The notes under the pieces: generated by a model
The model's input: the letters and a program-made list of their open reading frames with translations, nothing else
The model's database searches: none
What the model was told of the DNA's origin: nothing
Made by a program: the position numbers and the translations under genes
Assembly (NCBI GenBank): GCA_030680745.1
Contig: JAUXUR010000026.1
Span: 1,899 to 65,898 of the forward strand
Source: Alphaproteobacteria bacterium
Lineage (GTDB): Bacteria; Pseudomonadota; Alphaproteobacteria; JAUXUR01
Length of the DNA: 64,000 nucleotides
Reading direction: 5' to 3'
Part shown: positions 1 through 64,000 of the stretch, in pieces
Layout: the number at the start of each line of letters is the position of its first letter
Position numbering within the stretch: position 1 is the stretch's first letter

Positions 1-2
1 CT

Positions 3-176
3 ATTAAAAAAGATTCACCTTTGTTTGTACCAAAATGTGAAGATGCAAATTTTCAATATCCGAGATGCATTGATAGTAATGGTAAAGTAATTGATAATCC
101 AAAGTTCATTGAATATGGTAAGAATAATCCTGGAAGAAGGGGTGTTAGCAAAACTCCCCGTGTTTCAGTAGAATAA
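3..176 (+). CDS. 3' end of an unidentified ORF entering from the left window edge (...PRCIDSNGKVIDNPKFIEYGKNNPGRRGVSKTPRVSVE*)
   Basis: The frame is open from position 3 to TAA at 174-176. A strong hairpin follows 9 nt later. No family recognised. Confidence 0.4.
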   Translation: MKKDSPLFVPKCEDANFQYPRCIDSNGKVIDNPKFIEYGKNNPGRRGVSKTPRVSVE

Positions 177-184
177 AATGGTTT

Positions 185-218
185 GTCGCATCTATGATTT
201 TTCACAGATGCGACTTTT
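185..218. terminator. Hairpin between convergent genes (GTCGCATCT-12 nt loop-AGATGCGAC, then TTTT)
   Basis: Perfect 9-bp stem at 185-193/206-214 followed by a T-run. It lies between the stop at 176 (+) and the stop at 230 (-). Confidence 0.55.
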
Positions 219-229
219 GTGATTTGTTA

Positions 230-1258
230 TTAGTCTCGTGCAAAAAGCGCAACGCCAAACCATTGTGATTTTCCGAAAGCTGGAATGACAGGTGTTTTAA
301 CGAGTACGTAAGAATAGCGATGTTGTACAGGCATCATAATGTCTCTATGACCGGGGCTATTATACCAGCCTTCAACAATTTGTTGTGCTGCTTCTTCAGG
401 TGTTGATGCTGTGACGCATGCTAAAATTTCACCTTTATAATTACCTTTAAATCCTTCATAGCGCTCCTCAACACCAATATGGAGTAAAAATTTATCTCCA
501 AGTCTTTCTGATTTTGTGCCTTTGCCTGTTTGATGAAAGTAAAAATTTTCAGCAAGTTCTTTGGCGAAACTAAAGGCTTGAACTTGTATTGCTGGGTCCA
601 TTGTTCCATCAGCGCTTTCAGGGCGCGTGTTTTTAGGGCTGGTGTAAGTTTTTACGGTGTTTGCAAGAATTTCATCAAACTTTGCAGATCCTTCAGCGCA
701 TGATGTGTCTAAAGCAGCTGTTGGGGTTGCTTTTGGAAAGCTTTTTGTAAAAATGCCAACAGCAAACCATTGCGGTTTTCCTGTAGAGGAAATAATATCT
801 GTTGGTACAAATCCAAAGCCAAAACGATTATATCGGGTTAGAAGATGCGGCGTACTTGCCCATTCTCTTATAACAAGTTTTGCAGCTTTTTCGGCATTAT
901 CTGCAGAAACACTTGCAATAAGTTCAAATTTAATGCCACCAGGAATAGAGTTTAATCGGGCTTCAATACCATCTTGGTTGATTTTTTTTGAAGGCGTGCT
1001 GTTATGTAAATCTTGCAGATAGTAATCTTTGGCCAGTTTTTGTGCGAATTTAACAGCTACTTTACTTATTGTTTTACTTACATCACCTGAGACGCAGCGA
1101 CTTTTGTCGCCTTTACGTGTTGTATATTGTCTAGCAGCTTCTTCTAATATTCTGCTGTTTTGGTTTGCCTCTTCGTTGGTTATAATATTATTGGCTGCAT
1201 GAGATGCGTTGAAACCAGACGTTAAAAGCAAAGAAAAAAGAAATATTTTTTTAATCAT
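230..1258 (-). CDS. Secreted protein with two tandem CAP/SCP (YkwD-like) domains
   Basis: Signal peptide MIKKIFLFSLLLTSGFNASHA. Two homologous halves carry CAP-type signatures (IREWASTPHLL...FGFGFV and VEGWYNSPGHRDIMM...YSYVLV). AGGAG sits 7 nt upstream of the ATG. Confidence 0.7.
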   Translation of the reverse strand: MIKKIFLFSLLLTSGFNASHAANNIITNEEANQNSRILEEAARQYTTRKGDKSRCVSGDVSKTISKVAVKFAQKLAKDYYLQDLHNSTPSKKINQDGIEARLNSIPGGIKFELIASVSADNAEKAAKLVIREWASTPHLLTRYNRFGFGFVPTDIISSTGKPQWFAVGIFTKSFPKATPTAALDTSCAEGSAKFDEILANTVKTYTSPKNTRPESADGTMDPAIQVQAFSFAKELAENFYFHQTGKGTKSERLGDKFLLHIGVEERYEGFKGNYKGEILACVTASTPEEAAQQIVEGWYNSPGHRDIMMPVQHRYSYVLVKTPVIPAFGKSQWFGVALFARD

Positions 1259-1376
1259 TGAAAAACTCCTAATAAGAACTAAATTAAATGTTAAGTAAAT
1301 TGTAGTATTGAATAATTTAAAAGTAAAGTAATTTTAATAATTAATGTACTGATTACTTAAAATTAAAAGTATTACT

Positions 1377-1545
1377 ATAGTTTATAGTGTAAATTCTAAT
1401 AAAGATCGCACTACCTACCTCCTCTCTATTCCTACGTCCTGTTGCTTGATCGTGGGGTCCAGAAAGCGTTTAAAAAGGCCTTATTCTTAATTAATAATCA
1501 ATGTGTTTGTACCATGGATTCCGGACAAGTGAGGTAAGATGTTCA
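1377..1545. repeat. Degenerate composite copy of the repeat modules seen at 10320-10643 and 11836-11925
   Basis: GTAAATTCTAATAAAGATCGCACT...TTCCTACGTCCTGTTGCTTGATCGTGGGGTCCAGAAAGCG and GGATTCCGGACAAGTGAGG resemble the TIR-inner part and palindromic units flanking the IS. Confidence 0.5.
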
Positions 1546-1627
1546 AAATTCGTACACTCTCATGGGGAGTTACAAAATTTCTCAGCTTGTGTGTCGAGAA
1601 TTGTTTATAAAATAAATTGGAGAAAAT

Positions 1628-2386
1628 ATGTCTGTTTATAATTTTATTAAAATGTCTTTGAGAATATTCTTAAATTTAAATATGTTTTTTCTATTATTAT
1701 TTTGTATGTTTTTAATACAATCTGGAACTGATTTATATGCAAATCCAGAAGATGATTTGGCTAATGGGCTTATACAAGATGCTAAAGACGATGCAGAAAA
1801 AATCTATCAATTAGGTGTAAAATTTAGAATTAAAGATATTCTGCAAGAATACCCACTTTTAAATAAAATAAGTGAAGAATCATTGCTTCATTATGGATTA
1901 AAGTGTTTTCAATTGCCTGGCATAGATTGTACAGCCAATTCACAATATAATATGGCCTGTATATATTATGAATTGCTTCATATTAATATTGAAAGAAATT
2001 TTGATGTAAATAAAATGAAAGAATTGTTGTTAAAAATTATATGTTATTTCAGAAACGCAACGAAAGAATATGGCGTTGATAATCTAGATCAAGCTATTTC
2101 AAAACTTAAAACTATTTTTTTGGAATGCGAAGAGGAGATATATGCTTCTTTTATACCTAAAAAGGAAGATCGTATCATATTTTTTCTTGAAAATTTAATT
2201 AATGATGAAGTTGCTCATCCTTTTGGTGGTAAGAAGTTATTTTTTGAAGAAATAGTGCGTAAAATTTCTGTGAATGATGATCTATTTCGTGTTTGCGTGA
2301 TTGATTTTTTTGATGAATCTTGGCCAGAAAATAGAGAAAATATTTTTTATGATTTAGCAAAAAGAATTCACGATTTTATTTTATAA
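1628..2386 (+). CDS. Hypothetical exported or membrane-anchored protein
   Basis: 252-aa ORF with a hydrophobic N-terminus (FLNLNMFFLLLFCMFLIQSG), a GGAGA RBS and AT-rich composition. No family recognised. Confidence 0.6.
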   Translation: MSVYNFIKMSLRIFLNLNMFFLLLFCMFLIQSGTDLYANPEDDLANGLIQDAKDDAEKIYQLGVKFRIKDILQEYPLLNKISEESLLHYGLKCFQLPGIDCTANSQYNMACIYYELLHINIERNFDVNKMKELLLKIICYFRNATKEYGVDNLDQAISKLKTIFLECEEEIYASFIPKKEDRIIFFLENLINDEVAHPFGGKKLFFEEIVRKISVNDDLFRVCVIDFFDESWPENRENIFYDLAKRIHDFIL

Positions 2387-2416
2387 TAAGAATTAAGCGA
2401 AATGGTCGTTACATTA

Positions 2417-2435
2417 GCCCCGACATTGCCGGGGC
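2417..2435. terminator. Weak hairpin between convergent genes (GCCCCG-7 nt-CGGGGC)
   Basis: 6-bp GC stem between the stop at 2386 (+) and the rne stop at 2449 (-). No clear T-run. Confidence 0.3.
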
Positions 2436-2448
2436 ATATTGTCTATAA

Positions 2449-5400
2449 TTACTTCTTACTCCACCATCCCTTTTTAGGTGCAGCGGGTTTGTCTACAATC
2501 ATATTCAAATCTTTATTAGATTTAGGTGCAGGTTTTTCACTAGAACTACCAGTTGATGGTACAGTTTCCGATTGATAAACAGGTGATGAAATAATTTCTA
2601 CTTTACCAGCAGGTTTTGGAGGTCTTGAATCATCTCTTTTATTATCTCTTGGTTTTCTGTCTCGTGAATTTCTATCACCAGTTTTTCTATCGCCCGTATT
2701 TCTGTCACCTGTATTTCTATCTCTGGGCGTTCTTTTGGTATCACTTTTTGTATCACGACGTGTATCGGATTTAGCTTCTGTATCGATACGAGGTGTTTCT
2801 TGATTGATCCCTTGATCTTTTTGAGAAGGAATAGGGAAGGTACCCTCATCTTTAATCATAGGTGCAACTTGTTGAGGTGCTGTTCTTTCAGGCTGAATAT
2901 CCGCAACTTTAGTTTCTACAATTTTGTTTTCAACAAATTGATTTTGCGGTGGAATGTTTTCGCCTTTTTGCTCCATAAGATTTTGCTTAGGTTGACGTCT
3001 TGTGTCATTTGCATCTCTGGGTGGTCTCGTTCTATAAGGTGAGCGACGAAGATAGGTGCGTTCTCTAGGTTGACGTGGTTTTGCTTCAGTTGGTTGCCCT
3101 TCATTGGGCGCACTTATTTGTGGTGCTTGAGTTCCAGGTTCAATATTAGGGTTAATGTGTTTTGCAGCACGGGGTGGTGTAAAAACAACTTCATCCGTTA
3201 ATAGTAATTCTGAAGCTTGGGTCGCACCAGACTGACTTCCTGGGCCTGATAAATCAAAAAACTGTTGTTGGCCTGATTGGTTTCTATCATGGCTTCGAGG
3301 CTGACGTTGGTTGCGCGGATGATTTCTTGTTTGTTGACTAGGTTCAGATTCAAATCTAGATTTATTTTCAAGGGGCTGTCCTGAAGGAAGCAAAGCCTGT
3401 TTTTCTGAAATTGGTCCTGATGTTATATCGAAAGGTTGTGCAAAACCATGCATTGGTTGTTCGTCTGGTTGCCCCATTGGTTGCATTGGGTCAAATGGAG
3501 TGCGAGGATTTGCATTTCTGTCCCAGCGTTCATTACGATCGCCACCAAAACGTTTGTCTCTACGCCCTTTACGTGGATGATCAGGCTCTTTTTTGTGTAA
3601 ATGAGCTGGATGTGGTGGATGATGAGGTTGTTCCAATTCTGAATCGAACTCTAGTCTTGGTTGTTCCAATGTGACTGCATCCAATGCTTTGATAGCAGGT
3701 GCTGGTGGTGCAAGACTTTTGATGCGATTAATAGAATATTCGTAAGGCATCAATTCTTCTGTTACAAAGACAATTTTTTGACGATATACTTCTTCAATAC
3801 GCGCTAAAATATTGCGTTTTTCATTGAATATATAAAGTGCAACAGGTGCCGGTAAAATAACTTGCATTTCTTGGTTTGGTGCTTCAATAGCATCAGCTTC
3901 AATGGCACGTAAAATTTTAAGAGCACGCGCTTCAACGGATCGAATGGTGCCAACACCACCACAATGTTCACAATTTTGACTATTCATTTCAAGAACAGAC
4001 GGACGTAACCGTTGACGCGACATTTCCATAAGACCAAATTGACTTATACGACCAATTTGGATGCGCGCACGGTCAAATCGAACAGAATCTTTAAGTTTTT
4101 TCTCAACATTATGTTGATTTGCGTGTTCGCCCATATCGATGAAATCGATGACAATCAAGCCACCAAGATCTCGTAAGCGTAATTGGCGTGCAATTTCTTC
4201 CGCAGCTTCAAGATTTGTACGTAAAGCTGTTTCTTCAATGTTGCGTTCGCGTGTTGAGCGACCCGAATTGACGTCAATAGCAACAAGGGCTTCCGTTTGA
4301 TTAATAACAAGATAACCACCTGAAGGAAGTTGAACAATAGGCGTATCAATGGACGCAATTTGCTCTTCTATATGGTAATGGTGGAATAACGGTATCGTTT
4401 TATCTTTATAAAGCTGAATTTTTTTGGTGTGGGATGGGATCAAAAGACGCATGAAATTTCGAGCGTTTTTATAACCTTCATCACCTTCAACAATGATTTC
4501 ATCGACATCACGTGAATATAAATCGCGTAAAGCACGTCTAATAAGATCGCCTTCTTCAAACACAAGAGAAGGTGCTGTCGAATTAAGCGTTTGGTTGCGA
4601 ATATTTTCCCAAAGACGAATAAGTGCTTCAAAGTCACGTTTAATTTCAGACTTAGAACGGCCAGAACCAGCAGTTCTAACGATAACAGACATACCGTCTT
4701 CAACTTCTAAATCAGAAATAGCTTCTTTAAGTTTTTTGCGGTCTGATGGATCATTGATTTTACGCGAGATACCGCCACCGTCTTTATCAGTATTGGGCAT
4801 AAGAACACAATAACGGCCAGGTAACGAGATATAAGTTGTAAGGGCTGCACCCTTGTTGCCACGTTCTTCTTTTGTCACCTGAATCAGAAGAATTTGTCTT
4901 CTTTTGATAACTTCTTGAATACGATAACGTTTAAAAGCAGGGAGTTCTTTTCTTTCACGAGCTGCTGGCATATCTTCATGGTTCTGAAAAACTTCTTCAG
5001 AAACATTACTATCAAAACTCATTTCTGTGTTTTGAGCGTTCTCATCAGTGGTATTTTCATCATCTGATGCAACCACATTTTCAGAGGATGTGTCTATTGG
5101 TTCCGGTGAAAAAGCATCAATATCAAACTTTGCTTCTAAATCATGAAATGCATTTTCAATCGCTGATGTTGCTTCAACAATTTCAGGTTCTTCAATTTTA
5201 GGTGCGTCAAAGGTTGACGGTAGCACATCAGTTGTATCGTCTGTTAGATCTGTATTATCAACGTGACTTGGCTGCGCAGCCTCATTTGGGGTGACATTAA
5301 TAGGTCTTGGGTCATAAGGAGAACCTAATAGCTGCCCTTCAATTAAGCCCGTGTGTAATTCTTCAGTTGATCTGTCAGAAACTGGAATGCGATAATAATC

Positions 5401-5628
5401 AGGGTGAATTTCACTAAACGCTAAAAAACCCTGACGATTGCCACCATAATCAACAAAAGCGGCTTGGAGCGAAGGTTCAACGCGTGTTACTTTAGCGAGA
5501 TAAATATTACCTTTTAATTGTTTTTTTGAGGCTGTTTCATAATCATATTCTTCTAACTTATCGCCATCAAGTATGACGACTCGTACCTCCTCCTGGTGGG
5601 CTGCATCGATAAATAATTTTTTGGGCAT
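2449..5628 (-). CDS. rne: Ribonuclease E
   Basis: N-terminal S1/catalytic region (MPKKLFIDAAHQEEVRVVILDG...GNIYLAKVTRVEPSLQAAFVDYGGNRQGFL...). It has an acidic insertion and a long Arg/Pro-rich C-terminal scaffold, as in alphaproteobacterial RNase E. Confidence 0.95.
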   Translation of the reverse strand: MPKKLFIDAAHQEEVRVVILDGDKLEEYDYETASKKQLKGNIYLAKVTRVEPSLQAAFVDYGGNRQGFLAFSEIHPDYYRIPVSDRSTEELHTGLIEGQLLGSPYDPRPINVTPNEAAQPSHVDNTDLTDDTTDVLPSTFDAPKIEEPEIVEATSAIENAFHDLEAKFDIDAFSPEPIDTSSENVVASDDENTTDENAQNTEMSFDSNVSEEVFQNHEDMPAARERKELPAFKRYRIQEVIKRRQILLIQVTKEERGNKGAALTTYISLPGRYCVLMPNTDKDGGGISRKINDPSDRKKLKEAISDLEVEDGMSVIVRTAGSGRSKSEIKRDFEALIRLWENIRNQTLNSTAPSLVFEEGDLIRRALRDLYSRDVDEIIVEGDEGYKNARNFMRLLIPSHTKKIQLYKDKTIPLFHHYHIEEQIASIDTPIVQLPSGGYLVINQTEALVAIDVNSGRSTRERNIEETALRTNLEAAEEIARQLRLRDLGGLIVIDFIDMGEHANQHNVEKKLKDSVRFDRARIQIGRISQFGLMEMSRQRLRPSVLEMNSQNCEHCGGVGTIRSVEARALKILRAIEADAIEAPNQEMQVILPAPVALYIFNEKRNILARIEEVYRQKIVFVTEELMPYEYSINRIKSLAPPAPAIKALDAVTLEQPRLEFDSELEQPHHPPHPAHLHKKEPDHPRKGRRDKRFGGDRNERWDRNANPRTPFDPMQPMGQPDEQPMHGFAQPFDITSGPISEKQALLPSGQPLENKSRFESEPSQQTRNHPRNQRQPRSHDRNQSGQQQFFDLSGPGSQSGATQASELLLTDEVVFTPPRAAKHINPNIEPGTQAPQISAPNEGQPTEAKPRQPRERTYLRRSPYRTRPPRDANDTRRQPKQNLMEQKGENIPPQNQFVENKIVETKVADIQPERTAPQQVAPMIKDEGTFPIPSQKDQGINQETPRIDTEAKSDTRRDTKSDTKRTPRDRNTGDRNTGDRKTGDRNSRDRKPRDNKRDDSRPPKPAGKVEIISSPVYQSETVPSTGSSSEKPAPKSNKDLNMIVDKPAAPKKGWWSKK
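2671..2730 (-). repeat. 15-bp x4 in-frame tandem repeat in the rne C-terminal region (TGDRN pentapeptides)
   Basis: Units TCTATCACCAGTTTT / TCTATCGCCCGTATT / TCTGTCACCTGTATT / TCTATCTCTGGGCGT encode ...RDRNTGDRNTGDRKTGDR... Confidence 0.7.
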
Positions 5629-6186
5629 TGGGGGTTAACTCCGTTTTCCTGCCGGGACTAAAATGGGCATCATAATTCAAAAAGCCATTTTTGTGGGGCA
5701 AGGTAAAATAATAATACTGATTTGATGAACTTGTATTGTGTTGTTTTGAAACTAAAGGAAAAAGGTGCGAATTTTTTGAATTGCTATACATAGCTTCGCA
5801 TATCGGAAAGCTAACACTAAGATTTTGAACGCGCATGCAAGCATTCTCTATATTTAAGAGGTTCCTTGCTGTATTTGCTTGCACGATCAATTGCTCCTAG
5901 CTATTTTTACAATTGGTTGGTCACCTTTTACAACGACAGCCTATGACCGCGTTTAGGTCTTTAATTGCACAACATAAAATTAGGTTGCTGGAGTTTTTAT
6001 TCAAACTCTATGTTAAGATAGCCACAGATTAGCATTTCGGCAAGAGGATGAATAGAAATTTTTGTTTTTTTTAAAAAAGTAATTGCTTTTAAGAGCCTAT
6101 TTTTAAGCAAAAGTAGCTTATGTTTTGCGCTTGCCCTTTTTTTTGGGAGCACTCATATTTTATGGGCCATCCCTAAAGCTGTTGAT

Positions 6187-7449
6187 GTGCGGATTGGAGA
6201 AAATGGCGAAACTACAAGATTTTTAATTGAATTAAGTGAAAAAACATTAATTGATACACATGTAGACGCGCAAAACCAATCGGTTAAAATTCGTTTTTTA
6301 AAGCCTATTGATTGGTCAATTCTTTCGACTAAAAAAAGACGCATTTTTGGTCTGGTTAAAAATTATTCTTATGGTGCTGATAAAAACAAAGCGCATCAAT
6401 TTTTGATTCAATCAAACAGTGCAATTGATATTGAAAAAATATTTTGGCTTAAAAACACTGCAAATGATGGCTATAGACTTGTAATAGATTTAAAAAAAAC
6501 AATTCCAAATCCGAAAACGACTATTATTCAAAAAAAAGCACCTAAGCAAATTGATCCTGTTATTGCTAAAGAAACAGCGCCGATACCGAAAGTTGCAATA
6601 CAGGTCAAAAACGATCTTGCGGAGATTGAAGATTTGCTTGCAATTCTTAAACCTCAGCAAGAAAACATTTCAACAATTGCGGTGGATAATCAAACACATC
6701 TTCCGCCTTACGATATCAGGCCAATGCCTAAGCCATTGCTAACAAAAGATAAAAAATCATTTATGCCAGTACAAAAAACGATCCTTATTGATCCGGGTCA
6801 TGGTGGTCAAGACCCAGGTACAATCAGTTGTACGGGTGTTTATGAAAAAAACATTGCATTACAAATGGGTTTTCTTGTTAAAAATATTCTAGAAAAATCG
6901 CCTTATTATAAAGTTTATTTAACGCGCGTTGATGATCGTTATTTAAGATTGCGGGAAAGGTTGGAAATTGCAAAACGCGTAAAAGCAGATTTGGTCATTT
7001 CGCTTCACGCAGATTCGTCGCCAAAACTTGATAATCGGGGAGCTTCTTTGTACCTTTTATCTAATGAGGCATCAGATGCGGAAGCCGAGGCTTTAGCTAA
7101 AAAAGAAAACAAAGAAGACATAATATCGGGCGTTGACCTATCTGAAAATAATCGTGAAATTAATAATATTTTAATCGACCTTGCACAACGAGATTCACTT
7201 AATCTAGCATTTGATTTTGCTCAACATTTAAAAACAGAACTTGTACCTTTTGTGCCGCTTATTCAGAAACCTATAAGATTTGCAGATCTTGCAGTCTTGA
7301 AGGCGCCGGATATACCGTCTATTCTAATAGAGTTAGGTTGTATATCGAACAAAGAAGATGATAGATTATTGAAAACGGCTCAACATCGTCTTAAAATAGC
7401 GCAAGCTATAAGACGTGCTTTGGATCGTTTTTTTGAATTTGGTAAGTAA
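6187..7449 (+). CDS. amiC: N-acetylmuramoyl-L-alanine amidase, AmiC type (AMIN + amidase_3); the true start is probably upstream (see findings)
   Basis: AMIN-like N-terminus (VRIGENGETTRFLIELSE...) and amidase_3 motifs (LIDPGHGGQDPG, SLHADS). The annotated GTG start lacks the signal peptide that is encoded in-frame upstream. Confidence 0.9.
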   Translation: MRIGENGETTRFLIELSEKTLIDTHVDAQNQSVKIRFLKPIDWSILSTKKRRIFGLVKNYSYGADKNKAHQFLIQSNSAIDIEKIFWLKNTANDGYRLVIDLKKTIPNPKTTIIQKKAPKQIDPVIAKETAPIPKVAIQVKNDLAEIEDLLAILKPQQENISTIAVDNQTHLPPYDIRPMPKPLLTKDKKSFMPVQKTILIDPGHGGQDPGTISCTGVYEKNIALQMGFLVKNILEKSPYYKVYLTRVDDRYLRLRERLEIAKRVKADLVISLHADSSPKLDNRGASLYLLSNEASDAEAEALAKKENKEDIISGVDLSENNREINNILIDLAQRDSLNLAFDFAQHLKTELVPFVPLIQKPIRFADLAVLKAPDIPSILIELGCISNKEDDRLLKTAQHRLKIAQAIRRALDRFFEFGK

Positions 7450-7460
7450 AGTAGGTAAAT

Positions 7461-10046
7461 ATGTTTAGATGGCTCGCCATTTCTTTTGGTTTTGTCCTTT
7501 TTTGTTTGGTCGCAGTTTTTGTTGGTTTTTTAGGTGTTCTCCATTATTTTGGTCGTGATCTTCCAGATTACAAACAATTAGCCGATTACGAATTACCAGT
7601 TACAACGCGTGTTTATGCAAGTGATGGTGCTTTGGTTAAAGAATATTCAATTGAAAATCGTATTTATACGCCTATTACACTTATACCTGACCAAATTATT
7701 AATTCTTTTATTGCATCAGAAGATAAAAATTTTTATAACCACCCAGGCATAGATCCTCAAGGGATGTTACGTGCCCTCGTGAATAATATTGTTAATAGAG
7801 GCAAAAAAAGACCTGAAGGTGCGTCGACGATTACGCAACAGGTAGCAAAAAACTTTTTCCTATCCAATGAAGCGACTGTTAAACGTAAAATTAAAGAAGC
7901 TATTCTTTCCTTTCGTATTGAACGCGCTTTATCAAAAGATCGTATTTTAGAGCTTTATCTTAATAAAATTTATTTTGGATATGGAGCTTTTGGTATTACA
8001 TCAGCAGCTTTGAATTATTTTGATAAAACGCTTGAAGAATTAACGCTTGCTGAAATAGCTTATCTTGCAGCCTTACCTAAAGCCCCTGCGAATTACCATC
8101 CTGTGAATCATTATGATGCAGCCATCGCTAGACGTAACTACGTTTTGAATCGTATGTATGAAAGTAGATCTATTTCCAAAGAAGATATGCAAAAATCACA
8201 AGCCGAGCCCATTACAATTGTTGATAAAAGAACGCTTAACAATAGATCGGCAGAATATTACGCTGAAGAAGTAAGACGTGTCCTTATGGAGCGTCATGGC
8301 ATGCAAGGGCTTTACGGTGGTGGCTATTGTGTGCGCACGCCTTTAGACCTTGAAATTCAAGGTTATGCCGATGAGGCAATGCGTTTTGGACTAACAGAAT
8401 ATGATAAACGACATGGATGGCGCGGCCCCATCACACGCGTTACAAAAACTGATAATTGGCAAAATGAACTTAAACATATTGAAACGCCTGAAGGTATGGG
8501 TAATTGGCGTATTGCTGTTATTTTAGGCAATAAAGGCAATGATACTGAAATTGGTTTTGCAGACGGCACCACAGGACATATCCCACCTTCCTTAAGATGG
8601 GGCACAATTAAAACAGGTGATGTTATTCCTGTTGAGCTTCAAAAAATAGGTGAAAAAGGCCTTGAATTACCGCCTGCAACGTATGCTGTACGTCAAATTC
8701 CACTTATCAATGGCGGTTTTGTAGCGCTTGATGCCCATACAGGACGTGTTTATGCAGTCGCTGGTGGATTTAGTTATGATTCCAGTGAATTTAACCGCGC
8801 AACCCAAGCCATGCGTCAAACCGGATCTGCCTTTAAGCCCTTTATTTATTTAACGGCTCTTGAAAATGGATTAACGCCCAATTCACTTATTTTGGATGCG
8901 CCAGTGACAATTCATTTAGGTCAGGGCTTGCCTCCTTATTCGCCTAAAAATTATGGTGCTTATAAAGGAACTGTAACGTTACGCAAAGCACTTGAAGGGT
9001 CTTTAAATTCGGCAGCCGTTCGGCTTGCAGCAAAAGTGGGTATTGAAAAAGTTGCTGAAATGGGTGAACGTTTGGGGATTGCAGATCATATGCCTAGACG
9101 TTTTTCCATTACTTTAGGTGCTCAAGAAACAACGCCTTTACGTATGGCAGCGGCTTATGCAGCTGTTGTGAATGGTGGTAAAAAAGTAACACCTACTTTT
9201 ATTGATTCAATCCAAGATCGTCATGGACGAATGGTTTATCGACATGACAATAGAAATTGCCCTGGTTGTGTCACCGACAAATGGAATAATCAAGAAGTGC
9301 CTGTTTTGCAGGATGAGAGAGAACAAATTTTAAATCCATTAACAGCCTATCAACTTGTCAGCATCATGGAAGGTGTTGTAAAGCGTGGAACTGCCGTGCG
9401 TCTTAAAGATTTTCCAAACCCACTTGCGGCTAAAACAGGGACATCAACAGGATTTCATGATGCATGGTTTTCATGTTATACACCTGACATTGTAACGGTC
9501 ACCTATGTAGGTGATGATGCGCATAAGCCAATTGGAAATGGTGAGACTGGATCTAAAACAGCCCTCCCCATTACAAAATACTTCCTTGAGCGCGCTCTTA
9601 AAGGTGTACCGCCTGTTCCTTTCCGAATTCCTGCGGGCATTAGAATGGTTGCGATTGATCCTACAACGGGGCAGCCAACAAATGCTGGTAATGATAATGC
9701 TATTTACGAACCTTATTTGCCAGGGACCGAGCCTACATTAGGATCTGAGCAAGAAAAATATGTGCCCCCTTCGGTGGAAGAAGAGCAATATGTTATTAAT
9801 GAGCGTGGAGACGCTGTTCCACATAATCCAAATGCGTCGCCTGCTGACACGTTGTCTAGTAGTTCATCAATGCCTGGAAGTTTGAGTCCAAATTCAGGTG
9901 TAAGTGTAACGGGTAGCAATTTACAAATTAATCAAGGGGCTTTATCAACAAGCACACAACAACCTAAGTCACCCTCTTCTTATGATGAGCAAGCCTATGA
10001 TGGTGATTTAGAGGGTGATTCAGGTCCTACGGAAGGGTTATATTAG
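7461..10046 (+). CDS. mrcA: Penicillin-binding protein 1A (bifunctional glycosyltransferase/transpeptidase)
   Basis: GT51 motifs EDKNFYNHPGID and GASTITQQVAKN. Transpeptidase motifs SAFK, SLN and KTGTS. N-terminal TM anchor and a low-complexity Ser/Pro-rich C-terminal tail. Confidence 0.95.
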   Translation: MFRWLAISFGFVLFCLVAVFVGFLGVLHYFGRDLPDYKQLADYELPVTTRVYASDGALVKEYSIENRIYTPITLIPDQIINSFIASEDKNFYNHPGIDPQGMLRALVNNIVNRGKKRPEGASTITQQVAKNFFLSNEATVKRKIKEAILSFRIERALSKDRILELYLNKIYFGYGAFGITSAALNYFDKTLEELTLAEIAYLAALPKAPANYHPVNHYDAAIARRNYVLNRMYESRSISKEDMQKSQAEPITIVDKRTLNNRSAEYYAEEVRRVLMERHGMQGLYGGGYCVRTPLDLEIQGYADEAMRFGLTEYDKRHGWRGPITRVTKTDNWQNELKHIETPEGMGNWRIAVILGNKGNDTEIGFADGTTGHIPPSLRWGTIKTGDVIPVELQKIGEKGLELPPATYAVRQIPLINGGFVALDAHTGRVYAVAGGFSYDSSEFNRATQAMRQTGSAFKPFIYLTALENGLTPNSLILDAPVTIHLGQGLPPYSPKNYGAYKGTVTLRKALEGSLNSAAVRLAAKVGIEKVAEMGERLGIADHMPRRFSITLGAQETTPLRMAAAYAAVVNGGKKVTPTFIDSIQDRHGRMVYRHDNRNCPGCVTDKWNNQEVPVLQDEREQILNPLTAYQLVSIMEGVVKRGTAVRLKDFPNPLAAKTGTSTGFHDAWFSCYTPDIVTVTYVGDDAHKPIGNGETGSKTALPITKYFLERALKGVPPVPFRIPAGIRMVAIDPTTGQPTNAGNDNAIYEPYLPGTEPTLGSEQEKYVPPSVEEEQYVINERGDAVPHNPNASPADTLSSSSSMPGSLSPNSGVSVTGSNLQINQGALSTSTQQPKSPSSYDEQAYDGDLEGDSGPTEGLY

Positions 10047-10086
10047 GGCTATAGTGGATCAATCTACGAGGTATATTTTTATTTTT

Positions 10087-10300
10087 AATCTACGGGACAA
10101 AAAATGAAATTCCTTCGGTTTCACCTCTCCCCTTGTGGGAGAGGTCGGCGCGCAGCGACGGGTGAGGGGTATCTAAAGCGTTTGCAAAGAGCAATACTAT
10201 CATGCCATAATTTAAGCATTGCCAAACAAATACTCACCTCTCCAAAATTGTAAAATACCCCTCACCCGCTCCTTTTTGTCGCGACCTCTCCCACAAGGGG
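10087..10300 (+). repeat. Palindromic MITE-like element, copy 1, left part (interrupted at 10300/10301)
   Basis: By eye roughly 95% identical to the reverse complement of 28637-28851. It begins AATCTACGGGACAAAAAATGAAATT and contains hairpin ends CACCTCTCCCCTTGTGGGAGAGGTCG ... CGACCTCTCCCACAAGGGG. Confidence 0.8.
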
Positions 10301-10643
10301 CTAATCTGTGGACACATCTTTTGCAATAGTAAATTCTGATAAAAATAACACCACTAACCCCCATTTTCCTACTCCCCGCGGCTTGACCGCGGGGTCCATA
10401 AAATCATAAAAATTTAACACAAATCAACAATCCACCTTCTTTACAATGGATCCAGTAGTCAAGCCGCGGGTATATCATTACCCACAAGTGTTTCAACCTA
10501 TTGATATTTAATAACTATCGCTTACTCACCTTCTACGTCCGCGGCTTGTCCGCGAGATCCAGAAAGCAAATAAAGAAGATGTCATTGCCTATTTTATACA
10601 ATCTTAACTTTAGGAAAGATCGTCTGGATCCCGCGATCAAGTC

Positions 10644-11826
10644 GGCGTTGTTGCATAAATTGTTTATTTTTGATTTTTCAATCTTTAAGTGTGTTCAAAA
10701 TGTAGAAGAGAGCACTTTTAAAATATAATCTTAAATTTACAAGGTGTTACGAACACAATTTTTTCGGTATAAACTTCAATTTCAACAAGGAGTTTTACCT
10801 ATGCCTAAGAAAGCCTATCGTGTTCGTAACTGGAAAGAGTATAACAAAGGTTTGATTAATCGGGGAAGCCTAACTTTTTGGTTTTCTGATGAAATACAAA
10901 AAAATTGGCAAAAAAGTGAAAATAGCACTGCACACGGAAATCAAAAATATTCAGATGCTATTATTTTATGTAGTTTGACTTTAAGACAATTATTTAGACT
11001 TCCTTTAAGAGCGACACAAGGTTTAATGGCATCTTTGGCAGAATTAGCTAAACTAGATGTCAACATCCCTGATTATTCGACATTATCTAGACGAAGCAAA
11101 ATCATAAAAGTTAATTTTGATATAAAGAAAAGTTTAAAAGCACGCCATATTCTAATTGATTCTACAGGTATTCGAGTTATTGGCGAAAGGGAATGGAAGA
11201 AATTACATCATGGAGAAAGTAGATATCAGCTTTGGCGAAAATTGCATATTGCAATGGATGCTGACACAAATGAAATACTTGCAGCTACTATGACAGAAAG
11301 TGTACGTCTTGATGGAAATTACTTACCTGGATTAATTGATAAAATTGACGGTCCAATTGATCAAATCACAGGAGATGGTGCTTATGACAAAAAAAATTGT
11401 TATCAGGCTGCTTATAAACGAGGTGCAAAAGCAGTTTTTCCTCCACAGCATGATGCCTGTGTGCAAAGAAACAAAATTAAAAAAGATCAAGCCTTAATGG
11501 CACGTGACGCAACAATCTTGTTTATAAACAATGGGGAGGACATGAAGACAAGACGAAAATTATGGAAAATAGAAAATAATTATCATCGTCGTTCTTTAGT
11601 TGAAACAATGATGTCACGTATGAAGTCCATATTTGGAGACGAAATGCGATCACGAACTACTGAAAATCAACATACTGACTTAATGATTCGTTGCAATATT
11701 ATTAATAAAATGAACCTACTAGGAATGCCAAAAAGTGAACGAATAGATTAAACTATCTAATCCTTGTTGAGAGTGACCCTCTTAATACTCCATATACCCA
11801 TAACTTAGGATTTATGCAACAACGCC
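10644..11826 (+). mobile_element. IS5-family, IS903-group insertion sequence (1183 bp), apparently intact
   Basis: 17-bp perfect terminal IRs GGCGTTGTTGCATAAAT. 9-bp direct repeat GATCAAGTC at 10635-10643 and 11827-11835. Single transposase ORF. Confidence 0.9.
10801..11751 (+). CDS. IS903-like DDE transposase
   Basis: MPKKAYRVRNWKEYNKGLINRGSLTFWF...YSDAIILCSLTLRQLFRLPLRATQG...DYSTLSRR...IDSTGI...GDGAYD...RRSLVET match the IS5/IS903 transposase layout. AAGGAG RBS precedes the ATG at 10801. Confidence 0.9.
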   Translation: MPKKAYRVRNWKEYNKGLINRGSLTFWFSDEIQKNWQKSENSTAHGNQKYSDAIILCSLTLRQLFRLPLRATQGLMASLAELAKLDVNIPDYSTLSRRSKIIKVNFDIKKSLKARHILIDSTGIRVIGEREWKKLHHGESRYQLWRKLHIAMDADTNEILAATMTESVRLDGNYLPGLIDKIDGPIDQITGDGAYDKKNCYQAAYKRGAKAVFPPQHDACVQRNKIKKDQALMARDATILFINNGEDMKTRRKLWKIENNYHRRSLVETMMSRMKSIFGDEMRSRTTENQHTDLMIRCNIINKMNLLGMPKSERID

Positions 11827-11952
11827 GATCAAGTCGCGGGACGTAGGAAAGGGGTGGGGTTTATACTTATGGGTAATGATATAGCCGCGGGAAGTGAAGG
11901 AGTGCGATTTTTATCAGAATTTACTATTGCAAAAGATGTGTCTACAGATTAG

Positions 11953-11987
11953 CCCACAAGGGGAGAGGTGAAAAAAACCTTCTTTTG
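11953..11987 (+). repeat. Palindromic MITE-like element, copy 1, right end (resumes after the insertion)
   Basis: CCCACAAGGGGAGAGGTGAAAAAAACCTTCTTTTG matches the reverse complement of 28612-28647. Confidence 0.75.
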
Positions 11988-12283
11988 AAGATAATATAAA
12001 AATATTTGTACATTTTTTAATAATTTGATACAGTTATTTTTGAATAAAATTTTAATAACAAGTAAATAGCTAATAAATAAAAAGAAGTATATTGTTTTCT
12101 TATTCACAAATATTTAAATAATTTTTTATTTAGTATTTTGTGTTATAAATTAATGCAGTCAAATTATTGCAATAAAAACATGCAATTCTTGCAAATAATA
12201 TATGAAATTATGGGCTTGTTTCGTGTAGTTTTTAAAAATTTAAGCGAATAATGATTTTTAAATTTAATAATGGATAAATATAA

Positions 12284-14974
12284 ATGTATATTAAAAAAAT
12301 AGCACTTTTTATAATAATGGTTACAGGAATAATTTGTAATAATGCGTGTTCGGTATTAAATCCAGAGCTTTATAAGAAAAAATATTCTTTTTCGGAACCA
12401 GTTTTGGATGAAACAAAAGCGCTTAATTATATAATTGGCAAAGGTGAAAACCCAGAAGTAGTGTTTAAACTTATGTGGGAAGAAGCTATTCAGAAAAATG
12501 AAAACATTCAATTAAAGTTATTACTTTTATTTTCTGATGCTCGTTTTTATAATAAAGCAAAACAAAGAATGCCAAATTTACTAAATGATAATAGTGAATA
12601 TTCTTTAAATTCTCTTATTGAAATGGGTGTTAATCAAAAAAAATCTTGGGCTTTTTATGAAAAAGCAATGATTGAAACCAATAATAAAGAAAAATTTATT
12701 CTCTTAAATCAAGCAAATAATTATATATTCCCACAATTATCAGATTCATTGCTTTATCAAAATATAGAAAATGAACGTAAAAAACTAATAGAAAATATAT
12801 TAACGAACGTTATAGGTATTGAACATACAGAAAAAAGTAAAATAAAAATAAATAGATTTATTAACCAAATAATTGAATATAAATATGGTAGTTTTTTATT
12901 TTTTATATATACAGATTTAAAAAATAAAAACATAAAAAACCCAGATTACTCTTTTGCATGTTTAAAAGCTGCAAGCGAATTAGATTATGTAACAGCATGT
13001 GTTGAGCGTGGTAATATTTTTCATCTTCAAAACAATATGGAAGCAGCTTATGAGTGCTTCCTTAAAGCCGCCAAAATGGGTGAGATTGGTTCAATGTATA
13101 ATGTTGGTGTAATATTAGCCGCCAAAGAAGCAATATTAGATAAGCAAAAAGGATTGAAGTGGTTATTAAAAGCGGCTGATGGAGGTGAAATTGATGCCAT
13201 GTATTACGCCGCTATCACATTAAAAGAACTTTCTAAAAAACAATCTAATATTCAATTGGATGTTCAAAAAACAATCAATCTTTTATGTGAAGCCTCAAAA
13301 AAGAACCATATTGATGCAATGGTTAAATTAGGAAAAATGCTCAATAAAGAAATTATCGGCAAAGAATTTAATCCAACAGAAGCTGCTGAATGGTTATTAA
13401 AAGCTGTTCAACAAAAAAACCCAAAAGCCATGTATCATTATGGACTTTTGTTAAAAAAAGGATTTATAGGTCAAGAACCAAATATAAAAGAAGGTAATCT
13501 TTGGATTAAAAGGTCAGCGACTCTTAATTATGAGCCTGCTATAAATTATATGGGTGGATTGTTAATGGGATGGGTGAAAAATGAAGAACAAAAACCTAAT
13601 CAACAAGAAGCATATAACTGGTTTTTAAAAGCGGCTGAAACAGACAATCTTGCGGCTTTCAATGCTGCGAACATGATAGGATTTGGTTTTAGAAATATAA
13701 AACCTAATCGCAAAAAAGCAATTCAAATTTTATTAAAGACGGCAAAAAATAAACAAATTGACTCAATGATACTTCTTTCGCGTTTTTATTTACGTGAAGC
13801 ATTAGCGGAAAATAATATGACATCTTATAAAAACGCTGCTTTATGGTTAAAACAAGCTGAAGAATATGGATGTTTTGATGATTTGCTTGGCCCTACATCA
13901 ACAAAATTACATCTAAAAACAAAAATTAGATTTAGATTTTGCTTAACAAATAAAGATAAAATTAGAGAAATTTACAATCTTGCTTGTTTTTATTATGATG
14001 CGCTCATAGGTGACAATCAAAACAAAAAAGAAGCTTTCAGATTATTTTTGTGCGCAGCAAAAAACGATTATGTTGACGCCATGTATTGTGTTGGTGATAT
14101 GCTTTTAGATGGTTTTGAAGGCCAAGAATCCGATCCCAAAGAAGCAGTCCATTGGTTTTGTCTCGCGGCAGAAAATGATCATGCGCCCTCTATGGTAAAA
14201 TTGGCAAAACTTTTTATCTGCACACCTGAATTCTCTAAAAGCGAGCAAACTCTTCAAGAGGCCCTTTTTTGGCTTCGAAAAGCAGAAGCGTTGAATGAGA
14301 CTGAAGCACGTGATTATCTTGAAATGTGCGAAACATTATTAAATAAACAATCAAAAATAAAAATTGATGATGATTCTTTAATAAAACTTGTTGAAAACTC
14401 TAATAAATTACAACCAATTTTAGTAGATTTAGGTGAGTTAAAACATTCAAATGAAGAAGATGACAGTGATACACTTGAAAATGATGTGGACGAAATAAAT
14501 GTTGTCTTCCCTGAAGAAGGTAATAATTTTACTACTCTATCTTCATTGTCTGAAGTAGCCGAATGTGCCATTAATCCACAGTATAAAAATCCAAAATCTA
14601 TAAGAAATCATTTTCGTGAAATTGGATTGTTAAAAAAACAGCAACAAAATCAAGAAAAAACTGTACTTATAACATTGTCAGCAGGGAATCAATTCATTGT
14701 TAATATGTTGTGTGACAATACTATAAAAAACAAAAATATTGATTATAATCAATTAGTTAATTTGTTTAATGATCCTTATTTTGAAAATCAAGTACGTATC
14801 ATTAGATCCAAATCTGGATGTGTTATAAGTGCTAAAAACTATAAAACACTTCATCATGAGGCAACAAGTACGCATAAAAAACATGGTCAAAGTTACGATG
14901 GATTGAATAGAGAATTTACAAAACAACTTATTTCAATTCTTGGAATGTTTGGTTTGGGAACGGAGGGTAAATAA
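12284..14974 (+). CDS. Large Sel1-repeat (SLR) protein with N-terminal signal or lipoprotein-like sequence and a non-repeat C-terminal module
   Basis: Multiple Sel1-type units (e.g. GEIGSMYNVGVIL, GEIDAMYYAAITL, NPKAMYHYGLLLKKGF, YVDAMYCVGDMLLDGFEGQESDPKEAVHWFCLAAENDHAPSMVKLAKLF). Hydrophobic N-terminus IALFIIMVTGIICNNAC. Confidence 0.8.
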   Translation: MYIKKIALFIIMVTGIICNNACSVLNPELYKKKYSFSEPVLDETKALNYIIGKGENPEVVFKLMWEEAIQKNENIQLKLLLLFSDARFYNKAKQRMPNLLNDNSEYSLNSLIEMGVNQKKSWAFYEKAMIETNNKEKFILLNQANNYIFPQLSDSLLYQNIENERKKLIENILTNVIGIEHTEKSKIKINRFINQIIEYKYGSFLFFIYTDLKNKNIKNPDYSFACLKAASELDYVTACVERGNIFHLQNNMEAAYECFLKAAKMGEIGSMYNVGVILAAKEAILDKQKGLKWLLKAADGGEIDAMYYAAITLKELSKKQSNIQLDVQKTINLLCEASKKNHIDAMVKLGKMLNKEIIGKEFNPTEAAEWLLKAVQQKNPKAMYHYGLLLKKGFIGQEPNIKEGNLWIKRSATLNYEPAINYMGGLLMGWVKNEEQKPNQQEAYNWFLKAAETDNLAAFNAANMIGFGFRNIKPNRKKAIQILLKTAKNKQIDSMILLSRFYLREALAENNMTSYKNAALWLKQAEEYGCFDDLLGPTSTKLHLKTKIRFRFCLTNKDKIREIYNLACFYYDALIGDNQNKKEAFRLFLCAAKNDYVDAMYCVGDMLLDGFEGQESDPKEAVHWFCLAAENDHAPSMVKLAKLFICTPEFSKSEQTLQEALFWLRKAEALNETEARDYLEMCETLLNKQSKIKIDDDSLIKLVENSNKLQPILVDLGELKHSNEEDDSDTLENDVDEINVVFPEEGNNFTTLSSLSEVAECAINPQYKNPKSIRNHFREIGLLKKQQQNQEKTVLITLSAGNQFIVNMLCDNTIKNKNIDYNQLVNLFNDPYFENQVRIIRSKSGCVISAKNYKTLHHEATSTHKKHGQSYDGLNREFTKQLISILGMFGLGTEGK

Positions 14975-15157
14975 GTAGATTTAGAATGGTCAATTTCCAA
15001 GACTCTCCTCTCTATTGATAGAGAAGAGAGTCTTGATTCAGCTGTTTTTACTCTTTTTTTGTAATTTAACTGCTTGTATGGTTTTATTTGCAATACCTTT
15101 TTGTGTCTTGTTTTTCAATATACATTTTGAGGTGTTGCACTTCATTTTAGTGGTTTG

Positions 15158-16612
15158 TTAAAATGTGTGGTTCTGTAAAATGTAACGTTCTCCTGTGGAG
15201 GCAATGTTATTTATGGTAATATTCTCCCCGTTTAATTCAGGCTCAGCTTTGTACTGTGAATATGAGCCTTCTACATCAAAGGTCTCTTTTTCTTCTTCAA
15301 GAAGTTCCTGAATAACAATATGTGAAAAATATTTATAAATAATATCTTTCATGATTCTAACACCAGGTTCATCGTTTTGATCGATTATTTGTTGAAGGGT
15401 TTCTTGATCAGGTTCAATATAAATTTTGTTTTCTTTGCACAATTCATCAAAATAATTATGAGCAATTGTTGTTTGTGTTTCTTTGGAAACCTCTCCAAAT
15501 TCAATAACACGCATTCTACTTCTTATGGCGTTATCTGTCGGTAATTCATTGCAAGCCAATATGACAATAGTCTTGGATATGTCAATATGAAGACCTGATA
15601 TGGAGGGGGCGTCTATATTGTTTTTTTGTTTTTCAAGAAACTGCAAAAGAAAATTGGTAAGTGTGTGTTTATTATTAATAGCGTTTAATCCTTTGTCAAA
15701 CTCATCTAAGAACAATATATTGTTTTTAAAATTATTTTCTTCATGTCCAAATAAATCTAGCAGAAGATCTTCTGAATTATTGACGTGATTTCCGTATTTA
15801 GATGGAAGAGCTGAAAGATCGCCTGAGGCATCAAAAATTGTCATCGAAACGCCTAACAATTCAGCGATTTTATTTGCCAAATAAGTTTTTCCAGTTCCTG
15901 GATCTCCATGAAAGCAAATGACTGTTTTTTGGCTATTGGGCAAAAGCGACGCTACGATTATTTCACGAATCATATCGCTTATTTGTTGCTTAACTTTGTC
16001 ATTAAAAGTTTCTAGAAAAACATCAAGTTTAGGTTTGAGCTCTTTCCACTCAAATATTTTAGCATCCTTTGCTAGCTTGTGAATATAGGAGCCCCTAAGA
16101 AGGGCAACGTCACTGCCATAAACAGACTTATTCTTTTCTGGAAGGTATTCAGAAAATTTTGTATAAGTGTTTTCACTGATTCTTCCTTCTGCGAACCACT
16201 GCTTCATGTCTTTTTTCATAGATAATACTTGAATCTCATCTTGCGAACAAAGTAGGTTAGGAAAAAATTCTGAAGCCATGTGGTTTCCAGCTTGTTTAAT
16301 CGGATCTACAAATAGCTGAGATGCAAGGTATTGCCCTCCCATCATACCAAATAAGTTATTGGCAGTATTCATGATTGAGAATGGGCGTTTTTCGTTTGAC
16401 AACATATAATTCAATGCGACATACCCTCCTACTAACGCGATTCCAGGCGCTAAAGGCTTGACTTTATCATAAATTTTTTCGGAAACCCATGGTTTAGACG
16501 AGTCGGTCTTATCTGATGTTTCCAGTCTGTTCTTGGTTGGATTTGCAAAAGCTGAAGTCATAAATAAAAGAGATATAGCTAAATTGGTTGCAAAAAACAT
16601 TTTCTTGTTCAT
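15158..16612 (-). CDS. Exported or membrane-anchored AAA+ ATPase with a Lon-like nucleotide-binding module
   Basis: Signal-like N-terminus MNKKMFFATNLAISLLFMTSAFA. Walker A HGDPGTGKT, Walker B ILFLDEFDK, and ILACNE...RSRMRVIEF resembling the Lon AAA+ module. Confidence 0.8.
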   Translation of the reverse strand: MNKKMFFATNLAISLLFMTSAFANPTKNRLETSDKTDSSKPWVSEKIYDKVKPLAPGIALVGGYVALNYMLSNEKRPFSIMNTANNLFGMMGGQYLASQLFVDPIKQAGNHMASEFFPNLLCSQDEIQVLSMKKDMKQWFAEGRISENTYTKFSEYLPEKNKSVYGSDVALLRGSYIHKLAKDAKIFEWKELKPKLDVFLETFNDKVKQQISDMIREIIVASLLPNSQKTVICFHGDPGTGKTYLANKIAELLGVSMTIFDASGDLSALPSKYGNHVNNSEDLLLDLFGHEENNFKNNILFLDEFDKGLNAINNKHTLTNFLLQFLEKQKNNIDAPSISGLHIDISKTIVILACNELPTDNAIRSRMRVIEFGEVSKETQTTIAHNYFDELCKENKIYIEPDQETLQQIIDQNDEPGVRIMKDIIYKYFSHIVIQELLEEEKETFDVEGSYSQYKAEPELNGENITINNIASTGERYILQNHTF

Positions 16613-16986
16613 AAAAAATCCTATTCATTGAATTCTAAATATTGGTTATTAATTATTGATTCTGCACTTTATTAAAACTTGACATAAAAGTCAACAAAAT
16701 AAAAAAAATTATAAATTCATTATAATAATTAAAACAAAATGCTGTTTATTTAATTGAAAAATATTTTAAATTTAAATTTTTTGTTCTGTAATAAATGTAA
16801 AATTAAAAAATTAAATTTATATTTAAATTAATTTCTGATATAAGCAAAAACATAGAGGTATGCTTTAATCAGCATTTAAGGCAAAAGAATAAGAAATCAA
16901 TCTGCTGGATAAAAATATAATTTTCTTTCGATGTTTACCTCAATCTATATGAGCAAGGAATGACGATGTATCAATTTGAAGTTATT

Positions 16987-17892
16987 TTACTGTATTTGGT
17001 TGTGATCAATCGGTAAAACAAATAATCCATTTAGTTGTAGGAACATTGGCATCGCTTGTGGATGTCCAAGTTCATGTGCTTTTGTAAAATTAATGCGTGA
17101 TGCATCTTTATCTTTGGGACCACCCTGACCATTAAATTGCATAAGCGCTAATGCAAAGGCTGCATTTCGGTGATTTCTTGCAGCAGCGCCACTAAGATAA
17201 AGACGCGCTTCAACTAAATTTGGTGCTTCTTCAATATGTTGTGGATTGAGATCACTATTGAAACGCATGATTGCATAATTATACATGGCGCCCGCATGAC
17301 CAAGATCAGCAGTTTTTTTGAAATATTTTAGGGCCTCTTCAGGATTTTGTAATCCATATTCAGAAGAATTACACATTGAAGCATAATTATACCAAGAGAC
17401 ATTAAAATCATCTGTATATTCGACTGATTTTTTGAAGTATTTGAATGCTTCTGGATAATCTTTTTTGCCACCATCACCATCAAGACACATGCAAGCGTAA
17501 TTATGTGTAGCCTTATAATGATCGTGATCTGCAGCTTTTTTATAATAATGCCGTGCCATTCTTAAATCTTGATCACCGCCTTCTGCATGATCACACATAT
17601 GCGCAAATTCATACATTGATTCAATATGACCAGTATCAGCCGCAATTAAAAAATAATCACGTGCAGCACAATGATCTTTATCATCGTTTAATCCTTGGTA
17701 AAGTATCGAAGCATATTGAAAGTAATCTTCTGGTTCAGCGCTCTTGTCGTTAATTTTTTGACTAAGGTCAGTAATTAATTCTTCATAATTAGAGTCTTCT
17801 GGTGGTGTCCACATCGCAATAGAAGCGTGCGGCATGGATAGGAATACATATAATAAAATTAAAATACTTGATTGTTTAATGTATGATAACAT
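16987..17892 (-). CDS. Secreted Sel1-repeat protein
   Basis: Signal peptide (SILILLYVFLSMPHASIA). Repeated units of the type A..YF..AA..GH..(S/A)MY..A.M. Confidence 0.85.
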   Translation of the reverse strand: MLSYIKQSSILILLYVFLSMPHASIAMWTPPEDSNYEELITDLSQKINDKSAEPEDYFQYASILYQGLNDDKDHCAARDYFLIAADTGHIESMYEFAHMCDHAEGGDQDLRMARHYYKKAADHDHYKATHNYACMCLDGDGGKKDYPEAFKYFKKSVEYTDDFNVSWYNYASMCNSSEYGLQNPEEALKYFKKTADLGHAGAMYNYAIMRFNSDLNPQHIEEAPNLVEARLYLSGAAARNHRNAAFALALMQFNGQGGPKDKDASRINFTKAHELGHPQAMPMFLQLNGLFVLPIDHNQIQ

Positions 17893-17993
17893 TTTTGCTC
17901 TTCATTTATAGGGTTGATTGATAAAATATAAAATACATTGCATGATCGGGTCACTTGGAATGTCCAGGCAACCCAATCAAAGTTCAAACAATA

Positions 17994-18704
17994 TTAGAAT
18001 TGTTTGTCAGTAAGTTGCGTCAATAAATTACGCAATAGATCGTATTTATCAGCAAGGGCTAAAGCTGTTGATGCTGAAAACTCAAATCTTGTATTGTCTT
18101 TTGCAACAATTGTAAGTTTTTTAGGTTCGTTTTGTTGCGCGCTTACAAGTTTGCTATAATCTTGGAGTTTTGCCATGAAATCGCGTAAATCGACCTCTTT
18201 AAATTCATCCATTTCGCGGTGCTTAAAACCTTTATGGAAGGAGCTGACCGCGTGATGTGATCCTTCTTTGAGCGTAGAAGCTGTTAGACGATCATCACGT
18301 ATAAAAAAGATAGCTTTCTGTGCTTTTGGTGAATAAAGCGTTGGAGCCTTCTCTAAAGTCCATTTATTAACACTTACATGGCCGCCTGTATCATGGCTTA
18401 ATTCACGTTTGGCAACATCTATTGGAGAGGTGCTTGCTGAGGTGCATTTACCACCAGGTAAATTCCAAGCAAAAGGGGCGTAGTTCTTTTTACCGATAAA
18501 AGTAGAAACAGAACCATCTGTGTTTAGTTTCACTAAAAAAATATCAGCTGTCTGAACTTTTAAATCTGCTGATTTAACAACGCCCATATCATGGAGTTGC
18601 GGAATGTTAGTGTCGCATAACATAGGATTTTTGCGGCATTCCGCTTGTTGTGTAAAAAGCATTGCTGCTAAGCATGCTAAAGAGAGTGATTTAATGGATG
18701 ACAT
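17994..18704 (-). CDS. Secreted Nudix-like protein with a degenerate Nudix box
   Basis: Signal peptide MSSIKSLSLACLAAMLFTQQAEC. WNLPGGKCTSASTSPIDVAKRELSHDTGG fits GX5EX7REUXEEXGU only partly (EE replaced by HD). GAGG RBS. Confidence 0.55.
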   Translation of the reverse strand: MSSIKSLSLACLAAMLFTQQAECRKNPMLCDTNIPQLHDMGVVKSADLKVQTADIFLVKLNTDGSVSTFIGKKNYAPFAWNLPGGKCTSASTSPIDVAKRELSHDTGGHVSVNKWTLEKAPTLYSPKAQKAIFFIRDDRLTASTLKEGSHHAVSSFHKGFKHREMDEFKEVDLRDFMAKLQDYSKLVSAQQNEPKKLTIVAKDNTRFEFSASTALALADKYDLLRNLLTQLTDKQF

Positions 18705-18815
18705 TTCCTGACCTCAAATAATTTATTATGTTATTTGATTTTACAAAATTTTTATTAAAAAACAAATCGATATTTTAACTATTTTTGAAAATTATGAAGA
18801 AAGGGGATTGAGAAT

Positions 18816-18892
18816 GGCGGGAGTGACGGGACTCGAACCCGCGACCTTCGGCGTGACAGGCCGACGCTCTAACCAACTGAGCTACACCCCCT
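18816..18892 (-). tRNA. tRNA-Asp (anticodon GTC)
   Basis: The reverse complement GGGGGTGTAGCTCAGTTGGTTAGAGCGTCGGCCTGTCACGCCGAAGGTCGCGGGTTCGAGTCCCGTCACTCCCGCCA folds as a full cloverleaf. Anticodon loop CTGTCAC; CCA is encoded. Confidence 0.95.
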
Positions 18893-18974
18893 TTTAGGGA
18901 CTATTTCTTTCGAAGCCACGCCTTTGATTTAAAGGGTTTTTAGATCTTTGTCAACACTATTTTGAATAATTATT

Positions 18975-19010
18975 AAAAAAAAAGAACAAAGGGGAGGGAT
19001 CCCCTTTGTT
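18975..19010 (-). terminator. Rho-independent terminator of the 114-aa gene
   Basis: Stem AACAAAGGGG/CCCCTTTGTT (18985-18994/19001-19010) followed on the minus strand by a T9 run (18975-18983). Confidence 0.6.
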
Positions 19011-19063
19011 TTCCAAGGCATTTGGTTTTAAGTCATTTGCCATTATTTTGGGTGATGCCCAAA

Positions 19064-19408
19064 TTATTTCACCGACATGGGTCGTGGCTCGTCACTCATT
19101 TTCATGGTTGGTGTTGTTGCTTTTGTTGCATCGTTCTTTTTATCGTCTTTTTTCGATGGCCATATCCAATGCCAAGCGGCGCTAAATCCATTGCCGATCG
19201 CGCTGCCAACATAAACAGCACCGTCTTTGATGGAAGTGCCTACCCACATGGCTTTATCCTTAATCCAACCCCATACACCTTTAGATTCTTCTTTTGCTGT
19301 TTCTACTTTTTGTGTTGTAGGTTGATCAGCTACTGTTACTGATATCGGTCCTACGACTAGAAAAAAAACAGCGAATAATGTCATTAAAATTGTTGATGCC
19401 TTGGTCAT
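19064..19408 (-). CDS. Small exported protein, unknown function
   Basis: Signal or TM N-terminus (STILMTLFAVFFLVVGPISVTVA), a strong AGGAGG RBS upstream, and a terminator downstream. Confidence 0.65.
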   Translation of the reverse strand: MTKASTILMTLFAVFFLVVGPISVTVADQPTTQKVETAKEESKGVWGWIKDKAMWVGTSIKDGAVYVGSAIGNGFSAAWHWIWPSKKDDKKNDATKATTPTMKMSDEPRPMSVK

Positions 19409-19569
19409 TTCTTCCTCCTAAATTTATCGCTATCTTGTTTAGATTCACATGAACCATTCATGTCTTCTTAAACCTAGTATAGGATATAAAGGTTAAGAAT
19501 TTATTAAGAGGAAAAGATGAGGATTAATATTAGATAGATGTATTAACTGTGATTTTTGAAGGGGAGGAA

Positions 19570-19590
19570 GTGACTCCTGACAGGAGTCAC
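19570..19590. terminator. Hairpin downstream of the SBP gene (GTGACTCCTG-A-CAGGAGTCAC)
   Basis: Near-perfect 10-bp palindrome 14 nt beyond the stop at 19605. No convincing T-run on the minus strand. Confidence 0.3.
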
Positions 19591-19604
19591 TTTAAAAAAA
19601 AGAT

Positions 19605-21221
19605 TTATTTTTTAATACTAAGGTTTTTTGAGTAGACTATATCCAATGAATTGTGTTCGTATCCCTCAACCCATGGTTTTACAAGTCGTTTGGTTACAGA
19701 GTGAAAAATGGGAAGAAGAGCGTGGCTTTCTAATGCCATTTTACTAAGATTGTATAGGCTTTCTTCTCTTTCTTGTGATTCAGCAGATGCCATCGCTTTT
19801 TTATATAGATCGTCATAAGCTGTGCAATTATACCCGCTTGTATTCATGCCTGAATAAGAGAGATAAAGTTGCGTAAAGCTAAATGGGTCAAAATAATCAA
19901 GATTCCAAAAATTACGAAAGGCTTCAGTGACTTGTTTTAGTTGACGATTTTGAAGAAATACTTTGAGTTCTTCGTTAACAAGGTGTGTTTTAACGCCTAA
20001 ATCTTTCCACATGGTTGAAATGGCTAAAACTAGTTTTTTGTGATTATCATTCGTGTCGTAGCGTAATTCAACTTCAAGTGGTTTTTCTTTAGAGTAGCCA
20101 GCTTCCTTGTATAATTTTTTGGCGAGCTTTAATCGTTCTGCTTGCGTCATGTTTTTGTAAGAAAAAGAAGGTGCATTAATTTCTTTGATAGAAGGGTCAA
20201 CCCAAGAATAAGCTGGAATTTCACCGGTTTTAGTAATACGTTCGCAGATAAATTCTCGATTAATGGCAAGAGATAAAGCTTCACGAAGCTTAAGATTATC
20301 TTTAAAGGGTGGTCGTGTTAAATTGAACCCTATGCCTGCTGTTGTAAGGTAAGAACCGCCTTTAAATTCGTTTGGAAAATTTTTACGCACGAAATCATAT
20401 TGTGAATCAGGGATGATATAGGTGAAATCGATATCGTTAGCGCGATAAAGTTTAAACAAAGCATTTTGATCTTCGATGGGGTAAAAAGAAACATTCGTTA
20501 ATTTTACGTTTTCCTGGTCCCAATAATGCGGATTTTTTTTAAGTAAAATTTTGCTTTGGGGTTGCCATTCCTCAAGTGTAAAGGCGCCATTAGAAACCAT
20601 AATGCCAGGTTTTGCAAAGTTTTGGCCATATTTTTCTATTTGAGAAGGCAAAAGAGGAAAGAAAATGCTATGTGTTAAAAGGTTTAAAAAATAAGGATAG
20701 GGATTGCGGAGTGTAACTTCAAAGGTATAGGGATCGATTGCTTTGATGCCTAAATCATCAATTTTTTTTGTGCCTTTTACAATTTCTTCAGCATTTTCAA
20801 TTATATAGATAAGGTCTGCTTTGGGCGAAGTGGTTTTAGGGTCAAGGGCACGTTTCCAACCAAAAACGAAATGTTCAGCCGTGACAGGTGTTCCATCAGA
20901 CCATTTCGCGTCATGTCGAAGGTGAAAAGTATATTTTTTGCGATCTTCACTGATGTCCCATTTTGTTGCAACACCAGGTAATGCTTCATTATCTGCAGAG
21001 GCATTTGTAAGCCCTTCATATAAATCACGCAAAACACTTAAGGGGTGTATGCCTAAAGCAACATGTGGATCAAGAGTGTCTGGTGATGATTGAATACTTC
21101 TACGTAAATGTTGTGTAGAATGTGTTTCTGAGGCAAACGAATCACGCAATGATTGAAAGCTGCAATAACACGTTAAAACTATAAGGGTTAGGCTCAATTT
21201 TGCCAAAACTCGCTTATGCAT
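19605..21221 (-). CDS. ABC-transporter substrate-binding protein, family 5 (OppA/DppA-like), with no adjacent permease or ATPase genes
   Basis: 538 aa with a signal peptide. Typical family-5 N-terminal region (LDPH...L.RDLYEGL...PGVA..W..S.D...YTF.LR....WSDG.P.TA.DF). Confidence 0.85.
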   Translation of the reverse strand: MHKRVLAKLSLTLIVLTCYCSFQSLRDSFASETHSTQHLRRSIQSSPDTLDPHVALGIHPLSVLRDLYEGLTNASADNEALPGVATKWDISEDRKKYTFHLRHDAKWSDGTPVTAEHFVFGWKRALDPKTTSPKADLIYIIENAEEIVKGTKKIDDLGIKAIDPYTFEVTLRNPYPYFLNLLTHSIFFPLLPSQIEKYGQNFAKPGIMVSNGAFTLEEWQPQSKILLKKNPHYWDQENVKLTNVSFYPIEDQNALFKLYRANDIDFTYIIPDSQYDFVRKNFPNEFKGGSYLTTAGIGFNLTRPPFKDNLKLREALSLAINREFICERITKTGEIPAYSWVDPSIKEINAPSFSYKNMTQAERLKLAKKLYKEAGYSKEKPLEVELRYDTNDNHKKLVLAISTMWKDLGVKTHLVNEELKVFLQNRQLKQVTEAFRNFWNLDYFDPFSFTQLYLSYSGMNTSGYNCTAYDDLYKKAMASAESQEREESLYNLSKMALESHALLPIFHSVTKRLVKPWVEGYEHNSLDIVYSKNLSIKK

Positions 21222-21513
21222 TCTGCCTCCGTATAAGGTTCAATGTTAAGGGGACACGTTAGCTTCAAACTACGCATAAGTCTTATACCAAAAAACAAAG
21301 ATTATTGCAAATGTTTTTTTTATTTTTTTAATAAAAAAATTATGAATTTTTTTCTATAAATATACTTTGTGTTACATATTTTTATTAAAATATATTTAAG
21401 TAATTCTTTTAAAAGGATTGCTGCCATATTTTGATTTAAGGCTCATTTTGTTTTCCTAAGAAAAATAATTAAACTCTATCTTGCGCAAAAAGCAGCTTTG
21501 ATGTCTAATCAGA

Positions 21514-24500
21514 ATGCAATTCACTATTTGGGAGCCTAATGTGTCTGAAAGATTTAAAGTTGTTTCATCAGAAAATAATTCATTTTGCCACGTCTGTGGG
21601 GCAATTATTTCTTTAAAATTTAGTTTTTGTCCCTCATGTGGTGCAGAAATCGCTAAGCCATTAGTAAAGGTAGTGCCAGCAGATGACGTGCCAATGCCTG
21701 TTGATATGCCATATGATCCGAATAATGTTGCCCAGCTTCCTTTTACCGAAGAGCGTCAAGTAACAATTTTACGTGTAAAATTTTTAAATAAAGCGATATT
21801 AGATGAATCAAAAAAATCATTAATTAAAACATCGATTTATGAACGGTCGGGCTTATTTGATTATTTGAGCGATGATGGTTTTGTTGCTTATTATGGTTAT
21901 CCAAAAGTTAATAAAGATGATGCGAAACACGCCATTGATGCATTGCTCAAAATCTTTTTAACGTTGTCTGTACAGGATAGAAATTCTATGCAGTTTGTCG
22001 TTAATACGGGGTCAGCTGTTATTACTGAAAAAGGTAGTGATGATAAGCCGCAAAAAATGCATGGTCGTGTTTTTGATGAAGCGGAGGAAATGATAAAATT
22101 TTCGCCCGTTGGTGCAATAATAATAAGTCAAGTAACAAACAAATTAACGCATAATTATTTTGAAACTTTTTCACTGGGTGAACATTTTTTCGATAAATAC
22201 AAAACGTCCTTTGAGCTTATTAAAGTTGTTTCAAAAAAACATTCTTCGGATTCTTTGTTAGGTGATTTAACGCCCCTTACTGGTAGGGTTAGAGAGCTTA
22301 ATAAGGTTGTAGACAATTGGACGCAAGTGAAACAAAAAATACCTAAAATCGTCCTTATTTCAGGCGAAGCAGGTATTGGTAAATCACGTATTGTTCAGGC
22401 ATTTAAAGACAGTTTAGATCCAGATGAAGTTTTGTGGTTTCAAGGTATATGTAACCATGTAACACAAAATAGTGCCTTTTATACATTAACAGATTTATGG
22501 CTTAGGTATAACGAGCTTAATGTAGCGTCTAGTGATGAAGACCTTATCAATATTGCGTCCGATTCTGCTGAAAGATTGGGATTGCCTCAAAAAGAATTAT
22601 TGCCGCTTCTTTATAATTTAATGTCAATGGAAGGACGATCACTTACTGATTCAGCCCAGAACTTATCTGTTGGTGATTTAAAAGACAAAATATCAGCGTC
22701 TGTCGTTTCCTGGCTTCAAATGCGTAGCAATGATAAGCCTGTTGTTTTTGTTATCGAAGATTTACATTTTGCAGATCCATCAACCTTAGATCTTTTAAAC
22801 TATCTTGTTCAAAATCTTGGGTCTCACCGTATTATGGTGCTTTTAACCTTCCGTCCAGAATATCAACCTTCCTGGATTAAGAATTCTAATATAACGCACA
22901 TTAATTTGAATCGCTTAACGCCCAATGAAACGAAAACGATGGTTCAAGGGCTGCTTGGCTTTAAAACTGTTCCTAATGAAGTAGTAGAGTATATTGTTTC
23001 AAAAACGGATGGTATTCCTCTTTTTGTTGAAGAGCTTGCGCTTGCGCTCGTTGAAACGGGTGCTCTTATTCTTGAAGATGGCAAATATGTTTTTAAAGGC
23101 TCTTTAACAAGCCTAACAATTCCGTCAACATTACGTGATTCTTTAACAGCACGACTTGATTTACTTGGCAAAGCTAAATCATTGGCTCAATTATCTTCAG
23201 TTTTTGGACGCACATTATCCTTAAATTACTTACGCATTTTATCGGGTTATGATGATGCACGTTTACAAGAATATTTGAAGCAGCTTGTGAATGCTGGGGT
23301 TTTAGTTGAAAATGAAACGCCATCTGATGTTTTGTATGTATTTAAACATGCATTGATTCAAGAAACGGCCTATTTATCAATTCCAAAGTCTAAAAGATAT
23401 GCCTATCATGCTGAAGTTGCTGAAATGTATGAAAAGCATTTTCCAGGTATGGTTTTAACGCATCCAGAAATTATTGCGTTGCATTATACGCAAGCAGGAT
23501 TTATTGATCAAGCAGCTCAATATTGGTTAATGGCTGGTAATCGCGCAAATAAATATTCTACACATCATGAAGCGATTGCGCATTTAGAAAAAGGTATTGA
23601 ATTGATCGGCATGCTCCCTCCTGGGCAGGGTCGTGATATTCGTGAATTACCCTTACGTGCAGCGATTTGTGTTCCTCTTATGGCGCTTAAAGGTGCTGGT
23701 GCTGATGAAGTTGAAAAAGCCCTTTTGAAAGCTTACAATCTATGCCAAAAGACAAGTGATACAGTTTACTTGATTCCTATCCTCAGAGGATTACAGCAAT
23801 TTTTTGTTATTCGTGGTCCTTTAAGTACCTCACGAAAATATGCAGAGCAATTGCTTGGTATGGCACGTCAACTTCAAGATCAGGCTTTAAAACTTGAGGC
23901 TTATCGTGCATTAGGTCATACGCTTTTATTTCAAGGTGACTTCAAGCAGGGCAAAAAATATCTAGATCGATCAATTGAAATTTATGATCCAGTCTTGCAT
24001 AAAGAACATGCTTTTATTTTTGGCACTGGCGCAAATCCAAAAGTTGCTGGGCTTTCAATTTTAGCTTGGAATAACTTAATCCTGGGTTCCGTTGAATTGG
24101 CGTTAACGCAGATACAAGAAGCTATTGATTACGCAAATGATCTGAACTATCCGTTTGATATTTGTTATGCTTATAGTGTCGCTGCAGCTTTTTTTCAAAC
24201 CCTTAAAGACATTGAAAAAACAGAAAAATATGCAAAACTTGCTGTTGAATTTGCAACAGAAAGAAAGTTTATGTATTGGAAAAGTTGGAGCCAAGTTATT
24301 TTAGGTTGGGCACAAATTATGAAAGCTCAAAAATCTAAAACAGGCGCTGATTTTATAAATGAAGCAAAAATCCATATTAAAGAAATGGAAGAAGGCATCG
24401 TTGAATATCGTGCTACAAGATCGGAGCAAGGTGTTCCATATCAGCTTGCCATGCTTGCACAAGTTAAAACTTTGGTTGGTGATGCTGACGAGGCTCTTAG

Positions 24501-24837
24501 ATTAACGGATGAAGCGCTTCTTTGTGGTGAAAAACTTGATATTCATATGTATGACAGTCATATTTTTAGGGTAAAGGCAGAAATTCATGCGCTGCAAAAA
24601 GGAAGTGAAAAAATTGCGGAAAGCTTATTCCGTGAATCTTTGACGATTGCAAAAAATAGTGAGTCTAAGTTTTTTGAAGCATCCACTTATGTATCTTTTT
24701 ATGAGTTTATGAAAACATGCAATCGAGAAAAAGAAATCATACCAGAGATGGATATTCTTTATAATAGCTTTACAGAAGGTTTTACTGTTGCGCCTAATCT
24801 TATTGCTATCCATAAATTTATTCAACAATCTAAATAA
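21514..24837 (+). CDS. Multidomain STAND-type NTPase: N-terminal zinc ribbon, degenerate class III cyclase-like domain, AAA_16 P-loop, C-terminal TPR-like helical repeats
   Basis: CHVCGAIISLKFSFCPSCG zinc ribbon. ERQVTILRVKFLN aligns to the cyclase ERR.VTVLF.D motif with the metal-binding Asp replaced. Walker A GEAGIGKSR and Walker B VVFVIEDLHFAD. Long helical C-terminus. Confidence 0.8.
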   Translation: MQFTIWEPNVSERFKVVSSENNSFCHVCGAIISLKFSFCPSCGAEIAKPLVKVVPADDVPMPVDMPYDPNNVAQLPFTEERQVTILRVKFLNKAILDESKKSLIKTSIYERSGLFDYLSDDGFVAYYGYPKVNKDDAKHAIDALLKIFLTLSVQDRNSMQFVVNTGSAVITEKGSDDKPQKMHGRVFDEAEEMIKFSPVGAIIISQVTNKLTHNYFETFSLGEHFFDKYKTSFELIKVVSKKHSSDSLLGDLTPLTGRVRELNKVVDNWTQVKQKIPKIVLISGEAGIGKSRIVQAFKDSLDPDEVLWFQGICNHVTQNSAFYTLTDLWLRYNELNVASSDEDLINIASDSAERLGLPQKELLPLLYNLMSMEGRSLTDSAQNLSVGDLKDKISASVVSWLQMRSNDKPVVFVIEDLHFADPSTLDLLNYLVQNLGSHRIMVLLTFRPEYQPSWIKNSNITHINLNRLTPNETKTMVQGLLGFKTVPNEVVEYIVSKTDGIPLFVEELALALVETGALILEDGKYVFKGSLTSLTIPSTLRDSLTARLDLLGKAKSLAQLSSVFGRTLSLNYLRILSGYDDARLQEYLKQLVNAGVLVENETPSDVLYVFKHALIQETAYLSIPKSKRYAYHAEVAEMYEKHFPGMVLTHPEIIALHYTQAGFIDQAAQYWLMAGNRANKYSTHHEAIAHLEKGIELIGMLPPGQGRDIRELPLRAAICVPLMALKGAGADEVEKALLKAYNLCQKTSDTVYLIPILRGLQQFFVIRGPLSTSRKYAEQLLGMARQLQDQALKLEAYRALGHTLLFQGDFKQGKKYLDRSIEIYDPVLHKEHAFIFGTGANPKVAGLSILAWNNLILGSVELALTQIQEAIDYANDLNYPFDICYAYSVAAAFFQTLKDIEKTEKYAKLAVEFATERKFMYWKSWSQVILGWAQIMKAQKSKTGADFINEAKIHIKEMEEGIVEYRATRSEQGVPYQLAMLAQVKTLVGDADEALRLTDEALLCGEKLDIHMYDSHIFRVKAEIHALQKGSEKIAESLFRESLTIAKNSESKFFEASTYVSFYEFMKTCNREKEIIPEMDILYNSFTEGFTVAPNLIAIHKFIQQSK

Positions 24838-24851
24838 GCGAATCAAGAGAG

Positions 24852-24880
24852 GGGAGGGGCTTGTTCCCTCCTGTTTTCTT
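24852..24880 (+). terminator. Rho-independent terminator of the STAND gene
   Basis: GGAGGG-GCTTGTT-CCCTCC stem-loop followed by TGTTTTCTT, 15 nt after the stop. Confidence 0.6.
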
Positions 24881-24965
24881 AGTCTTAGTTCATGAATAAA
24901 GTACTTGTGTGATTTTCTTATAAATGTCATTTTAAGACAGTTTTATTAAAACTGCATTTTAAGGA

Positions 24966-25868
24966 ATGTGCATTATCGTGATAGAAATTTTAGGTCATAA
25001 TCATAATAAGTTAATATTGGAAAATGCTTTTGCGCATGAACAGATGCCACATGCATGGCTTTTTACAGGACCTAGAGGGGTTGGCAAGGCAAGTCTTGCC
25101 GTAAATTTTGTCAGAAATATATTGCAAAAAGATAATGAAACTGATTTATCTGCGCATCCCCATTTTTTTCAGCTTAGATCAGAGGATGCGAGTATAAATA
25201 TTGAGGATGTTCGAAAGTTAATAGATTTTTTAAACTTAACCTCTTTTAATGCGCAATATCGTTTTTGTCTTATTGATACAATTGATGCACTTAATATTAA
25301 TGCAAGCAATGCGCTTTTGAAAATATTAGAAGACCCGCCTGAAAAAACAATTTTTTTTCTAATATCGCACAAGCCATATAGTGTTTTAAAGACAATCAAA
25401 TCAAGATGTGTTCAATTGAGATTTCACTATCTGTCTTATGAAACAACAAAAGACATTATAGAATCAAAAATGCCGTCTATTTTACCTTTTTATGCGTCTT
25501 TATATGATCTTTTAAAAGGAGTGCCAGGACAATTTTTGACACTCGAAAAATATCAAGGGATAGATTTATTTAAAAATCTTCAAACTTTGTTGAATAAAAA
25601 TGAAGTTGATTTTATTAATTTCGGTGTACTTATTCAGAAAATAATTGAAGTGCCTCCTTTATATGAAATTTTTAAATCTCTTTTTATGAGTTTGCAAGTT
25701 CAAAAAAATAAAGATTTAATTTGTAAATCTTCTTGCTTTTCTAATATAGAATATAAAAGAAATCAATGTATTGCGTCATTACCAGAAAAATTTTATAAAA
25801 CTGAAATATTGCATTTGGACAAAAGCCTTGTCTTTTTAGAAAGTTATTCTACTTTTGTAAATAGATAG
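24966..25868 (+). CDS. holB: DNA polymerase III subunit delta'
   Basis: MPHAWLFTGPRGVGKASLA P-loop-like motif, NALLKILEDPPEKTIFFLISH and SRC sensor motif (KSRCVQLRF). Confidence 0.85.
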   Translation: MCIIVIEILGHNHNKLILENAFAHEQMPHAWLFTGPRGVGKASLAVNFVRNILQKDNETDLSAHPHFFQLRSEDASINIEDVRKLIDFLNLTSFNAQYRFCLIDTIDALNINASNALLKILEDPPEKTIFFLISHKPYSVLKTIKSRCVQLRFHYLSYETTKDIIESKMPSILPFYASLYDLLKGVPGQFLTLEKYQGIDLFKNLQTLLNKNEVDFINFGVLIQKIIEVPPLYEIFKSLFMSLQVQKNKDLICKSSCFSNIEYKRNQCIASLPEKFYKTEILHLDKSLVFLESYSTFVNR

Positions 25869-25924
25869 CAAAAACATTAGAAAAATTTTTTTTATTCGAA
25901 ATTAAGAATAATTTCTTTTTTTTG

Positions 25925-25953
25925 TTGACATATCTATTGTTATTTACTACACT
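25925..25953 (+). promoter_or_regulatory. Candidate sigma-70 promoter for mucR
   Basis: TTGACA (25925-25930), 17-nt spacer, TACACT (25948-25953), about 40 nt upstream of the ATG. Chance matches are common in AT-rich DNA. Confidence 0.35.
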
Positions 25954-25991
25954 TTCATAAGTGTTAAACATTAATTGTAAGGATAAATGAA

Positions 25992-26435
25992 ATGAATGAA
26001 TTTTATGTAGACGACATCAAGCCCAAGTTAGAAGCTGACAGCGACATGCTCAAAATGTCGTCTGGGATAGCTTCTGCTTATTTAAGCAATAACATATTAC
26101 CTGCAGAACAAATTGCAGATGTTATTCGAACCATTTACGATTCTTTGCGCCAAATTGAGGCGGGTTTTGAAGATGGTGTGTATAACAAAGACCAACGACC
26201 AGCAGTTCCCATCAAAAAATCTATTACTGATGATTATATTATTTGTTTAGAAGATGGCAAAAAACTCAAAATGTTGAAACGTCATATTCGTACAGCGTAC
26301 AAATTATCTCCTGAAGAATATCGTGCAAAATGGGGTTTACCGTCGGATTATCCTATGGTTGCACCGAATTACGCTATTCGACGTTCACAATTTGCTAAAG
26401 ATATCGGATTAGGACGTAAAAGAAACCAAGGGTAA
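25992..26435 (+). CDS. mucR: MucR/Ros family zinc-finger transcriptional regulator
   Basis: ITDDYIICLEDGKKLKMLKRHIRTAYKLSPEEYRAKWGLPSDYPMVAPNYA..RS..AK is the characteristic Ros/MucR C-terminal domain. Confidence 0.9.
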   Translation: MNEFYVDDIKPKLEADSDMLKMSSGIASAYLSNNILPAEQIADVIRTIYDSLRQIEAGFEDGVYNKDQRPAVPIKKSITDDYIICLEDGKKLKMLKRHIRTAYKLSPEEYRAKWGLPSDYPMVAPNYAIRRSQFAKDIGLGRKRNQG

Positions 26436-26739
26436 AATTTTGTTTTTATATTTTAAAGTGTACTATTTTAATATACTTTTCGTCTTTCAGACGGCTAGGG
26501 TTCTTAAGTTATTATAGCTTAAGAGTATAAGGTGCTATATGGGTAACCCCGTATGACATACCTAGTCGTTTGTTGCGATGATTCTTTCAAAATTATATAT
26601 TTTCTTAAATTCTTTTTCCCTCTTTTAAAATCTCCCTAACAATTATTCAAAATCTATCGTTTTCCTTTACAATTGAATGTGCGTTGTTAATCAAGACTAA
26701 ATTATGTATATTTAATTGCAATGATATCGAGATATAAGC

Positions 26740-27909
26740 ATGATGCCCATAATTCCAAAGCCAAAACAAAAACCATTATGTCCTTTTTTTTCCTCTGGTC
26801 CCACGTCTAAAAGACCAGGTTGGACGGCTGATGTCCTTAAAAATGCGGCGTTGGGACGTTCACATCGATCAATATCGGCAAAAGCTAAAATCAATGAAGT
26901 GCTCCAAAAAACAAGACAGCTTTTGCAAATTCCGGATGATTATTTGATTGCTTTAACACCAGCATCCGATACGGGTGCATTTGAAACATGTCTGTGGTCA
27001 TTGTTAGGTCCAAAGCCAGTCGATGTTCTTGTCTGGGATGTTTTTGGGCAGGTTTGGCAAGTCGATATTACGACCCAATTAAAACTACCTGATGTTTGTA
27101 TTATTGAAGGTCCAAAAGGTTATTTGCCAGATTTCAAACAAACCAATTCAAACCACGATATTGTTTTTTGTTGGAATGGAACGACTTCTGGTCTTATCGT
27201 GCCAGATAGCAATTGGATTGCAGAAAATAGAGAAGGGCTCACTTTATGTGATATTACGTCTGCTGTTTTTGCCGTCGATATTCCATGGCATAAATTGGAT
27301 GCATCAAGTTTTTCATGGCAAAAATGCATGGGCGGAGAGGCACAACATGGCATTCTTGTGCTGAGTCCAAAAGCCCAAAAAAGACTTGAGTCTTATACAC
27401 CTCTTTGGCCAATGCCGCGCCTTTTTAGATTGACTCAAAATGGTAAAATTAATAGAAAAATCTTTGAAGGCGACACAATCAATACGCCGTCTCTTCTGGT
27501 TATCGAAGATGCTATTGATGCGCTCAATTGGATGATTTCTATAGGGGGTCTTGAGGCTACGAAAAAACGAAGTGCAACATCGCTCGATATCGTTTCAAAT
27601 TGGGTTAAAGATAAAAACTGGATTGCTTTTAGTGCTCAAAAAATTGAGTCACGTTCACCCACATCAATTTGTCTTAATATAATTGATAAAAAATTCCTGG
27701 TTTTGAATAGGGAAGAACAATTTAGTAAAATTGCTAGGATCGCAAAATTATTAGAAGATGAAAATGTGGCCTTTGATATTAAGGGTCATGCTTTTGGTGA
27801 CCCCTGCATTCGATTGTGGGGAGGTCCAACGATAGATCCAAGTAATATGGCGCTTTTATTACCATGGATTGAGTGGGCTTTTGCTTCAGTTTTTGAAATT
27901 CAGCATTAA
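26740..27909 (+). CDS. serC: Phosphoserine aminotransferase (long alphaproteobacterial type)
   Basis: N-terminal P..PFFSSGPTSKRPGW motif, ~390 aa length, class V aminotransferase layout with a conserved Lys region (SWQKCMGGE). Confidence 0.8.
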   Translation: MMPIIPKPKQKPLCPFFSSGPTSKRPGWTADVLKNAALGRSHRSISAKAKINEVLQKTRQLLQIPDDYLIALTPASDTGAFETCLWSLLGPKPVDVLVWDVFGQVWQVDITTQLKLPDVCIIEGPKGYLPDFKQTNSNHDIVFCWNGTTSGLIVPDSNWIAENREGLTLCDITSAVFAVDIPWHKLDASSFSWQKCMGGEAQHGILVLSPKAQKRLESYTPLWPMPRLFRLTQNGKINRKIFEGDTINTPSLLVIEDAIDALNWMISIGGLEATKKRSATSLDIVSNWVKDKNWIAFSAQKIESRSPTSICLNIIDKKFLVLNREEQFSKIARIAKLLEDENVAFDIKGHAFGDPCIRLWGGPTIDPSNMALLLPWIEWAFASVFEIQH

Positions 27910-28042
27910 TAATCAACGCGTTTCTATTTCCTGAAGATATTTATAATTCGTAAGTTTGTTTCTAGCATTTAAAATGTAATTATTTATTAGTTAATAATAG
28001 TGTATAATAAAATTAGATAATTAAATATAGGGGAGAGAAATC

Positions 28043-28450
28043 ATGTTTAGAAATATTTCAATTTTAATTGCTGCTTTGTTCGTTTTGTCACAAAATGTAT
28101 ATGCAGCTGAAGAGAAAACTGAAATGACAACAGAAGTTACAAAAAAGGATGATACAGGCAGTGTCGTGGAAAAAGACGTTACAACAAAAACTATCAAAAA
28201 AGATGATACAGCTAAGATAGTAAAAAAAGATGCTAAAATAAAAGAAATGAAAAAGAAGGTGGATGAAGTTAAGGTAAAAAAAGATGTAAAAATAAAAGAA
28301 GTGAAAAAGAAGGTGGCGGAAGTTAGGGTAAAAAAAGATGCAAAAATAAAAGAAATGAAAAAGAAGGCGGAGGAAGTTAGGGTAAAAAAAGATGCTAAAA
28401 TAAAAGAAATGAAAAAAGATATGAAGGATCTTAAAGCAAAAAAAGAATAG
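28043..28450 (+). CDS. Secreted lysine-rich repeat protein
   Basis: Signal peptide MFRNISILIAALFVLSQNVYA, GGGGAGAG RBS, and 18-aa tandem repeats VKKDAKIKEMKKKxEEVR. Confidence 0.7.
   Translation: MFRNISILIAALFVLSQNVYAAEEKTEMTTEVTKKDDTGSVVEKDVTTKTIKKDDTAKIVKKDAKIKEMKKKVDEVKVKKDVKIKEVKKKVAEVRVKKDAKIKEMKKKAEEVRVKKDAKIKEMKKDMKDLKAKKE
28220..28417 (+). repeat. 54-bp in-frame tandem repeat, about 3.6 copies
   Basis: Units begin at codons V60, V78, V96 and V114 of the 135-aa ORF. Nucleotide units are near-identical. Confidence 0.85.
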
Positions 28451-28505
28451 AAAAAACTGAAGACGGGGTTGCTACGTTAGGTAGCAATACCATCTGTGCG
28501 CATTC

Positions 28506-28851
28506 AATCTATGGGACAAAAAATGAAATTAAGCCCATTTTTAACTGTCCTGCTCTCACACTCCGCAACTTATTTCTAAGAAGTGAAAACAATTTTTTAC
28601 CAAAAGCCTTCCAAAAGAAGGGTTTTTTTCACCTCTCCCCTTGTGGGAGAGGTCGCGACCAAAGGGAGCGGGTGAGGGGTATTTTACAATTTTGGAGAGA
28701 TGAGTATTTGTTTGGCAATGCTTAGATTATGGCATGATGGTGTTGCTCTTTGTAAACGCTTTAGATACCCCTCACCCGTCGCTGCGCGCCGACCTCTCCC
28801 ACAAGGGGAGATGTAAAAACCGAAGCAATTTCATTTTTTGTTCCGTAGATT
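28506..28851. mobile_element. MITE-like element between convergent genes: 25-bp terminal inverted repeats enclosing copy 2 of the palindromic element
   Basis: AATCTATGGGACAAAAAATGAAATT (28506-28530) versus the reverse complement of 28827-28851 (AATCTACGGAACAAAAAATGAAATT). 28612-28851 is the inverted copy of 10087-10300 plus 11953-11987. Confidence 0.7.
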
Positions 28852-28859
28852 GATTAGGT

Positions 28860-30347
28860 TTATTCAAGATGGTTTTTATAATACGCTTCTTGAATTTGAT
28901 TTAAGTTGGCTGATTGAAAACCTTCAGCTTCCATGACGTCGCGTTGAATTTTTTGCCATTCGTCATAGGGTGATATATGTTTATATGCTCCAGTATCTTT
29001 GTATTGCGCAAACCATAGCGATTTTAGTCGCTCAAATTGCGCTTCATTTTTAGAAATTGTTAGTGCTGCACGGTCAAGCATCATCTGGGTATAGTCATCA
29101 CTAATATCATCTGTTTTAAGATCGCCAATTAATTCTGTTTGAATACGAATGTAATTGTTACCTAAGAAACTTTCCATTGTTCTGTCAACGGCTGCTAATT
29201 GACCTTGTTCAAATTGTTTAATAATTTTTTGTATGTCAGGGATTGTTAAATCAATTTTAATTTTATCATTGATATTTTCACCTGTTCCTATTGATATTAC
29301 AATAATATCTTCAAATGCTTTGTTTGGAAATAAACGCCTAATTTCAGCCAATGCAATTTCTGATGGGTTGTTGGCGGAAAGTCCGCCATCTCGATATATA
29401 TCTCCATCCTCAAGTACTGATGTAAAATAAAAAGGAGCGGCTGATGTTATTCGTCCTGCTTTCCATACTCGTTCATTTTTTGCATCGCTCAAAAATGCAG
29501 AATGACTTCCAAAAATTTCTAAATTATTGTCTGTATCATTAAAGGCGGTTACAAAAGCGGGCACTAAAAGTTGCGACAATTTGGTATGGTCAGTAAAAGT
29601 CTCTTTACAAAAAGTTTCGATGCCACTTGGATCGTACATAGATTCAAGAATGCCAGGCAAATGAATAATACTTCTTTTTTTGAAGATTTCTTCTTTTTTT
29701 GTTAAATATTGCTTAAGAATCATGTCTGGATTAAAACGGGCTAACGCAGGATTATCAGTATCAGGCATTGATAAAGCCAAGGCGATTAATCCACCAGTTG
29801 ATGTTCCAGCGATGAGATTAAAAAGTTGATTAATAGGAACATTCATCATGTCTGCAATATGTATCAAGATGCGTGCTAATATAACACCCCTTATGCCACC
29901 GCCATCAAGAGATAAAACAAATACTTTTTGATTGCAATCCTGCATACATTCATGTGTTTTGAATAGGGTGTTTTGAAAAGCTATTATAGGAGCAATATCA
30001 ATTTTGTGATCATTGCTTGAGCTTGATTGATTTGCAGGTGGAACTAAAGGTGGTGCATAAGGTGGTGGATTATCATCTTCTTCACTTGTATCATTATCTT
30101 TTTCGTTATGAGAAACCGATATAATTTGATCGGATCCTGTACCAATGTCGATTTCGTTTAGTTCTATATCATTATTTTTTTTGGAACCTCCAAATAGGCC
30201 TCTGAAACATGAAAAACAACCGGGTTTTTCAGCAATATCACTATCTTCTATTGTTTGTTTTACTTTTTTACCCGCTTCAACTTCATGCGTTGAAACAGAA
30301 AATAATACAAAAAAAATTATAGTCATTAAATTTATTTTTGATTTCAT
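28860..30347 (-). CDS. Secreted patatin-like phospholipase
   Basis: Signal peptide. Oxyanion motif DGGGIRG, nucleophile elbow GTSTGG (GxSxG), catalytic Asp in RDGGLSANNP. Pro-rich linker PPPYAPPLVPP. Confidence 0.9.
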   Translation of the reverse strand: MKSKINLMTIIFFVLFSVSTHEVEAGKKVKQTIEDSDIAEKPGCFSCFRGLFGGSKKNNDIELNEIDIGTGSDQIISVSHNEKDNDTSEEDDNPPPYAPPLVPPANQSSSSNDHKIDIAPIIAFQNTLFKTHECMQDCNQKVFVLSLDGGGIRGVILARILIHIADMMNVPINQLFNLIAGTSTGGLIALALSMPDTDNPALARFNPDMILKQYLTKKEEIFKKRSIIHLPGILESMYDPSGIETFCKETFTDHTKLSQLLVPAFVTAFNDTDNNLEIFGSHSAFLSDAKNERVWKAGRITSAAPFYFTSVLEDGDIYRDGGLSANNPSEIALAEIRRLFPNKAFEDIIVISIGTGENINDKIKIDLTIPDIQKIIKQFEQGQLAAVDRTMESFLGNNYIRIQTELIGDLKTDDISDDYTQMMLDRAALTISKNEAQFERLKSLWFAQYKDTGAYKHISPYDEWQKIQRDVMEAEGFQSANLNQIQEAYYKNHLE

Positions 30348-30569
30348 CGGTGCCTCTCTAAATGGATTGTCTTTGTTATTTGATCAAAAAATAAGACATT
30401 CTAAAAGTGAGATATGCAGACATAAATTATATAATTTTCAAATAAAATTAATTTCTTATATGAATTAAGTAATTTTATGTCGAAATATTTTTTTCAATAA
30501 TCAAATTTATATTATTAAAATAATAAATATTATTTTTTGTTAATTATAAAAAAAATACAAGTTTTTATA

Positions 30570-30598
30570 TTGACGTGAACAATTTTTAATTGTATATA
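30570..30598 (+). promoter_or_regulatory. Candidate sigma-70 promoter for the 356-aa gene
   Basis: TTGACG (30570-30575), 17-nt spacer, TATATA (30593-30598), about 30 nt upstream of the ATG. Confidence 0.4.
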
Positions 30599-30630
30599 TT
30601 TTGTTTAATTTAAAAAACAAGGAAGTTTAA

Positions 30631-31701
30631 ATGAGAAATTTTTTTTTAACGATTGGTTTATTAAGTTGTTCTTTTTCTTCATTAGCAACTTTGCTAGATC
30701 AAGAACAAATAGATCAATTTAATGCGACATCTGAAGGTTTAAAAATTTCAAGGAAATTTGATCCAGAAAAAATAAATACTTTGGTTATAGGTGCAGGCAT
30801 TTTAGGATCAGAGGCACATTTTTTTGGATCATGCTGTCAAATGGGTGATTATCGTAAAGAATATGTAACAAGTAATGGCGAAATTCTCACTGAAAGAGAA
30901 AAAAAGAATAAGCATATATATAAAATACCAAGATTAATTTTAGATCCTTTAAATATTGTTCATTATCATTTTGAAGATGGTTTTTCTTTTCAAAATAAGA
31001 AGGAAGCTTTGGATTATCAAAGAAGGAACATCACGAGTCCCATGGAAGTGTATCCTGAAAATACACTTTTTTTAGATGTAAATGATAGAATGAGAGATCC
31101 ATATACATATGAGGTGAATGATTATGTTCATCTTAAGGGTGATGTTTTTACACTAAACGAACTTCCTTTTGGCCTTAAGGTTGATAAAATTGTGATTGAG
31201 TATTTAGGAGATTGTTTGTTTGCAGGAAAAGATTTTGAAAATCTTGATTGGACATGGTTAAGAAATCTTTTTGGTGTATTAAATCCAAATGGTAAAGTTT
31301 TTTTCGAAATGCGTGCGGATTCACTGACAAGTCAAGATGCAAAAATCGTGAAAGAGCCCTTATCAGATAAGCTTGAAGCTGTTGAAAGTAGCATAGCTTG
31401 GCTTGTGAGTTCTCCATTAGGGAAGAAGAACCGCGCTTACTTTGAACATATGTATAAATGTGGGTCTGAATTTTTTGAAGATCTTTCTGAGGAAGAATTC
31501 ACGATATTAATGGATTATATTTTCCCTGTTGTAGTAAATCATAGTACTAAAATATTAAAAATTCTTCGTGAAAAATTTGAGATTAATGGTTTTTCATGTG
31601 TTTCAACAAAATCTTTTCCGAGAGGATCGATGTGTATAAAATGGCATATTCCTAATCGGTATTACTCTACTGTTAGGATAGAAGCTATTGCTTCTGAATA
31701 A
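30631..31701 (+). CDS. Hypothetical secreted protein (weak hints of a class I methyltransferase-like fold)
   Basis: Signal peptide MRNFFLTIGLLSCSFSSLA and AAGGAAG RBS. LVIGAGILG and LNPNGKVFFEM loosely resemble SAM-MTase motifs; this is not a confident assignment. Confidence 0.6.
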   Translation: MRNFFLTIGLLSCSFSSLATLLDQEQIDQFNATSEGLKISRKFDPEKINTLVIGAGILGSEAHFFGSCCQMGDYRKEYVTSNGEILTEREKKNKHIYKIPRLILDPLNIVHYHFEDGFSFQNKKEALDYQRRNITSPMEVYPENTLFLDVNDRMRDPYTYEVNDYVHLKGDVFTLNELPFGLKVDKIVIEYLGDCLFAGKDFENLDWTWLRNLFGVLNPNGKVFFEMRADSLTSQDAKIVKEPLSDKLEAVESSIAWLVSSPLGKKNRAYFEHMYKCGSEFFEDLSEEEFTILMDYIFPVVVNHSTKILKILREKFEINGFSCVSTKSFPRGSMCIKWHIPNRYYSTVRIEAIASE

Positions 31702-31711
31702 TAAACGAATA

Positions 31712-31739
31712 GGGGTCATTTGAATTTTTAAATGGCCCC
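31712..31739 (+). terminator. Strong hairpin after the 356-aa gene
   Basis: GGGGTCATTT-8 nt-AAATGGCCCC (10-bp stem with one G-U pair) 10 nt after the stop. No T-run. Confidence 0.4.
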
Positions 31740-31848
31740 GTTGAAAATATGGTGTTGTAAGGTTGCGATCTTATTGATTTTTGAATATTTTTTTAGTATA
31801 TAATTTATGACTATCTTATGAAAATTTAATCTTAATAAAAGGTTTAAT

Positions 31849-32160
31849 ATGTCACATCCAATGATTTATAAAATTCTAACATTGGAAGAATTTGATGAAT
31901 TCAATAAAAATAAAAAATTTGTTGGAAATCCACTTGATCGTGAAGATGGGTATATGCATTTTTCAACTAAAGAACAATATCCTAAAATTATTCAAAAGTT
32001 TTTTCCTGGCCAAAAAGTTGTCGTTCTGGAAATTTATGCAGCTAAAATAGCAGGAACGCTTAAGTTTGAAAGTAATGTTCCTAATGGCGAGCAATACCCA
32101 CATCTTTATGGTGGCTATTTTGATGTTCAAGACGTCGTGAATGTTATTAATATCGATTAA
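31849..32160 (+). CDS. DUF952 family protein
   Basis: 103 aa. IYKILTLEEF..., GYMHFSTKEQ and YPHLYGG match the conserved DUF952 pattern (GFIH.S..Q ... FPHLYG). Confidence 0.75.
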   Translation: MSHPMIYKILTLEEFDEFNKNKKFVGNPLDREDGYMHFSTKEQYPKIIQKFFPGQKVVVLEIYAAKIAGTLKFESNVPNGEQYPHLYGGYFDVQDVVNVINID

Positions 32161-32344
32161 TGCAATCGCTCTAAACGTAAAAATAAAAAGAGGCTTATCC
32201 ATTTTTCTGTACGTGAAATTAAATAAAATACAATTTTTTATACCTTTTTAAACGAAAGAGGTTGCCAAAAAGCGAATCTCTTCATAGAATCGCAAAGTCT
32301 TAAAAAATTATTGAGTTTAGTTTTAAGCTACCGACTTATCTATT

Positions 32345-34663
32345 ATGAGGTTTAGTGTGAAGTTTTTTCAAGCCAAGCAATTCGTTTTGCTGCTTTTTTT
32401 CCTTTTCTTGACAGATGTTAATGCGCGAATGGGCGATGATTTTAATCAAGAAGTATCCGAAAACCATATGTTTGTGGGTTCAATTGAGGTTGAAGGTGTT
32501 GAACGCATTCCTAAAGAAACAATTTTATCCTATTTAACTTTTAAAAAGGGCGAATCTGTTGATCGTAATGCGATTGATCTTTCCTTAAAAGCATTGTTTG
32601 CAACAGAGCTTTTTGCAGATGTGAATATTGATGTTGATCGAGAAACGATTAGGGTGAAAATTAAAGAAAATCCAGTTATTAATCGTATTGCATTTGAAGG
32701 AAATAGTAAGCTTAAAGAAGAACGTCTTAAAAATGAATTGCAATTAAGACCGCGTGTTGTTTATACACGCAGTAAAGTTCAAAGCGACGTGGAGCGTTTG
32801 GTTGAAATTTATCGTCAAAATGGTCGTTATGCTGCAAAAATTGAGCCTTACGTTATTGAACTTCCTCAAAATCGTGTTGATCTTGTTTTCAAGATTAATG
32901 AAGGTAAGGTGACGCAAGTACGACGTATTAGTTTCCTGGGACATAAACATTTTTCAACTGCAACACTGAAAGAAATTATTAAGACACGCGAATCAGCTTG
33001 GTGGCGCATTATGTCAACTGATGACATTTACGATCCCCATCGTCTTGAATATGATAAAGAATTGTTACGCGAATATTATTTGGCAATGGGCTATCCTGAA
33101 TTTCGTATAAAATCAGCGATTGCTGAGCTTGCGCCTGAAAAAGATGGTTTTTATATTACCTTTACGATTGAAGAGGGAAGCCGGTACAAAGTTAATAAGG
33201 TTGAAGTGGAGTCTCAGATTAAAGAGATTCCAGGCGAAATGCTTAAAAAGGACGTTTATACAAAAGTTGGCACTTGGTATAACGCTGAAGAAGTGAATGC
33301 GACTATTTCATTACTGACTGAAAAATCTGGTGAAATGGGCTATGCGTTTGTTGATGTAAAACCACGTACAGAGCTTGATCGTGTTAATAAAAAGATAGAT
33401 ATTATCTATGAGATAGGCGAGGGACCAAAGGTTTTTGTTGAAAAGATCGATATTGTTAATAATTTTAGAACCTTGGATAAAGTGATACGTCGTGAGTTTT
33501 TGCTTGCAGAAGGTGATGCTTTTAATGTATCGAAGCTTAAAGATAGTAAAAAACGACTGGAACATGTCGGTATCTTTGAAGACGTTAAAGTTGATCATGA
33601 AGAAGGGTCAAAGCCTGATCAGACAATTATTAAAGTAGATATTCAAGAAAAAAGAACGCTTGATTTCAACATTGCCGGTGGTTTTTCTGAAAATGAAGGT
33701 ATTTTAGGGAAGGTCGAACTTAAAGAATCTAATTTTTTAGGACGTGGTCAAGAAGTTGGTGGTGCAGTGACTGTCTCTAAAAGAAGCAAAAATTTTAACG
33801 TTTCTTTTACTGAGCCTTATTTTTTAGAGCGTGATCTTTTGGCAGGTGTGGATTTCTTCCATTCGCGTACGAATAATTCTAAGCAAAGTTCATATGATAT
33901 CATGTCATCTGGTGGAAATATGCGTTTCGGGTATGATTTAGCTGATCATATTGGGCAGATGTGGTCCTATGGTTTACGTCGTTCAAAAATTTATCATGTT
34001 AACGAATCTGCATCTCGTTATGTTAAATCGCAGCGTAGACGTGCTGTCATTTCAGAGATTGGGCATACGCTTACTTTTGATTATAGAGACAATAGGGTAG
34101 AACCAAATCGTGGATTCTTTCTTAGCTTAACGCAAGATGTTGCAGGGCTTGGAGGAAACACACGTTATGTTCGGTTTTCAAACTCAACAGGTTTTTATCA
34201 GCCTATCACCAATGATATTATCTTGAGTTTAACAGGCGAATTAAGTTATATTCGGGGTATTCATCAAAAGGTGGATATTAATAACCGTTTCTTCTTGGGT
34301 GGTGATTCTTTCAGAGGGTTTGAAGTTGGTGGTATTGGACCACGCGATATTTTTTCTGATGATGATGATGCACTTGGTGGGCGACGTTCTTCGGTGAGTA
34401 CTGCAGAGATAAGATTCCCAATTGGGTTGCCTGAAGAATTGGGCGTTTCAGCAAGAATCTTTACAGATATTGGTTTTTTAGATAAACCTGTCGAAAAAGG
34501 TCCTGGTATTCTTAACCATTTTAAATGGCGAGCATCTTCAGGAGTAGGGATTACTTGGAAAACACCAATGGGGCCCGTTAGAATAGATTTTGCAAAACCT
34601 TGGCTTAAGGATAAGCACGATATGAAAAAATATGTCTTATTTGGCTTTGGTACACGTTTTTAG
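32345..34663 (+). CDS. bamA: Outer membrane protein assembly factor BamA
   Basis: Signal peptide, POTRA repeats (IEVEGVERIPKETILSYL..., INRIAFEGN...), a C-terminal beta-barrel ending ...LFGFGTRF. Followed by skp-lpxD-fabZ-lpxA. Confidence 0.95.
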   Translation: MRFSVKFFQAKQFVLLLFFLFLTDVNARMGDDFNQEVSENHMFVGSIEVEGVERIPKETILSYLTFKKGESVDRNAIDLSLKALFATELFADVNIDVDRETIRVKIKENPVINRIAFEGNSKLKEERLKNELQLRPRVVYTRSKVQSDVERLVEIYRQNGRYAAKIEPYVIELPQNRVDLVFKINEGKVTQVRRISFLGHKHFSTATLKEIIKTRESAWWRIMSTDDIYDPHRLEYDKELLREYYLAMGYPEFRIKSAIAELAPEKDGFYITFTIEEGSRYKVNKVEVESQIKEIPGEMLKKDVYTKVGTWYNAEEVNATISLLTEKSGEMGYAFVDVKPRTELDRVNKKIDIIYEIGEGPKVFVEKIDIVNNFRTLDKVIRREFLLAEGDAFNVSKLKDSKKRLEHVGIFEDVKVDHEEGSKPDQTIIKVDIQEKRTLDFNIAGGFSENEGILGKVELKESNFLGRGQEVGGAVTVSKRSKNFNVSFTEPYFLERDLLAGVDFFHSRTNNSKQSSYDIMSSGGNMRFGYDLADHIGQMWSYGLRRSKIYHVNESASRYVKSQRRRAVISEIGHTLTFDYRDNRVEPNRGFFLSLTQDVAGLGGNTRYVRFSNSTGFYQPITNDIILSLTGELSYIRGIHQKVDINNRFFLGGDSFRGFEVGGIGPRDIFSDDDDALGGRRSSVSTAEIRFPIGLPEELGVSARIFTDIGFLDKPVEKGPGILNHFKWRASSGVGITWKTPMGPVRIDFAKPWLKDKHDMKKYVLFGFGTRF

Positions 34664-34680
34664 TTAGATATGAGGATAAA

Positions 34681-35292
34681 ATGAAAAAAATATATATACT
34701 TTCTGCATTAATACCTAATTTGATGCTTATTTCGGCGCATGCTGCAGCTGTTAATGAACCAGTTGTTCAACAAACAAGTACAACGAGTGTGGCTTCTGCT
34801 CCAGTACATACAGCGTCTAAATTTTCTATGGGTGTTTGTGATGCGAATGAAGTTTTTTATCGCGCTAAAGCAATACAAGAATTCGAGCAACATCGTGAAA
34901 ATAGATTAAAAGAATATCAAAAAAGTTTTGTTCAGCAAGAAACGAATTTGCGTAAAGAACATGAAAAACTTGAAGATAAAATGAAGCTTGGTAAAGAAGC
35001 ATATATCGAGGCTGAAAAAGGTTTTCAAGGTAAAGTTGATGAAGCACGTAAGCGTTTTGAAGAAATGCGTAAAAAAATAGATTTGGCCTCAGCTGATGCT
35101 GAAAAAAAAGTCAAAGAAGAAATATTGAAAATTGTTATGGATCTTAAAAAGAAACATAGCTTAGGAACAGTGTTTGATAAAGGTGCTTTGCTTATTTCTG
35201 ATGAAGTTCATGATTTAACTGAAGAAGCTGTAAAGCTTGTTAATGAAAGATTGCCATCTGTTAAGGTTTCTATACCTCCTGTGAAAGGTTAA
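34681..35292 (+). CDS. skp: OmpH/Skp-like periplasmic chaperone
   Basis: Signal peptide, coiled-coil Lys/Glu-rich body, and the conserved position between bamA and lpxD. Confidence 0.75.
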   Translation: MKKIYILSALIPNLMLISAHAAAVNEPVVQQTSTTSVASAPVHTASKFSMGVCDANEVFYRAKAIQEFEQHRENRLKEYQKSFVQQETNLRKEHEKLEDKMKLGKEAYIEAEKGFQGKVDEARKRFEEMRKKIDLASADAEKKVKEEILKIVMDLKKKHSLGTVFDKGALLISDEVHDLTEEAVKLVNERLPSVKVSIPPVKG

Positions 35293-35294
35293 TT

Positions 35295-36338
35295 ATGGCC
35301 GATAGCCGTTTTTTTAAATATGGTGGTCCTTTAAGTCTTAAGGACTTAGCGCGGATTGGTAACGCTGAATTAGCAAATACGACTGATGCTGAAAAGATTA
35401 TAAAAGATCTCGCAACGCTTGAGAATGCGCAAACGGATGCAATTGCTTTTTTTCATAATCCTAAATATATGGAAACATTCAAGAATACAAAAGCAGGTGC
35501 TGTTATTATAAGACCTCAGGATTTAAGTGCAGCACCTAAAAATGTTGCTCTTTTGTTGTCGGATGATCCATATAGAAGTTTTGCTTTTATTGCACAAGCT
35601 TTTTATCCGGACGAGGTTTTTCCCTATATTCAAGAAGATGCTGAATCAGCCATTCATCCAGCTGCAATTATTGATCCAAGTGCCAAAATTGGAAGATCAT
35701 GTCGCATCGATGCAGGCGTTGTTATTGGGTCGAATGTTACGATTGGTGATTGCTGCAATATAAGTGCTAATGCTGTGGTAGAGGCTGGTGTGCAATTGGG
35801 GCACCATTGTTATATAGGTCCTAATGCAAGTATTACGCATAGTTTGATTGGCAATTATGTTGTGATTCATATGGGCGCCCGTATTGGTCGTACTGGTTTT
35901 GGTTTTGTGCCTGGTCCTCAACGTGCGATGCGTGTGCCACAATTAGGGCGTGTTATTATTGAAGATTGTGCTGAAATAGGCGCTAATGCAACAATTGATC
36001 GCGGTAGCCTTGAAGATACTATTATTGGTGCTGGCAGTATGATTGATAATTTAGTACAGCTGGGTCATAATGTGCAAATTGGTCGTGGTTGTATTATTGT
36101 TTCTCAAGCGGGTATATCAGGAAGTACGAAATTGGCTGATTTTGTCCAAATTGGAGGACAAGCAGGTCTTACAGGACATTTAAATATTGGTCGTGGCGCA
36201 AAAATTGCTGCACAAAGCGGTATTATGCGTGATATTCAAGAGAATGCCGTTGTGTGTGGTGCACCTGCAGTTCCTATTAGAGATTTTCATCGACAAACTT
36301 TAGCAATTTGGCGAATGGCTAAAATTAAAGGCGCATAA
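35295..36338 (+). CDS. lpxD: UDP-3-O-acylglucosamine N-acyltransferase
   Basis: LpxD N-terminal domain (FFHNPKY...) followed by left-handed beta-helix hexapeptide repeats. Operon context. Confidence 0.95.
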   Translation: MADSRFFKYGGPLSLKDLARIGNAELANTTDAEKIIKDLATLENAQTDAIAFFHNPKYMETFKNTKAGAVIIRPQDLSAAPKNVALLLSDDPYRSFAFIAQAFYPDEVFPYIQEDAESAIHPAAIIDPSAKIGRSCRIDAGVVIGSNVTIGDCCNISANAVVEAGVQLGHHCYIGPNASITHSLIGNYVVIHMGARIGRTGFGFVPGPQRAMRVPQLGRVIIEDCAEIGANATIDRGSLEDTIIGAGSMIDNLVQLGHNVQIGRGCIIVSQAGISGSTKLADFVQIGGQAGLTGHLNIGRGAKIAAQSGIMRDIQENAVVCGAPAVPIRDFHRQTLAIWRMAKIKGA

Positions 36339-36339
36339 T

Positions 36340-36822
36340 ATGTCAGAAAACAATGAAAATTCAATTGATTTGAAAAATCATTCGACGCTCAGTGTAGAGC
36401 GCATCATGAAATTAATTCCACATCGCTATCCTATGCTTCTTATTGATCGATTGGTTGATATTAAAGAAGGTGAGGCGACAGGCATTAAAAATGTGACCAT
36501 CAATGAACCGTTCTTTCAAGGGCATTTTCCTGCACGCCCCGTTATGCCTGGCGTTCTTCTCATTGAAGCCATGGCGCAAACCGCTGGTGTATTGGTTATG
36601 CATCACTTAGGCGAAGAAGCAGATGGTAAAGTTGTTTATTTCATGTCCGTTGAAGAAGCCCGCTTCAGACGTCCTGTTGTACCTGGCGATTCTTTGCGCA
36701 TACATGTCATTAAAGAAAGAAATCGCGCGCGCGTATGGAAGTTTAGCGCAAAAGTGATGGTTGAACAAAAATTGGTTGCAGAAGGTAAATTTTCAGCAAT
36801 GATCGTGGATATTAAAGAATGA
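36340..36822 (+). CDS. fabZ: 3-hydroxyacyl-ACP dehydratase FabZ
   Basis: LPHRYPMLLIDR...INEPFFQGHFP..PVMPGVLLIEAMAQ signature. Confidence 0.95.
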   Translation: MSENNENSIDLKNHSTLSVERIMKLIPHRYPMLLIDRLVDIKEGEATGIKNVTINEPFFQGHFPARPVMPGVLLIEAMAQTAGVLVMHHLGEEADGKVVYFMSVEEARFRRPVVPGDSLRIHVIKERNRARVWKFSAKVMVEQKLVAEGKFSAMIVDIKE

Positions 36823-37670
36823 CTTTTTCTCAAGTAACAGATTTTTCAAAAAATACAAGCGTAAATATACACCCAACAGCAATTGTTGATCCTCAAGCAC
36901 AACTTGGTGAACGTGTCTCTATTGGGGCATATTCAATTATCGGGCCGCATGTTGTTTTGGGTGATGATGTTGAAGTGTTACATCATGTCGTGATCGTTGG
37001 ACGCACAAATATTGGCGCGCGTACTAAAATTTATCCATTTGCAGCCATTGGTTTTGAAACGCCAGATAAAAAATATAAAGGCGAACCTTCGACACTTATC
37101 ATTGGTACAGATAATATTATTCGTGAGCACGCAACCTTACATCCTGGCACTGAAGGTGGCGGTATGGTGACGCGTGTGGGTAATAATTGTTTGTTAATGA
37201 TTGCATGCCATGTTGCGCATGATTGTACTATTGGTAATAATGTTATTATGTCCAATAATGCAACCCTTGGCGGTCATGTGATTGTGGGTGATTATGCAAA
37301 CATTGGTGGGCTCGCAGCTGTTCTTCAATTCGTACGCATTGGTCATCATGCGATGATTGCAGGTTTAGCTGGCGTTGGTTATGACGTTATTCCTTATGGA
37401 ACAGTTATTGGCGAGCGTGGTCATTTAAATGGTCTTAATTTGATTGGGCTAAGGCGTCGTGGCTTTGACCGTGAACTTATCCATTCATTACGGAATGCGT
37501 ATCGACTTATATTCGCTAAAGAAGGTTCATGGGATGAACGCGTAAGTGATGCTGCTGAAACTTTCAAAGGCAATGCTTTGGTCATGGAAATTATCAATTT
37601 TGTGATGGAGCCGTCAAAACGACCCATTTGTAAGCCTAAGGGTTTAGAGGAAGAAGAGTCAGATGTCTAA
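36819..37670 (+). CDS. lpxA: UDP-N-acetylglucosamine O-acyltransferase
   Basis: IHPTAIVDPQAQLG start, hexapeptide repeats, conserved H-containing core (ACHVAHDC), C-terminal helical domain. Confidence 0.95.
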   Translation: MTFSQVTDFSKNTSVNIHPTAIVDPQAQLGERVSIGAYSIIGPHVVLGDDVEVLHHVVIVGRTNIGARTKIYPFAAIGFETPDKKYKGEPSTLIIGTDNIIREHATLHPGTEGGGMVTRVGNNCLLMIACHVAHDCTIGNNVIMSNNATLGGHVIVGDYANIGGLAAVLQFVRIGHHAMIAGLAGVGYDVIPYGTVIGERGHLNGLNLIGLRRRGFDRELIHSLRNAYRLIFAKEGSWDERVSDAAETFKGNALVMEIINFVMEPSKRPICKPKGLEEEESDV

Positions 37671-38481
37671 ATTAGGAATTATTGCCGGTGGTGGAAATCT
37701 ACCGAAAAAAATTATTCAAGCTTGTCAACAAACCAAACGCGATCATTTTGTGATTGGATTTGAAGGGATGACAGATCCTGATTGTGTTGAAAAGAGTCCT
37801 CATTATTGGTCTAGTCTTGGGCAAATTAACGCAACTTTAGAAAAATTTAAGGAAGAAAACGTTACTGAAGTTGTTTTTGCAGGTAGAATTGAAAGACCAT
37901 CTTTTAGTGCGCTTAAAATGGATAAGCGTGCAGCCTCTCTTCTTGCAAAAGCGGCTTTACGTGGTTTTGGTGATAATGCCGTTTTGACATTGATTATTGA
38001 AGAAATTGAAAAAGATGGCTTCAAGGTTGTTGCTGCACAAGATCTGTTAGATGATCTTTTGGCGCCAGAAGGTGCTTTGGGGCAAATTGAACCTGATGCG
38101 CAAGCCTTAAGCGATATTAAAAAGGGCCAAGAAATTTTAACGCAGATGTCCCCTATGGATATTGGTCAATCTGTTGTTGTTCAAGAAGGCATGGTTTTAG
38201 GCATTGAAGCCATTGAAGGTACGGATGCGTTAATTGATCGTTGTGCCAGTGTGAAACGCGATGGCGTTGAAGGCATTCTTGTGAAAATGCGTAAAGTTGG
38301 CCAAGATAATCGTGCGGATTTACCTACAATTGGACCTGAAACGCTGAAAAAAGCGAAAGCAGCGGGTCTTCGTGGTATTGCGATTGAAGCACGAGGTACA
38401 ATCATTATTAATAAAGATGAAGTGATTGATTACGCTAATAAATCCAATATGTTTGTTGTTGGGGTTAAAGCCGCATCGTGA
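37663..38481 (+). CDS. lpxI: UDP-2,3-diacylglucosamine pyrophosphatase LpxI (DUF1009)
   Basis: LGIIAGGGNLP N-terminus, ~270 aa, located between lpxA and lpxB as in alphaproteobacteria that lack lpxH. Confidence 0.85.
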   Translation: MSKLGIIAGGGNLPKKIIQACQQTKRDHFVIGFEGMTDPDCVEKSPHYWSSLGQINATLEKFKEENVTEVVFAGRIERPSFSALKMDKRAASLLAKAALRGFGDNAVLTLIIEEIEKDGFKVVAAQDLLDDLLAPEGALGQIEPDAQALSDIKKGQEILTQMSPMDIGQSVVVQEGMVLGIEAIEGTDALIDRCASVKRDGVEGILVKMRKVGQDNRADLPTIGPETLKKAKAAGLRGIAIEARGTIIINKDEVIDYANKSNMFVVGVKAAS

Positions 38482-39653
38482 AAAATGAAGTTAAATCTAT
38501 ATACGTTGTTGCGGGCGAAGCATCGGGAGATCTTTTAGGCGGTCGCTTACTTAAAGCTTTACATGAAAAATTGGATGGCCAAGTTCAGTTTTTTGGTGTC
38601 GGTGGCGAGACAATGCAAGAAGCTGGTCTTCAGTCTTTGTTTCCCATGACAGATTTATCCGTTATGGGTTTTACTGAAGTTCTGCCAAAATTGCCTTTAT
38701 TGATGCGACGTTTAAAAGAAACAGAACAACATATAAAAATTCAACGACCAGATGCTTTAATTACAATTGATGCGCCTGGTTTTAATTTTAGACTCGCTAA
38801 AAAACTTCAGAAACATCCTTTTCCGATCATTCATTATGTAGCGCCTTCTGTTTGGGCCTATCATAAAGAACGCGCTAAAAAATGTGCTGCTTTCTTAGAT
38901 CATTTGCTCACTCTTTTGCCTTTTGAGCCGCCTTATTTTACCGAGCATAATTTGTCGACGACTTTTGTAGGTCACTCTATTCTTGAGTCAGGTGCTGATC
39001 AAGCTGATGGTGAAAGATTTAGACAAAAATATAAGATTGATCCATCAATACCACTGATTGGTATATTGCCAGGTAGTCGGGTTATGGAAATCAATCGATT
39101 GGCGCCTATTTTTGCTAAAAGTTTTGAAAAATTATCCTATTTTTATCCGCAAGCAAAAGCAATTGTGCCTTGTTTGCCTCATTTGACACCCCAAATAAAA
39201 CAGATTTTTCGTCGTGAATTAGGGATGCTTTATGATCAGGTTGTTTTTGTTAAAGATGTTAGTCAAAAATATGACGCGATGGCGGCGTGTAATGTAGCCA
39301 TTGCAGCATCCGGAACAGTCACCTTAGAACTTGCGCTTGCAAAAGTACCAATGGTTGTTGCGTATCGTTTAAACCCTTTGACGGCAATGCTCGCAAAACG
39401 TGTATTAACGCTTGATTATGTTACGCTTGTTAATATTTTGCAAAATAAAGAGATTATTCCTGAATTTTTGCAGGAAAATTGTACCCCTGATAATATTGCG
39501 CTCTCTGTTGAGTCAATCCTTAAAAACCCTAAAAAAGCATTACAGCAACTTGAGCAAACAGAAATTTCTTTAAAAATGTTGCGCGCAGATGGTGCAAATC
39601 CAAGTGAAAAAGCGGCTGATGCAATCTTAGGTGTTCTAGGAAAAGTTTATTAA
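38478..39653 (+). CDS. lpxB: Lipid-A-disaccharide synthase
   Basis: IYVVAGEASGDLLGGRL N-terminus and GT19 layout. GTG start overlaps the lpxI stop (GTGA). Confidence 0.95.
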   Translation: MKNEVKSIYVVAGEASGDLLGGRLLKALHEKLDGQVQFFGVGGETMQEAGLQSLFPMTDLSVMGFTEVLPKLPLLMRRLKETEQHIKIQRPDALITIDAPGFNFRLAKKLQKHPFPIIHYVAPSVWAYHKERAKKCAAFLDHLLTLLPFEPPYFTEHNLSTTFVGHSILESGADQADGERFRQKYKIDPSIPLIGILPGSRVMEINRLAPIFAKSFEKLSYFYPQAKAIVPCLPHLTPQIKQIFRRELGMLYDQVVFVKDVSQKYDAMAACNVAIAASGTVTLELALAKVPMVVAYRLNPLTAMLAKRVLTLDYVTLVNILQNKEIIPEFLQENCTPDNIALSVESILKNPKKALQQLEQTEISLKMLRADGANPSEKAADAILGVLGKVY

Positions 39654-39713
39654 CTTGACTTAATAGACGTTAAAATGCTTATATAGTTTCAGTTTTCATA
39701 ATAATAAGATAAT

Positions 39714-39836
39714 TATACCCAAACAATTTCAAAGTGTGGGTAGGAAAATGAGTAGTGAGACATGCGATGTGTATTCTTTATACATGAGCAATGCGAATCT
39801 CAAAATTTGACGACCTCCACAATTAGAAAGAGTTGG
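39714..39836 (+). repeat. ~123-bp palindromic-ended element, copy 1 (family also at 45312 and 50134)
   Basis: TATACCCAAACAATTTCAAAGTGTGGGTAGGAAAATGAGTAGTGAG...GCGAATCTCAAAATTTGACGACCTCCACAATTAGAAAGAG. It ends 8 nt before the ATG at 39841. Confidence 0.8.
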
Positions 39837-39840
39837 GTAT

Positions 39841-40665
39841 ATGCGTTGTACAACCTTTGCGACGGCAGATTCATACAAGATTAACGACTTATTAGCTTTC
39901 TTTGAATCTAAAGGCTTTAATCCTAAACATTATAACGGCGTTATTCACTTAAAATCGATTATGCCACCTAAGGATGATGAACAAGGCCCTAAATTAAAAG
40001 GCGATGCTTTTTTCTTTGTGTATGGTTGCGTTAATTTTTGGGGACTTACGCAAGAAGAAGAGAAGCATTTTATTAAGATGATCAAGCCATATGAGCTTGG
40101 ATCTTTACAAAATGCGATTCAAGATTATTCCACCTATTTAATGGGTCAAGAAACTGAAATTGACGAAGAAAACGATCGCATTGTTTTATCAAATAATGAT
40201 GATCTTATCAAATTATCGATTGCACATGCATTAACGCAATCGGTTAAACTTTCTTCTTTTGAAGTATTTGTTGATAAAACAATCGAAAGTATGGGCGATT
40301 TACCTACTGAGTTTTCAACTCAAGGTAAAATTTTACTTTCACGAAAAAAATTATCTCAAAAAATTGGCGCCTTATTTTCCGTCCGACATAAAATTAATCT
40401 TCATAGCGATATCCTTGATACGCCTGAATTTTTTTGGCGTCGCCCAAGATATGAGCCCTATTATCTGATGGCAGCAGATTATATGGACATTCAAACACGT
40501 ATTGAAATTTTGAATAAACGTTTAGATGTTATCAGAGAATTCTATGAAATTTTATCAACTGAATTAAATCACCATCATTCCGTACGACTTGAAATTGTCG
40601 TTATTATTTTGATTGCCATGGAAGTAGTTATTGGATTGTCGCATATATTCAATATTTGGAAGTAA
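39841..40665 (+). CDS. RMD1/DUF155 family protein with a C-terminal TM helix
   Basis: MRCTTFATADSYKINDL..., ...FFFVYGCVNFWG..., ...LSIAHALTQSVKLSSFE..., and a C-terminal IVVIILIAMEVVIGL match the DUF155 layout. Confidence 0.75.
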   Translation: MRCTTFATADSYKINDLLAFFESKGFNPKHYNGVIHLKSIMPPKDDEQGPKLKGDAFFFVYGCVNFWGLTQEEEKHFIKMIKPYELGSLQNAIQDYSTYLMGQETEIDEENDRIVLSNNDDLIKLSIAHALTQSVKLSSFEVFVDKTIESMGDLPTEFSTQGKILLSRKKLSQKIGALFSVRHKINLHSDILDTPEFFWRRPRYEPYYLMAADYMDIQTRIEILNKRLDVIREFYEILSTELNHHHSVRLEIVVIILIAMEVVIGLSHIFNIWK

Positions 40666-41200
40666 TCATATTATTCATAATATAGGACAAAAAATTAAAC
40701 TGGGATCATTTTTTCTCCGGTATTATGGTTTTGTTGTTTTTCTATAGGGTGATTATATTCTTTCTATGCTTTGAATGCACCCTTAATGTCTTTTATGGGA
40801 TGCCTAAGGAAGCAAATTGTTTAGCTTCTTTTTGAGATAAATTGCAAAGTAATTCATAGAAGTATAAGTAGTTAATTTTGTCTTTTGATAATCCAGAGAA
40901 TTCAGTTTTTTTCCTTCAAAACCATCATATTTGTCAAATATCTTTGAAATTATTTAACCGTACGAAGTAGGAAGTTTTATTTATGTGTTTTGAAATATTA
41001 ACCTCTTTGCTCGATGGTATTATTTTTTAAGAATGAACGTTTATTAAAGTAATAAATTAATATAAAGAAAAACAAATGTTATTTCGGTGCATTAATTTAA
41101 ACAAACAAACAAAAAATAAAAATGTTGCAAATTAAAAAAAATACTATACTATGAAAAATAATAGATTTGTATGTAATTAAACTTAAAAAGGAAATTTAAG

Positions 41201-43372
41201 ATGAAAAAAACTATTTTTTATTTAATGTCGGCCATCACATTTTCAAATAATTTAATGGCTATTGGTAGTGATCAAGAAAAAAGAAGTATAGGATATGAAG
41301 ATTGTACAAGCTCTTCCTCTTCCTCCTCTTCCTCCTCTTCCTCCTCTTCCTCCTCTTCCTCCTCTTCCTCCTCTTCCTCCTCTTCCTCCTCCTCTTCCTC
41401 CTCCTCTTCATTTGAGGATAATAGTCAATCGAAAAATACGAAAGTTTTATTTACCCTAGGTGAAGGTGATGAAGCAGAAATTAGAATTTTCGGCGAAACA
41501 ATTAAAAAATTTTATAGCAAAGAAAAAGTTATTGTTAATGTAAATGATTATTTAGAAAAACAAGAAGGATATGAAATTGTATGTAAACTTAACGGCGAAG
41601 AAAAATTTAAGCTTTTAGGTGTTGTATATTTTTATAAAAAACTAGAAAATTCTATTATATTTATTCACCACTATGACGGTAATATCTTTTTTGATAATAA
41701 CAATCAAAATGTTAGCGTTCAACTTATGCCTGTTGCCATAGGTGTGTATTGGAATGATTTATCGAAAGTTCATCTTGAATATAAAAGAAATAAATTACGT
41801 ATTTTTTATAATGAAAAAATTCTTACTTCTAATTTAGACTTTAATTATGATAATGGTACTGAAAATCCTGTTGCGGCACAAGGAATTGAAAATGTAATGG
41901 GTTATGCACAAACATCTGCTGAGCTTAGGAGAAGATCAATTAACACGTTGAATGATATTGCGATTCCCTTTAAAGAAGTCTATATTCCAAGCAATTTTTT
42001 AGACTTAACCTTTCAAGTTGTTAAAGATGAGATTCGTAGGCTTGATAAAATAGCAAGAGATAGGTTTAATAGAAAAACTGAAACACTCTGGAGGAATGAT
42101 CTGGATAACGTGCTAAGGGTGTTGGATGGAGATGGATATAACAAATCCAGGGATTACTATAATTTAAGAAATGAAAACGATGATGTTAAAAATATTTTCA
42201 TTAATATTGTCTTGATTATTCAGCATTATAAATTCAAGGAGGGTAATATTCGTGACTTGCTCATGGAAGCTCTTATTAGAGCTTTGGCGAATTGTATTGA
42301 ATCGGATGGACATAGGGTTTGCCATATAGGAAAATCTGCGAGATTATTGAATGTTCTTCAGGGGTATATTCCAAATGTTGGCCTTGATCAAGAAAGTCAA
42401 AATCCAGCAGTTGTTCGTAGTCCCTCAGAGATTTTGTTAGGTCTTAATAGTGAAATAGATGAATATGTTGGAAAGAACGAGCTTTTGTCAAATGTTTATT
42501 ACCTGTGTGAATTTGATAATATAGAAAAAGGTAAATTCTTTAATCTTCACAATGCATTTATTAAAAAGATGAACAAAAAAATTAAAGATGTGGTTCAAGG
42601 ATTATATCGTGACAATCCTGAATTGAAGTACAAATTAAGAATAAAATACGCAGAAAAAATTATATTTTTTGAAAACGCAGCTTACAATTTACTTAAAATG
42701 TCTACGAAAGATTTTGAAAATTTGCTTTCTTTTCTTTTTAAAGAATATGAAGAATACGAAACTATTAAAGCTAACGCAACTTATGGTGCGTACAAGGCTT
42801 TTGAGGATTTTGAAGCAAGAGATGCGTCAAATATATTAATTGATTCTCTTAAGGGTCAATTGTCGAAGGCGCAACTTGATCTATGTTCATCACAAGTATT
42901 AGGGACTTATCCCTGGAGGTGTTTACCGGTTGATCCACATCATAAAATTGCATTTCTTATGGGAATTAAGAATCTTACAGATGAGCAAGTAGCTTCTATT
43001 AAAAACAATTTCCTTCTAAGGTTTCAACCAAAAGATTGTGGGGATGTCTTAAATTGTTTTGTTGAGCTCGATCCAGAGATGATTGAAGCTATCACCGACT
43101 CCAATTTATTTGATGGTTATGGTGACAAGCTAGATTGGACCAAAAAGCTAACAGAAGAATGCAAAAATAGTAGACCGGTAATAATTAGAATCATATCTGA
43201 GCGTAAATTGTTTGGAAGAAATATAGATATAAATGAAAAGATTGAAATATTAAGGCGTCAGATAGACGAATTGTCTGGCAAAGATGAAGCAGAGCTTAAT
43301 GATATTTTTCAGGATATGGTAAGAAAAAATGAGGAAATGTACGCTTTTTTTAAGAGTTATGGTTTAACTTGA
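41201..43372 (+). CDS. Hypothetical secreted protein with a 34-residue poly-serine tract
   Basis: Signal peptide MKKTIFYLMSAITFSNNLMA, AAAGGA RBS, AT-rich. No family recognised. Confidence 0.7.
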   Translation: MKKTIFYLMSAITFSNNLMAIGSDQEKRSIGYEDCTSSSSSSSSSSSSSSSSSSSSSSSSSSSSSSSSSSFEDNSQSKNTKVLFTLGEGDEAEIRIFGETIKKFYSKEKVIVNVNDYLEKQEGYEIVCKLNGEEKFKLLGVVYFYKKLENSIIFIHHYDGNIFFDNNNQNVSVQLMPVAIGVYWNDLSKVHLEYKRNKLRIFYNEKILTSNLDFNYDNGTENPVAAQGIENVMGYAQTSAELRRRSINTLNDIAIPFKEVYIPSNFLDLTFQVVKDEIRRLDKIARDRFNRKTETLWRNDLDNVLRVLDGDGYNKSRDYYNLRNENDDVKNIFINIVLIIQHYKFKEGNIRDLLMEALIRALANCIESDGHRVCHIGKSARLLNVLQGYIPNVGLDQESQNPAVVRSPSEILLGLNSEIDEYVGKNELLSNVYYLCEFDNIEKGKFFNLHNAFIKKMNKKIKDVVQGLYRDNPELKYKLRIKYAEKIIFFENAAYNLLKMSTKDFENLLSFLFKEYEEYETIKANATYGAYKAFEDFEARDASNILIDSLKGQLSKAQLDLCSSQVLGTYPWRCLPVDPHHKIAFLMGIKNLTDEQVASIKNNFLLRFQPKDCGDVLNCFVELDPEMIEAITDSNLFDGYGDKLDWTKKLTEECKNSRPVIIRIISERKLFGRNIDINEKIEILRRQIDELSGKDEAELNDIFQDMVRKNEEMYAFFKSYGLT
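41309..41410 (+). repeat. In-frame TCT/TCC microsatellite (roughly 9-bp unit TCTTCCTCC) encoding poly-Ser
   Basis: 102 nt of uninterrupted Ser codons, read directly. Confidence 0.9.
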
Positions 43373-43578
43373 TGCGTCAAGCGGGGTGGGATCCGACAGA
43401 TTTAATTGAAAGTAGACGTCAAAAAAGGCTTGTTGCAGGGTCTTCAAGTTCTTTGCAAAATCGTCAACATCTTAGTACAGCACCATTGTATTTTGAGTTT
43501 GCGGCTGAACCTCAAGAAAGTTTTGATGAAGAGGTAGGTCCGTCTTCTTCTAATGCTTTTGATGAACAAAATAATTAA
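43372..43578 (+). CDS. Small acidic protein, possibly translationally coupled to the preceding gene
   Basis: The ATG overlaps the upstream TGA (TGATG). 68 aa, no family. Coding status uncertain. Confidence 0.35.
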   Translation: MRQAGWDPTDLIESRRQKRLVAGSSSSLQNRQHLSTAPLYFEFAAEPQESFDEEVGPSSSNAFDEQNN

Positions 43579-43765
43579 TTTTCATTTTAAGAAGAATGGG
43601 GTTGTGGGCATTTTTTAGAAAAATCTAAAAAGTGCTTATCATCCTTTTTTTACTCAATTTGTATAGTTTTTTTTAAAATAAGTTGATTTTGTATTTCGGG
43701 TTAGTCGAATTTTAGGTCTGATTTAGGAAGTAAGAAGGAAAGCAAGATTTTTTAAAAAAAGGGGC

Positions 43766-43794
43766 TTGAAAGATTGTGCTTAAGTGTGTATCTT
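43766..43794 (+). promoter_or_regulatory. Candidate promoter for tRNA-Thr
   Basis: TTGAAA (43766-43771), 17-nt spacer, TATCTT (43789-43794), 26 nt upstream of the mature tRNA 5' end. Confidence 0.35.
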
Positions 43795-43820
43795 CTCTTC
43801 TTATGAACACATCAATAAAT

Positions 43821-43895
43821 GCCGGTTTAGCTCAGGGGTAGAGCAACTGATTTGTAATCAGTGGGTCGGGGGTTCAAATCCCTCTTCCGGCACCA
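43821..43895 (+). tRNA. tRNA-Thr (anticodon TGT)
   Basis: GCCGGTT-TA-GCTC-AGGGGTA-GAGC-A-ACTGA-TTTGTAA-TCAGT-GGGTC-GGGGG-TTCAAAT-CCCTC-TTCCGGC-A-CCA. Standard cloverleaf, but positions 6:67 and 7:66 are T-T mismatches. Confidence 0.85.
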
Positions 43896-43913
43896 TTTCC
43901 AAGATTTCATTAT

Positions 43914-44387
43914 ATGCTTAAAATAGATTACCTCAAGAATCATTCTCATTTTATACCCGTATTAGCGCGCTGGATTTTTGATGCTTGGGGAAGTTATAAT
44001 ACAGATTCTACTATTGAAAAAATTCAGCAAAAATTAACAGCTCATTTAAATGCTCATTGTTTGCCGCTGACTTTAATTGCCCTTAGGGATAATGTGCCTA
44101 TTGGTATGGCAAGTCTTCGGGTATCTGATGGGTGTGAGCATCTAGGTCGTAGTTTTACACCATGGCTTGCTTCTTTGTTTGTCGTTCAGCAAGAACGGTC
44201 AAAAGGGATTGCTGCACGATTAATTCAAGAAATTCTTCAAAAAGCAAAAGATTTAGGTTTTTCGGAATGTTATTTGTTAACATTTGAAAAAATACTTGTT
44301 AAATATTATGAATCATTGGGTTGGCATTATCTTCAAGAGGATGTTTATAATGTTCATCCTATTAGTATTATGAAGATAAACACTTAA
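43914..44387 (+). CDS. GNAT family N-acetyltransferase
   Basis: Acetyl-CoA binding motif region LFVVQQERSKGIAARLIQEILQKAKDLGFSECYLLT (Q/RxxGxG/A-like). 157 aa. Confidence 0.8.
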   Translation: MLKIDYLKNHSHFIPVLARWIFDAWGSYNTDSTIEKIQQKLTAHLNAHCLPLTLIALRDNVPIGMASLRVSDGCEHLGRSFTPWLASLFVVQQERSKGIAARLIQEILQKAKDLGFSECYLLTFEKILVKYYESLGWHYLQEDVYNVHPISIMKINT

Positions 44388-44392
44388 TTATA

Positions 44393-44743
44393 TTAAGCGC
44401 TGTGATTGCATTTAAGGGAGGTTTTACCTAGTAAAAAACTACGTTTAGATGTACTAATTGTAAGCTTTGTTTTACTATTTGATTTTATTTTGTTTGGATC
44501 AATCGTGCAACTGCCAGGATTAACGCCTGGTGCGTTGCTGCTTACGTTTGCTGTAACATTATTTGAGAAGAAAACGTCTAAAGATTCTAGAGTCCCACCG
44601 GTAATGTTGGCAGATTTGTTGCCGACAGAAACGTACACTTTGTATGAAGTTTTATTATTAATATCTAATTGATGTGCATTTGTTATTGATGAAAACCCAA
44701 CAAATCCAAGTGTTAAGATTGATAATAAAGCTTTTATATTCAT
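44393..44743 (-). CDS. Small secreted protein, unknown function
   Basis: Start moved to the ATG at 44743 (GGAGAG RBS upstream). Signal peptide MNIKALLSILTLGFVGFSSITNA. Confidence 0.6.
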   Translation of the reverse strand: MNIKALLSILTLGFVGFSSITNAHQLDINNKTSYKVYVSVGNKSANITGGTLESLDVFFSNNVTANVSSNAPGVNPGSCTIDPNKIKSNSKTKLTISTSKRSFLLGKTSLKCNHSA

Positions 44744-44942
44744 TTTGAGCTCTCCAGCGATATAAACAGTTCTCAATTCTATTTTGCTGTAAATTAGTTA
44801 AATATTCGTAAAAAAGGAAGGTGTGCTTAAAATCCACGCTCCTGTCGTAAAATTGCTTTCTAAGTATGTTGCCCACTTATATATTCAATTCAATAATGGT
44901 AAAATGCAGCATATTAAGTGGCTGCTTTACGATGGGGCGAAT

Positions 44943-45308
44943 ATGGAAGCGTTGTTAAAAGATTATCTGCCTATTCTCATGTTTTTAGGGGTTGCTTTGG
45001 GCCTTGCTTCTGTCCTTGTAATTGCATCTTATATTTTATCAAAACGTAAACCCGATGCTGAAAAATTATCTGCTTATGAATGTGGTTTTGCCCCTTTTGA
45101 AGATTCGCGAACACAATTTGATGTACGGTTTTATCTTGTTACCATCCTATTTATTATTTTTGATTTAGAGGTTGCTTTTCTGTTTCCCTGGGCTATTACC
45201 CTTAAAGAAACAGGCATTGTAGGATTTTTGGCAGCTTTTATATTTTTAGCTATTTTAACAATTGGCTTTGTCTATGAGTGGAAAAAAGGGGCTTTGGAAT
45301 GGGAATAA
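44943..45308 (+). CDS. nuoA: NADH-quinone oxidoreductase subunit A
   Basis: The 121-aa core [16 protein letters not shown]...YECGF.PF.....[22 protein letters not shown] matches NuoA. The upstream 40 codons of the tracked ORF were judged non-coding. Confidence 0.9.
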
Positions 45309-45311
45309 AAG

Positions 45312-45434
45312 GTTACTCGAATTATTTCAAAATGTGGGTAGGAAAACGCGTGGTGAGCAAGCGGAATGTATTCTTCATACTTGAGCATTGCGAATCCCAA
45401 AGTCTGACGCCCTCCACAGTTTGAAAGAAGAAGA
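45312..45434 (+). repeat. ~123-bp palindromic-ended element, copy 2 (nuoA-nuoB spacer)
   Basis: GTTACTCGAATTATTTCAAAATGTGGGTAGGAAAACGCGTGGTGAG...GCGAATCCCAAAGTCTGACGCCCTCCACAGTTTGAAAGAAGAAGAG. It ends 4 nt before the nuoB ATG. Confidence 0.8.
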
Positions 45435-45438
45435 GTAA

Positions 45439-45975
45439 ATGAGCCAGATAATCGATTGGCCCGGTTTGCCACAAAACCAAGACCCATTGTTAAAACTTGC
45501 CACAGAGGAATTTAACAACCGGGGATATATACTTGCGCAAATGGATAAATTGACGGCCTGGGCAAGGTCTGGATCCTTATGGCCAATGACTTTTGGTCTG
45601 GCCTGTTGTGCTGTTGAAATGATGCAAACGGCCGCATCTCGATACGATTTGGATCGTTTTGGTGTGGTGTTTAGACCAAGCCCAAGGCAATCAGATGTCA
45701 TGATTGTAGCAGGAACCTTATGCAATAAAATGGCACCCGCTTTACGTAAGGTTTATGACCAAATGGCAGAACCTCGTTATGTGATTTCCATGGGATCTTG
45801 TGCCAATGGCGGTGGGTATTATCATTACTCATATTCTGTTGTGAGGGGCTGCGATCGCATTGTGCCTGTTGATGTTTATGTGCCTGGATGCCCGCCAACG
45901 GCTGAAGCGCTGTTATATGGTATTATGCAGCTTCAAAAGAAGATTCGTCGAACAACACGTTTTGCGCGGGGCTAG
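45439..45975 (+). CDS. nuoB: NADH-quinone oxidoreductase subunit B
   Basis: [27 protein letters not shown] and [11 protein letters not shown] (N2 cluster ligands). Confidence 0.95.
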
Positions 45976-45977
45976 GC

Positions 45978-46619
45978 ATGCAAACACAAGCAACAATCGC
46001 ACAATATATAGCAGATACGGTGCCCAAGCTTTTAGAGCGTGTTGAGATTACAAAGCATGCGATCATTTTATGGACGGATCATGCGCGACTTTTGAATTTA
46101 ATGTTATTTTTACGAGATGATGGATCTTGCGCTTTCAAGCAATTGGTAGAATTGACGAGTATTGATTATCCAGAAGAAGTGAATCGTTTTGAAATGGTTT
46201 ATCATTTGCTGAGTCTTCGTTTTAACATGCGTCTTGTTGTAAAATTAAAAACAAATGAAAGTCAGAATGTGCCGTCTGTAACATCGCTTTTTAGATGCGC
46301 TAATTGGATGGAGCGTGAAGCTTGGGATATGTTTGGCATTAAATTTGAAGGACACCCTGATTTGCGTCGACTTTTAACGGATTATGGTTTTGAAGGTCAT
46401 CCCTTGCGTAAAGATTTTCCGCTGACGGGCTTTGTTGAAATGCGTTATGACGATACTGAAAAACGGGTTGTGTATGAACCTGTGTCACTACGCCAAGATT
46501 TCCGTGTGTTTGATTTTGAAAGCCCTTGGGAGGGTATGGCGCATAATGTGTTGAAGAACGTGTTGCCAGGCGATGAAAAAGCGACTTATGATCTGCCATT
46601 AAAGAAGGAGTCTGCTTAA
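45978..46619 (+). CDS. nuoC: NADH-quinone oxidoreductase subunit C
   Basis: [23 protein letters not shown] and operon position. Confidence 0.95.
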
Positions 46620-47797
46620 TGCCAGATACGCAGATTAAAAATATCACCATTAATTTTGGACCACAACATCCGGCCGCCCATGGTGTGTTAAGGCTTGTAC
46701 TTGAAATGGATGGCGAAATTGTTGAACGTGCTGATCCGCATATCGGATTTTTGCATCGTGGGACTGAAAAATTAATCGAACATAAAAGCTATTTACAGGC
46801 TTTGCCTTATTTTGACAGGCTCGATTACGTGGCGCCGATGAGTCAGGAACATGCTTTTGCACTCGCTGTTGAAAAATTGTTAGGGATTGAGGCACCTATT
46901 CGCGCTCAATATATCCGTGTTCTTTTTGCAGAAATATCACGTATTTTGAATCATTTGCTTAATATTACGACTTTTGCGATTGATGTGGGTGCAATGACAC
47001 CTTTGTTATGGGCGTTTGAAGAACGTGAAAAACTAATGGAATTTTACGAGCGTGTTTCAGGGGCGCGTTTGCACGCGGCCTATATTAGACCAGGCGGTGT
47101 GCATCAAGATTTGCCCGATGGTTTAGTTGAAGATATTTATGCTTTTATGGAGCAATTTCCAAAGGTTTTAGGCGATATTGAAACATTGTTAAACGAGAAT
47201 CGTATTTTTAAGCAACGTACTGTCGATATTGGCATTGTAACCGCAGAAGATGCGTTGGATTGGGGTTTTACAGGTCCCATGTTGCGTGCGTCAGGTGTGC
47301 CGTGGGATTTGCGTAAAGCCCAGCCTTATGATGTGTACGCACAGATGGATTTTGATATTCCGATTGGCAAAACCAATGATTGTTATGCGCGGTATTTAGT
47401 CCGTGTTGAGGAAATGCGTCAAAGTTTACGTATTATGAAACAAGCCTTGGATCAAATGCCAAAGGGTCCTGTTAAAGTTGATAATCGCAAGATTTCAGAG
47501 CCACCTCGTGCCGAGATGAAACAGTCAATGGAAGCCTTGATTCATCATTTCAAATTATATACGGAAGGCTATCACGTGCCTAAAGGTGAAATTTATACAG
47601 CCGTAGAAGCACCAAAAGGTGAGTTCGGCGTGTATTTGATTTCAGATGACAGCAATAAACCGTATCGTTGTAAAATACGTGCGCCAAGTTATTTTGCCTT
47701 ACAAGCCTCTGAATTTATGGGAAAAGGTCATATGCTGGCAGATATGGTGGCAATTGTTGGGGCGATGGATATCGTTTTTGGGGAGATAGATAGATGA
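46619..47797 (+). CDS. nuoD: NADH-quinone oxidoreductase subunit D
   Basis: [16 protein letters not shown] and [13 protein letters not shown]-terminal [11 protein letters not shown] overlaps the nuoC stop. Confidence 0.95.
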
Positions 47798-48384
47798 ATA
47801 TTCATAAATCAGAAGAATTTTCATTTTCGCCTGAAAATTTGAAACGTGCTCAAGAAATTATGACGCATTACCCTGAAGGACGTCAGCAAAGTGCGTTGCT
47901 TCCTTTATTGGATATAGCGCAACGTCAAAATGGTGGTTGGCTCTCGCGTTATGCACTTGATTATTTAGCGCAATTTTTGGGTATTGCAGCGATTCGTGTT
48001 TACGAAGTTGCTAGTTTTTATTCTATGTTTAATTTGAAGCCTGTTGGTCAACATTTAGTGCAAGTTTGTACGACGACACCTTGCTGGTTGCGTGGTTCTG
48101 ACTCGATTATGGATACATGTAAGTCAAAACTCGGTATTGGTTTGGGCGAAACAACGGCGGATAAACAATTTACCCTTGTAGAAGTTGAGTGTTTGGGTGC
48201 TTGCGTGAACGCACCACTAGTGCAAATCAACGATGATTATTACGAAGATTTAAATGCCGATCAAATGGCTAAAATTATCGATGATCTTAAAGCCGGTAAG
48301 AAAATAGAAATTGGGTCGCAATTGGGACGCAAAGGATCGGCGCCAGAGGGTGGACCACAAGTGTTATGCGAGATAGTGAAATGA
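47794..48384 (+). CDS. nuoE: NADH-quinone oxidoreductase subunit E
   Basis: 2Fe-2S ligand pattern [11 protein letters not shown]...[10 protein letters not shown]. Start overlaps the nuoD stop. Confidence 0.95.
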
Positions 48385-48825
48385 TACATGAATTATTTCA
48401 TCATTATTGCGACGCAGCAACTTTCCTTTTTCGTCATTGCGAGGCACGAAGTGACGCGGCAATCTTTTTATCGTTGACATCGCGTGCCCCTTCTTATCCG
48501 TCATTGCGAGGGACGAAGTCCCGCGGCAATCTCTCTGCAACAATTAGATCGCCACACCCCCTGAAGGGGGTTCGCGATGACGATGTTGGTAGAGCGGGGG
48601 GTCGCGATGGCGATGTGAGACGGACTCGTCGTTGCGAGGCACAAAGTGCCGTGGCAATCGTTTCTCTCTCGTCATTTCGAGCCAATTACATTACCTCGTC
48701 ATTGCGAGGGACGAAGTCCCGTGGCAATCTAATGTACGCAAACGATCATTTAAGATTGCCACGCAGCTTCGCTGCTCGCAATGACGAAGTGGTCAGGATA
48801 AATCAACAAATAAACGGGCTATCCC
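48385..48825. repeat. Cluster of REP-like hairpin units (35-37 bp, CGTCATTGCGAGG-GAC-GAA-GTC-CCGCGGCAATC) in both orientations, filling the nuoE-nuoF spacer
   Basis: Plus-orientation units at 48431-48465, 48498-48533, 48625-48660 and 48694-48730. Inverted units at 48546-48582 and 48753-48789. Partial units at 48401-48421, 48597-48613 and 48668-48683. Confidence 0.85.
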
Positions 48826-50103
48826 ATGCTTCAAGATAAAGATCGTATTTTTCAAAATCTGTATGGTCTCCATGATTGGCGCATAAAAGCGGCTCAATCG
48901 CGTGGTGCTTGGGTAGGCACGAAAGATCTTATCCTTAAAGGTCGTGATTGGATCATTGATGAAATGAAAAAATCGGGTCTACGTGGTCGGGGTGGCGCTG
49001 GTTTTCCAACAGGCATGAAATGGTCTTTTATGCCCAAAACAGAAGGTCCTAAACCCCATTATCTGGTTGTAAATGCAGATGAAAGTGAGCCTGGCACGTG
49101 TAAAGATCGTGATATTTTACGTCATGATCCGCATTTATTACTCGAGGGCTGTCTTTTAGCGGGTTTTGCGATGGGGGCACACACAGCCTATATTTATATT
49201 CGTGGTGAATTTTATAACGAGGCGAGTAATGTAGCGCAAGCCATTCAAGAAGCTTATGCCAATAATATGATTGGTAAAAATGCGTGTGGTTCTGGCTGGG
49301 ATTTCGATATTCGTTTGCATCGCGGGGCAGGGGCTTATATTTGTGGTGAAGAAACAGCTTTGCTTGAAAGTCTGGAAGGTAATAAAGGCCAACCGCGCAT
49401 GAAACCCCCATTTCCAGCGGGTGTTGGGCTTTATGGTTGCCCTACAACGATTAATAATGTTGAAACAATTGCGTCCGCACCCGATATTTTAAAACGTGGT
49501 GGTGCGTGGTTTTCTTCTATGGGACGACCTAATAATGTGGGCACCAAGCTTTTTTGTATCTCGGGCCATGTGAACAAACCTTGTAATGTTGAAGAAGAAA
49601 TGGGGATTCCGTTGAAGGAGCTCATTGAAAAACATGCAGGTGGTGTGCGCGGTGGCTGGGATAATTTATTGGCTATTATTCCCGGTGGGTCATCTGTGCC
49701 GCTTTTGCCAAAATCAATTTGCGATACCGTTTTGATGGATTTTGATGCGTTACGTGAAGTCAAATCAGGCCTTGGGACAGCTGGCGTTATCGTCATGGAT
49801 AAATCAACTGATCTTATCAAAGCGATTGCGCGTCTGTCGAAATTTTACAAACATGAAAGCTGTGGACAATGTACGCCTTGCCGTGAAGGGACAGGCTGGA
49901 TGTGGCGTGTCATGGAACGGATGGTTAAAGGTAATGCCCGCCTTGAAGAAATTGATGAATTGTTAGAGGTCACAACGCAGGTTGAAGGACATACAATTTG
50001 TGCTTTGGGTGATGCGGCCGCATGGCCTATACAGGGTTTAATGCGTCACTTTAGATATGTGGTTGAGGATCGAATCAAAAATGCAGGCTCAAAAGCTGCT
50101 TGA
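48826..50103 (+). CDS. nuoF: NADH-quinone oxidoreductase subunit F
   Basis: [13 protein letters not shown] (FMN/NADH site) and [12 protein letters not shown] (N3 cluster). Confidence 0.95.
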
Positions 50104-50133
50104 AATCAATAGGGTAATGATATTTTTTGGTCA

Positions 50134-50257
50134 GTTACCCAAACTATTTCGAAGTGTGGGTAGGAAAATGAGTGGTGAGGCCAACGGAGTGTATTCTTCA
50201 ATCACGCGCATGGCGAATCCCGAATTTGACGACCTCCACAATTTGAAAGAGGAAGGG
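50134..50257 (+). repeat. ~123-bp palindromic-ended element, copy 3 (nuoF-nuoG spacer)
   Basis: GTTACCCAAACTATTTCGAAGTGTGGGTAGGAAAATGAGTGGTGAG...GCGAATCCCGAATTTGACGACCTCCACAATTTGAAAGAGGAAGGG. It ends 4 nt before the nuoG ATG. Confidence 0.8.
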
Positions 50258-50261
50258 TAAT

Positions 50262-52340
50262 ATGCCTAAATTAACGATTGATGGAACAGAGATTGAGGTC
50301 CAAGCTGGAACGACAGTTTTTCAGGCTTGCCAACAAGCAGGTGTTGAGGTACCTCATTTTTGTTTTCATGAGCGATTAGCGATTGCTGGTAATTGCCGTA
50401 TGTGTTTGGTGGAGCTTGAAAAAGCGCCGAAACCGATTGCTTCTTGTGCTTATCCCACGGCCGAGGGAATGGTTATTAAAACGAATACACCGATGGTTGA
50501 AAAAGCGCGTAAAGGCGTTATGGAATTTTTACTTATTAATCATCCACTTGATTGTCCAATTTGTGACCAAGGTGGCGAATGCGATTTGCAAGATGAAGCC
50601 ATGGCCTATGGTAAAGATCGCAGTCGCTACGAAGAAAACCGCCGTGCTGTGACTGACAAATATATGGGGCCACTCGTTAAAACAACGATGACGCGTTGCA
50701 TTCATTGCACACGTTGTGTGCGATTTATTACGGACGTTGCTGGTGTTGAAGAATTGGGTGCCACAGGTCGTGGCGAAAATATGGAAATCACCACTTATGT
50801 TGAAAAAGCATTAAGTTCAGAATTATCTGGTAATATCATTGATTTATGTCCCGTGGGTGCATTGACGTCTAAACCTTATGAATTTAAAGCTCGTTCTTGG
50901 GAACTTAAAAAGACTGAATCGATCGATGTTTTTGACGCGTTAGGCACTAATATTTGTATCAATACACGTGGGCCTGAAGTTATGCGCATTTTGCCGCGTT
51001 TGAATGAAGATATTAATGAAGAATGGATGGCTGATAAAGCCCGCTTCGCCTATGATGGTCTTAAAAGACAACGTTTGGATCGTCCTTATATCCGTCAAAA
51101 TGGTAAATTAAAAGAATGTTCGTGGGATGCGGCATTACAATTTGTTGCAACAAAAATTGAAACGGCAAAACCCAATGAAATGGCGGCCATTGCAGGCGAT
51201 TTATGCGATGTTGAATCCATGTTTGCGCTGAAAGAATTGATGCATGCGTTGGATGTTCAAAATCTTGATTGCCGTCAAGATGCAGCTTTTATTCCACATG
51301 ATACGCGTGCGCATTATTTATTTAATACCTCAATTGCTGGTATAGAAAAAGCTGATATCTGTTTGATTATAGGCGCGAATCTTCGTTGGGAAGCACCGTT
51401 ACTCAATGCGCGTTTACGCAAAACCTATCTTCAATCGAAATTAAAAGTTGGGATGATTGGTGAAGAACTCGATTTGACTTACCCTTATACCCAAATCGGC
51501 GCAGGGCCTGAAGCTATTGATGCATTGCTAAATAATACACATTCTTTTGCTGCATTATTAAAAAATGCGAAGAATCCAATGATTATTATCGGGTCGGCAT
51601 TGATGACGCGTGCTGATGCACCTGCTTTGTTCCAAAAAATTCAACAACTTATTGATACTTATGGGATTATTCGTGACGATTGGAATGGGTATAATCTGCT
51701 CCATAAAGCAGCGTCCCGCGTCGGTGGGTTAGATATTGGTTTTCTACCAACGAAGAGTGCAATGGGGACGGAGCAAATTATTGAGGCTGCTCAAAAAGGA
51801 AGTTTAAAACTTCTCTATTTACTGGGTGCTGATGAAATACGTGTGAAACCACACCCCAATTGTTGTGTTGTGTATCAAGGACATCATGGCGATATGGGTG
51901 CTCAAATCGCTGATGTTATTTTACCGGGTGCTGCTTATTCTGAAAAATCAGGAATGTATGTGAATATTGAAGGTCGTGCACAACGCGCTGAAATGGCGTT
52001 GTTTCCACCCCATTTGGCAAAAGAAGATTGGAAGATTATTAGGGCGATTTCAGGCGCGATCGGCAAAGCATTGCCTTATAATTCGCTTGAAGAATTGCGT
52101 TATGAATTGACTGAAAAATATCCACATTTTGGTCATATTGACCAGCTCGCTCAAAATAAATGGCAAAAAATTGACATTGCGTCATCGTCAAAAATTTCGG
52201 ATAAACCATTTTTGAATGTTATTCAAAATTATTATATGACTGATGTTATTTCGCGCGCATCCCTGACTATGGCGAAATGTACAAAAGATATTCTGAATAT
52301 TCAAGAACAACACGAAAATAAAAAGGTGGCCAATGCTTGA
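50262..52340 (+). CDS. nuoG: NADH-quinone oxidoreductase subunit G
   Basis: N-terminal 2Fe-2S/4Fe-4S Cys patterns ([37 protein letters not shown]). 692 aa. Confidence 0.95.
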
Positions 52341-53385
52341 ATTATGGACTCATTTTATTGCACCTGGGCTACAAATTCTGCTCTATATCATGTGCATTAT
52401 TGTGCCACTCATTTTATCAGTTGCGTATTTAACGTATGTTGAACGTAAAGTCATAGGCGCCATGCAATTACGAAAAGGGCCCAATGTTGTTGGACCTTTT
52501 GGATTATTGCAGCCTTTCGCCGATGCTTTTAAGTTGTTGTTTAAAGAGCCTATTATTCCGTCAGGATCAAGCAAGTTCTTGTTTTTACTGGCGCCTGTTT
52601 TAACCTTTTCGCTGAGTTTTGCGGCCTGGGCTGTGATTCCTTTTGAATCGGGCGTGGTTCTTGCGAATATTAATGTAGGTATCCTTTATCTTTTTGCGCT
52701 TTCATCCTTGGGCGTTTATGGCGTGATTATTGCCGGTTGGGCGAGTAATTCACGTTATGCTTTTTTAGGTGCGCTTCGTTCTGCAGCCCAAATGGTGTCT
52801 TATGAGGTCTCAATTGGTTTTGTGTTGGTCACTGTTTTATTGCTTTCTGGATCGCTCAATTTATCAGATGTGGTCATGGCGCAAAAAGGCCTATGGTTTT
52901 GTGTGCCTTTATTTCCTATGTTCGTCATTTTTATTGTGTCAGCACTTGCTGAAACGAATCGTTCGCCTTTTGATTTAGCGGAAGGTGAATCTGAAATTGT
53001 GGCAGGGTATTTCGTTGAATATTCATCCATGAGCTTTGCGCTGTTTTACTTGGGTGAATATGCCAATATGATCTTAATGAGCGCTATGGCCGCGTTATTA
53101 TTCTTAGGCGGTTGGTTGCCACCTATTGATATGGTGCCCTTTACATGGATTCCAGGCCCTATTTGGTTTTGTTTAAAAATCGCTTTTGTGCTTTTCATCT
53201 TTTTGTGGGTGAGGGCGACGTTCCCCCGTTATCGTTATGATCAATTGATGCGTTTGGGTTGGAAAGTCTTTTTACCTTTTTCGCTTGTTTGGGTTATTTT
53301 GACGGCTGGCTTTGTCGTTGTTAAAAATGAATTAAATTCAAGTGCTCCTAAAGTTCACGCCTTATCATCGAAGGAAACGTCATGA
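52333..53385 (+). CDS. nuoH: NADH-quinone oxidoreductase subunit H
   Basis: Polytopic membrane protein with ERK..G.MQ.R.GPN and AETNR.PFDL.E.ESE motifs. Overlaps the nuoG stop. Confidence 0.95.
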
Positions 53386-53870
53386 AAAAATTGACGCGTA
53401 CACTTAAAAGTTTTTTGTTGGTTGAGCTCGCTTCAGGGCTTTGGCTGACACTGAAATATATGTTTAAGAAAAAAGTGACATTGAATTATCCTTTTGAAAA
53501 AGGACCCTTAAGCCCAAGATTTCGGGGTGAGCACGCATTAAGACGTTATGAAAATGGCGAGGAACGCTGTATTGCGTGTAAATTATGCGAAGCCGCCTGT
53601 CCCGCGCAAGCCATCACCATTGAAGCTGAAGCACGTGAAGATGGTAGCCGTCGTACAACGCGTTATGACATTGATATGACCAAATGTATTTATTGTGGCT
53701 ATTGCCAGGAAGCATGCCCCGTGGACGCCATTGTGCAAGGTCCTAATTTTGAATTTACAGTCGAAACGCGTGAAGAGCTTTTTTATGATAAGGATAAATT
53801 ACTCTCCAATGGTGATCGTTGGGAAGCTGAAATTCAACGTAATTTAGAGCAGGATGCGAAGTATAGGTAA
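53382..53870 (+). CDS. nuoI: NADH-quinone oxidoreductase subunit I
   Basis: Two CxxCxxCxxxCP ferredoxin motifs ([24 protein letters not shown]). ATGA overlap with nuoH. Confidence 0.95.
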
Positions 53871-53990
53871 TAAGCGTTGGCAATATACTGTATGCTTGCG
53901 TTATTCTAATTGTTTGTAACGTGAATTTGGAAATTTAAAAGCATCTACATTCAAGCACAACCATTTGAATTAAAAAGAAAAATAAAGAGG

Positions 53991-54113
53991 TCCGTCGTTG
54001 CGAACCCCCCACTTTTTTTTTAGGGGGGGGTGTGGCAATCCAGTCCTAAAATCAACTTTTATAAGGCTATTTTCTGGATTGCTTCTTCGCCTTCAGCTCA
54101 TCGCAACGACGGA
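53991..54113. repeat. Inverted pair of REP-like units downstream of nuoI
   Basis: TCCGTCGTTGCGAACCCCCCAC-T9-AGGGGGGGTGTGGCAATCCAG (53991-54042) faces CTGGATTGCTTCTTCGCCTTCAGCTCATCGCAACGACGGA (54074-54113). Same family as the nuoE-nuoF cluster. Confidence 0.75.
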
Positions 54114-54281
54114 AACCTTAGGTTTCCTAATGCAGGCATCATCGAGTTCGCCTTTATAATAAATGGTTCATGACTTTGAAAAAAGACCATTGTATATTCA
54201 AAGTTTCTTGATTATAACGCATTCTTAACATATTTTGAGCACTCAAAGCTCAAATTTGCAATAATTTTTTGGAAAATTACA

Positions 54282-56051
54282 ATGAAACAAATTATTGTTA
54301 TGCTGTTTTTTCTTATCGCAGGATTAGAAATTAGAAATAACCAAGTCTATGCAGCAGGAAATGAACAAGAGTCAGCAATTGTTGCTATAAATGAAGACCC
54401 CCAATCTGAATTAGTAGTGGCAGAAAAAACCCCAATCGATAAACTTTCGAGTATTTTTCGTATATCACAAAATACGAGACCATTTTTAACACCCACTGTT
54501 TCCAAAGATGAAATCTTTGAAATTTATCATGCAATTGCTAATTCATTTCAATATTTAACAACAGAAGATAAACCCTGGGATATACCGATTCCCGAATTAT
54601 ATTATTTAGGTATAGAGCTTGTTTATACAATAACTGCAAAAGATTACCGTAAAAGAGAGGCAATTCAAAAAGCAAAAAATTTCTTGGAAACGGCAAAAAA
54701 TGGGAATTTAATTACCTATCGTTGGTTTTTGAAATTTTCAGGGCTTTGTGCAGCGATTGCGACCATAGGCCGTCAGAAGATCGATCTTGAATCTGATTCA
54801 AATAATATTTATTCATATCAACAAGCTTTGATGAATGTATTTGTCGCATCGAATTACGACCCACAAGCTTATTTTGATGCAATTGATACAATTGGATCAC
54901 CAATCACCCATGAAATTGGGTCGCTCAATGCGATGGCTGAACTTTTTCCTGAAATAGTGATTCTACCTTATCCTTTTGATTTAAGCGATACTGATATTTT
55001 TTTGAATTTTCCAGGTAAAACAAAACATGTATGGTTTGCAGGTGTTGCAAATAAAGAAACTACAGCAGATGGTCAGAGAAAGGATCCTCATGATTTTTTC
55101 TATCATGACATACTTCATTTAGCTATTATAAGACAAGCTTTATCAACAAATAATATTGCTTTTTTTTATGCGCAATATTTACAATATGTAAAAGATTTTT
55201 CTTACGATTATTTTGAAAAAAATCAGCAAGAACGTGTTCAACTTTTTTTTGAAGCGTTAGAATTGACCCAAAATTTTTTGGAGGAATTTCTTAAAGATCC
55301 TAATCAGGGCGAAGATACAAAAAGAATGTATAGTTTTTTTAGCTTTGCAATTTTTCATGAATTTTCTATGAGTTTAATTGGCCGATTGCATTTAATAATA
55401 AATCCTGATGCTCTTTTGAATATTTTTAAAATAGCTATTAATCCTATGCTTTCTTCTGATTATTATGGACCGCTTCTTCCTGAAAAAATTAAAACAGCGT
55501 TAAAATTAGAAATTTTTCAACCTGTTGAGACATTGGCTGTAAATTTTTTGAATGATCTGCTTTCTTATACTAATGCACATCATTTTAGTTTATTTGAGGA
55601 GCTTAAAAAATATACTAAAAGGTCGTTTTTACCATTTCCTTTAATCAATTATTATGCTGTAGAAAATTTTATTGTTTGGAATCCATCAATTTATTATACC
55701 GACTATTTTGAAAAAACTGTTAAAAAACATTGTCAAGAAAATAATATATCTATTGGTGAAATGGATGCATTTACTTTTTTTTATAATCGTTTAAGTGAGT
55801 TTGATTCTGGTAATAAAATTCCAAGGACGATGGCATTTTTTTACAATTTTAAAGGAAATCCTTTCAAATTAGATTGGGAGCCAATCATTTATTCAATGGA
55901 TGTTTTTATACATAAGGATTTATCTTTTACTAAATCAAAAGAAGAGATTGCTCAAAAGTTCAAAAATGATTTGCCAGCAAGACAAGATGGTCATCCATTG
56001 CCCGTTTTGCGTTATTATGGCGCTGATATGGAACCCGTTATTGTTGAGTAG
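54282..56051 (+). CDS. Hypothetical exported 589-aa protein (orphan cargo gene)
   Basis: Signal peptide MKQIIVMLFFLIAGLEIRNNQVYA, AT-rich, no family recognised. Contains a His/Asp-rich motif DPHDFFYHDILH. Confidence 0.7.
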   Translation: MKQIIVMLFFLIAGLEIRNNQVYAAGNEQESAIVAINEDPQSELVVAEKTPIDKLSSIFRISQNTRPFLTPTVSKDEIFEIYHAIANSFQYLTTEDKPWDIPIPELYYLGIELVYTITAKDYRKREAIQKAKNFLETAKNGNLITYRWFLKFSGLCAAIATIGRQKIDLESDSNNIYSYQQALMNVFVASNYDPQAYFDAIDTIGSPITHEIGSLNAMAELFPEIVILPYPFDLSDTDIFLNFPGKTKHVWFAGVANKETTADGQRKDPHDFFYHDILHLAIIRQALSTNNIAFFYAQYLQYVKDFSYDYFEKNQQERVQLFFEALELTQNFLEEFLKDPNQGEDTKRMYSFFSFAIFHEFSMSLIGRLHLIINPDALLNIFKIAINPMLSSDYYGPLLPEKIKTALKLEIFQPVETLAVNFLNDLLSYTNAHHFSLFEELKKYTKRSFLPFPLINYYAVENFIVWNPSIYYTDYFEKTVKKHCQENNISIGEMDAFTFFYNRLSEFDSGNKIPRTMAFFYNFKGNPFKLDWEPIIYSMDVFIHKDLSFTKSKEEIAQKFKNDLPARQDGHPLPVLRYYGADMEPVIVE

Positions 56052-56065
56052 GCGCATTAGGTGAG

Positions 56066-56198
56066 GTGGTTCAACTTTAAATTCATTGTTGAAACACGTG
56101 AAGATCTTTTCTATGATAAGGATAAATTATTATCCAATGGCGATCGTTGGGAAGCTGAAATTCAACGTAATTTAGAACAAGATACTAAGTATAGTTAG
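56066..56198 (+). pseudogene. nuoI: Displaced copy of the last ~130 nt of nuoI (fragment 1)
   Basis: Aligns to 53739-53870. Translation ...[35 protein letters not shown] versus nuoI ...[35 protein letters not shown]. No 5' part and no start codon. Confidence 0.85.
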
Positions 56199-56302
56199 AT
56201 ATTTATTTAAATGTAGGGTATTTTTATTGACTTAATTTTAAATATAATATAAATTTCATTTTTCGTAAAGTATGTTTATGTAAACAAATATGGAGATTAA
56301 AA

Positions 56303-56602
56303 ATGTTAAAATTAATAAGATTGTCGTTTTTACTTATGGTGTTGTTTTCAACATCTAGTCAAGCTGACGTTTTTTGCTATGTTAAATATAATTCAACATT
56401 TTATGGTGTTCAGGTGGATGAATCAGAGAAGACTATTGCTGATTTAAAGGTGAAAATAGCTGAACGTTTAGGTATAAATGTTGAAGATTTTGATCTTTGT
56501 GATAATGGCAGTACTACTCGCCCTGACAAAATGTTCAATGACAATGATTCAATGCATGATATTAGGCTAGCTACTAGAATAACAGTAAGACTAAGGAAAT
56601 AA
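56303..56602 (+). CDS. Small secreted protein with a ubiquitin-like (beta-grasp) sequence pattern
   Basis: Signal peptide [21 protein letters not shown] and GGAGA RBS. The 77-aa mature part aligns by eye with ubiquitin (YVK / [19 protein letters not shown] / ITVRLRK versus FVK / [22 protein letters not shown] / LHLVLRLRGG). Confidence 0.6.
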
Positions 56603-56690
56603 TCTTTCAATTGCAATGTTGACGTTTAAGTCCGTCCTTTTAAGGGGGGCGGACAAACAAAACATAAATAAGATAAATAAATATCAGCTG

Positions 56691-56941
56691 ATTGAAGCCG
56701 AAGCACGTGAAGACGTTTGTCATCGTACAACGTGTTATGGCATTGATATGACAAAATGTATTTATTGTAGCTATTGCCAAGAAGCTTGTTCCGTTGATGC
56801 CATTGTTGAAGGTCCAAATTTGAATTTATGCTTGAAACCCCCGAAGTGTTTTTTTATGATAAGCATAAATTATTATCCAATGGCGATCGCTGGGAAGCTG
56901 AAATTCACCATAATTTAGAACAGAATGCGAAGTATAAATAG
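56691..56941 (+). pseudogene. nuoI: Displaced, frameshifted copy of the last ~240 nt of nuoI (fragment 2)
   Basis: Aligns to 53629-53870. [43 protein letters not shown]..., then indels. The tail ...GDRWEAEI is recoverable only in another frame. Ends at TAG, as the parent ends at TAA. Confidence 0.85.
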
Positions 56942-57002
56942 TTCTTTTAAATTGTTGAATTTATGTCTAGAATAAAGTACTAAAATCTAAGGGTTGTAAA
57001 AA

Positions 57003-57308
57003 ATGCATAAAAAAACTATAGTAAATACAACAAAATCTCCTATGAAATATCGCGGAAATATTGTTTTATTGGTGTTGTTTTTGATTTTGTGGTTTCCAAT
57101 AGCCTTGGTGCTTCTTTTTAAAAATGCATATATTCCCAAGAAAAATAAAATTATTTATTTATCATATCATGGAAATTATATTTGGCTCTTTTTTTGGGCT
57201 ATTTTTTTCTTTCCAATTGCAATGATTTTAATTTTTATTATTGGATTTGATCAAGTGGAAGAGGAATTTTATGAGTCTGTTGAACATACTACTGTTCATA
57301 GAGAGTAA
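57003..57308 (+). CDS. Small membrane protein (two TM helices)
   Basis: 101 aa with two long hydrophobic segments (IVLLVLFLILWFPIALVLLF, IWLFFWAIFFFPIAMILIFIIGF). No family recognised. Confidence 0.5.
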   Translation: MHKKTIVNTTKSPMKYRGNIVLLVLFLILWFPIALVLLFKNAYIPKKNKIIYLSYHGNYIWLFFWAIFFFPIAMILIFIIGFDQVEEEFYESVEHTTVHRE

Positions 57309-57316
57309 ATTTAAAA

Positions 57317-58183
57317 TTAATATATATTACAAATTTCGGTAAATTTTTTAAAATAAAGTGGATCGCAGTCATCTTCTAATGCCCAAGCCCAGGCTAAAAT
57401 TGCTTGAACAAAATTCCATTGGGCAATGCGTTGAGAAGGTGTTTTAAGAATATGTGCAAAAACCTGGATGCGTTTTTCAATAATTTCTTTGGCATTACGT
57501 ATCGTTAATAAATCAGGAATGGGGTTGCGGATAAAAGCTGCAATCTCGTATGCAGGGTCACCAATGATGCCTTTGGGATCAATTGCTATCCAATCATTGG
57601 AATGAGACAAAATATTATCATGGTGTAAATCACCATGAAGCAAAACGTTTTTGGGGGATGTTTCTAAAAGATGATTCTTTAAATCACGTGCTTTTTGTAA
57701 ATATTCGGAGGGGATATTGAGATCTTGATCTAAAAGAGCAAGCCAATCTGAAATATGTGGGAATTGATTTTCAATCGGCAAAGGCGCTTTGTGGAGTTTT
57801 GTGATTAGATCTGATGCAATATAAATAGCTTCTTCATCACGAAGATTAAAATAGTTTTTGAGTGATTGTCCAGGTATTGCACGTTCTATAAGTAAAGCAT
57901 CATCATTTTCGGCATAAAATTTAACACAAGAATGTCCGTTAAAAGCCCTAAGAGCATCTGCTTCTTTTCTTAAAGATTCAATATCAGGACTTACTTTTAA
58001 AACGACTGGTTTTGTATTTTGAACTGCCGAGAGGACATAATTGTAAGTGAGGTTTTCAAAGGGTTTAAGTTGCGTTAGGTGCCAATCTTTAGCATATTCT
58101 TGAATAAGCTTTGGTAAAGAATGAAGCCAGTTTTTACCTTTATCGCCATAAAGATTGATTATGTTTTGGTTGAAGTGTTGCAT
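57317..58183 (-). CDS. Aminoglycoside/hydroxyurea-resistance kinase family protein (APH(6)/StrB-like)
   Basis: Kinase-like catalytic loop LLHGDLHHDNIL, then IAIDPKGIIGDPAYEIA. Overall length and layout resemble StrB. Confidence 0.75.
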   Translation of the reverse strand: MQHFNQNIINLYGDKGKNWLHSLPKLIQEYAKDWHLTQLKPFENLTYNYVLSAVQNTKPVVLKVSPDIESLRKEADALRAFNGHSCVKFYAENDDALLIERAIPGQSLKNYFNLRDEEAIYIASDLITKLHKAPLPIENQFPHISDWLALLDQDLNIPSEYLQKARDLKNHLLETSPKNVLLHGDLHHDNILSHSNDWIAIDPKGIIGDPAYEIAAFIRNPIPDLLTIRNAKEIIEKRIQVFAHILKTPSQRIAQWNFVQAILAWAWALEDDCDPLYFKKFTEICNIY

Positions 58184-58248
58184 TGGGCAATTCTAATATA
58201 AAATACACAATATTTAAATACTCACGCAACACTAACCAATTGTAAAAA

Positions 58249-58524
58249 TTAATCGGTTTGGCGCATTCCTTGCTTGGTATTTTCTTTAAAAACATCACTA
58301 TCTTTAATTTGATTTAATTCGACATGTGATGTTTCCATTGAGCTCATTATTTCATCTATATCGGCGCGCATTTTTTGAAGTTTTATTTGCATGTCTTTCA
58401 TTTTCTGACATGCTGTATCCATTCTTGTTTTTATATTGTGATCTTTTGTGTCTGCATTCACCTGAGTAGCAGAAATGAAAATTATTGAAGATAGAAATAA
58501 AGTTTTTTTAAAGGTAGTTTTCAT
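58249..58524 (-). CDS. Small secreted coiled-coil protein
   Basis: Signal peptide MKTTFKKTLFLSSIIFISATQVNA. 91 aa, no family recognised. Confidence 0.5.
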   Translation of the reverse strand: MKTTFKKTLFLSSIIFISATQVNADTKDHNIKTRMDTACQKMKDMQIKLQKMRADIDEIMSSMETSHVELNQIKDSDVFKENTKQGMRQTD

Positions 58525-58894
58525 TTTTTTTCCTTACTAAACATCTTGACTAAGCTTTCATATTGATCCCTAGTCAATTGATTTCCCTTAATTATAGAGC
58601 AACATATCTGCATATTAATTGCAATAAAAATGTGTTTTAAATAGGTGAATTGCATTTCATTGAAATTTGGTGTGTATCAAAAAAGAAACAAGCTTTGCTG
58701 AGGTTGATTTTATTGGATTTTTTATAGCAATAAATATTGGAATGATTAATTTTGGATAAAAATTTTCCAAATGCTAGGCGTTTGCCTGGATCTACGTATG
58801 AAGCTTTGCTTCAACGAGTCCAGGAAAACAAAGGAGTGTGGACAAATTTCTAGGATGAAAAAAAATTGTTCCGTAGATTGTAGACAATTAAATG

Positions 58895-59308
58895 CTACTG
58901 AACTTTAAGACCATCAGCATCGTGAACTTCAATTTTTTCAATGACATCAGAATTTTTGCTTGCATAGACTACACGCGCTGTAATATATCCACGATTGTTT
59001 GATAAGGCACCTTCTACAGGTGTGCCTGCAACTTCCCAAAGCCCTAAAGTCATAACATCAAGTGCACCATGGCCTGCGGCACGAACATAGTTAAAGCCAC
59101 TTTTGCGTGCTTTTGCACGATAGGTTTCAGTATATTTACCATTTTCTTCTGTATGTTTATCAAGAATTTCCATACCTAGTGAAAGATAGCATCCTCTGGA
59201 ATGACATTTTCTGACGTCGCTAACTGCTACGCCGTCGTTTGATGCTGCTTTATAAACTGAACAGCTGCTTATAAAAAGGGCCAATGCTACATAACTTAGC
59301 TTGTACAT
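58895..59308 (-). CDS. Putative lipoprotein
   Basis: Lipobox-like LALFISSC at the N-terminus. 137 aa, no family recognised. Confidence 0.6.
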   Translation of the reverse strand: MYKLSYVALALFISSCSVYKAASNDGVAVSDVRKCHSRGCYLSLGMEILDKHTEENGKYTETYRAKARKSGFNYVRAAGHGALDVMTLGLWEVAGTPVEGALSNNRGYITARVVYASKNSDVIEKIEVHDADGLKVQ

Positions 59309-59489
59309 TTACTATGTTCCATTTGTTAACAATAATTTAATATCAGGAGTCTACACTTTTATAAAAAATATGCAATATGTGATTAAGCAGGCTATTGCTA
59401 TGTATTGATTTTGTTCTAAAAAATATTTAATATTGGTTAATCGTTTTCTCTTGTTTTAAAAGAATATATTTTTTTAATATTAAAAATGG

Positions 59490-59595
59490 TATAGTCGATA
59501 GACATTGGAAGTATACATCGTCACGCCTTATGCATGTATATACGTACACACTTCGCTTGTTGTTCCTTGTCTACTTCTCAAGTCTATCGACTATA
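59490..59595 (+). repeat. ~106-bp palindromic-ended element, copy 1 (upstream of the DUF2157 gene)
   Basis: TATAGTCGATAGAC...GTCTATCGACTATA perfect 14-bp terminal inverted repeats. Roughly 85-90% identical by eye to 61760-61865. Confidence 0.8.
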
Positions 59596-59635
59596 ATTTA
59601 ATATTGTTGATCTATTCATTCGTTGAGAGGCGAAA

Positions 59636-60664
59636 ATGGTAAAAGAAAAAAAATCTGTAGATCTTACTAAAATTAAAATTCACCGTTCACTTATTGAAAA
59701 ATTATTTGCACAAAATATAATTTCAACTGAAGTGCGCACAACGAGCTTACAGCTTATATATCCCCATCAAAATTGGGGATTATGGGCACAGAGATTGTTT
59801 TTAATTTTAGGTTTTTCTCTTATTTTATCGAGTATTATTTTCTTTTTCGCTTTTAATTGGGCAATTATACCAAATTTTGCAAAATTAGGGGTAATTGAAG
59901 CCGGTTTTTTTGTGGCTATTATTTGTAGCTTTTGTTTTGATCTTAAGAAGATTTTAGGACAAATAAGTCTATTGGGCGCTTCGGTTTTTGTGGGGGCTTT
60001 TTTAGCAGTGTTTGGTCAAATCTATCAAACAGGCGCTGATGCTTATCAGATTTTTCTTATATGGTCACTCCTTATTTTACCGTTCGTCTTTATTTCAACC
60101 AATTCTTTTCATTGGTTTCTTTGGTTTGTGGTGTCGTCACTTGCTATTTATTTTTACTGCAACCAAGTTTTTATGATTAATTTAATATTTGATAATGTGA
60201 CTTGGGTATTGCTTGCTCTTTTTTCGTCAGCGCTTCTTGTTGTAAAAGCCTATTATAGGTCGCTCAAAAAAATATGGATGCCAGCGCCTTGGACGACGTC
60301 GTTGCTTGTATTTGCAACGCTTTCATATTTGCTTGTGCCATCTCTTCATTACGTTTTTGAAATTGGGAAAGAGCCCATAGGTTTTTTTGTACAATTAGGG
60401 ACTGGGTTATCACTTATTATTCACGCAATATTTTATTTGTATTTTAGGTTTAAAAAACCCGCTATTGTGCCCTTATGTTTTACCTATTTGTCTTTATGTA
60501 TCATTGTTGAAGCCATTATAGCGCGTGTTATTTTATGGTCAGGAAATGAATTGGGTGCAATTGGTTATTTGATTGTTCTTATTTTTACGCTTGGATTATT
60601 TAGTTTTGCAACGATGCGTTTGCACCACTTCTACAAGAAAATGAGGATTAAATATGATGCATAG
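59636..60664 (+). CDS. DUF2157-type polytopic membrane protein
   Basis: Short soluble N-terminus then about 9 TM segments. The FFFAFNW motif after the first TM is typical of DUF2157. GAGAGG RBS. Confidence 0.7.
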   Translation: MVKEKKSVDLTKIKIHRSLIEKLFAQNIISTEVRTTSLQLIYPHQNWGLWAQRLFLILGFSLILSSIIFFFAFNWAIIPNFAKLGVIEAGFFVAIICSFCFDLKKILGQISLLGASVFVGAFLAVFGQIYQTGADAYQIFLIWSLLILPFVFISTNSFHWFLWFVVSSLAIYFYCNQVFMINLIFDNVTWVLLALFSSALLVVKAYYRSLKKIWMPAPWTTSLLVFATLSYLLVPSLHYVFEIGKEPIGFFVQLGTGLSLIIHAIFYLYFRFKKPAIVPLCFTYLSLCIIVEAIIARVILWSGNELGAIGYLIVLIFTLGLFSFATMRLHHFYKKMRIKYDA

Positions 60665-61871
60665 AATGAATGGGCAAGATTATTTAGATTATTTGCATGA
60701 TCGTCAATTGGTTGATGAACGTGCGTTAGGTACCATAAAAAAATACATGATTAATAATGCGAAGCAACCTGGGCTGCCATTTTATTTCCATCTTTTAGCC
60801 GGTGTTGGAACATTGATTTCGACATTTTGTCTTTACTCAGTTTTAAATCTTTTTGGATTTATAAGTTTTTTCAATACAGAAGGTTTTCTAGGTTGGGGGA
60901 TTTCTTTTATCGTTTTGGCTATATTGATTTATTTTCAATTTAAAAGCAATAAAAGCCTTGTACAGCAAAGTTTTTTGATTCAGTTTTCTTTTGCATTGAT
61001 GGTCGTCGGAAAAGTTTTTATTATAATTTACACCCTTTATAATCTTCAAAATTACTTTAAATTTCATAGTACTTGGGTCTATTCAGCAATTCTTTTTTTG
61101 TTGACGGGACTTACTTTTTTTCTTTACAAGGTAACAGCAGAACGCTTTTTGGGGTGTTTTTTTCTTTTTCTTTCCATTATTTACAATATTACTGAAACAC
61201 CATTTTTTCAGCCAGATAATAATCTTGTCTTAAATATTTACATGTTGCTGCAAGTTGTTTTGGCGAGTGTTTTATTTACACATTCGTTTGTCAAAAACGC
61301 TTTTATTACTATCGCTTATGCGCTTGTTTTGTCTGTTGCTGTGGAAATTGTTTTTTTTGATTTAACAATTGCCCCGTGGATTCTTGGTAGAGATTTTGGG
61401 TTAATATATGTGCAATATGGTTTTGCGCTTTTACTAATTTGGTCTATGTTTTGGGCATCTGGAGCACCTAATATCCGCGCATGTTTTAAAAACATCCATT
61501 TGATTTTGGCATCGTTACTTGTAGTTTTGTTGTCATATTTGACAGCACCCGGTATTATTTTTTCAATCTTTTTGATTGTTCTGGGATATGCATGTCAGCG
61601 GCGGTTTTTATGGTTATTGGGTGTATTTCTAATGCCAATTTACCTTTTCTTTTATTATTACGATTTGCAAGTTACCCTTCTTGAAAAATCAATTATTATG
61701 TTCTCGAGCGGCCTTATTCTTTTGATTGGTGCTGCATATATTCGTATTTGTAAATTAGATATAGCCAATAGTCATTGGAAGGATACATCGTCACGCCTTG
61801 CTCATGTAGACAAGAATACACTTCACTTGTTGTTCCTTGTCTACTTCTCAAGTCTATCGACTATAATATAA
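60654..61871 (+). CDS. DUF4401-type polytopic membrane protein (C-terminal 37 codons supplied by a repeat element)
   Basis: Overlaps the preceding gene by 11 nt. Multi-TM. Positioned between DUF2157 and GDYXXLXY genes as in the conserved trio. Confidence 0.65.
   Translation: MMHRMNGQDYLDYLHDRQLVDERALGTIKKYMINNAKQPGLPFYFHLLAGVGTLISTFCLYSVLNLFGFISFFNTEGFLGWGISFIVLAILIYFQFKSNKSLVQQSFLIQFSFALMVVGKVFIIIYTLYNLQNYFKFHSTWVYSAILFLLTGLTFFLYKVTAERFLGCFFLFLSIIYNITETPFFQPDNNLVLNIYMLLQVVLASVLFTHSFVKNAFITIAYALVLSVAVEIVFFDLTIAPWILGRDFGLIYVQYGFALLLIWSMFWASGAPNIRACFKNIHLILASLLVVLLSYLTAPGIIFSIFLIVLGYACQRRFLWLLGVFLMPIYLFFYYYDLQVTLLEKSIIMFSSGLILLIGAAYIRICKLDIANSHWKDTSSRLAHVDKNTLHLLFLVYFSSLSTII
61760..61865 (+). 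repeat. ~106-bp palindromic-ended element, copy 2 (inside the 3' end of the DUF4401 ORF)
   Basis: TATAGCCAATAGTCATTGGAAGGATACATCGTCACGCCTTG...CTTCTCAAGTCTATCGACTATA. The ORF stop at 61869-61871 lies 4 nt beyond the element. Confidence 0.8.
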
Positions 61872-61886
61872 GTTAGGGAGACAAAC

Positions 61887-62390
61887 ATGAAAAAAATAAT
61901 TCTCCTTTTAGCGACCATTACGATTTTTGTTTTCTTTAACTACAATATTTACGTAAAGGAAAATATTATTGAGAATGGTGAAAAAATATTTCTTGAATTG
62001 CGTCCGGTTGATCCACGATCTTTTATGCAAGGTGATTATATGGCTTTGCGTTTTAAGATTGAAGAAGATGCTCGTTTCAATGCGAATGAATCTGTGCCGC
62101 TAAAAGGTAAAATTGAGGTGACTATTAATGAACAAAAAATAGGACATTTTGATAAATTGTATATAGGCGGCGATTTAAATGCGAATCAACGTTTGTTTGA
62201 TTATCGACTTACCAATTTAGGTATAAATATTATCCCGGATTCTTTTATGTTCCAGGAAGGACATGCATCTTTTTATGAAAAAGCGAAATACGGCGTTTTT
62301 AAGTTTATTGGACATGAATATTTATTAACGGGACTCGCCGATGAACATTTAAATGAAATTAAACCATTGGCTGAGACTTTGGTAAAATAG
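61887..62390 (+). CDS. GDYXXLXY-domain protein
   Basis: N-terminal TM anchor and the literal motif DPRSFMQGDYMALRF (GDYxxLxF/Y). GGGAG RBS. Confidence 0.75.
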   Translation: MKKIILLLATITIFVFFNYNIYVKENIIENGEKIFLELRPVDPRSFMQGDYMALRFKIEEDARFNANESVPLKGKIEVTINEQKIGHFDKLYIGGDLNANQRLFDYRLTNLGINIIPDSFMFQEGHASFYEKAKYGVFKFIGHEYLLTGLADEHLNEIKPLAETLVK

Positions 62391-62552
62391 TATTTACTCT
62401 AAGATTTTCGTCATTACAAGTTACCCAGCACCTAGACGTGTGGATTTAAAAGTCATGTCTTAACTTAATAAATTGGAAAAAGTCTATTGCATAACCCCTT
62501 CAATCGATCTAGATCAAACGAATTATGCAAAGCGATTATTGAAAGTGTTCTA

Positions 62553-63890
62553 CTAATTACCCCACTTTTGACCTTTAAAATCAAGATTTAATTGCGATTG
62601 CTTAATTATTAAATTGGGTCTATTTTCTTTTATTTTTTGTATGAAGATATCCGAGAGCATTTTATTATAAGTATTCAACTCTATGTAATTAAGCTGAGGC
62701 AGGTTATTTATAATTAATTCAGCGTCCTGATCTTTCATCTCATTACAAAGAATTGATAATTCCTGAAGATTATTCAATCCGTTAAAACAACGAATAAGCT
62801 CATTCCCATTAAAAAACCAAGTACCATTTTTACAAAAATTAATGCTTAGCTTTTTAAGATTCTTCAAATTAGAAATAGATTCTAATTTTTCAATCCCTTG
62901 AACTGCTTCTGAATCCCTAAAATCAACACGAGTACGAATCGTCAAATTCTCAAGATTGGTCATTCTTCCAATAATATTCAACGCATTATTTGAATATGAC
63001 TCAATATCTAAAAACCTTAGATTAGGCATTTTTGCAATGGTGTTAAGAAAAATATCGTTTGAAGTAAGTATTTTTAAAACAGTAAGTTTATGTTTATTCA
63101 AAAAATCTAAATCTATATTTTTAGAAACAATATTTTCAGAAAGATCCAAAGCAATAAGATTATTCATACAAAACAATCCTTGAATCTCTTCACTGCTGAT
63201 ATTCGTTTGGGAAAGATTCAATTTCATTAGTTTTGGCGCTTTATATATTTCCTTAAAACTATCAGGATCAAACTTCATTGAAATAAGGTTTAATGTCTCT
63301 AAATTTTGAAAACCAGCAATTTTTTTACAATCAATTGGTTTAAAAGCCATATTTTTAACCGAAAATGATTTTAAAGTGTGCTTCGATTTTACCAGCAATA
63401 GGCCCAACGCTTTTGAATGTATTGACTTAAAGCGCATCTGTTCAGGAATGTTATCATTTAAAACATATTTCACATGTGGAATTTCATATTTTTGAATAAT
63501 GGTACTTAAATATTCTACATTTGGTCCATTTTCATACTCAAACCATGAATGATGAAATGCTCTTTTAAAGGGATTGATTTTTTTTATTTGTACTATGTTT
63601 TCAGATTCGTCATCTAAAATCATATTATCTGAATTTTCAACAGGAACCTGCTGATCTTGTTGATTTAATTCTTCCCATCTTTCCATAAATTTGATATGGA
63701 CATTTTGAGGTAACGCCAAAATAACAGGTAACTGATCTTTAAACGGACTAATATCAAAATTTCTTAATCCTTCATCCGTGTATAAAGTTTCTATAACCTC
63801 TTCAATATAACCTGCTTTACAGGCACTTGTTATGACATTTGATACACCAAGCATCATACAAAAGATTATTATCTTCTTAAAATTCAACAT
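62553..63890 (-). CDS. Secreted leucine-rich repeat (LRR) protein
   Basis: Start moved to the ATG at 63890 (GGAGA RBS). Signal peptide MLNFKKIIIFCMMLGVSNVITSA. About 22-25-aa LRR units (LMKLNLSQTNISSEEIQGL, LIALDLSENIVS, LRFLDIES..., LENLTIRT..., LKKLSINF..., LQELSILCNEM...). Confidence 0.8.
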   Translation of the reverse strand: MLNFKKIIIFCMMLGVSNVITSACKAGYIEEVIETLYTDEGLRNFDISPFKDQLPVILALPQNVHIKFMERWEELNQQDQQVPVENSDNMILDDESENIVQIKKINPFKRAFHHSWFEYENGPNVEYLSTIIQKYEIPHVKYVLNDNIPEQMRFKSIHSKALGLLLVKSKHTLKSFSVKNMAFKPIDCKKIAGFQNLETLNLISMKFDPDSFKEIYKAPKLMKLNLSQTNISSEEIQGLFCMNNLIALDLSENIVSKNIDLDFLNKHKLTVLKILTSNDIFLNTIAKMPNLRFLDIESYSNNALNIIGRMTNLENLTIRTRVDFRDSEAVQGIEKLESISNLKNLKKLSINFCKNGTWFFNGNELIRCFNGLNNLQELSILCNEMKDQDAELIINNLPQLNYIELNTYNKMLSDIFIQKIKENRPNLIIKQSQLNLDFKGQKWGN

Positions 63891-64000
63891 ATTTTCTCCA
63901 ATTTTGAACAAGATTTGTATATTAAAAATATTTTAAAACTTCATTATTTTAATAAAAAAATTATAAAAATTTCAATACTATAATATACAATATCTAATAA

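Follow-up and report, generated by a model that had tools for sequence, protein, structure and literature searches.

The 64-kb window, the whole stretch of DNA analysed here, carries three copies of a palindromic repeat, each lying directly upstream of a start codon. The repeat is probably a MITE-type mobile element, short and non-coding, that is divergently related to the ERIC/IRU sequences and whose Shine-Dalgarno (SD)-like tip is reused, rather than a purpose-built cassette for translation initiation. The host lineage is alphaproteobacterial and Paracaedibacteraceae-like, with a symbiont-like genome.

Copies, Ends, and Gene Context

Searches with nhmmer --max and a covariance model recovered exactly three copies (c1, c2 and c3, Table 1), all on the + strand. 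This agrees with an earlier note made from the sequence alone, which had described three co-oriented copies at essentially these places; there are no others in the 64 kb. Pairwise identity is 78-81%, any two copies differing at about 20% of positions, and a 25-nt right-arm motif occurs 3 times in the window vs. 0 expected from shuffles. The unit had been put at ~123 bp; the element exists, but empty sites in relatives give a length of 126-127 bp. The ends are TTACYC...GRGTAA in c1 and c2 and (T)ATACCC...GGGTAT in c3. Because these true ends lie further out, the repeat extends to 0-1 nt before the ATG: the tip previously placed about 3-10 nt from the start codon is indeed element-derived, but the element itself ends closer.

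Table 1. Positions of the repeat copies, their right tips and the neighbouring genes in the window.
Feature	Position	Strand	Description
c1	45313..45438	+	126 nt, TTACTC...GAGTAA; after nuoA stop and 4-nt spacer AAGG, before nuoB ATG (45439)
c1 right tip	45423..45438	+	GAAAGAAGAAGAGTAA; makes up the entire region before the nuoB start
c2	50135..50260	+	126 nt, TTACCC...GGGTAA; ends 1 nt before nuoG ATG (50262)
c2 right tip	50245..50260	+	GAAAGAGGAAGGGTAA; SD-like part GAGGAAGGG
c3	39714..39840	+	126-127 nt, (T)ATACCC...GGGTAT; abuts DUF155/RMND1-family ATG (39841), 60 nt past lpxB
c3 right tip	39826..39840	+	GAAAGAGTTGGGTAT
nuoF-to-c2 spacer	50104..50134	+	31 nt outside the repeat; includes AGGGTAAT, present also at c2 right end
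lpxB	38478..39653	+	upstream neighbour of c3, same direction
DUF155/RMND1-family gene	39841..40665	+	start codon adjoins c3
nuoA	44943..45308	+	likely start near 44943; stop 45306-45308, 4 nt before c1
nuoB	45439..45975	+	178 aa; start codon adjoins c1
nuoF	48826..50103	+	425 aa; upstream of c2
nuoG	50262..52340	+	692 aa; start codon 1 nt after c2

The nuoA frame is open from a GTG at 44823, and the likely start in Table 1 follows the 121 aa called in relatives. Both long gaps of the operon had been ascribed entirely to the element. This is correct for the 130 nt between nuoA and nuoB (a conserved 4-nt spacer plus the 126 nt of c1), but only partly so for the 158 nt between nuoF and nuoG, which comprise 31 nt of other sequence, the 126 nt of c2 and 1 nt. 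The description of the operon as otherwise overlapping is also partly true: the nuoE-nuoF gap is occupied by a different repeat family, which forms an ORF at 48366-48839, and an interruption follows nuoI. An RNase E/G-family protein is encoded in the window.

Scans for promoters and intrinsic terminators found none lying within the element. As noted earlier, its TTGACG lacks a usable -10 box; the single promoter-like match touching the element (50243-50272) runs from the c2 right arm into nuoG. No ORF is conserved among the three copies. The window contains no cognate transposase; its sole transposase belongs to the IS5 family, and its ends are unrelated.

Empty Sites in Relatives

The nuoA-nuoB junction consists of only the 4-nt spacer in three related contigs (L009, L010, L014) vs. 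4 + 126 nt in the window, and the lpxB-DUF155 spacing is 60 nt in L012 vs. 187 nt in the window. Both c1 and c3 are thus reconstructed as 126-127-nt insertions exactly at the junction of a nucleotide with the ATG (N-ATG), which upholds the earlier view of an inserted element for these two copies. Orthologues of c2 are present in L001/L009 and L010, while in L011 nuoF and nuoG overlap (TAATG) at a site without the repeat. From these comparisons, c1 is a strain-specific recent insertion, c3 a recent insertion, and c2 an older copy common to two related contigs; the element has thus moved in recent times. The purine-rich tip is element sequence and not ancestral flank, since the c1 and c3 sites are empty in close relatives, where different sequence precedes the start codon (TAA-AAAA/GGAT/CATC-ATG before nuoB, ...GATAAG-ATG before the DUF155 gene); the tip had been correctly assigned.

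A Conserved Hairpin

The whole repeat is an imperfect palindrome, predicted to fold into one long hairpin; the imperfect inverted repeats first recognized at its ends are present, but the symmetry is not confined to them. In the three-copy alignment 95.7% of the cells are paired, and double (compensatory) changes occur in 7/38 pairs. In 500 shuffles, the fraction of paired cells, the counts of double changes and the covariation score were never as high as in the real alignment; slid controls yield 0-2. In line with the end-to-end RNA fold proposed earlier, the hairpin is real, and compensatory changes maintain it. The predicted fold of the sense strand is more stable than that of the antisense strand by 3-9 kcal/mol.

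Ribosome-Binding Region

Because all sequence for ~126 nt before each ATG is element-derived, the element supplies the ribosome-binding region by construction. The earlier statement that it supplies the SD therefore stands as regards position, but not as regards strength. Scored as pairing energy to the assumed anti-SD, the tip of c2 is strong (-8.7 kcal/mol, one of the best values in the window), that of c3 is average (-4.6 kcal/mol vs. -1.5 at the L012 empty site) and that of c1 is weak (-2.4 kcal/mol, below the displaced native context). Were the element inverted, only c2 would lose much SD strength. Since the c1 tip is poor and only c2 gains clearly from its orientation, selection for SD supply alone cannot explain orientation and placement together; the earlier argument for selection from strict orientation rests on three copies and is not supported. 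Placement at the start codon may reflect either target choice or selection. The predicted energy of opening the ribosome-binding site is 9.6-16.4 kcal/mol at the three copies vs. a window median of 6.0, so that these sites are predicted to be harder to open than those of most genes.

The element lands as a 126-127-nt block immediately 5′ of a start codon, in sense orientation and with no evident duplication of the target. In the proposed course of events, it would be co-transcribed with the neighboring genes. As the native SD or stop-start coupling would be displaced by ~126 nt, the downstream gene would have to initiate on the purine-rich 3′ arm, which lies at the hairpin base, partly inside a conserved internal loop. 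Insertions may persist only where this arm can function in ribosome binding. Probably the hairpin has a damping or coupling effect on translation initiation; at c1, its base would be melted by ribosomes that reach the nuoA stop 4 nt upstream and terminate there. By analogy with ERIC, it may also act as a site of RNase E processing or RNA stability.

Relationship to ERIC and Other Repeats

The Rfam comparison suggested at the outset gave no family at gathering score. The best weak match of c2 and c3 is RF02818 V_AS5 over its full length (1-129), at 22.1 and 17.3 bits, far below the gathering score of 96 bits, and c1 has no match to it at E<=10. V. cholerae carries multiple copies of AS5 (PMC2665243). 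Scored against the V_AS5 model, an ERIC copy from E. coli reaches 46.9 bits (E 4.6e-9), and V_AS5 is shown to be the Vibrio form of ERIC. Reciprocally, R1, a covariance model built from the window's copies, has one match only in 49 kb of E. coli sequence, namely the ERIC between ybhI and ybhJ (28.2 bits, E 1.6e-5). These weak reciprocal matches occur in one orientation only, and global alignment to V_AS5 gives z-scores of 3.4-5.8 forward and 0.5-2.0 reverse. Any generic hairpin of matching length would earn part of such a covariance-model score, and the similarity to ERIC is weak.

ERICs are 127 bp long, have terminal inverted repeats, are co-transcribed and exert orientation-dependent RNase E effects (PMC2229807, PMC3184786, PMC10969869). 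The repeat described here resembles them in length, in its full-length imperfect palindrome and single long hairpin, and in its intergenic position within transcription units, near ORF boundaries. The termini (E. coli TATACTCTAAATAATTCGAGTTGCAGG vs. c3 TATACCCAAACAATTTCAAAGTGTGGG) and an interior block (CAAGCGAGTGAATC vs. CAAGCGGAATGTATTC) are also alike, and filled and empty sites occur among close relatives, as reported for Yersinia ERICs by De Gregorio 2005 (cited in PMC2229807 and PMC3184786). The 3′ end of V_AS5, AGGAAGGG, is identical to the c2 tip; because this purine-rich end (...AGGAAGGG) is common to the Vibrio ERIC consensus, the SD-like tip is inherited family sequence and not an adaptation. 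The earlier opposition to a neutral MITE is thus not supported, the element being MITE-like and ERIC-related in length, architecture and termini. The differences are nevertheless considerable. ERIC/IRU sequences belong to enterobacteria and vibrios, whereas the host here is an alphaproteobacterium; scores stay far below the curated threshold; copy number is very low, with one match to the repeat pattern in a whole related MAG; and the copies abut start codons, while the ybhI stop is just 1-2 nt away from the E. coli ERIC copy that was inspected. ERICs are reported to lie mostly beside or overlapping stop codons. For ERIC relatives a TA duplication has been reported (PMC2229807 Table 1), whereas none is evident here.

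Neisseria REP2, like Borrelia IR sequences, is a 120-150-bp repeat with stem-loops located directly before ORFs, to which it supplies the ribosome-binding site (PMC3184786, section 11), and is a precedent for a dispersed repeat furnishing translation-initiation signals. REP2 differs from the present element in lacking terminal inverted repeats and in bringing a promoter and an ATG of its own, nor is it known as a mobile hairpin; here the ends are inverted, there is no promoter and the ATG is that of the target gene. Correia/NEMIS elements of Neisseria are 100-155-bp MITEs, often before genes, co-transcribed, with mRNA hairpins that are processed by ribonuclease (PMC10969869). Size, position just before genes and hairpin formation are similar, but Correia elements have promoters, an IHF site, TA duplication and RNase III cutting, and the sequences show no evident similarity. 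Rickettsia palindromic elements, with which a comparison had been recommended, are likewise palindromic repeats of ~100-150 bp in an intracellular alphaproteobacterium. However, they lie in frame within genes, where they code for a conserved peptide (PMC10969869), whereas the present element is intergenic and conserves no reading frame.

Conservation of the nuoG Copy and Alternative Explanations

The c2 copy is 98.3% identical between L009 and L010, even though fourfold-degenerate sites of nuoD/nuoF are only 51-53% identical. Between the window and L009 there are 7 differences over the whole 158-nt nuoF-nuoG spacer vs. a fourfold-site divergence of 24-30%; the 31 nt between nuoF and c2 are unchanged in L009 and retain 75% identity in L010. 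The conservation of c2 between L009 and L010 should not be expected of a decaying selfish insertion and counts against the MITE reading. It favors a domesticated leader or regulatory cassette, kept for conditional sequestration of the ribosome-binding site or for processing that sets subunit stoichiometry, and spreading by conferring regulated initiation. The compensatory pairs, the better fold of the sense strand, the high opening energies and the strong SD of c2 would fit as well. This explanation is nonetheless unlikely, as c1 and c3, young, strain-specific, ~20% different and with weak or average SDs, look like fresh insertions and not selected regulators, the tip motif is common to Vibrio ERIC, and the three genes served have no common regulatory logic. 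Furthermore, the 98% identity of c2 spans loops as well as stems, which exceeds what structure-only constraint predicts; its cause could be gene conversion, re-insertion or, in the Logan assembly, bubble popping.

Orientation and ATG abutment could instead be mechanical and not selected, if integration were strand-specific, directed to start codons and free of duplication, e.g., by an HUH/Y1-type recombinase reading 5′-CAT-3′ on the complementary strand. Single-strand transposases typically use covariation-conserved hairpins as substrates. Two independent insertions exactly at N-ATG, with the 4- and 60-nt spacers of the relatives preserved and no clear target-site duplication relative to their empty sites, are consistent with such a mechanism, as are the third copy only 1 nt away and the uniform orientation of all three although c2 alone gains SD strength. 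At c1 a TA duplication is impossible because three relatives have 4-nt spacers. However, at c3 a TA duplication overlapping the A of the ATG would fit as well, if one 1-nt indel is allowed. The offset of c2, the small number of known sites (three), the TA duplication reported for ERIC relatives and the finding of no single-strand HUH/Y1-type or other site-specific recombinase in the window also make directed integration a doubtful alternative.

Random insertion of a neutral MITE at tolerated TA-rich intergenic positions, with the co-oriented ATG-adjacent trio a small-sample accident, is very improbable. There are only three copies, the nuoA-nuoB spacer allows just 5 junctions and co-orientation has a prior of 1 in 4; yet within the 60-nt lpxB-DUF155 spacer the insertion is still exactly at the ATG, position and orientation are jointly improbable (a rough estimate below 1e-3, n = 3), and the conservation of c2 argues against neutrality. 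A non-mobile ancestral leader, precisely deleted in relatives, is a formal possibility and nothing more, with a negligible chance of being correct, for the sequence would have had to be lost precisely from nuoA-nuoB in three contigs, one of them the closest relative (L009), with exactly the 4-nt spacer left each time, and precisely from lpxB-DUF155 in L012 too. The distribution of sites suggests that the filled state is derived rather than ancestral.

Copies, boundaries and fold of the repeat

The repeat is real and occurs in exactly three copies in the 64-kb window, c1 (before nuoB), c2 (before nuoG) and c3 (before a DUF155/RMND1-family gene), the rest lying at noise level both in a covariance-model search and in a profile search run without any filters. 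The copies align over ~127 nt with 78-81% pairwise identity, and a 25-nt motif of the right arm occurs three times in the window as against none in 100 shuffles. This confirms the three copies reported in the earlier note and corrects their boundaries, since subtraction of empty from filled sites gives a unit of 126 nt (c1) or 127 nt (c3), matching the ~127 bp of ERIC. The ends read TTACYC...GRGTAA or ATACCC...GGGTAT. The element is small, non-coding and bounded by terminal inverted repeats that pair with each other (TTACCCAAAC.../...GGGTAA), as MITEs are.

Positions of the repeat and of other features (window coordinates unless a contig is named)
Feature	Position	Strand	Remarks
Repeat c1	45313-45438	+	nuoA/nuoB
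Repeat c2	50135-50260	+	nuoF/nuoG
Repeat c3	39714-39840	+	lpxB/DUF155 gene
c2 orthologue, L009	8332-8457		
c2 orthologue, L010	13487-13603		
Mini-ORF of c2	50170-50258	+	ATG to TAA
Promoter-like site	50243-50272		right arm into nuoG
IS5-family insertion sequence	10284-11969		~68-bp inverted ends
IS5-family transposase ORF	10744-11751		DDE_Tnp_1_5 + DDE_Tnp_1
CACCTCTCCCCTTGTGGGAGAGGTCG repeat, second copy	28637-28838		~200 nt, inverted
MITE-like element	28504-28853		~350 bp, 47-nt inverted ends (TCAATCTATGGGACAAAAAATGAAATT...)
TCAATCTATGGGACAAAAAATGAAATT terminal motif	10083-10123, 40673-40713		
Tandem repeat	28166-28489		54-nt unit x5, 63-91% identity
ORF overlapping tandem repeat	28043-28450		no Pfam match
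nuoE-nuoF gap	48385-48825		5 palindromic repeats
Repeat-made ORF	48366-48839		157 aa
nuoE-nuoF gap, L009	6750-7022		273 nt, no gene called
nuoE-nuoF repeats, L010	11760-12191		143-aa ORF
nuoI 3′ end and partial duplicates	53619-53876, 56068-56204, 56691-56947		80-85% identity
ORF after nuoI	54282-56051		589 aa, no Pfam match
Phosphotransferase gene	57317-58183	-	APH(6)/hydroxyurea-kinase-like family
136-nt direct repeat	59466-59601, 61736-61871		82% identity
Leucine-rich-repeat protein	62553-63911	-	
Leucine-rich-repeat protein, L009	1-2976	-	

Each copy forms one long imperfect end-to-end hairpin, with a sense-strand minimum free energy of about −33 to −43 kcal/mol (−33.5 to −42.9). The sense strand folds 3-9 kcal/mol better than the antisense strand, a difference that implies G-U pairing in the sense-strand fold. 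When the three paralogues and two orthologues are aligned, their consensus structure comprises 38 pairs, with 95.7% of the cells paired and changes on both sides of 7 pairs; in the outermost stem, for instance, CCC/GGG in c2 is compensated as CTC/GAG in c1. The observed paired fraction, double-change counts and covariation score are matched by 0 of 500 shuffles, and sliding the structure by 1-3 columns leaves 0-2 double-change pairs. Folding from end to end, as first proposed from inspection, is thus borne out by both the energies and the covariation across copies.

Promoter scans found no promoter-like site wholly inside the element, the sole one that touches it spanning the right arm into nuoG, and so agree with the initial remark that the internal TTGACG lacks a usable promoter; a scan for hairpin-plus-T-run terminators in the element likewise returned none. 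A promoter or terminator cassette was therefore rejected. Given these negative scans and the position of the copies in the nuo operon or between the co-directional lpxB and DUF155 genes, the sequence implies that they would be co-transcribed with their neighbors. None of the reading frames stays open across all copies, stops and frame shifts varying among them. A conserved leader peptide from the mini-ORF of c2 was rejected as not conserved: the frame is intact in L009 (a contig of a related MAG), frameshifted in L010 (a contig from Logan SRR28640814), has ACG for ATG in c1 and spans 20 aa in c3.

Empty sites and insertion history

The nuo regions of relatives were retrieved via NuoD homologues. 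Among public genomes the nearest is GCA_030696155.1 (“MAG: Alphaproteobacteria bacterium”), whose contig L009 encodes an essentially identical NuoD (listed at 100%) and nuo genes of 91-97% nucleotide identity. L010 is about 85-87% identical at the nucleotide level, L012 comes from the same sample as L010, L014 from ERR2088991, and the NuoD of L011 stands at 85%. Filled and empty sites are polymorphic between these close relatives, c1 being empty in L009, L010 and L014, c3 in L012 and c2 in L011. Between nuoA and nuoB the window reads TAA-AAGG-[126 nt]-ATG, and the spacer of L009, L010 and L014 is 4 nt (TAA-AAAA-ATG, TAA-GGAT-ATG and TAA-CATC-ATG). The spacer between lpxB and the DUF155 gene is 60 nt in L012, ending in ...AAGATAAG|ATG, and 187 nt in the window (...AAGATAAT[TATACCC...GGGTAT]ATG), and nuoF and nuoG overlap (TAATG) in L011. 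The structured repeat is therefore recently mobile: c1 and c3 inserted recently and only in the window strain, and c2 is an older insertion common to the window, L009 and L010. Despite their young age, c1 and c3 are ~20% different from c2 and from each other, so their sources must lie outside the window. The element accounts for the unusual nuo-operon spacers in this lineage and for metagenome contig breaks there; the L010 contig terminates within c2. The empty sites also decide whether the purine-rich 3′ tip is ancestral flank, a doubt that the earlier note had raised against its own proposal: the tip is inserted sequence, as that proposal held.

No direct target duplication was found flanking c1, c2 or c3. 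At c3 the sequence reads TA-TACCC...GGGTA-TA, which fits a TA duplication only if one 1-nt indel is allowed. The termini of c1 and c2 are TTAC...GTAA, with flanks GG/AT and AG/TA, respectively, and at c1 a TA duplication is impossible because the 4-nt spacers of three relatives contain no TA. A reading of AGGGTAAT at c2 as a target duplication of 8 bp was rejected, since c1 and c3 have homologous right ends that their empty sites lack. The window encodes no cognate transposase with matching ends; its sole transposase, of the IS5 family, has unrelated ends, for which reason the element was rejected as a MITE of that insertion sequence. Neither a Y1/HUH transposase nor a RAYT was present among the 40 window ORFs scanned. 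An integron attC site was rejected by reading, since the ends do not match RYYYAAC/GTTRRRY.

Position at start codons and ribosome binding

Both insertions that can be reconstructed, c1 and c3, are independent and lie exactly at the junction directly 5′ of the start codon (N|ATG), c2 lies 1 nt from the ATG, and all three copies (n = 3) are in sense orientation. Such placement and orientation are unlikely under random intergenic insertion (below 1e-3 by a rough estimate on three copies only). For each of the three genes, the ~126 nt preceding the ATG are element sequence, which has displaced the native context, stop-start coupling in the case of nuoB and a weak AAGATAAG in that of the DUF155 gene. 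By its position, the element does supply the ribosome-binding site (RBS). Shine-Dalgarno (SD) strength, calculated as the pairing energy to an assumed canonical anti-SD (ACCUCCUUA), is −8.7 kcal/mol in c2, among the strongest in the window (median −5.4), an average −4.6 in c3 (empty site −1.5) and a weak −2.4 in c1 (empty sites −4.2 to −6.0). With the element inverted in silico the values are −3.7 (c2), −3.7 (c3) and −2.5 kcal/mol (c1); by this model, only c2 would clearly gain from its orientation. Opening of the region from −18 to +10 costs a calculated 10.7 (c1), 9.6 (c2) and 16.4 kcal/mol (c3), as against a median of 6.0 for 23 other genes and 5.7-8.8 for the empty nuoB and DUF155 sites, and the element probably damps the RBS. 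At c1, where only 4 nt separate the nuoA stop from the base of the hairpin, a terminating ribosome might open that base and free the tip.

The earlier note had regarded the repeat as a portable translation-initiation cassette rather than a MITE. The first half of this description is partly supported, in that the RBS region consists of element sequence, though with an SD that is weak in c1 and average in c3; the second is not supported, as the element is MITE-like and its tip probably inherited. Rather than a dedicated cassette, the pattern suggests that a sequence already present was put to use, and the element is best described as landing at start codons, so that it becomes leader and RBS of the downstream gene. 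It offers a natural before-and-after case, in which a hairpin has come between a gene and its RBS in the essential complex I operon and the downstream gene has apparently not been killed.

Relationship to ERIC and other elements

The closest known system in architecture and sequence is ERIC, with which the element shares a ~127-bp unit that is an imperfect palindrome over its whole length and forms one long hairpin. ERIC copies are 127 bp long, have terminal inverted repeats and TA at their termini, are co-transcribed and expose an RNase E site depending on their orientation (PMC2229807, PMC3184786, PMC10969869). No cis-regulatory RNA or sRNA family of Rfam 15 reaches its gathering score on the element, and only two tRNAs do so in the window. 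In E-value mode, the best match is V_AS5 (RF02818), over its full length (model 1-129) with 22.1 bits for c2 and 17.3 bits for c3; c1 gives no match at E<=10, and no copy reaches the gathering score of 96 bits. An E. coli ERIC copy, recovered with the two ERIC-PCR primer sequences, which match 5,424 genomes at 100%, also matches V_AS5 over its full length (46.9 bits, E 4.6e-9) and also falls below that score, so the model is a narrow one. In V. cholerae, AS5 is an RNA of 133 nt, and its sequence is described as having “multiple hits within the genome” (PMC2665243). This multi-copy nature, together with the full-length ERIC match, makes V_AS5 the Vibrio form of ERIC.

In the reverse direction, a covariance model built from the element copies (R1) matches 49 kb of E. 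coli chromosome at one place and on a single strand, and this match is the ERIC copy (28.2 bits, E 1.6e-5). Alignments to V_AS5 exceed shuffles with z = 3.4-5.8 forward and 0.5-2.0 reverse. The termini and an interior block of ERIC and the element are visibly alike (TATACTCTAAATAATTCGAGTTGCAGG vs. TATACCCAAACAATTTCAAAGTGTGGG), and the 3′ end of V_AS5, AGGAAGGG, is identical to the tip of c2; the SD-like tip is probably inherited family sequence. Using blastn, the element has no match in E. coli genomes or plasmids. This homology comparison, covering one ERIC copy and one consensus, supports a resemblance and not family membership: the element is best described as a distant, divergent ERIC-like MITE. 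ERIC has so far been described in Enterobacteriaceae and Vibrionaceae, and the present host, an alphaproteobacterium, falls outside that range; palindromic elements of the ERIC type, hitherto those of enterobacteria and vibrios, would thereby reach a lineage of alphaproteobacteria that is related to symbionts of amoebae.

Neisseria REP2 is the closest precedent for a repeat supplying ORFs with an RBS directly upstream of them. REP2, however, lacks inverted ends and carries both a promoter and an ATG of its own, whereas the element has inverted ends and no promoter, and the ATG is already there in the empty sites. Correia elements and Rickettsia palindromic elements are more distant than ERIC or REP2; the Rickettsia elements occur in-frame in ORFs with a conserved peptide, unlike the present copies, all intergenic and without conserved frames.

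Conservation of the nuoG copy

Between L009 and L010, c2 is 98.3% identical (116/118), with a private 1-nt deletion in L010, whereas identity is 75% over the 32 nt left of c2 and 51-53% at fourfold-degenerate sites in the flanking genes nuoD and nuoF. Such a pattern suggests one of three things: constraint on the copy, repeated conversion or re-insertion from a conserved master, or an artefact of the assembly. In 185,579 species-representative genomes, a pattern specific to the element matches just once, at the orthologous c2; its 7 matches in JGI metagenomes are all chance, confined to the pattern itself. It is conceivable, but improbable, that a mobile hairpin integrates strand-specifically at the exact 5′ edge of the ATG without target duplication, rewiring initiation wherever it inserts, and that the nuoG copy has been domesticated and held ~98% identical across species though their synonymous sites are near saturation. 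In the reviews consulted, start-codon targeting by a mobile 5′ leader is described neither for ERIC nor for any other bacterial MITE. The exact landing at N|ATG, twice, and a nuoG copy far better conserved than synonymous sites raise two questions, both of which bear on the old puzzle of why ERIC-like sequences are conserved and what role they have in mRNAs; the finding would gain interest if either start-codon targeting or domestication of c2 were true.

Gene order and other repeats of the region

The window has a G+C content of 35.5%. The cluster lpxD-fabZ-lpxA-lpxI-lpxB is followed by the DUF155 gene, a 723-aa ORF, a tRNA, a GNAT gene and then nuoA-B-C-D-E, a repeat-made ORF and nuoF-G-H-I; the window and the MAG differ in synteny 5′ of nuoA. 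Among the more distant DUF155 homologues, one carries the label Candidatus Paracaedibacteraceae, and the window encodes an RNase E/G-family protein. The nuo operon is broken after nuoI, and nuoJ-N are absent from the window. The nuoI 3′ end and its two partial duplicates farther downstream lie around the interrupting ORF, and L009 has a similar layout with a 591-aa ORF after nuoI. A phosphotransferase gene adjoins the disrupted nuo end, and L009 has this gene as well. The nuo region is flanked by leucine-rich-repeat proteins in both contigs; along with the window's Sel1/TPR-repeat and patatin-like genes, these fit a host-associated lifestyle. Identity of fourfold sites between window 46619-52340 and L009 4984-10537 is 89.5% in nuoD, 75.6% in nuoF and 70.1% in nuoG, and this uneven synonymous divergence along the operon suggests recombination between strains.

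The nuoE-nuoF gap is filled with a GC-rich ~40-nt palindromic repeat of a distinct family, CGTCATTGCGAGG..CGAAGT..CGCGGCAATCT, which forms an ORF whose ends overlap nuoE and nuoF. The gap of L009 has fewer recognizable copies (three or four by eye), L010 retains an ORF and L011 has none of these repeats. This repeat-made ORF of strain-variable copy number indicates that a second repeat family has invaded the nuo operon, keeping an open frame with overlapping stops and starts. The IS5-family element apparently inserted in a ~200-nt palindromic repeat (CACCTCTCCCCTTGTGGGAGAGGTCG...), and near-identical transposases occur elsewhere only on contigs of about 1-4 kb. The terminal motif of the MITE-like element recurs twice, once just past the stop of the DUF155 gene, and an ORF overlaps the tandem repeat. 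The 136-nt direct repeat has its first copy just upstream of one of two genes, that of DUF2157, or at the 3′ end of the second, that of DUF4401, and its remaining copy at the other of these places.

Follow-up and report, generated by a model that had tools for sequence, protein, structure and literature searches.

The respiratory gene nuoI in a 64-kb stretch of alphaproteobacterial DNA (hereafter the window) is trailed by two displaced copies of its own 3' end, and we concluded that these fragments record the addition of DNA through recombination within the 3' end of nuoI, a gene that itself stayed intact. The small secreted-protein genes spliced in at this point most likely arrived when related symbiont strains exchanged DNA by ordinary homologous recombination; a dedicated mobile element is the less likely carrier. 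On this account accessory genes of the host-interaction type can stack beside an essential gene, harmlessly to that gene and without mobile-element machinery, and the sole requirement would be interstrain homology that ends at the stop codon of the essential gene.

Anatomy of the nuoI-end repeats

The features lie on the plus strand in the order nuoI, orf589, frag1, orf99, frag2 and orf101. This order, as far as frag2, and the AT-rich nature of the cargo had been read from the letters of the DNA in an earlier model annotation (the sequence-only reading), and both hold (GC content 26-34% in the cargo vs. 40-45% in the nuo genes). Intact nuoI (ORF call, 53382-53870) encodes 162 aa with both 4Fe-4S motifs. 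Its stop is followed by an 18-nt tail (53871-53888, TAAGCGTTGGCAATATA...) that, by comparison, is common to all six working nuoI alleles and missing after both fragments; beyond it, relatives split into three contexts. Next come IG1 (53889-54281), a spacer linked to orf589 with a palindromic MITE-like element inside it at about 53990-54115, and orf589 itself, the module A cargo (54282-56051). Frag1 (56061-56198) repeats the final ~133 nt of nuoI and forms a 45-codon open frame with a GTG start directly after an in-frame stop. It is separated from orf99, the module B cargo (56303-56602), by IG2 (56199-56302), which is unlike the sequence after nuoI or after frag2. Downstream of orf99 are IG3, a spacer with a GC hairpin (56603-56690), frag2, a pseudogene piece in which the final ~250 nt of nuoI recur with a frameshift (56691-56941), and IG4 with orf101, a small membrane protein gene (56942-57308). 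Each fragment contains a TTGAAA-N17-TATGAT motif, at which transcription may start. No Rfam family matched in 53000-59000.

Both copies were recovered by direct-repeat search and self-BLAST, and the 64-kb window has no other repeats of gene fragments. Frag2 (56691-56936) aligns to nuoI 53619-53865 with 84.6% identity over 247 nt (E 6e-73), and frag1 (56073-56197) to 53745-53869 with 86.4% over 125 nt (E 5e-36); the copies reported in the sequence-only reading are thus real. In local alignments the nuoI stretch repeated in frag2 is 53619-53870, and the part repeated in frag1 too is the last ~126-140 nt, so that the 5' limits of the repeats differ (53619 vs. about 53731-53745, the frag1 homology beginning at about 56066-56073). 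Both fragments keep the nuoI reading-frame register and are spaced 743 nt apart. As previously claimed, the similarity in each copy halts exactly at the stop codon, which is TAA for nuoI and TAG for frag1 and frag2. Over the 100 nt past the three stops, pairwise identity is 36-38%, the chance level. The 1-nt deletion and the CP-to-CS change of frag2 were likewise confirmed; in Logan this fragment is called as a 100-aa ORF with a weak Fer4 match. A 35-nt identical run is common to nuoI and frag1 in the window only. We also considered whether frag1 reaches upstream to the point where frag2 starts, with a nuoI-derived orf589 tail. This idea was rejected: the similarity is weak, being equalled in 46 of 500 shuffles, and the tail is conserved in all orf589 homologues, also in those far from nuoI.

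The sequence is MAG-derived and repeats are classic misjoin sites, but an assembly or binning artefact, in which a collapsed strain mixture made false repeats, is refuted for practical purposes and carries a negligible probability. In SRR13727517, independently assembled Logan contigs match 56147-58831 with 100% identity, and their only breaks fall exactly within the 35 nt that nuoI and frag1 have in common. The same layout is present in a different MAG about 8% diverged (GCA_030696155.1, locus L001), and a related layout in two ENA assemblies (L132/L133).

The sequence-only reading had raised the prospect of other genes trailed by their own displaced 3' ends. None was found in about 130 kb of this clade, so the process is not demonstrably general, and a second nuoI fragment was seen in 0 of about 115 other alphaproteobacterial nuoI loci listed. 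The 279-nt direct repeat flanking APH-orf91-orf781 in L001 was rejected as a further example, since it proved to be a MITE whose terminal repeats are those of the IS adjoining nuoI in L004.

The three cargo genes are unrelated to one another. Orf589 has no Pfam match and is clade-restricted (five homologues, 47-100% identical); its AF2 model was unusable (pLDDT 51), and its proposed kinship as a paralogue of the 896-aa Sel1 protein of the window was rejected. Orf589 would be exported, as described earlier, to judge by eye from its signal-peptide-like N-terminus. The fast-evolving orf99 is predicted to carry a signal peptide and the ubiquitin-like fold that had been proposed; the fold model is of moderate confidence (pLDDT 62), and its top Foldseek matches are nearly all ubiquitin, ISG15 or SUMO. 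Orf101 was examined as a nuoJ/K remnant and dismissed, with no tblastn or Pfam support.

Substitution patterns in the displaced fragments

At frag2 codons unseen in any working allele there are three synonymous vs. 9-10 nonsynonymous changes, in addition to the frameshift. This distal copy is the older one and decays neutrally. The proximal fragments have a different history, which is non-neutral. Those of the window, L001 and L132 differ from one another by 14-15 synonymous vs. 6-7 nonsynonymous changes (dN/dS about 0.1), an excess that departs from neutrality at P ≤ 0.0004 even at kappa 8. Since the differences are mostly synonymous, much of the divergence arose in working nuoI alleles. At the same time, each proximal fragment is altered at residues invariant in 111 NuoI orthologues (E124K, E132D/K, L140I, A159T, R162S). 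We concluded that the proximal fragments were copied from working nuoI alleles and then decayed. The sequence-only reading had relied on a synonymous excess between fragment and working gene. That comparison cannot tell the models apart, since all of them restrict the working copy to synonymous changes. It is the fragment-vs.-fragment comparison that carries the weight.

That reading had set simple tandem duplication with decay against its own proposal. Partial duplication of the nuoI end in tandem and on the spot, with later decay and unrelated gene turnover between the copies and with no imported replacement end, would fit the neutral decay of frag2. It would also fit the branching of the fragments outside the clade that the sampled working alleles form, and their TAG stop, which is found in an outgroup too. 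Such duplications should have copied downstream sequence as well, but the post-stop sequences are all unlike and the three cargo genes unrelated; the proximal-fragment differences are strongly biased to synonymous sites, and the presence or absence of the orf99 module is delimited exactly by the repeats (see below). Only frag2 fits neutral decay, and we regard this disfavored explanation as very unlikely.

The low dN/dS might instead reflect purifying selection on frag1 as a retained 44-45-aa gene for the NuoI C-terminal tail, translationally coupled to orf589, with frag2 redundant and decaying. The window, L001 and L132/L133 all have the open frame, in each case with a GTG that directly follows an in-frame stop; the one indel among these lineages is a multiple of three, and the only copy preserved is the one that adjoins orf589. 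Against this, the N-terminal residues are variable (VRWF/VSVL/VWV), NuoI-invariant residues are substituted, there is no convincing ribosome-binding site, and the frame is called by no gene caller in any source; the frag1 ORFs had no entry in the protein collection searched. Re-templating from working alleles explains the synonymous bias equally well, and we give the mini-gene quite a small chance.

Haplotypes, mosaic structure and a proposed route of insertion

The 743-nt module at 56199-56941 (IG2, orf99, IG3 and one repeat unit) is absent from a second haplotype, H2, found in two samples (L132/L133). There orf589 is followed by a single fragment F and then by IG4 and orf101. F has the left junction of frag1 and the right flank of frag2 (L132 1-2119 aligns to window 54074-56204, and L132 1987-2500 to window 56815-57328), which places the absence of the module exactly between the nuoI-derived repeats. 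This repeat-bounded presence and absence, like the repeat anatomy, is a direct observation and represents a natural polymorphism at the locus. Of the empty-site alleles that the sequence-only reading had asked about, those with precise boundaries exist for the orf99 module, but none was found in relatives for the orf589 module. Donor haplotypes (nuoI-IG2-orf99 or nuoI-IG4-orf101) and a circular intermediate were not found either, and a metagenome scan with a degenerate nuoI-end DNA pattern matched only unrelated marine contigs. In L121, IG1 and orf589 have no fragment after them; this contig begins inside IG1 and is cut off upstream. The missing fragment may be a secondary loss, because L121 is nested by orf589 dS among fragment-bearing lineages.

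The sequence-only reading had noted that nuoJ-N are missing downstream, and by tblastn they are absent from the entire 64-kb window. Their absence is, however, no part of the insertion event: nuoJ follows nuoI in none of the six related contigs, which show at least three different downstream contexts. In a control, nuoJ came after nuoI in 74 of 80 alphaproteobacterial loci among the matches listed, which are 75-85% identical to NuoI and too distant for close synteny. We concluded that the nuoI-nuoJ split is older than the fragment events. The NuoI protein is 100% identical in four other contigs, where the DNA differs by 8-10%, and the nuoI gene calls of relatives match Pfam Fer4 families.

The region is pervasively a recombination mosaic. 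Blocks with 0 mismatches between the window and L001 (among them 53901-54200 in IG1) alternate with blocks 10-25% divergent, and dS between the two is 0.29-0.49 in nuoF-I vs. 0.05-0.10 in downstream genes. Dense mismatches cease at 53729, close to where the stretch repeated in frag1 begins on its left. When a single change point is fitted, it falls at 53858 and not at 53730, because four window-specific differences at 53837-53858 blur the 53730 change point; the coincidence of a recombination break at 53730 with the repeat edge is only suggestive.

From these patterns we infer a mechanism of one-sided homology and an order of events. In this clade nuoA-I stands apart from nuoJ-N, and the nuoI stop codon is the edge of a conserved core operon that abuts a fast-changing region of effector-like genes. 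DNA with a nuoI 3'-end copy and a lineage-specific neighbor gene would have been added at least twice: module A (IG1 and orf589) by recombination anchored in the last ~140 nt of nuoI, and module B (orf99) by recombination anchored in the last ~250 nt. The integration would be additive because homology exists on one side only, either through Campbell-type single crossover of a circularized piece or through homology-facilitated joining, and it would keep nuoI intact and leave the former 3' end behind as a direct repeat. The repeats could then serve as substrates for ordinary RecA-type recombination, which would remove or add modules between haplotypes and re-template the proximal fragment from working nuoI alleles, the fragment decaying after each round. 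Read in this way the locus is a datable record, in which the distal scar is neutral and the proximal scar has been renewed repeatedly from working alleles. Integration by one-sided homology has been documented (PMC3240628). Both cargo genes stop 14-88 nt before the next repeat, which is tidier than random DNA ends would predict and counts against the one-sided-homology model. To our knowledge, duplication is also not a typical documented result of homology-facilitated illegitimate recombination. We hold with about even confidence that recombination driven by homology within the nuoI 3' end, and requiring no dedicated recombinase, brought modules in, removed them and re-templated them. The serial insertion proposed earlier is accordingly retained as recombination footprints, but a strictly serial order is no better supported than two alternatives, namely entry of the orf99 module into a fragment that had been displaced before and deletion of the module in L132 by recombination of frag1 with frag2.

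A bolder, recombinase-free alternative seems quite improbable to us. Homologous recombination between the nuoI-derived repeats would excise a circle with a single effector-like gene, and this could re-enter any related genome at the nuoI end, the proximal fragment periodically being a working nuoI end or a selected 44-45-aa mini-gene coupled to orf589. In that case an intracellular-type bacterium would have a cassette system that runs on homology alone, seated at an essential respiratory gene. Cassette cycling or a mini-ORF, if real, would give uncultured symbionts a new route of gene flow; if neither holds, the locus is a clean but ordinary recombination footprint. Integron gene cassettes, which have attC sites and an IntI integrase, are a different matter: the nuoI repeats are coding-sequence copies and not imperfect palindromes, and no integrase was found.

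The fragments could also be attR-type scars of two integrase-borne islands or prophages that inserted at the nuoI 3' end with a replacement end, elements that have since decayed to single genes or depend on an integrase encoded elsewhere. The topology is attL/attR-like (direct repeats, intact target gene, older scar distal), nuoI and frag1 share the 35-nt identical core, the orf589-fragment junction is identical in three lineages, and targeting of housekeeping-gene ends is known (PMC4701971). However, in the window, L001/L129, L132, L121 and L124 the modules and their surroundings were free of any integrase, excisionase or other mobility gene. The earlier statement that no recombinase is visible is upheld: a Pfam search of the cargo genes and of every window ORF of 90 aa or more detected neither a tyrosine nor a serine recombinase, and the annotated contigs of relatives have none. 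The sequences are only parts of genomes, and an integrase acting in trans may be encoded elsewhere. The only transposase in the window is an IS5-like DDE enzyme 43 kb upstream. The repeats, which differ in extent, measure 130-250 nt vs. 2-60 bp for ICE att repeats (PMC4701971). One orf589 homologue is flanked by gpsA and rubrerythrin (L122), another neighbors an aminotransferase gene (L123) and a third rplKAJL, without any fragment (L121). That of orf101 adjoins plsY/dprA (L125), dprA being the only gene seen that bears on RecA function or on DNA uptake or transfer. These are genes in ordinary chromosomal contexts, unrelated to one another. Two scans of viral contigs gave no relevant match to the nuoI-end sequence, and the dS of orf589 between lineages (0.63 vs. 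0.17-0.23 in flanking resident genes) argues against recent spread of an element. The analogy to tRNA/tmRNA-targeting islands drawn in the sequence-only reading thus lacks its defining feature, and we consider two decayed islands unlikely.

Comparison with known systems

In rhs and cdiA polymorphic toxin genes, orphan or displaced C-terminal modules occur downstream of the main gene and are thought to arise by recombination in a conserved stretch. The nuoI locus resembles such arrays in having a main gene and then 3' fragments that share homology, each with its own downstream partner gene. In the toxin arrays, however, the repeat precedes a variable toxin tip, whereas at nuoI it consists of the conserved gene end itself, as far as the stop codon, and variability resides in separate genes.

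Phage 21 and e14 integrate at icd, i.e., into the 3' end of a protein-coding gene, and supply a replacement end. The nuoI locus is like those of prophages, ICEs and IMEs at gene 3' ends in that the target is intact, the displaced 3' end forms the far-side direct repeat and repeated events stack scars. It is unlike them in the absence of an integrase or mobility gene, in repeats of 130-250 nt and unequal length and in inserts that are single chromosomal-type genes, and we know of no report of nuoI as an integration target. Streptococcal ICEs and IMEs integrate with a replacement end at the 3' ends of rpsI, rplL and guaA (PMC4701971; PMC5357655). Tandem accretion in tRNA/tmRNA islands similarly stacks modules serially between copies of the target 3' end, but here the target is a protein-coding respiratory gene and the tyrosine integrase next to att is absent.

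We know of no described natural, multi-step case at the end of an essential gene in an uncultured symbiont-like bacterium. Campbell-type integration and homology-facilitated illegitimate recombination of DNA with one-sided homology (PMC3240628) share with the nuoI locus the additive outcome, the single anchor and its duplication. Transformation-generated merodiploids are also comparable (PMC3784515), although these and one-sided integration are known mainly from laboratory crosses. As in such one-sided events, no dedicated recombinase would be needed at nuoI, insertion is expected where interstrain homology stops abruptly, and the anchor duplication flanking the inserts varies in length between events (about 140 nt vs. 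about 250 nt).

Copies of the nuoI end and the genes between them

The gene calls place nuoA-nuoI on the + strand, with intact nuoI at 53382-53870. A repeat search and self-BLAST recovered two displaced copies of its 3' end: a proximal fragment (frag1; 86.4% identity over 125 nt, E 5e-36), which forms the last ~126-133 nt of a 45-codon open frame at 56061-56198, and a distal fragment (frag2; 84.6% identity over 247 nt, E 6e-73) at 56691-56941, which repeats the final ~250 nt of nuoI with a 1-nt deletion and many replacements, CP-to-CS among them. No other gene-fragment repeats were detected in the 64 kb by the same searches. The cargo genes are orf589 (54282-56051), downstream of nuoI, orf99 (56303-56602), between the fragments, and orf101 (57003-57308), after frag2; GC content is 26-34% in these genes, against 40-45% in nuo. 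A sequence-only reading of this DNA had proposed serial insertion at the nuoI terminus, and the features it described (displaced nuoI ends around AT-rich cargo, with similarity ending at the stop codon in all three copies) were confirmed. The three copies are mutually in register and all end at a stop codon; past the three stops, the next 100 nt match one another at chance level (36-38%). Since nothing past the stops is alike, a local tandem duplication of the nuoI end is disfavoured.

The fragment layout is not an assembly artefact. Logan contigs independently assembled from SRR13727517 are 100% identical to the window over 56147-58831, and they break exactly within a 35-nt run common to nuoI and frag1 (53814-53848 = 56142-56176), as expected of a k-mer assembler at a true repeat. 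A different MAG, GCA_030696155.1 (locus L001), with DNA ~92% identical, has the same order and both fragments; the relatives available are all MAG fragments or metagenome contigs. No second nuoI fragment was seen among ~115 other alphaproteobacterial nuoI loci, a by-product of other searches, and no second gene-end duplication in ~130 kb of clade sequence, where one candidate was rejected as a MITE pair.

Each nuoI-end copy carries one sigma-70-like motif, TTGAAA-N17-TATGAT (53761-53789, 56089-56117, and 56832-56860), located ~80-110 nt before its stop; the working nuoI has TCGAAA instead of TTGAAA. The putative motif could drive the downstream cargo gene. Promoter-like motifs overall showed no excess over shuffles.

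The site after nuoI and its contents

Among the matches listed, nuoJ lies immediately 3' of nuoI in 74 of 80 genome loci; it follows nuoI in none of the six contigs of this clade. The 18 nt after the nuoI stop are common to all six, and beyond them three different contexts are found: the spacer IG1 with orf589 (window, L001, and L002), a MITE with an IS4-like IS and a HAD-like gene (L003/L004), or a rearranged spacer with an orf589 homologue (L124, one more relative). The nuo split after nuoI is thus old, and this position is a general plasticity point. In the window, tblastn with NuoJ-N queries from a related MAG gave no match. The absence of nuoJ-N noticed earlier is therefore real, but its attribution to the fragment-forming events fails, because nuoJ does not follow nuoI in any of the six contigs. 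NuoI protein is identical across L001-L004 despite 8-10% DNA difference.

Several dispersed repeats are found in the window and its relatives. IG1 contains a palindromic MITE-like element (53990-54115; terminal inverted repeat TCCGTCGTTGCGA, inner C6-T9-G8 hairpin), which is also present after nuoI in L003/L004 and inverted in L124 (2128-2299); four related copies (48430-48790) form a GC-rich pseudo-ORF (48366-48839) between nuoE and nuoF. An IS4/IS5-like IS (DDE_Tnp_1) directly follows nuoI in L004 (~2503-3739). MITEs that bear the terminal repeats of this IS, TCAATCTACGGGACAA, are present as two full copies in L001 (13945-14222 and 17976-18253), flanking APH-orf91-orf781, and as one truncated copy in the window (58746-58893). 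A ~120-nt repeat (81-83% identity) occupies three intergenic spacers (39716-39832, 45312-45438, and 50134-50260), of which two belong to the nuo operon (nuoA/nuoB and nuoF/nuoG). Another repeat, of 112 nt (87.5% identity; 59490-59601 and 61760-61871), lies upstream of the DUF2157 and GDYXXLXY genes and is shared with a relative (L125, 8757-8861). Two inverted 215-nt repeats, 94% identical, are separated by 18 kb (10087-10300 and 28637-28851).

orf589 has no Pfam match and belongs to a small family confined to these MAGs. Its homologues adjoin nuoI (L124) or rplKAJL-rpoB with no fragment following (L121); in L122 the homologue is flanked by gpsA and a rubrerythrin gene, and in L123 its neighbour is an aminotransferase gene. 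A 90%-identical copy of orf101 is found in another context (L125, adjoining plsY and dprA), where no fragment is present. orf99 was found only in the window and L001 (65% amino-acid identity); its dN/dS of 0.84 suggests almost neutral or adaptive evolution. It has a signal peptide and a beta-grasp model (pLDDT 62) whose top Foldseek matches are nearly all ubiquitin, ISG15, or SUMO (E-values ~5e-3). The predicted fold is ubiquitin-like, and orf99 is a candidate secreted eukaryote-like effector. Sel1, LRR, TPR, and patatin-like genes spread over the window suggest an intracellular lifestyle.

Haplotypes and the history of the copies

Through a member of the orf101 cluster we reached L132 (7.4 kb) and L133 (from a second sample), which have the order IG1, orf589 homologue, a single nuoI fragment (F), IG4 (the spacer after frag2), and orf101. 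L132 1-2119 aligns to window 54074-56204, through frag1, and 1987-2500 to 56815-57328, through frag2 and orf101. The left junction of F is that of frag1 (orf589 stop, 14 nt, fragment start) and its right flank is that of frag2; thus a 743-nt orf99 unit is present or absent exactly between nuoI-derived repeats, as recombination within the repeats would predict. By parsimony, the unit may equally have been inserted in the window/L001 lineage or removed from L132 by frag1 x frag2 deletion.

The sequence-only reading took synonymous bias as a sign that a fragment had diverged within a working gene. The excess of synonymous differences is there, but the argument is not decisive as stated, because a working copy accepts only synonymous changes and the excess is expected under any model. 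frag2 codons found in no working allele comprise 3 synonymous vs 9-10 nonsynonymous changes (small counts) plus the frameshift, which fits neutral decay. The proximal fragment exists in three versions (window, L001, and L132), which have a common junction and differ among themselves by 14-15 synonymous vs 6-7 nonsynonymous changes (small counts; neutrality P <= 0.0004, also at a transition bias of 8). Their few replacements fall on residues invariant in 111 NuoI orthologues (E124K, E132D/K, L140I, A159T, and R162S); all three share E124K and T126I at the left edge, and the interior varies. Taken together, the codon counts, the replaced invariant residues, and the shared left edge point to an old junction and to a fragment interior copied more than once from working nuoI alleles, with decay after each copying. 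That frag1 is a selected mini-gene we consider unlikely, even with a frame open in all three lineages and a GTG directly after a stop. Fragment and working end inside one genome diverge as much as those of different genomes (pS 0.43-0.52), so that simple conversion from the present resident nuoI fails to account for the pattern; exchange between haplotypes accounts for it.

The region around nuoI is a recombination mosaic. Compared with L001, it has 0-mismatch blocks (53901-54200, 55100-55900, and 56800-57200) that alternate with blocks 10-25% divergent (54201-54700 and 55901-56600). dS against L001 is 0.29-0.49 for nuoF-nuoI; the genes downstream of the cargo, APH through GDYXXLXY, have values of 0.05-0.10. 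The nuo segment (48826-53729), whose end falls inside nuoI, was apparently acquired from a more distant lineage. Dense mismatches within nuoI end at 53729, adjoining the left edge of the frag1 repeat (~53731-53745), and the break is blurred by four window-specific differences (53837-53858). Within orf589, the N-terminal ~140 codons (54201-54700) and last ~50 codons (55901-56051) are 10-24% divergent from L001 and the central 800 nt are nearly the same, with a handful of mismatches, a pattern indicative of allelic mosaicism inside a single gene. Against L132, dS is higher for orf589 (0.63) than for orf101 and APH (0.17-0.23), which argues against a recent spread of module A (IG1 plus orf589) as an element.

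Proposed integration at the nuoI end and known systems

Our preferred explanation is integration at a core/accessory boundary, with one-sided homology as the anchor. The donor piece would be a related chromosome segment that starts inside nuoI and ends just past that lineage's downstream gene. It would recombine with the resident nuoI, either through a Campbell-type crossover once circularised or through homology-facilitated joining; nuoI would remain intact, and a direct repeat would mark its former end. Homologous recombination across the repeats would afterwards add, remove, or re-template modules. Alternatively, the fragments could be traces of decayed integrase-borne islands, which have the right topology, but the defining integrase is missing (no tyrosine or serine recombinase among window ORFs of at least 90 aa) and the cargo and repeat lengths fit poorly; att repeats of ICEs are quoted as 2-60 bp (PMC4701971). 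The sole transposase gene in the window is IS5-like (10744-11751). The earlier interpretation is partly supported: the repeats and L132/L133 support an addition of DNA by recombination inside the nuoI 3' end, and the likeness to integrase-borne islands is not supported. Gene-end duplication left by additive integration is of a known kind; new here are the apparent lack of a recombinase, a respiratory gene as the site, and the haplotype series.

Follow-up and report, generated by a model that had tools for sequence, protein, structure and literature searches.

A short open reading frame lies between two displaced fragments of nuoI in the alphaproteobacterial MAG GCA_030680745.1, and a sequence-only reading of this DNA had taken its product for a secreted ubiquitin mimic of an intracellular bacterium. 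The locus raises the question whether this frame is a real gene, whether its product is a relative of ubiquitin, and what an exported protein of this kind could do. We analysed the frame within a window of 64,000 nt of contig JAUXUR010000026.1, together with the genome that carries it and related genomes. It is rather probable, in our judgement, that the frame is a real but lineage-restricted gene for a small ubiquitin-fold protein (here called the UBL protein), which would be exported and would act by non-covalent binding; the export, the function and the mode of binding are what we infer from the sequence and from predicted models.

The gene and its export signal

A sole ortholog of the UBL protein was found (100 aa, 65% identical over the whole length and 56% in the mature part). 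It is encoded by the MAG GCA_030696155.1 ('Alphaproteobacteria bacterium'), which is the only genome of the same genus and the same family among those compared, the other relatives belonging merely to the same class. The features of the locus and their identity between these two genomes are given in Table 1.

Table 1. Features of the UBL locus (positions in the window) and their identity between the two genomes that carry the gene.
Feature	Position	Strand	Basis	Identity between genomes
Left-flank copy of the nuoI 3' end, displaced (fragment A; NuoI aa 118-162, nt 364-488)	56061..56198	+	tblastn 84%, blastn 86% identity to nuoI	88.4%
Distal upstream spacer				79.1%
Weak sigma-70-like candidate, TTGACT-17-TAAATT	56227..56255	+	9/12 consensus positions	
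35 nt with the ribosome-binding site				100% (35/35)
Ribosome-binding site, GGAG	56292..56295	+	7 nt 5' of the ATG; direct reading of the sequence	
UBL open reading frame, 99 aa	56303..56602	+	ORF listing and translation	
Sec (SPase I) signal peptide, residues 1-21	56303..56365	+	predicted cleavage after A21	61/63 nt, 21/21 aa
Mature 78-aa domain, predicted ubiquitin fold (beta-grasp), VRLRK end without Gly-Gly	56366..56599	+	predicted models and weak sequence signal	77.4% (nt)
Stop codon, TAA	56600..56602	+		
Downstream spacer				95.3%
Right-flank copy of the nuoI 3' end, displaced (fragment B; nt 238-484, with the frame disrupted)	56691..56938	+	blastn 85% identity to nuoI	98.4%

The sequence-only reading had placed a Sec signal at the N terminus with cleavage near SSQA/DV, and the three parts of such a signal were indeed present. 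Called by rule from sequence features, they are two positive charges (K3 and R6), a hydrophobic core of nine residues and S-Q-A at positions -3 to -1; the same by-rule reading of the N terminus gave no lipobox cysteine. The length of the hydrophobic core is below that of a membrane anchor. Upstream of the gene, the sigma-70-like candidate does not stand out from its surroundings, as 21 such sites were counted in the region and 18.7 in shuffled sequence. No Rfam families were detected at 55900-57100.

The mature part had been described as 77 aa long and thus of ubiquitin length; it actually has 78 aa, and ubiquitin has 76 aa. The ubiquitin-pattern motifs that had been pointed out are all present, namely YVK in strand 1, the 15-residue stretch of helix 1, VEDFDL, and VRLRK at the C terminus. 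In the ortholog YVK is lost and replaced by GVQY, while VRLRK is followed directly by the stop codon in both proteins, so that neither has the C-terminal Gly-Gly of the conjugatable modifiers ubiquitin, NEDD8, ISG15 and SUMO. Since the tail reads RLRK in place of RLRGG, the UBL protein cannot be conjugated, as had been proposed. A disulfide between C25 and C66 was considered and discarded: both cysteines are unconserved in the ortholog, and by the alignment to ubiquitin they would lie in non-adjacent strands.

Predicted fold and resemblance to ubiquitin

Structure prediction with AlphaFold2 from the single sequence gave a model with a pLDDT of 77.6, a pTM of 0.64 and the topology beta-beta-alpha-beta-beta-alpha-beta. 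The model of the ortholog, predicted from a two-sequence alignment, had an identical topology and a pLDDT of 76.4; in each of these runs one of the five models was confident and the remaining ones had a pLDDT of 49-62. The ESM Atlas holds an independent model of the UBL protein with a mediocre pLDDT of 0.61, whose structural neighbours are ubiquitin families, and the shape search with the AlphaFold2 model agreed with this. With Foldseek against the PDB, ubiquitin was found first (TM 0.74-0.80, with 0.75 for the best match, rmsd ~2.5 Å and 20-24% identity), and for the model of the ortholog the first matches were ubiquitin variants, NEDD8, PB1 domains and ISG15. VIA-align, run over 48,161 representative chains, gave a Z of 10.7 to the UBL domain of Dsk2, and OASL, BAG1, ISG15, Hub1 and ubiquitin were also found between Z 10.7 and 9. 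The best 50 VIA-align matches were all ubiquitin-type folds (UBL, FERM, RA), and neither ThiS nor MoaD was among the best 50 matches of Foldseek or of VIA-align. From these models we assign the mature domain to the ubiquitin-type beta-grasp with good but not complete confidence.

Sequence comparison was done at several levels. The best two of 24,736 Pfam models both belong to the ubiquitin clan, UN_NPL4 (E 0.065) and ubiquitin PF00240 (E 0.092), and both matches lie under the curated cut-offs. PF00240 reached 13.0 bits over residues 36-65 compared with a gathering threshold of 25.4, which leaves the protein outside the family as curated; a six-frame scan of the genome with the same model gave 12.6 bits. 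The ortholog matched UN_NPL4 alone in Pfam, with an E of 0.015. When 1.8 billion representatives were searched with phmmer, the match besides the protein itself was a 1378-aa protein of 16 UBL repeats, with an E of 9e-8 that is a sum over six repeats and hence inflated. A second phmmer match of 429 aa was discounted as a repetitive helical protein. Comparison by hhalign of the profile of the two orthologs (n=2 sequences) with 11 UBL repeats gave a probability of 79% and a P of 1.6e-5 over 37 columns, which comprise strand 2, helix 1 and strand 3 and thus half of the domain. Sequence matches in the PDB, with E values of 0.016-1, were ubiquitin, designed ubiquitin variants, viral ubiquitin, the UBL domain of parkin and ISG15, the exceptions being two LRR proteins, Toll and a Toll chimera. 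The two-ortholog profile also found viral ubiquitin and ISG15 first in the PDB, with unrelated proteins among the weaker rows, and the HMMER alignment to viral ubiquitin extended to 'vlrl' of strand 5.

The resemblance between the UBL protein and ubiquitin exceeds chance, given that the two best Pfam models fall in one clan, that the hhalign P is low and that independent structure predictions yield the ubiquitin fold. The claim of ubiquitin likeness thus survived the comparison of both fold and profile, at the level of the clan and below the threshold of PF00240 itself. We consider the mature domain most probably a relative, though a very diverged one, of the ubiquitin family.

Individual residues of ubiquitin are retained in part. 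When the program alignments with viral ubiquitin and with the UBL repeats are read in textbook ubiquitin numbering, the positions of the Leu8/Ile44/His68/Val70 patch are occupied by N/C/R/T here and by N/Y/G/I in the ortholog, and the equivalents of K48 and K63 are not lysine. The equivalents of K27, K29, L43, G47, D58 and R72-L73-R74 are kept. Because the patch is unconserved, canonical recognition by UIM or UBA domains appears doubtful; recognition via the RLR tail would still be compatible with the residue pattern.

These data also bear on the possibility that the UBL protein is a native bacterial beta-grasp protein (a ThiS/MoaD carrier, a Bil/Bub-type protein or a periplasmic SLBB-like module) with a convergent likeness to ubiquitin. 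We consider this very unlikely. The beta-grasp fold is old and common among bacteria, the identity to ubiquitin is ~22% and no curated family threshold was reached, all of which would suit such an origin; the top structural matches, however, were without exception ubiquitin or ubiquitin-fold domains of eukaryote type, and the sequence signal was specific to the ubiquitin clan. Furthermore, the protein has no C-terminal glycine, Pfam detected no E1, E2, JAB, ThiF or MoeB among the neighbouring genes, and PADLOC, NCBIfam and PHROGs gave no meaningful match for the protein. A signal peptide would in addition be incompatible with a cytoplasmic role in sulfur transfer or conjugation.

Neighbourhood, distribution and divergence of the gene

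Both nuoI fragments are real, and the UBL gene lies between them as had been noticed before. They occupy identical places in the sister genome, and nuoJ is located on a different contig. The order of genes is common to both genomes: nuoE-F-G-H-I, a gene for a 589-aa exported orphan (p589) and the UBL gene are followed by genes for a 101-aa membrane protein and an APH kinase, and the shared order continues beyond these. For p589 neither a Pfam domain nor an Atlas match was found. We tried p589 as a clue to function and abandoned it, as its homologues elsewhere are not adjoined downstream by a UBL gene, so that no functional link between the two genes emerged.

It had also been claimed that the UBL gene is mobile cargo, for which the evidence is divided. 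The direct repeats that bracket the gene derive from the 3' end of the target gene nuoI, as would be expected for the cargo of an integrative mobile element. Against this, no integrase or transposase was present among the neighbouring genes, the GC content of 31.3% is within the normal spread of the genome (mean 34.6%, sd 5.8% for 300-nt windows), and the site is filled also in the only close relative, the arrangement being old enough for the sisters to share it. A foreign origin could not be judged from composition, the GC content being ordinary for the genome. Mobility of the UBL gene is, taken together, plausible. The layout would match two successive insertions, Campbell-type or site-specific, into the 3' end of nuoI, in which the UBL unit (56199-56690, ~490 bp) would have entered before the p589 unit. 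The modular nature of the units is supported by two observations. On another metagenome contig a homologue of p589 is followed by unrelated genes and is accompanied by neither fragment A nor the UBL gene, and in a third related MAG, GCA_030683575.1, nuoI is followed by p589 as here. No UBL gene was found in the latter, where the contig ends inside the p589 homologue.

Beyond the sister genome, no orthologs were detected in a word-indexed search of 5.8 billion proteins, in the phmmer search of the 1.8 billion representatives, or in scans of GTDB genome contigs and JGI metagenome contigs, and six-frame searches of 40 relatives gave matches at chance level only. The genome itself holds no paralogues of the gene. 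Two candidates were rejected: one is ribosomal protein L23, and in the other the similarity is confined to the signal peptides. PF00240 passed its cut-off in 4 of 401 sampled alphaproteobacterial genomes, always within open frames of 405-596 aa, from which it follows that a small stand-alone exported UBL is rare in the Alphaproteobacteria.

Compared over 16 kb, the two genomes form a mosaic in which blocks of 100% identity alternate with blocks of 80-86% identity, and one of the divergent blocks holds the UBL gene. Both changes in the signal peptide are synonymous (dN = 0), and the divergence starts at the first mature codon. For the mature domain we obtained a dN of 0.28 and a dS of 0.27, corresponding to an omega of ~1 from n=2 sequences; omega was ~3 in strands 1-2 and ~1.5 in residues 81-95, segments that are tiny. 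The differences in the mature part are distributed over the three codon positions as 20/15/19, and the number of amino-acid changes equals that in a neutral simulation, with a chance of staying stop-free of 0.17. Along the sequence the differences are clustered (dispersion test, p 0.0008). Intact are a 10-residue block of helix 1, a 13-residue block and VRLRK, strand 3 and KMFND being among the spared parts. The single indel between the orthologs is an in-frame one of 3 nt, which changes the length by one codon. For p589, whose own divergent block shows an excess of third-position changes, omega was 0.31 in that block and 0.25 in the last 69 codons, which lie inside the divergent block that carries the UBL gene; p589 is thus under ordinary purifying selection.

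The pattern can be read as a constant leader joined to a binding domain that is diversifying or loosely constrained, or as a drifting gene with its 5' block in a recombination tract, which fits too. We favour the constant leader, since the indel is in frame, the frames are open in both genomes, the boundary of conservation lies at the cleavage site (within 3 nt) and the ability to fold is kept. The conserved 5' block could nevertheless reflect a recombination tract instead of selection, and an omega of ~1 is compatible with functionless drift; both points weigh against the reading as a functional gene.

Taken to its end, drift would make the UBL gene a decaying orphan, that is, an acquired ubiquitin-like gene or a by-product of insertion without function, whose 5' block was conserved by recent recombination. 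We regard this as unlikely. It would account for the rate and the even spread of changes in the mature part, where the 77.4% identity equals or is under that of nearby non-coding DNA (79-88%), and it would suit a recombination-mosaic locus where the gene lies between pseudogene fragments and is carried by only two genomes. The joint neutral chance that both copies are open and that the sole indel is in frame is, on the other hand, roughly 0.06. Moreover, the conserved block stretches from the promoter-proximal region with the ribosome-binding site to the very end of the leader, the clustered differences leave the elements named above untouched, and both diverged sequences are predicted with the same fold.

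Lifestyle, possible roles and comparison with known systems

The genome has a size of 2.5 Mb, a GC content of 34.6% and a completeness of 99%. It encodes two TLC ATP/ADP translocases, and none of 14 control genomes encodes one. TLC translocases are a hallmark of obligate intracellular bacteria. On account of these two genes the organism probably leads an intracellular, energy-parasitic life, and the intracellular habit assumed in the sequence-only reading is plausible. A Sec signal delivers a protein to the periplasm only. No type II secretion system (no GspL) and no VirB4 type IV secretion system were found in the genome. Three secretins were detected, one of them a TPR-secretin fusion; the contexts of the other two resemble those of a type IV pilus and of a Tad system, as judged by the sizes of the neighbouring ORFs only. 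With a Sec signal and without a GspL-type or VirB4-type system, the periplasm would be the destination that can be demonstrated from the sequence. Release in vesicles is possible, by analogy with a proposal made for BfUbb.

For a functional UBL gene we propose the following course. The preprotein would be made from its own ribosome-binding site and carried across the inner membrane by the Sec translocon. Signal peptidase I would cleave after SQA21 and release the 78-aa ubiquitin-type beta-grasp domain to the periplasm, from where vesicles or leakage may take it outside. The RLRK tail, and a compartment without E1 enzymes or ATP, would preclude conjugation and leave non-covalent binding to a partner protein, as BfUbb does. 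A constant export signal and a mature domain that changes at a near-neutral rate in clustered patches would then reflect a binding surface that is diversifying or loosely constrained.

The partner could be sought in a host. A host-directed ubiquitin mimic, as suggested in the sequence-only reading, would exit into the eukaryotic host cell and disturb the ubiquitin, autophagy or deubiquitinase machinery. The TLC translocases and a predicted fold closest to eukaryote-type ubiquitin and UBLs speak for this, as does the R-L-R tail, which is kept in both orthologs and is recognised in ubiquitin by E1 enzymes and deubiquitinases. Fast change of the mature domain would suit an arms race with a host, and BfUbb has been shown to inhibit ubiquitination in vitro and to bind human E1 (PMC3352274). 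However, the export signal would bring the protein to the periplasm only, and conservation is lacking at the patch positions and at those of K48 and K63, which vary from one ortholog to the other. With no type II or VirB4 type IV system found and the Ile44 patch not retained, mimicry of host ubiquitin is somewhat disfavoured on the sequence, and as an explanation of the gene we hold it to be improbable.

The partner could also be sought in a competitor. BfUbb is made with a signal sequence and lacks GG, and its processed form is found in culture supernatants (PMC3352274, PMC11467351). It kills sibling strains by way of import through ButCD and subsequent binding of a periplasmic PPIase (PMC3352274, PMC11467351). 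An interbacterial toxin of this type would be released, enter the periplasm of close competitors and block an essential envelope protein. The UBL protein has the architecture of BfUbb (SPase I signal, ubiquitin fold, no GG), secreted antagonistic proteins typically join a leader that stays constant to a mature domain that is hypervariable, and the gene varies among close relatives, with the caveat on the contig end in GCA_030683575.1 given above. A TLC-bearing and probably intracellular organism, on the contrary, has few competitors, and neither a SusCD-like import system nor a target has a known candidate here. Beyond the fold there is no sequence relation to BfUbb, whose structure (8hm3_A) ranked 46th in Foldseek with 16% identity, and the C-terminal cysteine of BfUbb is absent. 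A toxin of this type seems to us distinctly unlikely.

A more far-reaching scenario is possible, and we put it forward as a tentative one: a deep-branching, TLC-bearing symbiont would have captured a eukaryotic ubiquitin, added a Sec leader and diversified its surface in an arms race, the product being a non-conjugatable binder of a host or competitor protein. If true, it would be without an earlier example in an intracellular alphaproteobacterium, and the mode of 'constant leader, hypervariable ubiquitin' is undescribed for BfUbb.

To our knowledge, BfUbb is essentially the only exported bacterial ubiquitin that has been studied; it proved to be an antibacterial toxin of non-enzymatic type. 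If the UBL protein is functional, the exported-ubiquitin design extends to a probably intracellular alphaproteobacterium and can diverge until a UBL is recognised only by methods that work at the level of the fold or the profile. Further such proteins may then hide among the 'orphan' secreted proteins of symbionts, and the difference between the two parts, a leader that is frozen and a UBL domain that changes freely, offers a handle on which surface matters and what binds to it. If the gene is drifting, the locus is a snapshot of a captured eukaryote-like gene in decay.

The closest known system is that of BfUbb and BoUbb of Bacteroides fragilis and B. ovatus (PMC3352274, PMC5705921, PMC11467351; PDB 8hm3). 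Like these, the UBL protein is stand-alone, combines an SPase I signal with a single ubiquitin-fold domain of ~76-78 aa, has no Gly-Gly and is patchily distributed among close relatives. It differs in its distance from ubiquitin, as the identity of BfUbb to human ubiquitin is 63% and its match to PF00240 is clear, whereas the UBL protein has ~22% and a sub-threshold match. The similarity of ~63-76% to eukaryotic or viral ubiquitin and the C-terminal cysteine, both traits of BUbb proteins, are thus missing, the last residue here being a lysine (RLRK). BfUbb belongs to a free-living gut species of Bacteroidota and has the importer ButCD and a PPIase target, whereas the UBL protein belongs to a TLC-bearing alphaproteobacterial MAG, and its mature domain evolves at about the neutral rate.

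With eukaryotic ubiquitin and UBLs (PF00240; Dsk2, ISG15, NEDD8, Hub1/UBL5) the UBL protein shares the predicted fold and topology (TM 0.75, Z ~10), the T-I-x-x-[LV]-K-x-K-[IV] pattern of helix 1, the G-I-x-x-[DE] turn, the equivalents of Leu43, Gly47, Leu56 and Asp58, and the R-L-R tail. It differs from them by its signal peptide, the missing GG, the unconserved Ile44 patch, Lys48 and Lys63, and a PF00240 score of 13 compared with 25.4 bits. Bacterial clusters are also found among the neighbours of the Atlas model, namely PF00240 proteins with an IPTL-CTERM domain in Pseudomonadota and a 97-aa 'putative ubiquitin' in Bacteroidota. These likewise combine an export signal with a ubiquitin domain, but they are near-canonical ubiquitins, mostly with a C-terminal anchor or sorting domain, whereas the UBL protein is anchorless and far more diverged. 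ThiS/MoaD and the Bil/Bub proteins have the beta-grasp fold in common with it; they reside in the cytoplasm, terminate with Gly or Gly-Gly and are adjoined by E1-like, E2-like or JAB genes, none of which applies here. We therefore file the UBL protein as an unusually diverged, exported and non-conjugatable bacterial homologue of ubiquitin, which by sequence belongs to neither PF00240 nor BUbb.

Genes around the ubiquitin-like gene

The 589-aa exported orphan adjoining the ubiquitin-like (UBL) gene is a member of a small lineage-restricted family. A paralogue with 48% identity was found in the same genome, and three other metagenomic contigs or MAGs carry homologues at 51-74% identity, one of them likewise directly 3' of nuoI. 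The family had no assignment in Pfam, NCBIfam or Atlas. Since nuoJ and nuoA-I are on different contigs, there seems to be a break in the nuo operon directly after nuoI, where nuoI 3' fragments pile up. An antisense ORF overlapping the UBL gene was without support as a real gene and was taken as spurious.

Features in the window and elsewhere in its source genome (G000)
Feature	Position	Strand	Remarks
Exported orphan	window 54282-56051		589 aa
Antisense ORF	window 56410-56616	-	68 aa
Orphan paralogue	G000:C2:2390-5080		896 aa
TPR-secretin protein	G000:C28:3937-5757 (L014)		605 aa; TPR repeats N-terminal, secretin domain C-terminal
TLC (PF03219)	G000:C48:6755-8224		full-length
nuoJ	G000:C52:1746-2201		
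TLC (PF03219)	G000:C83:50915-52399		full-length

Comparison with the sister genome

Identity between window 48309-61900 and the matching locus (L003) in GCA_030696155.1 varied as a fine-scale mosaic, in which 300-600 bp blocks with 100% identity (e.g. window 55227-55826 and 56922-57221) were interspersed with blocks of 80-86% identity (54233-54726 and 55927-56721), and dS was ~0.4-0.5 for nuoG/H/I vs 0.05-0.09 downstream. This alternation and the differing dS suggest frequent inter-lineage recombination or populations mixed in the MAG assemblies. The sister locus also has ~2.3 kb more DNA (L003 10700-13045) than window 58667-58783, where the stretch is absent. It encodes a 781-aa ORF, placed between 91-aa and 137-aa genes, for which a Pfam search gave no match.

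Lifestyle genes and ubiquitin domains in other genomes

The source genome encodes two TLC ATP/ADP translocases, which are a hallmark of obligate intracellular bacteria. VirB4 and GspL were looked for in this genome (99% complete) and neither was found. The TPR-secretin gene stands alone, surrounded by housekeeping genes.

Clear PF00240 ubiquitin domains (65-108 bits) were detected in 4 of the 401 sampled alphaproteobacterial genomes (L020-L023; G345, G342, G199, G217). The domains sit within open frames of 405-596 aa, which may represent ubiquitin-domain fusions and merit closer inspection.
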